A stretch of 32,031 bases of DNA from Candidatus Magasanikiibacteriota bacterium. GTDB lineage: Bacteria; Patescibacteriota; Patescibacteriia; Magasanikbacterales; 2-02-FULL-50-9b. A model generated the notes under the pieces. The model made no database searches, was not told the DNA's origin, and saw nothing but the letters and a program-made list of their open reading frames with translations. The position numbers were made by a program, and so were the translations under genes. Location of the stretch: assembly GCA_026396555.1 (NCBI GenBank), contig JAPLWO010000064.1:1-32031 (forward strand). Direction: 5' to 3'. Shown here piece by piece: positions 1 to 32,031 of the stretch. Within the stretch, counting starts at the first letter, position 1, and the number at the start of each line of letters is the position of its first letter.

Positions 1-1
1 G

Positions 2-1465
2 GGCAAATGCGTCTACTGTCCGACTGAAGTGCGCATGCCGAAAAGTTATATTGAAACAGAACCTGCAGCACAACGTGCGCTTAAAAATAATTTTGATCCG
101 TATAACCAAATTATTTCGCGTCTACGCGCGCTGGAAAATAATGGACACCCAACTGATAAAATTGAATTAATCGTCAAAGGTTGTACCTGGTCTGCGTATC
201 GTTGGGATTATCAGCTCTGGTTTATTCGTCGTTGCTTTGATGCGTGTAATGATTTCGGGTCTGAGCGAACAACCGAATCAAATGCGATTACCCGCGATCA
301 CGAATCTGGAACATTTAAATTTGTCGATTTGCCAGACATGCAAACGCACGACGTGATTAGCAAATTTACCAATGAAGAATTAGTTCGTCTCGAAGCTGCG
401 CAAGTTTTCAACGAATCGTCGGCGCACCGTGTGATTGGTTTGACGCTCGAAACGCGACCAGATTGGATTCGTCCACACACGATGTGGCAACTTCGAACGC
501 TTGGCTGTACACGCGTCGAACTTGGATTGCAGCACACCGACGACGACATTCTCGCACTCACGAAACGCGGACACACGATCGAACAGACCGCAGAGGCAAT
601 GGAATTATTGCGCCATGCAGGTTTTAAAGTTGATGTGCATACCATGCCACAACTTCCGGGATCAACACCGGAAAAAGATTATGCGATGTTCGAAAAAATT
701 TTTAATGACGAAAAATTGCGTCCTGACATGCTTAAAATTTATCCGTGCGTGGTAACACCTACCGCGGAAATTGCTGAGTGGTACGCGGCTGGATCGTACA
801 CGCCATACCCAACACCAGATTTAGTTGAAATGCTCGTGCGTGTAAAATCAAATTTAATTCCGCGCTACTGTCGCATTTCGCGTTTGATTCGCGATATTCC
901 AGGCGACGAAATTATCGCGGGAAATTTAGTAACGAATTTACGCGAAACAATTCAACACGAACTCGGTGTTCGTGGTTTAAAATGCGTTTGTTTGCGTTGT
1001 CGTGAGATTGGTCACGCGTCACAACATTCTCCCGCTCTCCTCTTACAGCTCGGCGACGCGACTGTATTTATTGATGAATACCGCGCGTCTGACGGAACGG
1101 AATATTTTTTGAGCATCGAGGATGCGGAGCGCCGCGCTGTTTTTGCGTTCGCCCGTCTCTATATTCCAGACGCAAACGCAACTGAAATGGTAGAAAAATT
1201 ACATGAATTACTTCCAGAAACGCGAAATACTGCATTTATTCGAGAACTCCATACATATGGATTTTTGGTTCCACTTACCGGCGACAACACCAAAGATCAA
1301 CAGCATAAAGGACTGGGCAAGAAATTAATGCTCGCAGCTGAAGAAGTCGCGCGCAAACACGGTCGCCCGACCATGACCGTTATTTCTGGAATCGGAGTTC
1401 GTGGATATTACGAAAAAATCGGTTATCGACGAGTTGGCACGTACATGGTAAAATCGTTGCAGTAA
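2..1465 (+). CDS. elp3: Elp3-type radical SAM + GNAT acetyltransferase (tRNA U34 modification enzyme homologue), 5' end cut by the window edge
   Basis: The frame of ORF 29..1465 stays open back to nt 2 and reads GKCVYCPTE, the end of a CxxxCxxC radical-SAM cluster motif, so the GTG at 29 is not the real start. The C-terminus HKGLGKKLMLAAEEVARKHG...VISGIGVRGYYEKIGYRRVGTYMVKSL matches the Elp3 GNAT end as I remember it. Confidence 0.85.
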   Translation, partial: GKCVYCPTEVRMPKSYIETEPAAQRALKNNFDPYNQIISRLRALENNGHPTDKIELIVKGCTWSAYRWDYQLWFIRRCFDACNDFGSERTTESNAITRDHESGTFKFVDLPDMQTHDVISKFTNEELVRLEAAQVFNESSAHRVIGLTLETRPDWIRPHTMWQLRTLGCTRVELGLQHTDDDILALTKRGHTIEQTAEAMELLRHAGFKVDVHTMPQLPGSTPEKDYAMFEKIFNDEKLRPDMLKIYPCVVTPTAEIAEWYAAGSYTPYPTPDLVEMLVRVKSNLIPRYCRISRLIRDIPGDEIIAGNLVTNLRETIQHELGVRGLKCVCLRCREIGHASQHSPALLLQLGDATVFIDEYRASDGTEYFLSIEDAERRAVFAFARLYIPDANATEMVEKLHELLPETRNTAFIRELHTYGFLVPLTGDNTKDQQHKGLGKKLMLAAEEVARKHGRPTMTVISGIGVRGYYEKIGYRRVGTYMVKSLQ

Positions 1466-1484
1466 TTTAGCTTAACCGTCGCCT

Positions 1485-2783
1485 ATGTTGTACCCTCACC
1501 TTGCTGAGCGCGATCCTGAAATTCGCAACATTATTTTGAAAGAATTGACTCGACGTCGCCACGGAATCGATATGATTCCGTCAGAAAATGTAACGTCCGT
1601 CGCTGTTTTGGACGCATTAGGCTCAATTTTGACCGATAAATACGCCGAGGGTTATCCAGGAAAACGATATTACGGTGGCAATGAATATATTGACCAAATC
1701 GAAGAACTCGCGCGCGAACGCGCTAAAGCGTTATTCGGCGTTTCCCATGCGAACGTACAGCCGTATTCTGGCTCTCCTGCGAACCAGGCAGTGTACATGG
1801 CGCTCTGTAACCCCGGTGACACGGTCATGGGTCTCGCGCTCTCATACGGCGGACATTTGACGCATGGACTCGGTGTAAATTTTTCTGGAATTTATTACAA
1901 ACCAGTCAATTATAAAACAACACCTGACGGCTATATCGACTACGACGGATTAGAAGCGCTCGCAAAAGAACATCGTCCAAAAATGATGATCTGTGGAACG
2001 ACTGCATATTCACGTGTTATTGATTTTGAACGTATCGCTGCAATTGCAAAATCTGTTGACGCATTTTTACTCGCAGACATTTCGCATATCGCGGGATTAG
2101 TAGTCGGTGGTGCGCACCCATCACCGGTCGGACACGCAGACGTGATCACAACCACCACGCACAAAACATTACGCGGTCCGCGCGGTGCAATGATTCTCTG
2201 TAATGGAAATCCATCGAATCCGTTAAAAGCACCAGAACGTACACGCGAAAATATTCCTAGCTTAGTTGATCGTGCCGTTTTTCCAGGTTTGCAAGGCGGT
2301 CCGCATAATCATCAAACAGCCGCAATAGCAGTCGCATTAAAAGAAGCGTCTGAACCTACGTTTAAAATCTATGCAGCGCAAGTTGTCGCAAATGCGCGTG
2401 CACTCGCAGCAGCACTGATCGAAAAAGGCTGCTCAATTGTTACGGGCGGAACTGATACACATCTTATGATTATGGATGTTACGTCGCTCGGCATCAGCGG
2501 CGGACAGGCTGAACTCGCACTTGGAAAAGCTGGAATCACCGTTAATAAAAATACAATTCCAAATGATCCACGCAAACCATTTGATCCATCAGGTATCCGA
2601 TTTGGAACTCCTGCACTCACCAGCCGTGGCATGAAAGAAGCTGAAGTGCGTGAAATTGCAGAATATATGCACGCAGCGTTAACTCATAGCGAAGACGAAG
2701 TATTTTTGAATGATATCCGAACAAAAGTTGATGCACTTGCAACGAAATTTATTCCATATCCTGAACTTGATCCGACCGTATGA
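1485..2783 (+). CDS. glyA: Serine hydroxymethyltransferase
   Basis: 432-aa ORF starting at ATG 1485. SHMT motifs present: IPSENVTS, YAEGYPGKRYYGG, and VITTTTHKTLRGPRG (PLP-lysine motif). Confidence 0.95.
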   Translation: MLYPHLAERDPEIRNIILKELTRRRHGIDMIPSENVTSVAVLDALGSILTDKYAEGYPGKRYYGGNEYIDQIEELARERAKALFGVSHANVQPYSGSPANQAVYMALCNPGDTVMGLALSYGGHLTHGLGVNFSGIYYKPVNYKTTPDGYIDYDGLEALAKEHRPKMMICGTTAYSRVIDFERIAAIAKSVDAFLLADISHIAGLVVGGAHPSPVGHADVITTTTHKTLRGPRGAMILCNGNPSNPLKAPERTRENIPSLVDRAVFPGLQGGPHNHQTAAIAVALKEASEPTFKIYAAQVVANARALAAALIEKGCSIVTGGTDTHLMIMDVTSLGISGGQAELALGKAGITVNKNTIPNDPRKPFDPSGIRFGTPALTSRGMKEAEVREIAEYMHAALTHSEDEVFLNDIRTKVDALATKFIPYPELDPTV

Positions 2784-3604
2784 TTTTGTCCGGAACCGCT
2801 CTCAGCGAGGAAATGCTCGCTCTTGTCCAAAATACTGTTGCCGAAAGTGGTTTGACACCTCGCCTCGCGGTTATTCAGGTTGGCAGCGATGCAGCGAGCG
2901 ATATTTACGTGTCGCTCAAATCAAAAATTGCTGCGCGTGTTGGAATTGCGCTCGAAAAATTTCATCAAGATTCTGCAACAACTGAACAACTCATCGAGTT
3001 AATCCACTCATTAAACGAACGTGCGGATGTTGACGCAATTTTAGTGCAGCTTCCATTGCCTGCAGGAATTGATACTGACGCGATTATTTCTGCGATCGAT
3101 CCAAAAAAAGATGTTGATGGTTTCCATCCAAAAAATATTGGTGCATACGTCACCGGTCAAGCAGTTCACACCCCTGTTTTATTACAAGCGATTGAATGGC
3201 TGCTCGGAAAAACAGGCGAAAAGTTTTCCGGAAAACAAGCGGTCGTCGTTGGAAAGTCAGATGTTTTTTTGCAACCACTCAGTTATTTACTCGCATTTCA
3301 TGGCATGCAGGTTTCAGAAATTAAACCCGCGGAACTTTCGGCTGAAAAAACGCGCGATGCAGATGTGCTCATCGTAGCAACCGGTAAACCAAAAACAATT
3401 ACCGCAGACATGGTAAAAGATGGCGCGATTGTAATTGATATTGGAATCAATCGGCTTGATGATGGAAAAATCGTCGGCGATGTTGATTTTGAATCCGTAC
3501 AACAAAAAGCTGCGTGGATCACGCCAACCCCGGGAGGCGTTGGACCTGTCACCATCGCAGCTTTAATGTGGAATACGCTTCGTTTAGCTCTCGATCGTTC
3601 CTAA
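2780..3604 (+). CDS. folD: Bifunctional methylenetetrahydrofolate dehydrogenase / methenyl-THF cyclohydrolase
   Basis: The start ATG overlaps the glyA stop (ATGA at 2780-2783). Motifs present: LAVIQVGSDAASDIYV, DVDGFHP, VVVGKSDV, and PTPGGVGPVTIA. Confidence 0.93.
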   Translation: MILSGTALSEEMLALVQNTVAESGLTPRLAVIQVGSDAASDIYVSLKSKIAARVGIALEKFHQDSATTEQLIELIHSLNERADVDAILVQLPLPAGIDTDAIISAIDPKKDVDGFHPKNIGAYVTGQAVHTPVLLQAIEWLLGKTGEKFSGKQAVVVGKSDVFLQPLSYLLAFHGMQVSEIKPAELSAEKTRDADVLIVATGKPKTITADMVKDGAIVIDIGINRLDDGKIVGDVDFESVQQKAAWITPTPGGVGPVTIAALMWNTLRLALDRS

Positions 3605-5662
3605 CACGCGCACATCGTTGACTGACGCATGATATTCAACCACCTCGTTTCGTGGCGTCACAAGATACGCGTGTTCTCTATCGTTTAAGAACACGCGTAC
3701 AATCGTACCGTCTGGTTTTTTTACTGCAACTTCAGCTGGAAACGGTTCTGGTAACATACCTAATTCTCTAAAACGATTACCATGACCATCGAGGTCTCTT
3801 AATTTTGTTGCAACGCGTCCGTCAGCCTCAAAATAGATATCATTCATGTGTTCGTAAATTGGATGCATGCGCTCGCCCAATGTTTTATACATCCACACTC
3901 GTTCTGGTTTATCAACAAACCGTTTTCCTTCAAACTGACCACGGAATTTCATTGATTGATGTTTGTCAGCTTCCCACACATTCACTACGCCATCTCCCGC
4001 ATCCTGATAATACGTTTGCGGTTTTCCAGATTGGTCAAATTCAAAATACCCAGGACGCTCACGTCGTGTGTTTCGCGCGATTTCAATCCGAAAACCAAAT
4101 GGCGCGCGCGAATCCTGAATCGCAGTTAAACGATCACCCTCATAGATCGGCGTTTGAATAATTCCGTGCGACATAAACGTGCGCTGCTTTTTATCTCCCG
4201 CCTCATACACCCAACCTTTGTGCAAAAACTGCGCCGTCTCGCGTGTGAGCATGGGGCCCGTTTTTGTTGTATCAAATGTTTTTATCAGCTCATACACATG
4301 AGATTTGATCGATCTCCCTGGATCAACATCCATGGAATGTCGTAGCCCCATCTCCACCGTTTCTGTGCCTTGTGTGGTTGCGGTACCAGGTGCTGGAGGA
4401 GTCCCACGCTCATCAATCGTCCGCTCTTCCAACAACGCAGCGATCCACGGAAGATCATTATCTGGAAGTAACGAAAGATGCTGTACACCATTACCCAATC
4501 GACGTGATAAATCCTGTTCAACTTGTGCGAGTTGCTCCTCGATAAATACGAGCACCCGTCCTTGCTGTTCACGCAGCTCTGGCGCAACGTACGGAATTGT
4601 TTCGTGATATGCGACCAACAGTCCTTTGAGGGGATCCCGCTCGATCGCTGATTTAAGCGGAATTGTTTTTTGAATAGTACGCTCCAATTCCTTAACAATT
4701 TGCTGCTGAATTCCAAGTAAATACGCTGGAAAATCAATGGTCGGTTGTGTTTTATCAATTAGTCTTCGATGTGCCATTAATTCTTGTGGTGTTGCGTCAG
4801 CGCCCGCCGCTACTGCACCACCCGCATCAAACATACCTGTTGCACGCGCCGAACCTGCTTCCAACATCCACGGTTCAATTGCTGCAGGCGCGTTGTGACG
4901 TGTGCCATTCAAACTACTTAACACGGTTCCCTCAGGCGATTGTGTCATTCCGGAGCGAGCATTTGGTCGAGACCAACGAAATAAGTTTCTCGTCGCATCT
5001 ATTGCAGCCACACCTGATCCGTTTCGTTCTCCCCATCCATACAATCGTGCAAAATCTATATCCTCCAGCTCGTCAATTACCGCGCTGGTTTGTAATGCGA
5101 CTAGATCTTGTTGAAGTGCAGCAATTTCTCGATTCAGTTGTTCTTCACTCGCAAAATTTTTCTGAGCAATATCTTTTTCATGCGCAAAAAACGCTTTCAC
5201 ATTTCCAAAGAATCTTAGATGTTTTTTTCGCGCATCCAAAAGCACCGACAACGCAGTCTGCTTCTCTTTGATTTGTTCTGGAATTCGAATGAGTCGATCA
5301 GCGCGCTCATCAAATCGCAAACGATCTTCTGTGCTCAAACTTTCGAACCAGTCATCAACAATAAATTTATTCCAATTTTCTGCTTCTTCGTGCCCAAAGC
5401 CGAGAGGAGCAGATAATTTTTCCCCCTCTTTCACGGCCATGTACAGTTCATACATACGATGCGGATTGCGCTCAAACATTCCACCTAATAATCGACGATA
5501 CCCAACAATACGCGATGCACGCATCTGTTCTTCAACTTCGCGCGGTGCTTTTGGCTCAGCTTCGCGTCGAGCCGCTGCAATAAAATCATGCTTCGCATCT
5601 TGACTCAATCCTTCCCACCAGTTCATGACGATCGGCTGCCAAATATACATCCACTGCTTCAA
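3584..5662 (-). CDS. Hypothetical large protein (~680-692 aa), last gene of the orphan operon
   Basis: Uninterrupted 692-codon ORF. The track start at 5662 is TTG; in-frame ATGs lie at 5650 and 5626. It overlaps the stop of the upstream 153-aa ORF (5586). It has a Gly/Ala-rich middle and a beta-looking C-terminal third. I recognise no family motif, and the start codon is uncertain. Confidence 0.7.
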   Translation of the reverse strand: MKQWMYIWQPIVMNWWEGLSQDAKHDFIAAARREAEPKAPREVEEQMRASRIVGYRRLLGGMFERNPHRMYELYMAVKEGEKLSAPLGFGHEEAENWNKFIVDDWFESLSTEDRLRFDERADRLIRIPEQIKEKQTALSVLLDARKKHLRFFGNVKAFFAHEKDIAQKNFASEEQLNREIAALQQDLVALQTSAVIDELEDIDFARLYGWGERNGSGVAAIDATRNLFRWSRPNARSGMTQSPEGTVLSSLNGTRHNAPAAIEPWMLEAGSARATGMFDAGGAVAAGADATPQELMAHRRLIDKTQPTIDFPAYLLGIQQQIVKELERTIQKTIPLKSAIERDPLKGLLVAYHETIPYVAPELREQQGRVLVFIEEQLAQVEQDLSRRLGNGVQHLSLLPDNDLPWIAALLEERTIDERGTPPAPGTATTQGTETVEMGLRHSMDVDPGRSIKSHVYELIKTFDTTKTGPMLTRETAQFLHKGWVYEAGDKKQRTFMSHGIIQTPIYEGDRLTAIQDSRAPFGFRIEIARNTRRERPGYFEFDQSGKPQTYYQDAGDGVVNVWEADKHQSMKFRGQFEGKRFVDKPERVWMYKTLGERMHPIYEHMNDIYFEADGRVATKLRDLDGHGNRFRELGMLPEPFPAEVAVKKPDGTIVRVFLNDREHAYLVTPRNEVVEYHASVNDVRVLGTIES

Positions 5663-6047
5663 ACCGAAACTTTTCCTGCATCGGTGGATATGGCGTTGCG
5701 GGAGCTAATTTCATGTATGATTCGAGCGGCACCTCTGTTTCTGCTTTTGGCTCTACTTTTGGTTCTGGTCCTGTTTTTACAGTTTCATTTTTTTCAATTC
5801 CTGCCAAAACATGCGGCATCATATCTTCAACCAACCCTGCGGCTGTGCGCTCGAGCTCCTCATTATCTTTCGCCTCTAACGGCTCCATAACGATCGGTAG
5901 CATGTCGTTTAATAACGCACGTGCTAAATCTGCAATTTCTTTTGATTCGGCAGAATCACGATGTGGTCGTCGTTTATTGTCATGCTGACCCGGCGTCCCA
6001 TTTCCTGGCTGTAAATCCGTTGAATTGTTTGGTAAACCTTCAGCCAT
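5586..6047 (-). CDS. Hypothetical acidic, Pro/Glu-rich (probably disordered) 153-aa protein
   Basis: The ATG at 6047 lies 1 nt after the TAA (6049-6051) of the upstream 1220-aa gene, and its 3' end overlaps the next ORF. It has low-complexity composition (EPKVEPKAETE) and no recognisable domain. Confidence 0.55.
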   Translation of the reverse strand: MAEGLPNNSTDLQPGNGTPGQHDNKRRPHRDSAESKEIADLARALLNDMLPIVMEPLEAKDNEELERTAAGLVEDMMPHVLAGIEKNETVKTGPEPKVEPKAETEVPLESYMKLAPATPYPPMQEKFRFEAVDVYLAADRHELVGRIESRCEA

Positions 6048-6048
6048 A

Positions 6049-9000
6049 TTATTCAGCTTTTTCAGACTTCAAACCCCACACTTCCTGTAATTTTCTAAGC
6101 CATAATTCATCAAGCTCTTCACGCCGTTCTGCGAGAATATCTCTATACGCAATCAGTCCTGAGCTTTCAATAAATGCCCGACGATATGCAAGCCAAAATT
6201 TCTCAGTTCCAAAAAATTTGCTTTGTTCATACGCAGTACGTATTTTATCAGTTGGTGGAGCTGACGCCATTTGCAACATTGTTTTTTCAGCATCATCATA
6301 AATCGTTTCGTCCATATCTTCGTCATATCGCTCAAGATGCTTATACACCTCATTATCATTTTCAACTTTCATGCGATCATGCAGCGCACGTCGAATTTCG
6401 GTGAACGATTTTACAATAGTCTCGCGCAATTTTCGTCCATCTTCTCCATAACGATTTGAATGATTTCTATTCAATCTTTGCAAAGCATCTTCATACGTTT
6501 TTTGCACCTCTGGTGCACACGACTCAAGTGCGAGACGTTTCTGCTCATCCAATAATTTAGCACCCTCTTCACCCGATAATGGTTTTTCAATTTTTCGCAT
6601 GCTTCCAAAAATTTCACCAGAAAATTTAAGACGTTTTTTGCCAACACGCGATTCTTTTCCAACTTTCCCTTCTGCTATGTCAGCATTTTCATCTGCAATA
6701 TATTCGGCAACTCCTTTTGGAGATTCAAATGTCTGGTCACCATTTTGCATAACCGCGGTCACCACTTGTTCGAAATTTTTGAATGTTGCGCTCGATGAGT
6801 TTGTAACTAAATATCGTCCATTTTTAATCACCTCACCAATCTGTCTTCCTTTTTCATCAATGTACAATCGCTCAGGAATCTGAATGCCGTCAGCCTTATT
6901 AAAGGGTGCCAAATTTATCACCGCTGTTTTTAATGACGCATTGTATGAAACATAGCAATCATATCCTGCAGCAAATGCCGCACGACCCTGAAGTTTTATG
7001 TTTTTATGTGGATCAAACAAAGTTTTTCCAAATCGTGTTTCACCTACAAATCCATCGCGTTCCAATAATCGAATTGCCGCAAGTGACGCATCGACCTGTT
7101 CACCCAATTCATGCGTCATCTCCTTCGTTTTTTCTAAATCTATATCGCCCAAATATGGACGAACATCAAGCGTCACAAAACGGCGCAGCACTTCTTGACG
7201 TAATTGTTCACGCTTATCTTCATCGCCAAGTTCTGGTCGATCAGCCAAGATTTTACTTTCGACTTCAGGCAAAACTGTTCTAAAAAATTTCACCACAACG
7301 TCATAGAACCCAAGCTTTGCCAGTTCGTTTCCAAACCCGTAAATATTTCTATCGTAATTTTCAATAATCGCACGCGTCCCTTCCCGACTTTCATATGGAC
7401 CAGTAAAACTATCCTCCTCACTCACGAACATCTGCAAATAATCGCGCAGCGCCATTTCCTCAGGAAGATCACCATCAAAAAATCCCATTTCTTTGAGCTG
7501 TCTCAATGTTGCTTCAGTTGAGCTTCTAATTTTTTTATTATCTTCATCCAGAAAAACACTTGCAACATCTTCGTTCTCAGCGCGATAAAGACCTTGTTTT
7601 CCATGTGTAATATCTAAATGAACTGCACCTGGAATATATGCGCCCTTGTTTCGTACAGAATCTGGCATGAACGGTGTGACTCGTGTTGTAATTCCTGCTT
7701 GTTCAAACAAATAAATTGCTGTTTCACCATCTAAATCTGATGGAAAATACAACGCACGCAGATTATCTGTTCCAAATGCCTCGGCAACCTCTGCACTCTG
7801 TAAACGCTCAAAAAATTTAATATACGCATCCCAATGATTTGGATTCAAAATTTTCCGAGCATTTTTTGGCGATTGTTTTTGACTTTCGAACGCTCTAAAT
7901 GCTTTAGCAGCTGATGCATGCAATTCGATTATTTCGATGATAACAGGATCAGTTACCATCGGTATCGGTTTAACTCGTCTATCTAAAAATGCTCCAAATT
8001 CATCAAAACCGTCACCCAAGACTTTTCCCGACGAACTCACCACTAAATTGAGCGGCTCTTTTTCTGAGCCCTCACGAATCAAATCAATTAATTGATGCTT
8101 ATTTTCACGACTATACGATTGTCGAAATGTGGAAATATTAAATAACGCCGGATTAATCGGTTTATTTAACTGTCTTTTTGTCGTAGACCTAAAATAATGC
8201 GACAGAGCCATGTCCACCTCAAACTGAAATTTAACTTCCTCCGGCGTCAAAATTTTTCCGTAATAATCTCCAAGTTCAATATTGCCACCCACTAATTTTG
8301 ATTCTCGTGCGCGTAGTTTCTCATCTGATTGATACCCACCGACAATTCGAACAATTGGAAATTCTCCCGTTGGTTTTCCTTCATCATCAAGTAAATATCC
8401 AGTTTTAACATCAATAATTTTGCGACCAACATCATCAAGCGAAATTTCAAAGGTTGCATCATTGGGCAACGTGTATAAACCCATGGACGGATTAAACGCA
8501 ATAGGTTGCATTGAATCTCCATCGTCAAATGCATTTTTTTCAACACCAAATTCATTTTCCTGTCCTGTCATTTCAGCTGGGTGTGTCACTAATTCGTCGG
8601 TTTCAATATCAGGCTCGCCAATCTCTTCTGTGCCTGGTTGTAACATTTCTTCGTGTTTTGGATGCATAATTTCCGCCAGTGCGTGAGACTGTTTATTACC
8701 CACTCCTTCTGTTTCATATGCGCTCTCCAAACGACGCAGCGTTTCTCCTGCAATCTGAGCGCGATAAAATAATCGCACATCGTCACTACCCGGCACCAAT
8801 TCGGCTTCACTATCAGCCAATTTTTTTAATTTTTCAACTTCTATTCTCAATAAATCTACACTTGCGCGTCCGGCTTCTTGCAAATATTCAACAGTGCGAT
8901 TTATTTTTTGCTCTCCATACACCAAAAACATATCATTCAAAACTTCCGTTTGATGATCTTTTATTTTTTCATTGATATATGTAGCAGCTGCTTTTTGCAT

Positions 9001-9711
9001 CTCAGTTCCATGATCTATATACGCAACTAATTTCGACTGAGTTCCAATTAATGTTTTAACATCAACTGCCTTATCTGATTCAAATAATTGGCCGACGGTT
9101 GATTCAAGCACCTGTGCAAATTCTTTTGATTCCAAAATTTCGTCTTCTGAAAATTCTTTTACTTGCTCAGATGCAGCCGGCTCTGGTTGTTGTGGCACAA
9201 CTTCAATCGGAGCAGATACTGGAGCTACAGGCTCTGTCTCAACTACCGTAATACCTTCCTCCTCACGATATCCAAACGCCTTTCGAACCTCCGCAAGTGT
9301 ATTTTTATCAGTATCTTCGTGCAACCCTTCCATCACCAGCTGCGCAGTCATCACCTGCAATAGTGCACCCTTCAATTTTGAAGGCTCCATTTTTTTACCT
9401 TTTGGATTATTCAATAAACTATTGATCAACGTTTCCACGCGCGCATTTGATCCGATTTTTTTTGCAGCAGCGACAATTTTTTCTGCATCCTGATCTAAAA
9501 TTGTCGCAGATTTTTTTCGAATCTCTGAATATACGCTCGCAGTCAACGTATCAAGCTTCATGACCTCTAAATCTGCTGCAAGCAAATAAATTTCATCGTT
9601 TGGATCTTTTGATTGCGCTTCGATATCCGCGATAACCTCTGTTGGCTTTTTTCCATTAATAAAAATTTGCGCGAACGCATTCTGTAATCCATTTCGATAT
9701 GACGCGCTCAT
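6049..9711 (-). CDS. Giant hypothetical protein (1220 aa from ATG 9711)
   Basis: 1222-codon open frame. The track start at 9717 is TTG. The ATG at 9709-9711 overlaps the TGA (9708-9710) of the upstream 72-aa ORF as ATGA. It contains a Pro-rich linker (VETEPVAPVSAPIEVVPQQPEPAAS), coiled-coil-like stretches, and a DHH-like motif triad near residues 657-726. No Walker A, helicase, HNH or signal-peptide motif was seen. Confidence 0.8.
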   Translation of the reverse strand: MSASYRNGLQNAFAQIFINGKKPTEVIADIEAQSKDPNDEIYLLAADLEVMKLDTLTASVYSEIRKKSATILDQDAEKIVAAAKKIGSNARVETLINSLLNNPKGKKMEPSKLKGALLQVMTAQLVMEGLHEDTDKNTLAEVRKAFGYREEEGITVVETEPVAPVSAPIEVVPQQPEPAASEQVKEFSEDEILESKEFAQVLESTVGQLFESDKAVDVKTLIGTQSKLVAYIDHGTEMQKAAATYINEKIKDHQTEVLNDMFLVYGEQKINRTVEYLQEAGRASVDLLRIEVEKLKKLADSEAELVPGSDDVRLFYRAQIAGETLRRLESAYETEGVGNKQSHALAEIMHPKHEEMLQPGTEEIGEPDIETDELVTHPAEMTGQENEFGVEKNAFDDGDSMQPIAFNPSMGLYTLPNDATFEISLDDVGRKIIDVKTGYLLDDEGKPTGEFPIVRIVGGYQSDEKLRARESKLVGGNIELGDYYGKILTPEEVKFQFEVDMALSHYFRSTTKRQLNKPINPALFNISTFRQSYSRENKHQLIDLIREGSEKEPLNLVVSSSGKVLGDGFDEFGAFLDRRVKPIPMVTDPVIIEIIELHASAAKAFRAFESQKQSPKNARKILNPNHWDAYIKFFERLQSAEVAEAFGTDNLRALYFPSDLDGETAIYLFEQAGITTRVTPFMPDSVRNKGAYIPGAVHLDITHGKQGLYRAENEDVASVFLDEDNKKIRSSTEATLRQLKEMGFFDGDLPEEMALRDYLQMFVSEEDSFTGPYESREGTRAIIENYDRNIYGFGNELAKLGFYDVVVKFFRTVLPEVESKILADRPELGDEDKREQLRQEVLRRFVTLDVRPYLGDIDLEKTKEMTHELGEQVDASLAAIRLLERDGFVGETRFGKTLFDPHKNIKLQGRAAFAAGYDCYVSYNASLKTAVINLAPFNKADGIQIPERLYIDEKGRQIGEVIKNGRYLVTNSSSATFKNFEQVVTAVMQNGDQTFESPKGVAEYIADENADIAEGKVGKESRVGKKRLKFSGEIFGSMRKIEKPLSGEEGAKLLDEQKRLALESCAPEVQKTYEDALQRLNRNHSNRYGEDGRKLRETIVKSFTEIRRALHDRMKVENDNEVYKHLERYDEDMDETIYDDAEKTMLQMASAPPTDKIRTAYEQSKFFGTEKFWLAYRRAFIESSGLIAYRDILAERREELDELWLRKLQEVWGLKSEKAE

Positions 9712-9926
9712 GCGCAACTGCTCCTCAGTTTTTTGTTCAGGTTGTATTGTTGGTTCACCAATTCGTTGTTCATGTCACATAGTAATAGTTTATACAGCTT
9801 GATAGTTAAAATCACGCGCTTCTCCACGAGCTCGATTAATCGTCCGGTTAATTCATTTTTTGTTCCGGTCGTTGCACCTGAAAGTCCGAATAGTGAAAGA
9901 ATATTTTGTTGAAGGAGCTGTGTCAT
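9708..9926 (-). CDS. Small hypothetical protein (72 aa), probably helical
   Basis: The ATG at 9926 lies 4 nt after the stop of the membrane-protein gene, and its stop overlaps the start of the giant gene (ATGA). This tight coupling on both sides is the main support for the call. No family was recognised. Confidence 0.5.
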   Translation of the reverse strand: MTQLLQQNILSLFGLSGATTGTKNELTGRLIELVEKRVILTIKLYKLLLCDMNNELVNQQYNLNKKLRSSCA

Positions 9927-9930
9927 AGAT

Positions 9931-10371
9931 TTAAAACATCAAAGTCATGATAAGACTTGAAATAATCAACTTCACGAGCCATCCGAAAATCTGTGCGCGT
10001 GTGACCTGTCGTGGATATTTCAAAAATAATTGTTGTGTTGCGTATACAGGAACGGGACCAATCAGCCACAATGTTACGCCGAGTACAATTCCGCGTGTTA
10101 CCGAATTTTCAAACACAATTCCCGGGCGCATCACTAAATAAAAAATCAAAAACGAAATACAGTATCCGAGTGTAATGAACAGTGATGTGCGGACGACGCG
10201 TTTTTGTGTTGCAACCGCATCATTACTTTCCATGGGTCGCCAAATTTCAGGCGCAAGCGCATAAAATTTTTGTACCCATTTCGCACCGCTGAAAAACCAG
10301 TCAACAAGCAACGAACTTGCGAACATGAGTAGCAGAGAACCTATGAAACGGACGAGTAATAATGTCCACAT
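9931..10371 (-). CDS. Small integral membrane protein (about 4 TM helices), first gene of the orphan operon
   Basis: 146-aa ORF starting at ATG 10371. It has four hydrophobic segments (LLLVRFIGSLLLMFASSLLV, SLFITLGYCISFLIFYLV, GIVLGVTLWLIGPVPV, IFGWLVKLIISSLIMTLMF). The -10 hexamer of TGcTATAAT ends 11 nt upstream of the ATG. Confidence 0.7.
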   Translation of the reverse strand: MWTLLLVRFIGSLLLMFASSLLVDWFFSGAKWVQKFYALAPEIWRPMESNDAVATQKRVVRTSLFITLGYCISFLIFYLVMRPGIVFENSVTRGIVLGVTLWLIGPVPVYATQQLFLKYPRQVTRAQIFGWLVKLIISSLIMTLMF

Positions 10372-10382
10372 AAGACGAAATA

Positions 10383-10391
10383 ATTATAGCA
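10383..10391 (-). promoter_or_regulatory. Extended -10 promoter element (TGcTATAAT) for the 10371..3584 operon
   Basis: The minus strand reads gTGcTATAATtatttcgtcttATG. No Shine-Dalgarno motif is present and the predicted leader is only a few nt long. Confidence 0.5.
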
Positions 10392-10406
10392 CAAGTTTTG
10401 TCTGCA

Positions 10407-10415
10407 TGATAGAAT
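10407..10415 (+). promoter_or_regulatory. Extended -10-like element (TGaTAGAAT), candidate promoter for the tsaE leader
   Basis: It sits back-to-back with the divergent operon promoter, with the two -10 elements about 19 bp apart. The -35 is weak. Confidence 0.35.
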
Positions 10416-10556
10416 GAGAAACGACACCCGCGGTGCGATAACATAGTGGAATATTTGTACACACTCCTCTCGCTCGAGAGGACAGCAACTCGCTTCGGAA
10501 TGCGCACAAATATTCCAGTACCTCACCAAAACGCGGGTGTTGGTCACCAAACTTTT
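10416..10556 (+). promoter_or_regulatory. Highly structured 5' leader or candidate ncRNA upstream of tsaE
   Basis: Nested perfect helices: 10423-10432 pairs with 10532-10541 (10 bp including one GU); 10447-10458 pairs with 10506-10517 (12 bp perfect); and there is an apical hairpin at 10465-10470/10477-10482. Confidence 0.4.
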
Positions 10557-10991
10557 ATGCAAACAAAAATAGAACTGAAATCAATAGAAGATACGGAGAA
10601 GTTGGCAAACAAAATCGCGAGCGAAATTTTTGGTGGACAGATTTTGGCGCTCGAAGGTCCGGTGGGCGCGGGTAAAACAACTTTTGTAAAAGCACTCGCA
10701 AAAGAATTGGGTATTACTGAGACCGTTGTCTCGCCGACATATACCCTACTTCAACCTTACGAATTACCGAATTCTGTTAACGGCGTGAATACACTTATCC
10801 ACATTGATGCATATCGCCTCGAATCCGCAGAAGATTTGCGCGCGATTGGTGTCGAAGATTTTTTAAATGATTTTTCTGCGCTCGTCATCATCGAATGGCC
10901 AGAAAATTGTGCAGAAATTTTTGAAAATCGAAAAGTAACTTTTTTAAAATTCGAAATCATCGGCGAAAAAAGAACAGCCACGATCCAATAA
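10557..10991 (+). CDS. tsaE: tRNA t6A37 biosynthesis ATPase TsaE
   Basis: Starting from ATG 10557, the product MQTKIELKSIEDTEKLANKIA...LEGPVGAGKTTFVKALAKELGI...SPTYTL...IHIDAYR has typical TsaE length (144 aa) and P-loop. The GTG 10446 extension in the track covers the structured leader and looks non-coding. Confidence 0.88.
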   Translation: MQTKIELKSIEDTEKLANKIASEIFGGQILALEGPVGAGKTTFVKALAKELGITETVVSPTYTLLQPYELPNSVNGVNTLIHIDAYRLESAEDLRAIGVEDFLNDFSALVIIEWPENCAEIFENRKVTFLKFEIIGEKRTATIQ

Positions 10992-11072
10992 ATCCAACAA
11001 CGGCGAAAGAGACTGCGCACAAGTATTCGTGTGCAACTTTACGTTGCACATAACGAATACGCGGAGGAACAA

Positions 11073-11100
11073 GTAGGGCCTGGCTTGCGCCAGGCCCTAC
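11073..11100. terminator. Perfect 12-bp GC-rich hairpin between convergent tsaE and typA
   Basis: The sequence is gtagggcctggc-ttgc-gccaggccctac. A second imperfect hairpin lies at 11023-11060. The U-tracts are weak on both strands. Confidence 0.55.
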
Positions 11101-11130
11101 GGTCTCTTGAGTCGTTATTGGATTGAATTT

Positions 11131-12933
11131 TTATCGTCCGTTTTTCTTTCGGTCATTCGGGCTGAGCCACTGTTTTCTTACGCGAATAAATCCTGGAGTA
11201 ATTTCTACCCATTCGTCATCTCCGATATATTCAATCGCCTGTTCCAAGTTCATTGGTTTTGGTGGCGCGATTTGTGCAGCCTGATCAGCACCTGAAGAAC
11301 GCATGTTAGACAATTTCTTTTCTTTACAAACGTTTACTTCCAGATCTTCATCCTTTGCATTCTGACCAACTACCATGCCCTGATACACTTCAACAGCCGC
11401 GCCCACAAACAATGTGCCGCGTTCCTGTGCTGATTCAAGCGCGTATGTGGTTGTCACACCTGTTTCGTATGCAATCAAAGATCCATGTGAATTTGTCGTC
11501 AAGTTGTTCACCCATGGTACGAATCCATTAAACAGTGAGTTCAAAATACCGGTACCTTTCGTGTCAGTCAAAAATTCATTACGGTATCCAATCAAACCAC
11601 GTGTTGGAATCACGAAGTGCAAATGAGCCTGACCTTCGCGCACGCCATAATTTTTCATTTCACCGCGGCGTTTACCCAACTTTTCGATGACAGAACCTGC
11701 ATATTCTTCAGGAACTTCAACGAACACATCTTCTGCCGGTTCCATTTCAACACCATTTTCAGTGTGTGTAACCACCTGAGGACGCGTAACACAAAGTTCG
11801 TGGCCTTCGCGGCGCATCTTTTCAATCAAAATTGCCAAGTGCAATTCACCACGACCTGACACAACGAATGCATCTGCAGCTTCTGTGTCTTCGACGCGCA
11901 AAGCAACGTCAGTTTCGAGCTCTTTCTGTAAACGTTCGCGAAGCAAGCGTGAAGTATTTTTTGTGTTTCCTTCCTTGCCGTTAAACGGTGAATCATTCAC
12001 GCGGAACGTCATCTTAACCGTAGGCTGTTCGATTTCTAAAAGTGCGAGCTGCACTGGATTTGTTGGATCTGCGAGTGTATCACCGATTGAAACGTCTGCA
12101 ACACCTGCAACAGCAATGATATCACCTGCTTGTGCGCTTTCGATTTCAACTTTTTCCAAACCTTCAAACGCCATGAGCGCCGTAACTTTCTGCTTGGTCT
12201 GCACGCCTTCACGGTTAAAGTGCACGATCGTGTCACCTTTTTTAATGCGGCCGTTGAAAATACGACCAATACCGAGTTTGCCTTTATAGTTATCCATCTG
12301 CAATGTAACAACCAACATCTGGAGTGGCGCTTCTGGATCTCCTGCTGGAGGTGGAATTTCTTTGATCACGCAATCAAAAATTGGAGTGATGTCAGTCATT
12401 GATTCCAAATCTGCGGTGTAGCCTGCCTTGCCCGCGATTGCTGATGCGTAAATAACTGGAAAATCGAGTTGGCGATCAGTTGCACCCAAATCACTAAACA
12501 AATCAAATGTTGTGTCGAGCACAAATACTGGGCGCGCATCTTTCTTATCAATTTTGTTAATAACCACGATAACTTTGTGGCCGAGCTCGAGCGCTTTCTT
12601 CAACACAAATTTTGTCTGTGGCATCGGTCCTTCTTTTGCATCAACCAAAAGCAATACACCGTCAGCCATTTTTAACACACGTTCAACCTCACCACCGAAA
12701 TCAGCGTGGCCTGGAGTATCGATAATATTAATTTTTGTGTCACCGTAGTGAACAGACGCATTTTTTGAAAAAATGGTAATACCGCGTTCGCGTTCCAAAT
12801 CATTGTTATCCATCACACGCTCTGCAGGGCGTTCGTTACCAATTTTGGTATGAGTAAGTTTCAGCAAAGAATCCACGAGTGTGGTTTTGCCGTGGTCAAC
12901 GTGGGCGATAATTGCGATGTTGCGGATATCCAT
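11131..12933 (-). CDS. typA: Translational GTPase TypA/BipA
   Basis: 600 aa, starting at ATG 12933. G motifs present: AIIAHVDHGKTTLVD, DTPGHADFGGEVER, and NKIDK. Length and C-terminal domain are typical of BipA. Confidence 0.95.
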   Translation of the reverse strand: MDIRNIAIIAHVDHGKTTLVDSLLKLTHTKIGNERPAERVMDNNDLERERGITIFSKNASVHYGDTKINIIDTPGHADFGGEVERVLKMADGVLLLVDAKEGPMPQTKFVLKKALELGHKVIVVINKIDKKDARPVFVLDTTFDLFSDLGATDRQLDFPVIYASAIAGKAGYTADLESMTDITPIFDCVIKEIPPPAGDPEAPLQMLVVTLQMDNYKGKLGIGRIFNGRIKKGDTIVHFNREGVQTKQKVTALMAFEGLEKVEIESAQAGDIIAVAGVADVSIGDTLADPTNPVQLALLEIEQPTVKMTFRVNDSPFNGKEGNTKNTSRLLRERLQKELETDVALRVEDTEAADAFVVSGRGELHLAILIEKMRREGHELCVTRPQVVTHTENGVEMEPAEDVFVEVPEEYAGSVIEKLGKRRGEMKNYGVREGQAHLHFVIPTRGLIGYRNEFLTDTKGTGILNSLFNGFVPWVNNLTTNSHGSLIAYETGVTTTYALESAQERGTLFVGAAVEVYQGMVVGQNAKDEDLEVNVCKEKKLSNMRSSGADQAAQIAPPKPMNLEQAIEYIGDDEWVEITPGFIRVRKQWLSPNDRKKNGR

Positions 12934-13015
12934 AGATGCGATTTTAAACGGTTTTCAGATTGCAGAAGTGTAGCAGATATATCTAAATTAATCAAGTTTT
13001 GGGCCCAGCCACCGA

Positions 13016-13058
13016 TAAAAAATGAGCGCAGAACCCTCCGTTTGGGAGAATTCCGCGC
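13016..13058 (-). terminator. Intrinsic terminator after the 13080..13910 gene
   Basis: Imperfect hairpin gcgcagaaccctcc-gttt-gggagaattccgcgc, followed on the minus strand by tcaTTTTTT. Confidence 0.55.
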
Positions 13059-13079
13059 TGTTGACCTCTTTTTCCTACC

Positions 13080-13910
13080 TTAGATACTGTAAAAATCTCG
13101 TTCGTGTTCGCCCATTTCTGCGATATTCCCAAACCGGTCCTGCGCGGGGTCGATGATGTAAATTTGGCCCCATTCACTCGTAAACCGTACCCACGCATGG
13201 CTCATGCGATAAAACTTGCCGCGCTGGAGTGACACTTTTCCACCCATGTGGCCGTGTTCCTGCAACAACTCGACGAGTACTGCGTACAAACATACTTGGT
13301 GACGACACACGCCTGCACGAGCTCGGATGAACACGTCGAGCGTCAATTTCACGTCGTTCTTTGCGTTGTATTCAGCTACGAGCCGCTCCGCGCGGTGTTT
13401 ATCGAACGGCATTTCGTCTTGCACAAAACGCATGAGCAAAAACAGTTGTTCGCGCTGCATGATTCCGCGATTCATGCGCGCACGATGTTGCCACAAATAT
13501 TCTGCCATGAACCGCAACCGCAGCCACCGAAATTTTCGGTACAACCGCATAATTTCGCCTTCTGGCCGCGGATCAATGACGAGCGCCTCCCGTGGACTGT
13601 GGCCCATGTACACACTATCCGTAACCCGCGTGTCAAAACCAGCGATCCGCCGATCCAGATACACGCCGTAGGGGGCATCTGGGCAGTCGGCACTCGGCGG
13701 CGTATAATGCGGATTGTCGGCCAGACGGTTCATCAACACGCGTGTGTTGCGCATATCGCTTTTGCGCGGCGGATTGAGCATCGGACCGATGAGCGTATCA
13801 AAACTCGCGGTTTCGCGCGTCGCCAGGCCTTTCAGGTCGATAGGCGGCTCGTCAACGCGGGACAAATCAAGAGAAATGTGGTTAGGCTTTGTCGTTGAAT
13901 CAGTTTTCAT
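13080..13910 (-). CDS. Hypothetical protein with a transglutaminase-like / papain-fold Cys-His-Asp core
   Basis: The ATG at 13910 is preceded by GGAGGTG with a 5-nt spacer (ggaggtgttcATG), so the longer track start at 13955 is unlikely. The C-terminal motif string GVCRHQVCLYAVLVELL ... SHAWVRF ... YIIDPAQD matches the transglutaminase-like G-x-C / H-x-W / D-P pattern. G+C is higher than in neighbouring genes. Confidence 0.7.
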   Translation of the reverse strand: MKTDSTTKPNHISLDLSRVDEPPIDLKGLATRETASFDTLIGPMLNPPRKSDMRNTRVLMNRLADNPHYTPPSADCPDAPYGVYLDRRIAGFDTRVTDSVYMGHSPREALVIDPRPEGEIMRLYRKFRWLRLRFMAEYLWQHRARMNRGIMQREQLFLLMRFVQDEMPFDKHRAERLVAEYNAKNDVKLTLDVFIRARAGVCRHQVCLYAVLVELLQEHGHMGGKVSLQRGKFYRMSHAWVRFTSEWGQIYIIDPAQDRFGNIAEMGEHERDFYSI

Positions 13911-13926
13911 GAACACCTCCGAAAAA

Positions 13927-13955
13927 ACAGTAGCTGATTTTTTGTTTCGTGTCAA
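13927..13955 (-). promoter_or_regulatory. Sigma70-type promoter for the 13910 gene (TTGACA-17-TACTGT)
   Basis: The minus strand reads TTGACAcgaaacaaaaaatcagcTACTGTtttttcGGAGGtgttcATG. Confidence 0.5.
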
Positions 13956-13978
13956 TGAAGTAAAGGTTTTTCCAGACC

Positions 13979-14007
13979 TTGAAAAAAAGTTTATAAATTG
14001 CTAGAAT
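13979..14007 (+). promoter_or_regulatory. Sigma70-type promoter for tRNA-Glu (TTGAAA-17-TGcTAGAAT)
   Basis: The sequence is ttgaaa aaagtttataaattgc tagaat with a 17-nt spacer and an extended -10 TG. It predicts a leader of about 85-90 nt before the tRNA. Confidence 0.5.
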
Positions 14008-14100
14008 GTTTTTGCTTAGCGCCAGCTATTTGCTTTGCAAATAGTGTCGCCTGCGTTCGGAGTAAAGCTGGACGCACGCGCCCGCTTTAACTCCTCACTT

Positions 14101-14172
14101 GGCGCTATCGTCTATCGGTTAGGACATTAGATTCTCAATCTAAGAAGACGGGTTCGACTCCCGTTAGCGCTA
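14101..14172 (+). tRNA. tRNA-Glu (anticodon CUC), CCA not encoded
   Basis: Manual cloverleaf: acceptor GGCGCTA/TAGCGCT (G1-U72), D arm GTCT-ATCGGTTA-GGAC, anticodon stem TTAGA/TCTAA with loop TTCTCAA, T arm ACGGG-TTCGACT-CCCGT, 72 nt. Confidence 0.9.
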
Positions 14173-14173
14173 T

Positions 14174-14208
14174 AAAAATAATCCACTCTTCATGAGTGGA
14201 TTATTTTT
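14174..14208. terminator. Intrinsic terminator after tRNA-Glu
   Basis: 12-bp perfect stem aataatccactc-ttcat-gagtggattatt, flanked by an A-run and a T-run. Confidence 0.8.
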
Positions 14209-14340
14209 ATTCTGGCACAGTGAGCCGAGCGGGTTTGTGCGCGACCGAATACATGCAGGTCGCATCGCAGATTGACAATTTAGACGTTCGATGGTACCGT
14301 GCAACCAGAGCTCGATCGACAGAGCCCATAGGGAGTCCCC

Positions 14341-15057
14341 GTGTACAAACCGACATTAGTCATGAAGTTTCTGCAAGCGACCCCGGGAATTCCGGTTCCA
14401 CGCATTCGATGGTTTCTTGATGATGTACCACTTGGACCGCCCACGTACTCAATGCAACGCGCGCTTTCCGCTTTGGATGCAATGCCAGCGCCCATGCGCG
14501 AAGCACTAGGCATTACACAAAGTGTTATTGAGAACTACGCCGTGCAAGTCAAAGACCTAGCCACACAACATGGTTTGCCACCTAATCGTACAGAGGACGA
14601 TTTACGAAGCTTGAATATCGCAGCAATTTCAAACCTGGCTCGAGCGAAGCATCCAGGGAAGCACGTCAACAATCTCTACATCATGCTTGAGATGCACTAT
14701 GCGGCCTCCGACATTCCGGTCGTTATGTCCTGGTGCGGAAAAAGTTGTTGCCCATCAAATCCAACACCTGGGATTCCGTGTGTTCAGTTTGGAACGGTCC
14801 GCGATGGACTACTGAGTCTCGTCGGGCCACCACTCGCATCAACACGACTCTTCTACTTCATCATCGAACAGTCCGAACTGCACCCGGTGGAGCTCAATCA
14901 ATTTCGACTGCCTGAAACCGCGCGTCGGACGATCGAGGCGTCACTTACACCTGACATCGGCATTGCGTTTGAGAATCCGACCTATGACCTGCACGCGCTG
15001 AGGATCATTGAAAAGATGACGCACGTACAACTTGCAGAACTCTACTTCGCGACTTGA
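14341..15057 (+). CDS. Hypothetical protein (238 aa), GC-enriched orphan
   Basis: The GTG at 14341 is preceded by GGGAG with a 5-nt spacer; an alternative ATG lies at 14362. The gene is followed by a terminator. No recognisable motif. Confidence 0.55.
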   Translation: MYKPTLVMKFLQATPGIPVPRIRWFLDDVPLGPPTYSMQRALSALDAMPAPMREALGITQSVIENYAVQVKDLATQHGLPPNRTEDDLRSLNIAAISNLARAKHPGKHVNNLYIMLEMHYAASDIPVVMSWCGKSCCPSNPTPGIPCVQFGTVRDGLLSLVGPPLASTRLFYFIIEQSELHPVELNQFRLPETARRTIEASLTPDIGIAFENPTYDLHALRIIEKMTHVQLAELYFAT

Positions 15058-15074
15058 GCAAGTGACTTTTCATC

Positions 15075-15116
15075 TGCCCGCTTGGACTTCCGTAACGGAG
15101 TTCAGGCGGGTTTTTT
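15075..15116. terminator. Intrinsic terminator between the convergent 14341 gene and the EEP gene
   Basis: Long imperfect hairpin gcccgcttggacttccgt/aacggagttcaggcggg, followed by TTTTTT. Confidence 0.7.
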
Positions 15117-15127
15117 AAAACCAAAAA

Positions 15128-15913
15128 TTAAAATTCTAAAATCATCGGCAAATGATCTGAGATCGGCGCATCTGGTACTTCAAATTTTTTTACAGAGATT
15201 CCTGGCGACACAAATGTAAAGTCAGCATACTCCTGACGAAATACAAATTCAGGATGTAATTCTTTACATAAAGTTCCACGCGTCGATACAATTTTAAAAT
15301 CTTTTACCAAATCTTTATATCCCGCACGCTCAAACATTTTTACACTTTCGGTTTCAGGTAATAAATTAAAATCACCACAAATTATTTTTTCTCCCGACTG
15401 ATGGGCAAAGAAATCTAAAATTTTCTGGGACTGTGCAATTCTCTCCGGCGTATCAAATTTGTCACCAGGAAATGGCATGCCGTGCATGTTACAAATCATG
15501 AGTGGTGCGCCGTCAATCACGAGCTGCGTATACAAAAAACTATTTGGCTTAGATAAATTATCCTGCACTTCATAATCATTCGGCGAGCCCCATACAAAAA
15601 CGTCCCCCATTTTTTCAACCGAAAAACCTTTTTTTACAAACATTGCTTTTCCAAATGCAATTCGATCACTCACGTTGTGACATTCAAATAATTGCGTTCG
15701 TGTTGGTTTAAAAAATACGTTAAATTCAGGCAAAACCGCAGTTAATTCTTCCAATAAATTCGATCGCCACCCGCGTTCATTTTCAATCCCGTGGCGTCCA
15801 TCTAAAATTTCCTGAAAACAGAAAATATCAGTGGTCGCAGCTTCGCGCTGCACCCATTCCATGAGAGGTTCAAAAACTCTTCCACCAAACGTATTTAATG
15901 AAATCAATTTCAT
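15128..15913 (-). CDS. Endonuclease/exonuclease/phosphatase (EEP) family protein
   Basis: Starts at ATG 15913. Motifs present: FCFQE (metal-binding Glu), ICGDFNLLPE, and C-terminal ISDHLPMILEF. Confidence 0.85.
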   Translation of the reverse strand: MKLISLNTFGGRVFEPLMEWVQREAATTDIFCFQEILDGRHGIENERGWRSNLLEELTAVLPEFNVFFKPTRTQLFECHNVSDRIAFGKAMFVKKGFSVEKMGDVFVWGSPNDYEVQDNLSKPNSFLYTQLVIDGAPLMICNMHGMPFPGDKFDTPERIAQSQKILDFFAHQSGEKIICGDFNLLPETESVKMFERAGYKDLVKDFKIVSTRGTLCKELHPEFVFRQEYADFTFVSPGISVKKFEVPDAPISDHLPMILEF

Positions 15914-15916
15914 ATA

Positions 15917-17200
15917 TTATTTCCAACCCTTTCCCTGTCGTACTAATATTTTTTCTGCCTGAGCAGGATCTGCCATTAATAATTTTACGATTTTTTCACA
16001 TCGCGCACCCTGCGATCCTTTCACCAAAATAATATCCCCAACAGAAATTTTTTCTTTAAGAAATTCACCTGCCGCAACTGAATCATCAAACGAAAAAATC
16101 GCATTTAAATCCATGCCGCCAACCCGCGCTTCATCTGCAATAAATTTCGCTGCAGCACCAACGGTCACTAATATATCACAACCTGCCGCAATAACTACGC
16201 GTCCAATTTCTCGATGAGCTTGTTCAGATAATTCGCCAAGCTCCAACATGTCACCAAGCACCGCAATTCGTCGCCCATTCGAACTTACATGAATTTCCTT
16301 CAAAACATCAAGTGCAACTTTTGCCGCATTGGGCGACGCGTTGTATGTGTCATCAATCAAAATCGTTTTCTTAATTCCTGAAATGATTCGGAGACGACCG
16401 GGCGGCGTTTGAAATGCACTCAAACCCAATTGAATCTCTTCAATGTCCAACCCACACGCGCGACCAACTGCTGCGGCTGCCAACGCCGCATACACACATG
16501 GCCGTCCAAGCACACCCTGAACAAACAAAGACACATCCTGTCCAAAAGTTTTTATGGTTGCCTGAGTTCCAATCGGCGCACCCTCACCATCATATTTAAT
16601 TGCAGCTTCAACGCCCCGAACCGTCGCAGATTCATTAAATCCAAATCCAATAATCGGCGCGCGAATTTCATCGATAATTCCGTGCACATTTTCGTCATCA
16701 ACATTCACCACCGCATTTTTATCTGTCCCTAATTCTGTCAAAACTAATTTTTTCTCAGCCAACACACCCGCAACCGATTTAAAAAATTCTGTGTGCGCTG
16801 CAGCAACGGCTGTCACCACGCCGACATCAAGTGGTGCGATTGATAATAAATGTGCGATATCACCCGGATGATCGGCACCCAATTCCAACACTAATAATTC
16901 TGGATAATTTTTATCGCGCCACAGAAGCAACCGCAGCGCGCGCGCAAACGCTCCGAGCCACAAAAAAATATTCGATCCCGGCGCACCAACTCCAATAATC
17001 GTAATCGGCACGCCCAATTCATTATTATAATTTTTATCTGAACCGCGAACGCGGAATCGCGAACTCAAAACCGCAACGCACGCCGCGCGCGTCGTTGTTT
17101 TTCCAACAGATCCGGTAATACCAACAATGCGCGGCTGATATTTTTTCACAATCGCGCGCGCAAGTATTCCGAGGAATTGTGTGAGCGCGCGAAGTACCAT
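15917..17200 (-). CDS. murF: UDP-N-acetylmuramoyl-tripeptide--D-alanyl-D-alanine ligase
   Basis: P-loop GITGSVGKTTT, plus LIDDTYNASPNA and ILVKGSQG C-terminal Mur-ligase motifs. Lies 3 nt upstream of the EEP gene. Confidence 0.9.
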   Translation of the reverse strand: MVLRALTQFLGILARAIVKKYQPRIVGITGSVGKTTTRAACVAVLSSRFRVRGSDKNYNNELGVPITIIGVGAPGSNIFLWLGAFARALRLLLWRDKNYPELLVLELGADHPGDIAHLLSIAPLDVGVVTAVAAAHTEFFKSVAGVLAEKKLVLTELGTDKNAVVNVDDENVHGIIDEIRAPIIGFGFNESATVRGVEAAIKYDGEGAPIGTQATIKTFGQDVSLFVQGVLGRPCVYAALAAAAVGRACGLDIEEIQLGLSAFQTPPGRLRIISGIKKTILIDDTYNASPNAAKVALDVLKEIHVSSNGRRIAVLGDMLELGELSEQAHREIGRVVIAAGCDILVTVGAAAKFIADEARVGGMDLNAIFSFDDSVAAGEFLKEKISVGDIILVKGSQGARCEKIVKLLMADPAQAEKILVRQGKGWK

Positions 17201-17201
17201 A

Positions 17202-17804
17202 TTAAAATGGAAGTGTTAAATTCATTCCCGTTCCAGCCGGTGCACCTTCTGCATCTGCCACCACACGTTCCACTCCAAATTTAACTGGAATTGGTTTCAT
17301 ACCACCCGCAACTTCTGGATAAAAAATCTGCTTGTGCGTTTTTCCGTATTCGTATACATCGCGCGTGATTCGAACGTCGTCCTCACAATATTTTTCAATT
17401 TTATCCCACTCACCCGCCTTAAACCATTCAACCGCCTGCAAACCGTGGCCAGATTTTTGCGTTCCGAGTGTTGCTTTCGCAATATCATCGAGCTTTGGAC
17501 GAAACCCCGCAGAGCGACGAATCTCTTCAAGCAAATCGAGATGTGGAATTTTTGATAAATCACCGGTGTAATAATTTTGCAACACCGGTACATCAAAAAA
17601 TTTCGAGTTATATCCGATGAGCCGTTCCGCACGTTCTAAAATCGGCCACAAATCTTTCAAATTTTCTTCACGAAATGTATGGAACGAATCATCCTCATAA
17701 CAATACACAACAACCACCGAGACTTTTAAGCCACGATGATTACCTGCACCAACTTCTTCAAACGTATTCTGTGTTTCAATGTCAAAGACCACTTCGCGCG
17801 ACAT
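17202..17804 (-). CDS. DEDD-type 3'-5' exonuclease (RNase H-like fold, PolB-exonuclease-related)
   Basis: Acidic motifs present: VVFDIETQN, YNSKFFDVPVL, and YCEDDVRITRDVY. The stop lies 1 nt before the murF ATG. Confidence 0.75.
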   Translation of the reverse strand: MSREVVFDIETQNTFEEVGAGNHRGLKVSVVVVYCYEDDSFHTFREENLKDLWPILERAERLIGYNSKFFDVPVLQNYYTGDLSKIPHLDLLEEIRRSAGFRPKLDDIAKATLGTQKSGHGLQAVEWFKAGEWDKIEKYCEDDVRITRDVYEYGKTHKQIFYPEVAGGMKPIPVKFGVERVVADAEGAPAGTGMNLTLPF

Positions 17805-17816
17805 ACATCGAAGCGC

Positions 17817-18338
17817 TTAGCCCTTGTGAACAAAATCTGCGCCCGGCTTCCAACCAAGTCCGCACAATTCACCGGTCTGCAAAGCCTCAACTACACGCAA
17901 TGTTTCGTCGATCGAACGCCCCACGTTCAAATCTGATACAACCGTGTAACGCAAAATTCCATCCGGATCAATAATAAAGGTTCCGCGAAGCGCAGCGCCC
18001 GTATCCTCGAGCAATACGCCATATTCGCGGCTCACATGATGTGTCGTGTCAGCGAGCACTGGAAATTTAACTTCTGGTAAATCGCGTTCAAACCATGCGC
18101 CATGTGAAAATGCGCTGTCAGTCGATGCGCCAACAATAACCGCATTTAATTTTGCAAATGCACTTTCTGCAGCAGCGAAACCTTTAATTTCGGTTGGGCA
18201 CACAAATGTAAAATCGCGTGGGTAAAAAAACAACACAACCCACTTACCTTTATAATCTGCGAGTGCAATATGTTTTGTTTCGCCTGCGACGTACGCTTCA
18301 ACATCAAACAATGGGGCTGGAGATCCAACTTGTAACAT
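17817..18338 (-). CDS. Typical 2-Cys peroxiredoxin (AhpC/Tsa family)
   Basis: Peroxidatic Cys in FFYPRDFTFVCPTE and resolving Cys in GELCGLGWKPG; 173 aa. Confidence 0.92.
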   Translation of the reverse strand: MLQVGSPAPLFDVEAYVAGETKHIALADYKGKWVVLFFYPRDFTFVCPTEIKGFAAAESAFAKLNAVIVGASTDSAFSHGAWFERDLPEVKFPVLADTTHHVSREYGVLLEDTGAALRGTFIIDPDGILRYTVVSDLNVGRSIDETLRVVEALQTGELCGLGWKPGADFVHKG

Positions 18339-18349
18339 AGAAATAAATA

Positions 18350-18640
18350 TTAGTTTAAATGTTCGTCGACGTAAAACTGAAACGCGCGTTCAAGTCGCTG
18401 CAAATGGCGCAGCATTTTTTCGTCATCAAAGAAATCATCAGGATCAATACTGATACGCTGTCGCACACGATCTGCAATTGAACGAACGACGAGCACTTCC
18501 CGAACTTGTTTGTAACAATCTTCAAGAAGATCAAGCGGAAAATCGAAGCCGTATACCTGAGAAAGATATGCGGCGATATCTTCAATCTCTGCCTGTGTGT
18601 CTTGCGAGAGCTCTAACATGTTTGGGGATAGTAATGCCAT
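18350..18640 (-). CDS. Hypothetical acidic 96-aa protein between SOD and peroxiredoxin
   Basis: ATG-initiated ORF packed tightly between two confident genes on the same strand. No motif was recognised. Confidence 0.55.
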   Translation of the reverse strand: MALLSPNMLELSQDTQAEIEDIAAYLSQVYGFDFPLDLLEDCYKQVREVLVVRSIADRVRQRISIDPDDFFDDEKMLRHLQRLERAFQFYVDEHLN

Positions 18641-18657
18641 AGATGATGTAAGGAACT

Positions 18658-19260
18658 TTATGCGCGCGAGACTGCAGCGTACAATTCGTTTGCTTTCGTC
18701 CAGTTCAGTTGTTTTAAGAATGCTTCAATATAAGCCTTGCGATCCGAGCCGTAATCGAGAAAATATGCATGTTCATACACATCGAGTACGATAAGTGGAA
18801 TTGCGCCCCACACACCGCCTTGATTATGTGCGTCACAATTAAAAACTTTTAACTGCTGGTCGCGTGTATCAAAGGCAAGTACAGACCAACCGCGTGCAGC
18901 CATGCCGCATGCTGCAAAGTAACCCAAGAAATTTTCAATGCTTCCATGAATCGCCACGAGTGCATCCGCGAGTGCACCTGTAGGCACACCGTCGCCACCT
19001 AAGACATCGAAATACCATTCATGCAAATATACACCGTTCGCTGCAAAAGTTTCGCCATCTTTTAATGCGCGTAATTCTGAATACGACTGGTTTGCTGATG
19101 AAACATCACCACCTGTTTGAAGTGGAATTAATTTTGTTTCGATCTCATTTTTTTTATTAACGTATCCCACATATAATTTATCGTGATGAATCGTCAAAGT
19201 TTTTTCTGAAATGCCGGGAGGCGTTTGTGAAAATGGTAATTGTTTTGGTTGGTAGTTCAT
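18658..19260 (-). CDS. Fe/Mn-family superoxide dismutase (divergent)
   Basis: Ligand-bearing motifs present: IHHDK, YLHEWYF, and DVYEHAYFLDY. I prefer the ATG at 19260 (MNYQPKQLPF). The track start at 19329 is TTG and would run into a terminator hairpin. Confidence 0.85.
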   Translation of the reverse strand: MNYQPKQLPFSQTPPGISEKTLTIHHDKLYVGYVNKKNEIETKLIPLQTGGDVSSANQSYSELRALKDGETFAANGVYLHEWYFDVLGGDGVPTGALADALVAIHGSIENFLGYFAACGMAARGWSVLAFDTRDQQLKVFNCDAHNQGGVWGAIPLIVLDVYEHAYFLDYGSDRKAYIEAFLKQLNWTKANELYAAVSRA

Positions 19261-19268
19261 ACAAAGGT

Positions 19269-19297
19269 AAGATAGCTCACGTTGAGAAGATTTGCAA
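19269..19297 (-). promoter_or_regulatory. Promoter for sod (TTGCAA-17-TATCTT) ending 8 nt before the ATG; predicted leaderless mRNA
   Basis: The minus strand reads TTGCAAatcttctcaacgtgagcTATCTTacctttgtATG. No SD is present. Confidence 0.45.
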
Positions 19298-19327
19298 GCT
19301 GTGGACAACACGACAAGCGTAAGGGAC

Positions 19328-19357
19328 AAAAAAGCGTCTCTTTCGAGACAGCTTTTT
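19328..19357. terminator. Hairpin with flanking A/T runs between bcp and sod
   Basis: The sequence is aaaaaagcgtctc-tttc-gagacagcttttt, which is terminator-like on both strands. Confidence 0.6.
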
Positions 19358-19584
19358 AACTAACTCCGAGACAAATTCTGATCACTTGAACATCAGAACG
19401 CTTCCTCTGTCTCGTCCTCAAAATCCTCGCAAAAGAAGTTTTCCCGCATCAAAATTGAAGCTAAGCGCATAGTTTACATGAGTTAGATGGGTCTATATGG
19501 CGTCACCTTACTCCCCCATCCTCCCCTTGGCAAGGACAGTTTTCCACAGGCTTATGTTCGGTTTTTGTACGGTATTTTTTTAAT

Positions 19585-20052
19585 TTATTTTGAGAGATTT
19601 TTTATATCTTCCAAAACTTCTTCCGCGTGCGCAGCTGGTTTTACTGATTCGTATATTTTTACAATTTTTCCATCCGGATCCACCAAAAAAGATGTTCGCG
19701 CGGTCCCCATATATTCGCGTCCCATGAATTTTTTCTTCCCCCACACACCATACGCATTCACCACTTCTTTTTCTTCATCAGCGAGCAATGTAAATGGAAG
19801 ATCAAATTTATCAACGAACTTTGCATGCGACTTTACCGAGTCAACACTAATACCAAACACGGTGATATTTAATGTTTTGAACTTCGGAAAATTATCTCGC
19901 ATCGAACATGCTTCAACAGTACATCCTGGCGTATCATCCTTTGGATAAAAATACACAAGCACGAAATGACCGCGCTCATCGCTGAGCGAGTGCATCGAAC
20001 CCGTTTGATCAGGCAAAGAAAATGCAGGAGCGCGGTCACCAAGTTTCAACAT
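19585..20052 (-). CDS. bcp: Thiol peroxidase Bcp (peroxiredoxin Q type)
   Basis: Motif FVLVYFYPKDDTPGCTVEAC. I prefer the ATG at 20052 (MLKLGDRAPAF), which lies 1 nt after the DoxX stop. The longer track start at 20094 would overlap DoxX by 41 nt. Confidence 0.88.
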   Translation of the reverse strand: MLKLGDRAPAFSLPDQTGSMHSLSDERGHFVLVYFYPKDDTPGCTVEACSMRDNFPKFKTLNITVFGISVDSVKSHAKFVDKFDLPFTLLADEEKEVVNAYGVWGKKKFMGREYMGTARTSFLVDPDGKIVKIYESVKPAAHAEEVLEDIKNLSK

Positions 20053-20053
20053 A

Positions 20054-20515
20054 TTATTTACATGCGCAGTCACCCTTTCCGCCACAGCATCCACCCTTCA
20101 TTTCTTTATCACCCTTGCCAGTACAAACGCAGCAATGATTGCAGAGTGCGAATCGTCCAGGACCGATCATGCCCATACCGAGTGTTGCAAGCAATAACAG
20201 GAATTCAAATTCATATCCCACAAATCCACGTCCGAGCTTTGCTTTAAAAATTGCAACGAGCATAACAATCGCGAGAACAGGGCCGACAGCTTGCATGTAA
20301 ACGCCGAACAATAATGCAAAGCCGCCCAATGTTTCACAAATTGCCACGAGCCATGCAAAAAATGATGAAAAGCCAAGGCCTGCAAAAAAAGCGATCGTAC
20401 CGTCAATATGTGTTAATTTTTGTACGCCGTGCGTCAAAAAAACCGCTGCAAGGCCGAGACGAATTAAAAGCAATCCCCAATCCGCACATTTACAGAAACC
20501 TTTTGTGTTCAACAT
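20054..20515 (-). CDS. DoxX-family membrane protein with a Cys-rich C-terminal tail
   Basis: Starts at ATG 20515. Four hydrophobic helices and a DoxX-like N-terminus (LLIRLGLAAVFLTHGVQKL). The last 32 residues, FALCNHCCVCTGKGDKEMKGGCCGGKGDCACK, contain 9 Cys. Confidence 0.8.
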   Translation of the reverse strand: MLNTKGFCKCADWGLLLIRLGLAAVFLTHGVQKLTHIDGTIAFFAGLGFSSFFAWLVAICETLGGFALLFGVYMQAVGPVLAIVMLVAIFKAKLGRGFVGYEFEFLLLLATLGMGMIGPGRFALCNHCCVCTGKGDKEMKGGCCGGKGDCACK

Positions 20516-20541
20516 AAGATAATTTAATTAATATGGACAAG

Positions 20542-20550
20542 ATTATAGCA
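20542..20550 (-). promoter_or_regulatory. Extended -10 element TGcTATAAT upstream of DoxX
   Basis: The exact 9-mer TGCTATAAT lies on the minus strand, 26 nt before ATG 20515. Confidence 0.45.
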
Positions 20551-20557
20551 TAAACGA

Positions 20558-21106
20558 CTATCGCCCACCATTGCACGTTGCGGTCGCCCACAAGCCACGA
20601 CCCGCCGCGTGTGCAGCGGTTTGCAATTTCAAAAACTCAACAGGTTTTTCAAATTTGAATTTCGTATACGCACGCGCATAGCCCTCATTAATCATTTCTG
20701 CATTCACTAAAGTTCCGTCTTGCGCATACACATATCGCAGCAAACGATTGTATCTATCTCGATCCGCACTTTTTGCGTCAGATACCAGTCGCACCGGCTG
20801 CCCATTAATAAGCTCGTGTAGCCGCGCACTCGCTTCATGCGCAAAACATTGCACAAGTTTTCGTGGATCAACTGCTTCTGGAGTATCAATGCCAACCATA
20901 CGCACTTTTTCTTCCACCCCATTAACGTCCGCCACAAACGTATCGCCATCAACTGTTCTGGTGACGAGCGAAAACCCAGGAGGTGTTGGAGCTGCTGACG
21001 GAACTTCTGATAATGGCGACGCTTGCACATCAACCAACCTGGTTTTAATCTGACCAGCTGCAATAACTAACAAAATCGCAATCACCCATCTTATTTTTTT
21101 GTTCAT
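20558..21106 (-). CDS. Secreted or membrane-anchored thermonuclease (staphylococcal nuclease, SNase fold)
   Basis: N-terminal signal/anchor MNKKIRWVIAILLVIAAG. Motifs present: VDGDTF, VRMVGIDTPE, RYNRLLRYV, and NAEMINEGYARAY. Confidence 0.88.
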   Translation of the reverse strand: MNKKIRWVIAILLVIAAGQIKTRLVDVQASPLSEVPSAAPTPPGFSLVTRTVDGDTFVADVNGVEEKVRMVGIDTPEAVDPRKLVQCFAHEASARLHELINGQPVRLVSDAKSADRDRYNRLLRYVYAQDGTLVNAEMINEGYARAYTKFKFEKPVEFLKLQTAAHAAGRGLWATATCNGGR

Positions 21107-21152
21107 ACAATAAATTCAGGGAGGATGATTCAAAGTACCACAACAAAAAATT

Positions 21153-21186
21153 TTGTCAAAACAAAAATCCGCCAGTTTTCCACCGA
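21153..21186. terminator. Bidirectional-looking terminator between the coiled-coil gene and the thermonuclease gene
   Basis: The sequence is aaaaatccgcc...ggacggatttttt, an imperfect hairpin with flanking A and T runs. Confidence 0.55.
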
Positions 21187-21202
21187 CGGATTTTTTCCTT
21201 TA

Positions 21203-22756
21203 TTATCGCACAAGACCACCGGGGCCTCCGATATCAAGTGGACGTGATTGAATAGCACGTTTCTCTTGTCGCTTCTTACTTGCTTCCAAAAATGCTAATG
21301 TCTGCGCTTCTGCAGTTTGCGGACCGTATACAACTTCAGGAGCACCTGCAACACGCAAACTTTCAACTTCATTTACCAAATCACGTTCGTCCTGCGCAAG
21401 TTTATTATATTCTGCGACCACCGAATCAATCGCTTTTTCATTATCATTTTTTCCAATTACGAAACTTACAAAGCGACCAAGGCCAGACTTTACAAGTTTG
21501 TATTCATTTTTGAGCGGATCTTTTGTAACGCGTCCACCTGCAATCGCAGCAGTCAAAAACTCATCCTTTGTTTCAAGTTTCTTCATAGTGTTGCGCGTAT
21601 CTGCGAGTTCCGCTGCAGCCGCCGCAAACGGATCCTCAACCGCCACCATATTTGAACGTTCGACGGAACCCTTTGCACCCGCGTTTGCGAATCCTGCGAC
21701 CTTACGAGACCCACTGAAACGTTCTGCGGGAACAAATTTATTTACCAATTCGACTTCGATATCTTTAAGTTCATTAAATCGTTTTACGCCCTGCTGAACG
21801 CTCCACACCTGATTCGGTGTTAACAAATTCTTATTTATCATTTTCAATTTACCCGAATATTCGAAATCAACACATCCTGAAAACTTTGTGAAGAGATCGA
21901 GCTTAATCGCTTCCATTTCTTTCTCATTCCGCTGCTGCTCCGCCTCATATGATTCTGGGCTACGAATCGGCTCCTTTTTTTCTAACTTATCAATTACAAC
22001 ATTTGATGCAAGTTTTTCTGCATCCGTAACTTCCGCAGGAGTCATCCGATGTAATTCATCCGTTGCCTCAAATTGCGCATCCTGTTTAGCAATTCTCTGT
22101 GCGCGCACAAGAGCTTCGTCTGCCTCTGCATTAATTTCTCCTGCAGTCCGAGTAAATGAACCTGGACTTGGCTTATAAGGAGCAAATTGCGGTTTCGGCT
22201 CTTCCATTTTCGGTGCAACTGCAGCAGGCGCGTCAGCTGGTGAAATGTCAGGCATCATCTTTGACAAATCTCTTGTGTGAAGCGCTTCACGAACGTCACT
22301 CGCACGCTGTTCGTCTTGTACGCTATGGAGTTTTGCATCAGCTTTTTCCATTGCTCCTTTTACCGCAACTAATTCATTAGGATCTTTTAGTAAACCTTTT
22401 TCTTGTGCATCTTCTAAAAGAGTGTCGCGTTCACGATAGGTCTGTAATAATTTCTGAAGTGAGTTAATAACATGCGTTCGGTCTGCGGTAATCGCTGCAA
22501 GTAAACCCGCACTTTTTTCATCATCAACTGAACCTAATGAACGCTCTTCTGCAAGTGACGCCTGGTTTTCTTTTACCGTTTCTCCAGTACGATCAATTTC
22601 TTTGAGTAATAATTTTAGCGCGCTTTCGTTAACTGCGAGTTGAGCTTTTAAAAATTTTTCTGGACCGATACTTGATGCAGCCTCCTGTTTTTTCTGAGGC
22701 TTCTCCGACTGCACTGCAGTTGGTTTTTGTAATTTTTCTGCGGCTGAAGATCTCAT
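21203..22756 (-). CDS. Hypothetical coiled-coil-rich protein (517 aa)
   Basis: Long ATG-initiated ORF rich in Lys, Glu and Ala, with no signal peptide and no recognised motif. A TGcTATAAT lies at 22808-22816 upstream. Confidence 0.65.
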   Translation of the reverse strand: MRSSAAEKLQKPTAVQSEKPQKKQEAASSIGPEKFLKAQLAVNESALKLLLKEIDRTGETVKENQASLAEERSLGSVDDEKSAGLLAAITADRTHVINSLQKLLQTYRERDTLLEDAQEKGLLKDPNELVAVKGAMEKADAKLHSVQDEQRASDVREALHTRDLSKMMPDISPADAPAAVAPKMEEPKPQFAPYKPSPGSFTRTAGEINAEADEALVRAQRIAKQDAQFEATDELHRMTPAEVTDAEKLASNVVIDKLEKKEPIRSPESYEAEQQRNEKEMEAIKLDLFTKFSGCVDFEYSGKLKMINKNLLTPNQVWSVQQGVKRFNELKDIEVELVNKFVPAERFSGSRKVAGFANAGAKGSVERSNMVAVEDPFAAAAAELADTRNTMKKLETKDEFLTAAIAGGRVTKDPLKNEYKLVKSGLGRFVSFVIGKNDNEKAIDSVVAEYNKLAQDERDLVNEVESLRVAGAPEVVYGPQTAEAQTLAFLEASKKRQEKRAIQSRPLDIGGPGGLVR

Positions 22757-22843
22757 ACTATGAGTGTTTAGAGGGCGTAATGATCGTATTAAAAATTCTT
22801 ACTAAGAATTATAGCACATCATACCAAAATTTTGTAATCAAGT

Positions 22844-24025
22844 TCATTTCTGGATAACTACAGGAATTTCGATCGAGTCATCATTAGCGACGAGTCCAGA
22901 AGGGTTATCTTTTTTGAGAATCAAGGTACCTTTATTGCTCGACACTGTTGTGTTTGGCATGAAGTTCAAAGTGGCGCTAAAAGGCACAAACTCTTTAGTC
23001 ATCCAATTACTGTCAGCTTTTCCAATTCCTTGTGCAATAATTTTTCCATCCACACCAATAAGAGTTATCGGAAAACTTGCCTCAAAAAACCATGTACCCC
23101 GTGCTTCACCAGAAACAGTGAGCGGACTTGTAATCGTCGCTCCTGGAATGGGCGAGTCTACGTGAATCATGTCAGATGCGTTCCATTCAACACGGGTGAT
23201 CCCGGGAATGCGCAATAAATTTGTCTCAACGAGTGGTTGGCAGCTACACATGGTAATCGATACACCAGCCCACGCATCAACAGGTGGAATATATGCCACA
23301 CCCTTACTCACCGTAATCGGAAGTGACATAAGCGTGGTATGACACATTCCTGTGGTTGCTGCAGCGATGGTCGCAGTTGCACGCTGTGCTACAGTTGGAT
23401 TCATGAGCGCCGTGCTTGTGGTCATTTCAACCGTCAGAGTTTTTTTATAACCTGCACTATCCATGTCTGCGCCATTACAGTATTTTAAGGCGTCGCCATT
23501 TGAGACTACATACGGAATCGTTGAGCCTGTAATTTTAGTCAGTGTTAAACCATTAAGTTTTAAATACATGCGTGCACCGATTGATGGGGAAGCAGTCATC
23601 GGCTCAGCGGGCTTGCGATCAACATAATTTGCAATGATCTCGCCATTAGAAATGGTTATGTTTTGAGGTGTAATGCGATCGCCCAACAAAATTGCATTAG
23701 TGCCGCTTGCAATTCCTGCGGCATTAATTGTAGATGCGACATAATAAAATGTTCCACTGCCACCCGGATTTTGCGTGATAATAACTGCTGCATCCAGCAC
23801 GCCATCGCCGTTCAAATCACCCGCCACTGGTTGACCAAAAATTTTTGTGGTACCGTCAGTTGATTGTCCATTCACTAAAGGAATCTTTGCATTTTCAAAA
23901 GTATATGTCGCATTTAAAGGGCTAAACAAAGCGGGCTGAGCTACGGCAGCTGAAGACGAACATCCGGCGCCTCCGAGCACAAGCAATGCGCTACAGAGTA
24001 CGACGAATTTATATTTTTTTTCCAT
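22844..24025 (-). CDS. Exported (lipoprotein-like) protein with an FG-GAP-like loop and a C-terminal Gmad2 immunoglobulin-like domain
   Basis: Signal sequence MEKKYKFVVLCSALLVLGGAGCSSS, a GDLNGDGVLDAAV (FG-GAP/VCBS-like) loop, and a C-terminal ITSPLTVSGEARGTWFFEASFPITL...FVPFSATLNF resembling Gmad2. Confidence 0.75.
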   Translation of the reverse strand: MEKKYKFVVLCSALLVLGGAGCSSSAAVAQPALFSPLNATYTFENAKIPLVNGQSTDGTTKIFGQPVAGDLNGDGVLDAAVIITQNPGGSGTFYYVASTINAAGIASGTNAILLGDRITPQNITISNGEIIANYVDRKPAEPMTASPSIGARMYLKLNGLTLTKITGSTIPYVVSNGDALKYCNGADMDSAGYKKTLTVEMTTSTALMNPTVAQRATATIAAATTGMCHTTLMSLPITVSKGVAYIPPVDAWAGVSITMCSCQPLVETNLLRIPGITRVEWNASDMIHVDSPIPGATITSPLTVSGEARGTWFFEASFPITLIGVDGKIIAQGIGKADSNWMTKEFVPFSATLNFMPNTTVSSNKGTLILKKDNPSGLVANDDSIEIPVVIQK

Positions 24026-24113
24026 ATACCGTACTATGCGCTAAATATTGAGTAGTGTATATAGAAGAAACTATTCATTACAGTTCAGAAAATTAATCAG
24101 GATCCTCCCAATC

Positions 24114-24142
24114 AAAAAATCCAGCGATCAGCTGGATTTTTT
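24114..24142. terminator. Bidirectional intrinsic terminator after tRNA-Gln
   Basis: The sequence is aaaaaatccagc-gatca-gctggatttttt. Confidence 0.8.
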
Positions 24143-24144
24143 AG

Positions 24145-24218
24145 TGGCTCCGAGACATGGATTCGAACCATGATATACAGCTTCAAAGGCTGCTGTCCTA
24201 CCATTAGACGATCTCGGA
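24145..24218 (-). tRNA. tRNA-Gln (anticodon UUG), CCA encoded
   Basis: Reverse complement: TCCGAGA-TC-GTCT-AATGGTA-GGAC-A-GCAGC-CTTTGAA-GCTGT-ATAT-CATGG-TTCGAAT-CCATG-TCTCGGA-G-CCA. It has a U1-A72 pair, typical of tRNA-Gln; 74 nt. Confidence 0.9.
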
Positions 24219-24228
24219 ATGCGCACGC

Positions 24229-24257
24229 ATTGTGCCAAAAAAATACGACTTTGTCAA
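24229..24257 (-). promoter_or_regulatory. Promoter for tRNA-Gln (TTGACA-17-CACAAT)
   Basis: The minus strand reads TTGACAaagtcgtatttttttggCACAATgcgtgcgcat followed directly by the tRNA 5' end. Only 10 nt separate the -10 from mature position 1. Confidence 0.5.
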
Positions 24258-24271
24258 ACTAATCGCCCGCG

Positions 24272-25216
24272 TTACGTGCGTAAATGCTTACGCATCGCAA
24301 GCATAGCCGTTAACCATGCGAGTAACAGAACCACAACATATTGCAAGCCAAATGTTGAAATCCATGAACCGAAGTAGTATTCGTACAATGAAAAACCATT
24401 GCCCGTAAAAATAGGACCGAGGTACGGATCCAGTGCACGAGACAATGCGCCAATAAGCCCTGCTGTTGCCGCAAACGCAGCAGTCACATACACAAACACT
24501 TCGATAAAAAAAGGCGCGCGAATAAATGCATTTGTTGCACCCACCAATTTCTTGATTGCAATTTCTTCGCGCTGTGTATAAATCGCAACGCGAATTGCAT
24601 TAAAAATAATGAGTATCGCAATAAGTGCAAATAAACATGCGAGACCAAAAGAAATTAATTGTGCACGCGATGTAAACAATTCCACATTCCGAACAATTTT
24701 GCTGCGATCTTCAAATGAACGCTTCTGAATAATTGTTTTAAACTCGTCGGCTGAAAGTGCGGTCAAAATTTTCTGATAATCTGTAGCCTCTTTTGCGTGG
24801 ATCACAAGAATTGCGCCGAGTGGATTTGAATCTAACACGCCCAGAGATTTAATAATGTCTGGATCATCCGAGTGGCGCTCTTTAAAGGTTGCAAGCGCTT
24901 GATCCGGGCTTACATAATCACTATTCGACACGCTCGCAACTTGATATACGTAATCTTTAACTTTTTGAATTTGATCTGGCGTCGCAGCGGTTGTAAAAAA
25001 AATACTGACATCAACTTGATGTTCGACCGCAGTGACCGCTGCATTCGTGAGTGCACGCAAACCAAGCAATGCGTTAACGGAAACAAGTGCGAGTGTCACG
25101 ATGGTAATTGTAATGAATACCATCCCGATATTACGCGCTAAATTTTGCAGCGCATATTTTCCAGCGCGACCCCACACAGTCAAAAAAGAAATTCTACCCC
25201 GATTTTTAAATGACAT
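24272..25216 (-). CDS. ftsX: Cell-division ABC transporter permease-like protein FtsX
   Basis: 314 aa. One N-terminal TM, a periplasmic domain, then three TMs. It carries the KKLVGATNAFIRAPFF motif and overlaps ftsE by 11 nt. Confidence 0.88.
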   Translation of the reverse strand: MSFKNRGRISFLTVWGRAGKYALQNLARNIGMVFITITIVTLALVSVNALLGLRALTNAAVTAVEHQVDVSIFFTTAATPDQIQKVKDYVYQVASVSNSDYVSPDQALATFKERHSDDPDIIKSLGVLDSNPLGAILVIHAKEATDYQKILTALSADEFKTIIQKRSFEDRSKIVRNVELFTSRAQLISFGLACLFALIAILIIFNAIRVAIYTQREEIAIKKLVGATNAFIRAPFFIEVFVYVTAAFAATAGLIGALSRALDPYLGPIFTGNGFSLYEYYFGSWISTFGLQYVVVLLLAWLTAMLAMRKHLRT

Positions 25217-25886
25217 ATTTTCCTGTTTTTTGATCGTGTGTTATGTGACCTCCATCGAGTGTGATCACGCGGCGTTTTAATCCGTTCACGATTTCGCGAT
25301 TATGCGTAACGAGCAGAACTGTTGTTCCAAACTCATTTACTTTTTTTAAAATGCGAATAATTTCTTGCGCATTAATCGTATCAAGATTTCCCGTTGGTTC
25401 ATCTGCGACTAAAATTTTTGGACGATGTGCAAGCGCACGCGCGATCGCGACGCGCTGTTGTTCGCCGCCTGACATTTCGTGCGGAAAACGATGTGTGGCG
25501 CCTTCAAGACCAACGAGACTTGCAAGTTGCTGAACTGCGCGATTAATGTGACCGCGCTGCTCCCCCGCAACTTCTAGCGCAAACGCAATATTTTCGTGCG
25601 CCGTTTTGTTTGGTAATAATTTAAAGTCTTGAAAAATAATTCCCATCTGGCGACGGAGCAGCGGAACTTCGCGATCGCGAATGCCGGTTATATCCCAGCC
25701 ACCGATTTCGATGCGGCCGCGCGTTGGGCGTTCCTCGGCGATCAATAATTTAACCAGCGTCGTTTTTCCCGTGCCACTTTGCCCGACAATTGATACAAAT
25801 TCGCCCGCCTCGATAAAGAGATGAACGTCTTCGAGCGCGTGAATGCCACCCGGATATGATTTTGAAATGGAGTCGAGGCGAATCAT
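25206..25886 (-). CDS. ftsE: Cell-division ATP-binding protein FtsE
   Basis: Walker [10 protein letters not shown], signature [14 protein letters not shown], and Walker [14 protein letters not shown] TGaTATAAT lies at 25893-25901, only 6 nt before the ATG. Confidence 0.93.
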
Positions 25887-25926
25887 GAACAGATTATATC
25901 AAGACAACTCGATGAGCGCTATGGGC

Positions 25927-25955
25927 TAGACAAAAATGTGGAAATATTTTATACT
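25927..25955 (+). promoter_or_regulatory. Promoter for tRNA-Thr (TAGACA-17-TATACT)
   Basis: The sequence is tagaca aaaatgtggaaatattt tatact. It predicts a leader of about 105 nt. Confidence 0.5.
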
Positions 25956-26067
25956 TGGACGACTTAACGTCACTCGCCAAAGCTCCTTCGCGCCTCTCGG
26001 CGCTCGGGCTGCCGGCTCCGTTCGAAAGAAATTTCGAACGTAAGCGTTCAAATTTCTTTCTCGCTAC

Positions 26068-26140
26068 GCCACTTTAGCTCAGCTGGTAGAGCAATGCTTT
26101 CGTAAAGCAGAGGTCCCGAGTTCGATCCTCGGAAGTGGCT
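26068..26140 (+). tRNA. tRNA-Thr (anticodon CGU), CCA not encoded
   Basis: GCCACTT-TA-GCTC-AGCTGGTA-GAGC-A-ATGCT-TTCGTAA-AGCAG-AGGTC-CCGAG-TTCGATC-CTCGG-AAGTGGC-T; 73 nt, with one A-G mismatch at the top of the anticodon stem. Confidence 0.9.
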
Positions 26141-26148
26141 TATAAAAT

Positions 26149-26174
26149 TCCTCACCCCTGTGGTGGGGATTTTT
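26149..26174. terminator. Terminator after tRNA-Thr (and after the convergent GATase gene)
   Basis: Stem tcctcacc/ggtgggga with a 5-nt loop, followed by TTTTT. Confidence 0.65.
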
Positions 26175-26889
26175 ATTTGGTGAACAATGCAAAATTTTTA
26201 AGCACAGATTGTGCAATCGGCGCATCGCGAAAAGATGCGATCAATTCAGCAAGTTTTTCTGGATCTTCCGCGTAATGTGGAAACATTGCAACGCGTTCTG
26301 TATTGGTCGCACGATCCATATCAGGATGAAACATCACACTCCACGCACGTCGATCTCCAATTCGAACCGCACCCGCAACAACGCGCTCAGTCGATCCGAG
26401 AATTTGAATATGTGACGGCAGATCAACCGGCGTATCTTGATGCGCGAGAATTGTTTCAAATGTTTTTTCTGGAAGCACGCCGAAAATAGGATCTGCAGCA
26501 GCAGCGTCAGTTAATGTAATTGGCAACACTCCCAATTCTTTCAATTCTGGCGCACGGCGAATCACAGAGCCTTCTTTCAGCAGCATAACTTGATGGCCAA
26601 AACAAATTCCAAAAACTGGAATATCACGTGCGTAAATTTCGTCAATAAATGCAAAAATTTTCGGGAGCCATGAATTTTCACCCGCACCTTCGCTCAAAAA
26701 AAATTCGCCGCTTCCACCAAAAATAACCGCTCCGACATCTGATAAAACTTCCGGTGGAAATTCATCAACAATGGCGCTCATGAATTTTAATCGCGGCGCC
26801 TCTTCGCCAATTGCAAGACTCACGCATTTTTGCTCGTGCGGTAGAGATTGGTCGGTTCGAAATTGGACGAGAAGGATGTTTGAAGGCAT
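26173..26889 (-). CDS. Class I glutamine amidotransferase-like protein (GMP synthase-type GATase domain only)
   Basis: Nucleophile elbow VFGICFGHQ, then VMFHPDMD near the C-terminus; 238 aa. A -10-like TATGAT lies 11 nt before the ATG. Confidence 0.85.
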   Translation of the reverse strand: MPSNILLVQFRTDQSLPHEQKCVSLAIGEEAPRLKFMSAIVDEFPPEVLSDVGAVIFGGSGEFFLSEGAGENSWLPKIFAFIDEIYARDIPVFGICFGHQVMLLKEGSVIRRAPELKELGVLPITLTDAAAADPIFGVLPEKTFETILAHQDTPVDLPSHIQILGSTERVVAGAVRIGDRRAWSVMFHPDMDRATNTERVAMFPHYAEDPEKLAELIASFRDAPIAQSVLKNFALFTK

Positions 26890-26936
26890 ATATTTAGAGA
26901 ATCATAGCGTAACATTTAAAATTAGAAGTGACAAAT

Positions 26937-26970
26937 AAAAAAGACCCGCAACCGTGGTAAGGCTGCGGGC
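26937..26970 (-). terminator. Intrinsic terminator after the 26993..27796 gene
   Basis: The minus strand reads gcccgcagccttaccacggttgcgggtcTTTTTT. Confidence 0.7.
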
Positions 26971-26992
26971 GTGTAACGAGTCTGGTGCGGAT

Positions 26993-27796
26993 TTAGTACC
27001 GCGCGATCACTGTTGGAACGGTCCACTGAATGTTGTTCTTGCGCATGAACTTAGCCATTTTGTCTTCGGTGCCGGCTTCTACTCTCGTAAAACGGCCGGG
27101 TTCCTTTGAAAACTTGTCTGGCAACAGAAGAAGCGATCGACGACTTTCGTTCGCGCCGCCCTGAACAAACAATCCGCCGATCCACAAACCAGGCTGACGA
27201 CCACTACGCACTTCGTAATGCCACCGACGATGCATGCAGAGCGCTGCAAGTGCACCGATATCAGCGGGCACTTGTCCAGATTCCATCACCTCATGCGGAG
27301 TTTTACCCACGTTGGTCGCAAAGTCATGTGTTTCCCACACCAACTGACAATTACGTAAAAAATCACCACCTAATGAATATCGAAACACACGTTCATCTGG
27401 CTGCAATCGTGGCATCCCTTCCGCAGTTAGATAAAACTTTTCAGCTTCTCTGAAACGACGGTCATCTCCGCCGTTAATTACCAACGTATGTGCATTCCCT
27501 GGAGACGCAATCACGTTAGTAACGCGCATGATCGCATCATGCAACTGACCAGAACTACGATACGGTTCCGGCATCAAGTCAACTTGAAGTTGCATGCATG
27601 ACCACAGGCCTTGATCATGACACATGAGCACGTGTTCAAAAGCCGCTTGCACCATTCGCTCTGCGATCTCAGGATACTTAATGATCGATTCTGCAAGATC
27701 AATGGAAAAACCCGCCTCCCTCATCACACGTTTGAGTTCCGTCAATACGGAATCCGGAATTGCTCCGAAATCCTTAAATTGTGAAAACCTTTTCAT
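26993..27796 (-). CDS. Hypothetical protein (267 aa), GC-enriched orphan
   Basis: I prefer the ATG at 27796 (MKRFSQFKDFG), which is preceded by acaGGGAGtGGAGc. The longer track start at 27895 would run through the predicted promoter. No family motif was recognised. Confidence 0.6.
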   Translation of the reverse strand: MKRFSQFKDFGAIPDSVLTELKRVMREAGFSIDLAESIIKYPEIAERMVQAAFEHVLMCHDQGLWSCMQLQVDLMPEPYRSSGQLHDAIMRVTNVIASPGNAHTLVINGGDDRRFREAEKFYLTAEGMPRLQPDERVFRYSLGGDFLRNCQLVWETHDFATNVGKTPHEVMESGQVPADIGALAALCMHRRWHYEVRSGRQPGLWIGGLFVQGGANESRRSLLLLPDKFSKEPGRFTRVEAGTEDKMAKFMRKNNIQWTVPTVIARY

Positions 27797-27866
27797 GCTC
27801 CACTCCCTGTAACTGGCTGACCATTGGACCGGACGTTTGCCGGGGCATGGCTGACCAACTGAGTGG

Positions 27867-27895
27867 ATAGTAGATGAATGTAAGACAAAAGTCAA
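27867..27895 (-). promoter_or_regulatory. Sigma70-type promoter for the 27796 gene (TTGACT-17-TACTAT)
   Basis: The minus strand reads cacggTTGACTtttgtcttacattcatcTACTATccactc. Confidence 0.55.
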
Positions 27896-28006
27896 CCGTG
27901 CTCACACGGGAATCGCCGCTCGCATGAGCTCGCGGTCCGGGGCAGTCGAAACGCGCCCCGCGCGTTTCTTTGTGCTCGTCCGATTCCCTCTCGTAACCAA
28001 TCCAAA

Positions 28007-28037
28007 GAAAAAATCCCATCTTTTGGATGGGATTTTT
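28007..28037. terminator. Bidirectional intrinsic terminator after the tandem tRNA-Gly genes
   Basis: The sequence is aaaaaatcccatc-ttttg-gatgggatttttt. Confidence 0.8.
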
Positions 28038-28040
28038 TCT

Positions 28041-28115
28041 TTGGAGCGGGTAACGGGAATCGGACCCGTTTTTCGTCCTTGGCAAGGACGCATAATAGCC
28101 ATTATACGATACCCG
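28041..28115 (-). tRNA. tRNA-Gly (anticodon GCC), CCA encoded
   Basis: Reverse complement: GCGGGTA-TC-GTAT-AATGGCTA-TTAT-G-CGTCC-TTGCCAA-GGACG-AAAA-ACGGG-TCCGATT-CCCGT-TACCCGC-T-CCA. The D stem is AT-rich and weak, and the T loop is non-canonical (TCC). Confidence 0.88.
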
Positions 28116-28175
28116 CGTATCATTTCTTTTAAGCACAACGAGCAGTCTCCTTCACAAATCACTTTCAAACATCAT

Positions 28176-28246
28176 TAGCGGGGTACGGGAATCGGACCCG
28201 TGTCTCATGCTTGGGAAGCACGCATATTACCATTGTACTAACTCCG
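28176..28246 (-). tRNA. tRNA-Gly (anticodon CCC), CCA not encoded
   Basis: Reverse complement: GCGGAGT-TA-GTAC-AATGGTA-ATAT-G-CGTGC-TTCCCAA-GCATG-AGAC-ACGGG-TCCGATT-CCCGT-ACCCCGC-T. There is one A-C mismatch in the acceptor stem and the same TCC T loop. Confidence 0.8.
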
Positions 28247-28302
28247 CGCGAAACTGGTTCCACGTAGTTGTGAAACTAGTTTACCGAAACGTCTGACCGT
28301 TG

Positions 28303-29319
28303 TCAAGATTGAATATCATCCACAGCTGGAGCGCTGGTGTGTACAAACTGATGAACGCTTGCTGTCTTCAAATAATCCTGGACTTTTTGCACAACTGACG
28401 GAAATTTAAAGAGGATGTGACGAGCATGAACAGATTCTGGCTTACCTGTTTTATCGTCTTTAATATCAAGCACATTAATAATGTGGTAACCAAACTGTGT
28501 TTTTACCAAATCACTTACCTGTCCTTTTTTCATTGAAAAAACCGCATCTTCAAATGGCTTAACGGTCATGCCACGTGTGATTTGTCCTAAGTCTCCACCA
28601 TTTGATGCGCTCGAATCTTCACTCTGTTCTTTTGCAATCGTAGCAAAATCTTTTTTACCATCCTTAACTTCTGAAAGTGCCGCTTCAGCCTTCACACGAG
28701 TTGGACCGGTAAATGAATCGTCAGCCAAGAATGAATCTTGTAATTTCTGGAACAAAACCATTGAGCGAACAACACGGTCGCGATACTGTTCGTATGTCCA
28801 ACCAAAATTCGATTGAATATCTGCTTTAATTTTATCCTCGCCACCGCTTTGTGTTGCAATATCAGCAAGCTGTTTATCGAGTTCGGCCGTTGTGACAGTC
28901 ACACCATGATCGGCTGCAAATTTTTCTGCAGCCGCGGTCAAAAGTAAACGATGTAAAACGCGTAAACGCAAACCATCACCCTTATAATTATCTGGATTTG
29001 GCACACCGCCATTTGCACTCGCACTCGCAACATATTTAGTAAGTGCATCTGAATCTGTTTTAACATCAAACCAGGTGATCATTTTTCCATCAATCGTTGC
29101 AGCTGGCGCATGTACCGCTGCAAGAAAATTTGGAATAAATGCTGGAACTGAATCTGGTGCGCGATATGCAGCGAACACACTTCCTGCACCTCCAAGTACC
29201 ACAAGAGCAACAACCGCGCTCACAATCCCTTTCATAAATACTTTCTTTGGATTTGCGCCAGCTGTTTCTGAAGTTTCAACGACCATTTCCCCTTCTTCGT
29301 TATTTTGTAAGTCTTCCAT
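28303..29319 (-). CDS. Membrane-anchored parvulin-type peptidyl-prolyl isomerase (PpiC/PrsA/SurA-like)
   Basis: Starting from ATG 29319: an acidic N-terminus, a TM segment (GIVSAVVALVVLGGAGSVFAAY), a chaperone-like middle, then the parvulin motifs SNGGDLGQITRGMTVKPFEDAVF and TQFGYHIINV. The track start at 29391 would overlap the FtsB-like ORF. Confidence 0.85.
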   Translation of the reverse strand: MEDLQNNEEGEMVVETSETAGANPKKVFMKGIVSAVVALVVLGGAGSVFAAYRAPDSVPAFIPNFLAAVHAPAATIDGKMITWFDVKTDSDALTKYVASASANGGVPNPDNYKGDGLRLRVLHRLLLTAAAEKFAADHGVTVTTAELDKQLADIATQSGGEDKIKADIQSNFGWTYEQYRDRVVRSMVLFQKLQDSFLADDSFTGPTRVKAEAALSEVKDGKKDFATIAKEQSEDSSASNGGDLGQITRGMTVKPFEDAVFSMKKGQVSDLVKTQFGYHIINVLDIKDDKTGKPESVHARHILFKFPSVVQKVQDYLKTASVHQFVHTSAPAVDDIQS

Positions 29320-29329
29320 AAAGTTTATA

Positions 29330-29575
29330 TTAATTTGAACCAAAGAAATAATACCACCATTTTGCAGGATTTGAAAGTTCTGGAGCAGCATCTTCCGCGA
29401 CCGTCAAGATTGATGTTGCGGTAGAAGTCACATTTAATCCTGGAACCACCAAAACAGCTTCTCCAGGGCGTGCCGCTTGTAATTCTTCGCGGGCACGACC
29501 TTCAATATATGAATCGCTTTGTAATTTCTTCAACACCTCGAGCGATTCAATTTTTCTCTTTTGCAATTTACTCAC
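29330..29575 (-). CDS. FtsB/DivIC-like septum formation initiator family protein (short, no N-terminal TM)
   Basis: Motif SDSYIEGRAREELQAARPGEAVLVV. The GTG at 29573-29575 overlaps the TGA of the upstream bPH gene (GTGA). The track start at 29614 is TTG, inside that gene. Confidence 0.55.
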   Translation of the reverse strand: MSKLQKRKIESLEVLKKLQSDSYIEGRAREELQAARPGEAVLVVPGLNVTSTATSILTVAEDAAPELSNPAKWWYYFFGSN

Positions 29576-30033
29576 ATCACCTTGCAACGAAGACGAAAAA
29601 TCGCTGGCACACAAAGCTCAACCGAACCCCAACCTGTTTTAATGTTTACGTCCCCGTATCGAAAAAAGGTCTGTGCCGCGCCGTGAATATGAAACGAAAC
29701 ATCTTGAATTTGATCGAGCGATGACTGCGAAACAACGCGTTCAAAAAAACCGCGTTGATCGAAATCAATAATGCGGCACGATGTTACCACGAACACGTTA
29801 TGGAACCACAAAAAAAGTGTGCGTGTAAAAATGATAAGTCCACTCAGAAAAATAATCGCGCCACCCGCAATCCCCCACCCGTGTAATTTCATGAGTGGAA
29901 ACAAAAAGAAAAAAGGTGCAATCATTAAAACAAACGCGAGCGAATATTTTCCGAAATCAACTAACGGATAACGTCGAACTTCGCGTAAAATGTTTTCTCC
30001 ACTTTTTAATTCAACTGAGTCTGTGATTGCCAT
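29572..30033 (-). CDS. Membrane protein with two TM helices followed by a bacterial PH (bPH_2/DUF304-like) domain
   Basis: Starts at ATG 30033. Hydrophobic helices FVLMIAPFFFLFPLM and GIAGGAIIFLSGLIIF, followed by VVTSCRIIDFDQRGFFERVVSQSSLDQIQDVSF. Confidence 0.7.
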   Translation of the reverse strand: MAITDSVELKSGENILREVRRYPLVDFGKYSLAFVLMIAPFFFLFPLMKLHGWGIAGGAIIFLSGLIIFTRTLFLWFHNVFVVTSCRIIDFDQRGFFERVVSQSSLDQIQDVSFHIHGAAQTFFRYGDVNIKTGWGSVELCVPAIFRLRCKVM

Positions 30034-31349
30034 GTTGTATTTATTTGTTTGAGCGATTCGCGTACAACTGCCCGATCATCCCACGGAGTCATGGTGCGAT
30101 TCGGTCCGACGATCGCCTGTTCACAACCTTTTCCTGTTATTAACACTATATCGCCTGGCGCTGCTTTTTGCAATGCAAAAAGTATTGCTGCACGTCGATC
30201 ATCCACGATTTCTAAACCTCCATTTGCCTCTGTTTTTCCCCCCGCACGCACACCGCTCGCCACCATCTCAATAATTTCTCGAGGGTCTTCATCGTATGGA
30301 TCTTCATTTGTAACAACGACCAGTGCCGCGTGTTCCGCTGCAATTTTTCCAATCTTCGGTCGACGTGCTTTATCGCGACCACCACCTGTTCCGCCGAGCA
30401 CGTGAATCACACGTTCATGCGGAATTTTTGAAATCACCTCATACAAATTTGTCATCGCAACCGGCTCGAACGCAAAATCAATCAAAACTTTGAACGGCTG
30501 TCCTTCAGAAATGAATTCCGTACGCCCTGGAACTGCAGTAATTGTTTTGAGCGATGCAGCACACGCTTCAAGCGACACACCGATCGCAACCGCGACACTA
30601 CATGCAGCGATTGCATTATCAACTACATGTTCGCCGAGGAGCGGAACAAAAAACTGAACGCCATCCAAAATAAATTCAACGCCGTTCCCTAAAATTTTTG
30701 TATCCTGCGCTACAAATGCCCGCGACACACCAGCCACAGCTTTTTTGTGCGCCCACTTTCGATCAATTGGAAAATCAATAAATTCTTCTGCCTCCGCAAC
30801 TGCGCCATTCACGACTGCAGTTTTTGGAATATGAAAATTTTCTTTGATCGGCAAATACGCGAGGTATGTGAATAATCTTTTCTTTGCATTTTTATAATTT
30901 TCAAAACTGCCATGCGACTCAATGTGTTCTGGATATAAATTTGTGAGCAAACAAACATCGTAAAAAATTCCAAGATGACGAAATTGTTCGATACCCTGCG
31001 AAGTCGTCTCCACAATCGCAACATCACACCCTTCTTTTTGCATGCGCGACAAAAAAGCTTGTGTTCCCCAGCGCCCAAGCTGCGTCATTTTTGTTTTATT
31101 AAGTTTACACTCGTCGCCGATACAAAATTCAATAGTTGAACTTGACCCCACTTTGTGTCCCGCATCATTTAAAATTCGTCCCAGTAAAAAAACCGTCGTT
31201 GATTTTCCGCTGGTACCCGTTATACCAATCGTAATCATTTTTTTTGTTGGATATCCATAACGAACCGCGCCCGAAACGGACATGAGATAGTGGTACGCTC
31301 TAAATACAGGTTGCGGAACAATTTTACGAAGCATTGCAATCATAGGCAT
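30006..31349 (-). CDS. murE: Mur ligase family protein, MurE-like (short N-terminal domain)
   Basis: P-loop GITGTSGKSTT, plus VETTSQG and TNLYPEHIESHGSFENYKNAKKRLF (MurE-like). I prefer the ATG at 31349 over the TTG at 31352. Confidence 0.8.
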   Translation of the reverse strand: MPMIAMLRKIVPQPVFRAYHYLMSVSGAVRYGYPTKKMITIGITGTSGKSTTVFLLGRILNDAGHKVGSSSTIEFCIGDECKLNKTKMTQLGRWGTQAFLSRMQKEGCDVAIVETTSQGIEQFRHLGIFYDVCLLTNLYPEHIESHGSFENYKNAKKRLFTYLAYLPIKENFHIPKTAVVNGAVAEAEEFIDFPIDRKWAHKKAVAGVSRAFVAQDTKILGNGVEFILDGVQFFVPLLGEHVVDNAIAACSVAVAIGVSLEACAASLKTITAVPGRTEFISEGQPFKVLIDFAFEPVAMTNLYEVISKIPHERVIHVLGGTGGGRDKARRPKIGKIAAEHAALVVVTNEDPYDEDPREIIEMVASGVRAGGKTEANGGLEIVDDRRAAILFALQKAAPGDIVLITGKGCEQAIVGPNRTMTPWDDRAVVRESLKQINTTWQSQTQLN

Positions 31350-31362
31350 CAAATTAAATTGT

Positions 31363-31371
31363 ATTATAGCA
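31363..31371 (-). promoter_or_regulatory. Extended -10 element TGcTATAAT 13 nt upstream of the murE-like ATG
   Basis: The minus strand reads gcgTGcTATAATacaatttaatttgATG, lying inside the 28-nt gap after the methyltransferase stop. Confidence 0.45.
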
Positions 31372-31380
31372 CGCAGCGAC

Positions 31381-31977
31381 TCATTTTTTCTTCAGAGCAA
31401 GCGTAAACCATTTTTGATCTCGTAAATCATGTACATCCTCATAAACTACATCGTAACGACCTCCTGCGAATTTTTTTATGTCATCAGGAGTGTACAAAAA
31501 ATAAGTTCTAGTTCCAAACTCATCCGTTTTCGTAATACTGCCCTCACCAAATTTTAAAGAAATGTAAAAAACGCCACCAGGATTTAGTGCGCTATAAGCG
31601 CTCTCAAGAATTGATTTGATACTTGCAGATTCTGAATGCAGCAAGGACGCAAACGAAAAAATGATATCAATTCCGAGCGGAAATTCATACGTATCAATAT
31701 CAACGACTTCAAATTTTCCAGTTGGGGCTTCTACACGTGCAAGCTCAATCATCGATTTTGAGATATCCGTGCCGAGATAATTTTCTGTATGTTTTAAAAT
31801 CTCAATTGCGTCTCTGCCATTTCCACACCCAATTTCAAATGCAAATGGATTTGTTTTGTCGATAAAAGAAAATCCTCGATCAACATCTGATTTACGTCCA
31901 CCAATGTTATTAAATTTTACCGCCATTGCTTCTGCGGTTGTATTGTAGGTATCAATTGTTTGCTGTTTGAGATCCAT
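31381..31977 (-). CDS. Class I SAM-dependent methyltransferase
   Basis: Motif I FEIGCGNGRDA, an acidic post-I residue (YLGTDIS), and motif IV-like IDIIFSFASLLH; 198 aa. Confidence 0.85.
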   Translation of the reverse strand: MDLKQQTIDTYNTTAEAMAVKFNNIGGRKSDVDRGFSFIDKTNPFAFEIGCGNGRDAIEILKHTENYLGTDISKSMIELARVEAPTGKFEVVDIDTYEFPLGIDIIFSFASLLHSESASIKSILESAYSALNPGGVFYISLKFGEGSITKTDEFGTRTYFLYTPDDIKKFAGGRYDVVYEDVHDLRDQKWFTLALKKK

Positions 31978-32031
31978 AGAAATTTGAATGTTGGTATATT
32001 ACCATAATTTACATGGATTAAACATAAATTC

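Follow-up and report, generated by a model that had tools for sequence, protein, structure and literature searches.

Which genes make up the low-GC operon that lies between tsaE and folD in a Candidatus Magasanikiibacteriota contig, and what might their products do? A preliminary description of the window (the whole 32,031-nt stretch analyzed), made from the sequence alone, had proposed a translationally coupled operon of five genes built around large orphan proteins. Its five ORFs are all present on the minus strand (Table 1), encoding 146, 72, 1220 or 1222 (start at 9711 or 9717), 153, and 692 aa, and its positions, junctions, TGcTATAAT element, folD overlap, and share of the window (about 21%; here 21.2%) are borne out by the sequence. 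The number of genes and their orphan status are not.

Table 1. Positions of the operon genes, their subregions, and associated signals in the window.
Feature	Position	Strand	Remarks
Weak terminator-like hairpin and T-run	3512-3524	-	60 nt past gene 4 stop, inside folD
Gene 4/folD 3′-end overlap	3584-3604	gene 4 (-), folD (+)	21 nt
Gene 4, 3′ fragment	3584-5662	-	692 aa; orthologue homology from residue 6-7 (window 5644)
Gene 4, 5′ fragment	5586-6047	-	153-aa ORF, acidic, pI 4.8; homology ends about 5667
Apparent +1 frame break in gene 4	about 5641-5666	-	single-ORF frame restorable by edit
Gene 3, acidic giant	6049-9711	-	1220 aa; variable N-terminal part, core 375-1030, helical tail
Conserved core of giant	6622-8589	-	residues 375-1030, alignment A1
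DHH-type motif block of giant	7399-7737	-	motifs I-IV
Gene 2, truncated DUF5663 homologue	9708-9926	-	72 aa; conserved residues 1-42 only, 30-aa tail unrelated
GAGGAG Shine-Dalgarno-like element	9721-9726	-	9 nt 5′ of giant ATG (9711)
Gene 1, DUF1761-like	9931-10371	-	146 aa, basic, pI 10.2, four hydrophobic (TM) segments
Extended -10 promoter element TGcTATAAT (TGCTATAAT)	10383-10391	-	11 nt 5′ of gene 1 ATG
Box ATTCTATCAT	10406-10415	-	plus strand ATGATAGAAT, extended -10-like, facing tsaE

The operon and its conservation in relatives

The ORFs follow one another closely: 4 nt separate genes 1 and 2; the 72-aa ORF and the giant share an ATGA overlap at 9708-9711; 1 nt (6048) separates the giant from the 153-aa ORF; and the 153- and 692-aa ORFs overlap by 41, 65, or 77 nt, for starts at ATG 5626, ATG 5650, and TTG 5662 respectively. 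Such spacing is frequent in this genome (12 nt or less at 6 of 20 other same-strand junctions), so these junctions are not unusual by themselves; the unit is taken as real because it is conserved in relatives. The relatives' junctions are also conserved, in the form TAA-N(1-11)-ATG with no clear Shine-Dalgarno (SD) sites, which fits termination-reinitiation coupling; the GAGGAG element before the giant in the window was not found at the equivalent junction in relatives. Overlap of gene 4 with folD, by 21-27 nt, recurs in L081, L082, L083, L084, and L086.

The sequence “TTGTGCTATAAT” followed by 11 nt and ATG is kept in eight of nine syntenic relatives; a -10 element this close to the first ATG implies a nearly leaderless mRNA. 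The ATTCTATCAT box, at a fixed distance in eight of the nine, might serve the operon promoter as its -35 region or else act as a promoter for tsaE in the opposite direction. Inside the operon, a generic scan gave 8 promoter-like sites (14.2 expected) and 9 terminator-like sites (7.1 expected), none above chance, in agreement with the original report of one promoter-like element and no internal terminator. The hairpin and T-run inside folD could be the operon terminator, a low-confidence candidate in a region whose count of such sites is not above chance. The earlier picture of an operon thus holds in these respects: its genes run in the same direction, are tightly coupled, co-occur in relatives, and have one promoter, which is conserved.

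Besides the window, the cassette is found between tsaE and folD in 11 independent loci of Magasanikbacteria-type genomes, in the order TsaE(-), gene 1, gene 2 (DUF5663), giant, gene 4, folD(-) (L081, L082, L083, L084/85, L086/87, and L094), with partial copies in L089/90, L091/92, and L093. An exhaustive HMMER search of a 1.84-billion-protein library recovered 16 homologues of the giant. With these homologues, 11 syntenic loci, and gene 2 orthologues that belong to DUF5663, “orphan” is not an apt term. Nor do relatives have five genes: they carry four, or three when a fusion joins genes 3 and 4. The ancestral unit comprises a basic 4-TM protein (141-149 aa), a DUF5663 protein (103-105 aa), an acidic giant (1091-1565 aa), and a 689-883-aa protein, the last encoded by a single ORF in six relatives. 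The proposed gene order is therefore conserved between tsaE and folD, but as four genes; the split into 153- and 692-aa ORFs is absent in relatives and confined to this contig. At least four lineages (L001, with 2215 aa; L002; P0011; P0017) encode genes 3 and 4 as one fused polypeptide, which indicates that the two products act together; such “Rosetta-stone” fusions are evidence for a physical or functional connection between the two.

The cassette is very probably one transcription unit, inherited vertically in a sub-clade of Candidatus Magasanikbacteria (Patescibacteria/CPR), the only group of these ultra-small bacteria to conserve it, vertical inheritance being indicated by its constant chromosomal site and conserved promoter. 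It might alternatively be an accessory island, for defence or another role, in which a nuclease-type effector and a membrane protein come and go from strain to strain. L003 lacks the cassette, its tsaE and folD being direct neighbours in a backbone otherwise like that of carriers; the cassette is fast-evolving (in the same genome pair, identity is 36% for the giant and 32% for gene 4 vs. 82% for TypA and 62% for folD); and its GC content is below that of its flanks. However, it has no PADLOC matches and no integrase or transposase genes, no relatives were found on viral contigs, phages, or plasmids, and it always occupies the one site with its promoter conserved, making an accessory island decidedly improbable.

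Genes 1 and 2 and the break in gene 4

Searches of the window products against Pfam, NCBIfam, PHROG, PADLOC, and PDB sequences gave nothing above threshold, confirming for characterized families the original statement that no product could be placed in a known one. The only signal was DUF1761 (PF08570), matched by gene 1 and three of the four orthologues tested at E-values from 3.8e-5 to 8e-3, all scoring below the gathering threshold, with the match spanning nearly the whole DUF1761 length. In every relative the corresponding place is occupied by a gene 1 orthologue (33-51% identical), and the four predicted membrane segments of gene 1, like the acidity of the 153-aa ORF, are as first described.

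In gene 2, residues 1-42 are 67-74% identical to the same residues of the 103-105-aa orthologues (L001, L081, and L082). The tail showed no similarity to orthologues in three of four shuffle tests, and the missing part (~96 nt) left no trace in any frame. The L081 orthologue scores above the DUF5663 (PF18908) threshold over residues 21-90; window gene 2 lacks about two thirds of that domain. DUF5663 and DUF1761 are both families of unknown function.

The 153- and 692-aa ORFs are, to judge from their alignments, two halves of one gene 4. The first is the counterpart of the variable N-terminal extension in gene 4 orthologues (105-195 aa): it is colinear with residues 74-129 of L083 gene 4 (36% identity, E = 6e-4), N-terminal motifs are shared, and its start junction, TAATATGGCTGAA, is identical to that of L084. 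The second is 33-38% identical over its full length to L081, L082, and residues 1550-2214 of L001. A single ORF of 813 or 820 aa is restored by deleting either 22 nt (5645-5666) or a T from the TTT run beside them; after the 22-nt deletion the join reads QEKF IWQP, compared to EQKF IWEP in relatives. It is this colinearity, the onset of homology at residue 6-7 of the 692-aa ORF, and the family-typical junction after editing that argue for one split gene, and a four-gene operon with gene 4 split is very probable. The operon in this contig thus appears damaged, with gene 4 split and gene 2 truncated.

One question is whether the damage is real. The gene 4 break, and possibly the short gene 2, might be assembly or sequencing artefacts, the organism itself having an intact gene 4 of 813-820 aa: the window sequence comes from a single contig in a single sample, removal of one base from the TTT run suffices to restore the frame, and each half is a long, uninterrupted ORF that retains conserved residues. 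Such an artefact is rather unlikely, since the lesion does not resemble a homopolymer error: ~22 extra nt sit beside the loss of ~30 codons for a conserved helix. A simple frame error would likewise not explain gene 2, and the fact that every other conserved gene in the contig (TypA, TsaE, folD, SHMT, the giant, and others) is intact argues against a general indel problem.

As a further possibility, the split might be tolerated or even adaptive, with the 153- and 692-aa proteins made separately from five functional genes. The 153-aa ORF does retain the conserved gene 4 start context, the 692-aa frame has three potential starts within the overlap, no part of gene 4 varies more than the extension, and the family tolerates fusion and fission of genes 3 and 4. 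This seems improbable, however: no relative splits gene 4, which is either a single ORF or fused to the giant; the internal starts lack an SD element; the 153-aa stop lies 41-77 nt 3′ of them, unfavourable for reinitiation; and the break also removes the conserved helix.

The giant and its probably DHH-derived core

The stop at 6049 can be taken as the family's natural gene end, since P0002, P0003, P0004, and P0008 share the giant's C-terminal motif. Within its core, the motif block reads D659-L-D661-G-E-T-A (motif I), H-L-D700-I-T-H703-G (motif II), F-L-D722-E723-D724 (motif III position), and E-E-D767-S-F-T-G771 (motif IV). D659, D661, D700, H703, D722, and D767 are invariant across 14 aligned sequences, and the invariant acidic and His positions persist among sequences only 22-40% identical to the window core. 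In place of DHH the giants have D-E-D/N/G, with both of its His lost; they also carry an additional invariant His after the motif II Asp.

The degenerate DHH-like triad offered as a lead in the preliminary description proves meaningful, in that the core shares homology, over both lobes, with proteins bearing the canonical DHH motif. These (P0014-P0016) are small stand-alone CPR proteins of 440-588 aa, outside the four-gene cassette, matched by the core with an hhalign probability of 98.9% (E = 1.9e-17). The motif block aligns column for column with their TDLDG / VDTGH / LDHHG / VDN, and they share with the giant the signatures GF-V-x-E-S/T-x-x-GK-x-L-x-D and G-Y/F-D-x-Y-x-x-Y-N. P0014 has a Pfam DHH match over motifs II-III (E = 0.028). 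The P0014 gene sits between gyrB and a NUDIX gene.

The AlphaFold2 model of the core, a confident one (pLDDT 83.7, pTM 0.84), had no Foldseek match at E ≤ 1e-3, with TM-scores of 0.2-0.36. Its recurrent matches, all weak, are exclusively to the DHH superfamily (PF0399, RecJ2, Cdc45, and phage RecJ): in the PDB fold search, all but one of the matches with probability of at least 0.1 belong to it, and phage RecJ was the highest-probability match in BFVD. Giant family profiles matched no DHH protein among PDB sequences, hhalign gave a probability of 0.4% against bona fide RecJ, and no GGGH (DHHA1) motif is recognizable in the giant. A DHH-superfamily origin (RecJ/NrnA/Cdc45-like) for the two-lobed core nevertheless appears probable.

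Possible function and known systems

With the motif I, II, and IV aspartates invariant, the remodelled site might still be that of a metal-binding phosphoesterase. The giant and the gene 4 protein would then jointly hydrolyse a phosphodiester substrate, candidates being nucleic acid, an oligonucleotide, or a cyclic nucleotide; gene 1 might tether this complex to the membrane. The gene 4 protein would contribute a coiled coil and a β-rich interaction domain: in the 692-aa ORF the N-terminal half is helical and coiled-coil, and the C-terminal domain is β-rich. The low-confidence AF2 model of this ORF (pLDDT 58) has weak β-propeller-like and HlyD-like fold matches, useful as leads only.

Cdc45, a non-catalytic relative of DHH enzymes, likewise lacks both His of the DHH motif. 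The giant might similarly be a pseudo-enzyme scaffold, organizing a structural or interaction assembly, such as one at the cell envelope or host interface. Loss of both His in the giants, the recurrence of Cdc45 among the weak fold matches, and the large variable acidic regions, long coiled coils, and β-propeller-like domain expected of an interaction platform are all consistent with this. Against it, one His and five acidic residues never vary at the metal-ligand positions, which is hard to explain without a bound metal or substrate, and a pure scaffold is somewhat unlikely. That the giant is an active phosphoesterase rather than a scaffold is itself a tentative proposal, and membrane tethering by gene 1 is doubtful; the envelope-anchored multiprotein assembly originally suggested is likewise a hypothesis. 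As a best guess, we favour a complex of the phosphoesterase or nuclease type that is associated with the membrane. Taken together, a four-gene operon, damaged here, with a DHH-derived giant and a phosphoesterase-type complex as its product, is the best overall explanation, held with moderate confidence.

Among known systems, the closest likeness is to the DHH/DHHA1 superfamily (RecJ, NrnA, GdpP, archaeal RecJ2/GAN, and Cdc45), whose four Asp-centred motifs (DxDGxTA, hhhD, the D-H-H position, and D-S/T-x-x-G) match those of the giant in order and spacing, and which shares with its core a two-lobed structure with a helical linker. Unlike these proteins, the giant carries the domain within 1100-1600 aa, with its own N-terminal β/α domain and a helical tail, and among solved DHH proteins, sequence profiles matched none and structural searches none at a significant level. 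The metal-ligand roles of the DHH motifs are described in PMC11229311, as are the GdpP-type DHH/DHHA1 phosphodiesterases, in which the catalytic module is membrane-anchored. While the cassette encodes its 146-aa transmembrane protein separately, and any tethering role is hypothetical, a DHH-type module working at the membrane is a concept that the two would share.

Operon layout and expression signals

All five ORFs of the preliminary description are present, on the minus strand (table), and the sequence agrees with that description on their junctions, the position of the promoter-like element and the overlap with folD, as well as on the hydrophobic segments of the first product and the acidity of the 153-aa one. 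The first and second ORFs are 4 nt apart, the second and third overlap by ATGA (9708-9711), a single nucleotide (6048) separates the third from the fourth, and the last pair overlaps by 41, 65 or 77 nt, according to which start codon is taken. Scanned for generic promoters and terminators, the inside of the operon showed no sites beyond chance level. Short junctions are frequent in this genome (12 nt or less at 6 of 20 other same-strand ones), and so are not remarkable on their own.

Features of the operon and of the gene 3 product (the giant) in the window
Feature	Position	Strand	Description
Gene 1 ORF	9931-10371	minus	146 aa; four hydrophobic segments
Gene 2 ORF	9708-9926	minus	72 aa
Gene 3 ORF (giant)	6049-9711	minus	1220 aa from ATG; 1222 aa from TTG 9717
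153-aa ORF	5586-6047	minus	acidic
692-aa ORF	3584-5662	minus	
Promoter-like element	10383-10391	minus	TGCTATAAT
Upstream box	10406-10415	minus	ATTCTATCAT
Overlap with folD 3' end	3584-3604		last 21 nt of operon
Motif I			D659-x-D661-G-E-T-A (window D659-L-D661-G-E-T-A); invariant in 14 sequences
Motif II	7603-7605 (H703)		H-L-D700-I-T-H703-G; D700 invariant
Motif III position	7540-7548		F-L-D722-E723-D724
Motif IV			E-E-D767-S-F-x-G771 (window E-E-D767-S-F-T-G); D767 invariant

The equivalent junctions in relatives have the form TAA, 1-11 nt, ATG throughout, with one exception (a 20-nt overlap at locus L089), and the sequence before the starts is A/T-rich, with no clear Shine-Dalgarno element. 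This layout fits translational coupling, as had been proposed. The window giant departs from this, with GAGGAG 9 nt before its ATG.

The sequence TTGTGCTATAAT, followed by 11 nt and the gene 1 ATG, is kept in eight of nine relatives. If transcription begins a typical 6-8 nt past the -10 element, the operon would have a 5' UTR of just 3-5 nt. The box ATTCTATCAT is likewise found in eight of the nine, at a fixed distance upstream of the operon -10. Read on the plus strand it is ATGATAGAAT, which is extended -10-like and faces the divergent tsaE; the box could be part of a back-to-back promoter pair or a regulator site.

Distribution and chromosomal setting

The large proteins had been described as orphans. 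This no longer holds: an exhaustive HMMER search of 1.84 billion representatives yielded 16 giant homologues (E < 1e-30 for ten), and relatives carry a syntenic cassette. No other search was sensitive enough; word-index searches, run for the giant and for a pair of gene 4 alignments, gave back essentially the queries alone plus one new relative. The order of genes is TypA ... TsaE(-), a 141-149-aa membrane protein, a 103-105-aa DUF5663 protein, the giant, a 689-883-aa protein, then folD(-), SHMT(-) and radical-SAM(-). Context look-ups and locus scans found the full arrangement at six loci from other genomes (L081, L082, L083, L084/85, L086/87, and L094) and part of it at three (L089/90, L091/92, and L093), so that the synteny proposed for checking is kept wherever enough DNA is at hand.

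The window TypA, 82% identical to that of MFQD01000038, places the contig in Candidatus Magasanikbacteria (Patescibacteria/CPR), and the remainder of the window is chromosomal housekeeping (SHMT, folD, TsaE, TypA, Mur ligases, FtsEX, SOD, AhpC, tRNAs). At L003, a locus with 71% TypA identity, this backbone is intact, tsaE abuts folD directly and the cassette is absent, which makes the cassette specific to a sub-clade. No cassette was found beside TypA at more distant Patescibacteria loci, and a scan of JGI metagenomes added two loci and no more. The cassette family is rare, chromosomal, and vertically inherited. One member (L002, CAZUSU010000023.1) is titled 'uncultured Gammaproteobacteria', yet has 81% TypA identity to the window and a fused cassette; the bin has almost certainly been mislabelled.

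A mobile or defence origin was considered and dropped. Viral contigs, phage genomes and plasmids held no relatives of the cassette, and none of the five products matched PADLOC, which covers known anti-phage defence systems, at E <= 0.1. Such an origin is therefore not supported, and a defence island seems improbable.

Other features of the contig may be noted. The GC content of the giant gene (window 6001-10000) is 0.39-0.40, vs. 0.44-0.49 in flanking housekeeping genes; this could reflect a K/E-rich composition or a different evolutionary history. The radical-SAM/GNAT (ELP3-like) ORF at 29-1465 (plus strand) encodes 478 aa, vs. 577-580 aa in relatives, and lacks about 100 N-terminal codons at the contig edge, with an in-frame stop within the first 28 nt. 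Three other nuclease-type genes lie on the minus strand: an Exo_endo_phos family member (15128-15913), an RNase H-like 3'-5' exonuclease (17202-17804), and a staphylococcal-nuclease homologue (20558-21106). Sizeable ORFs without a Pfam match at E <= 1e-3 are found at 13080-13955, 14341-15057, 21203-22756, and 26993-27895 (291, 238, 517, and 300 aa).

Genes 1, 2, and 4

The window giant ends in a helix motif (...GLxAY...W...W-stop) also found in four homologues (P0002, P0003, P0004, and P0008), which marks the stop at 6049 as the natural end of gene 3. The gene downstream is a single ORF of 689-883 aa in relatives, so that the "five genes" of the preliminary description become four. In gene 4 orthologues a variable stretch of 105-195 residues precedes a conserved body opening "...EQKF-IWEPQIE-WW", and the match of the 692-aa ORF to this body begins at ORF residue 6-7 and runs its full length, at 33-38% identity. 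The 153-aa ORF starts at the junction TAATATGGCTGAA, as gene 4 does at L084; it has N-terminal motifs in common with gene 4 (M-A/S-E...RRR; SKEIADLARAL ~ TKELAAMERAI; LE..MKLAPAT ~ LE..LRLFPET), and is colinear with the N-terminal extension of L083 gene 4 (36% over 66 aa, E 6e-4). Together these identify it as the start of gene 4. Judged from the sequence, the 153-aa and 692-aa ORFs are two fragments of this one gene, and the 153-aa "gene" should be annotated accordingly. Genes 1-4 thus make up a conserved, promoter-equipped, and tightly coupled four-gene operon.

Deleting 22 nt (5645-5666) restores a single 813-aa ORF whose junction, QEKF-IWQP, has the family pattern; deleting one T of the adjacent TTT run gives a single 820-aa ORF. 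A conserved helix of about 30 aa (AETAxVIxDLxSGxxPVxxVRAGLTE) is missing in the window just upstream of the break. The lesion is complex and the contig's other genes are intact, so the break is probably a genuine mutation and not an assembly error, and the operon copy in this genome may be decaying. Programmed +1 frameshifting was judged unlikely, as the site has neither a stop nor a rare codon and no stimulator lies upstream; the argument for it is further weakened by the fact that no relative has the break.

In some homologues the giant core and the gene 4 module are on one polypeptide (L001, 2215 aa; L002; P0011, 1983 aa; P0017). Fusions of this Rosetta-stone kind offer good evidence for joint action of the two products, and genes 3 and 4 are physically or functionally linked. 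An AlphaFold model of gene 4 from four sequences is of low confidence (pLDDT 58), with a helical N-terminal half that includes a long hairpin and, at the C-terminus, a beta-rich domain of about 250 aa, the region between them being poorly predicted; its weak fold matches, to WD40/beta-propeller-like proteins and an HlyD coiled coil, are leads only, given this model.

Gene 2 of the window matches its 103-105-aa orthologues in residues 1-42 alone (67-74% identity to L001, L081, and L082; 69-74% for the last two), its 30-aa tail being unrelated to them. The missing DUF5663 part was sought in all frames and is absent. The 72-aa product has no match to Pfam DUF5663 (gathering score 23.7 bits) at E <= 1, and the L081 orthologue scores 25.6 bits over residues 21-90. 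The confined identity and the lack of a match make it a truncated DUF5663 homologue and not a full member. An in-frame internal deletion with a conserved tail was dropped after a shuffle test rejected the tail similarity in three of four comparisons. At L091/L092, the locus of the giant homologue P0013 in a lineage further removed, there is no DUF5663 gene and the giant directly follows a 149-aa membrane-protein gene. At least one lineage can therefore do without gene 2, a point that bears on the truncation here. A literature search on DUF5663 found no papers.

Gene 1 is a probable distant relative of DUF1761, with a score of 24.4 bits (E 3.8e-5; gathering score 31 bits); the matches of its orthologues (23.5, 22.5, and 17 bits) extend over most of the 123-position model. 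This sub-threshold match was the sole signal when the five products were searched against Pfam, NCBIfam, PHROGs, PADLOC, and PDB sequences. The earlier view that none could be assigned to a known family thus stands as far as database thresholds go; the giant core is homologous to DHH-motif proteins.

The giant core and the DHH superfamily

An AlphaFold2 model of the core (residues 375-1030), from a 14-sequence alignment, is confident (pLDDT 83.7, pTM 0.84). Foldseek found no significant match to it in PDB or BFVD. The PDB matches with probability >= 0.1 are, in all but one case, to DHH-superfamily proteins: the PF0399 DHH domain (5yh1; E 0.31, TM 0.35, not significant), archaeal RecJ2 (7yik, 7ykv), and Cdc45 (8j09, 7pfo, 8b9d, 5dgo, 7qhs). 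The highest-probability BFVD match is a phage RecJ (E 0.22, probability 0.30, again not significant); that list also includes a phage repair exonuclease and several unnamed proteins. Matches to the DHH family, whose fold consists of a five-stranded parallel sheet with a linker to a DHHA1 lobe, therefore come up in both libraries, all short of significance.

The invariant residues of the giant are ordered and spaced like DHH motifs I to IV (table). Motif I resembles the RecJ sequence D-A/V-D-G-V-T/V-A/S, and the motif II and IV Asp residues, assigned from the pattern and from alignment to the small homologues P0014-P0016 and not by structural superposition, are comparable in order and spacing to those of RecJ. 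Motif I of the superfamily, DxD, closes the first strand. In DrNrnA, D38 and D40 of motif I are metal ligands, and the motif II and IV Asp residues are D95 and D171; of the DHH His residues, the first binds metal and the second holds the phosphate of the substrate in position (PMC11229311). A HAD-type reading of 'DLDGE' was rejected, as there are no HAD fold matches and the later motifs fit DHH.

The link is strengthened by P0014-P0016, CPR proteins of 440-588 aa outside the cassette, with significant matches in the exhaustive search (E 7.8e-9 to 6.7e-5) and a canonical motif set (TDLDG / VDTG / LDHHG / VDN). Aligned to the giant core by hhalign (98.9% probability, E 1.9e-17), their LDHH falls exactly on FLDED. 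Pfam DHH matches P0014 alone, over motifs II-III and below threshold (E 0.028, 15 bits vs. gathering 28). When PDB sequences were searched with profiles of the entire core, of the motif sub-domain, and of the small-protein subgroup, there was coiled-coil noise and no DHH match, and hhalign of the motif sub-domain to a genuine RecJ from L020 gave 0.4% probability. P0014 (L095 6001-7569), from another CPR genome, has gyrB on one side and a NUDIX hydrolase gene on the other, and YbaB downstream, a neighbourhood of DNA and nucleotide metabolism; those of P0015 and P0016 have no consistent functional context.

At motif III the window giant has D722-E723-D724 and no literal Asp-His-His. This position is D-E in 13 of the 14 aligned sequences, with the third residue variable; LDHHG occurs there only in P0014 within the alignment, and in the shorter P0015 and P0016. 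No GGGH (DHHA1) motif is visible in the conserved C-terminal lobe, whose signatures are FGKTLFDP and AFAAGYDCYVxYN. Across the giants the two DHH His residues are replaced by E and by D/N/G, and there is a new invariant His three residues past the motif II Asp, absent from P0015 and P0016, two of the three canonical-DHH small relatives. It looks as though the active-site His has been relocated from motif III to motif II. Glu and Asp/Asn in place of the His pair, with the new motif II His, suggest a remodelled site and not merely a dead one.

The core thus combines a conserved acidic and His cluster with a confident fold and homology to DHH-motif proteins. The giant might be a phosphoesterase that depends on metal and has nucleic acid or a nucleotide as its substrate; alternatively, it might be a pseudo-enzyme like Cdc45. 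That it is an active enzyme seems quite possible, at a little under even chances. A scaffold without enzyme activity is a somewhat weaker candidate. The gene 4 product would supply interaction or substrate-handling domains, with the DUF5663 and 4-TM proteins as adaptor and anchor. It is conceivable, if rather unlikely in all its parts, that the operon encodes a hitherto undescribed, Magasanikbacteria-specific machine, in which a remodelled DHH phosphoesterase, with carboxylates for the catalytic His pair and a motif II His, forms an obligate complex with a coiled-coil/beta-propeller-like partner (sometimes fused), a DUF5663 adaptor, and a 4-TM anchor, and serves either to process, at the membrane of an auxotrophic CPR cell, nucleic acids or nucleotides that have been imported, or to act at a host interface.

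CPR bacteria have tiny genomes, and this clade devotes about 6.8 kb (about a fifth of the 32-kb contig) to a conserved operon without an assigned function. What was an "orphan" locus is now a family with features open to testing: its chromosomal position is fixed, its near-leaderless promoter is conserved, Rosetta-stone fusions link two of the products, and the core, which folds confidently, has invariant residues that point to a DHH-type metal site in remodelled form. The system is genuinely uncharacterised and clade-restricted, its central protein a strongly diverged variant of a known enzyme superfamily. The surprise is smaller than first suggested and the window copy is partly damaged; the locus is a well-defined target for CPR biology.

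Of the known families compared, DUF1761 is approached by gene 1 and its orthologues below the gathering threshold, and DUF5663 is matched above threshold by the L081 orthologue and not by window gene 2. The giant differs from the DHH superfamily in its D-E-D at motif III, in the absence of literal DHH and GGGH motifs, and in having no significant sequence-profile match between its core and solved DHH proteins; it has counterparts of the motif I, II, and IV Asp residues in D659/D661, D700, and D767. With an active core, the superfamily would come to include an enzyme that lacks the DHH motif; with an inactive one, bacteria would have their own counterpart of the Cdc45-type pseudo-enzyme.
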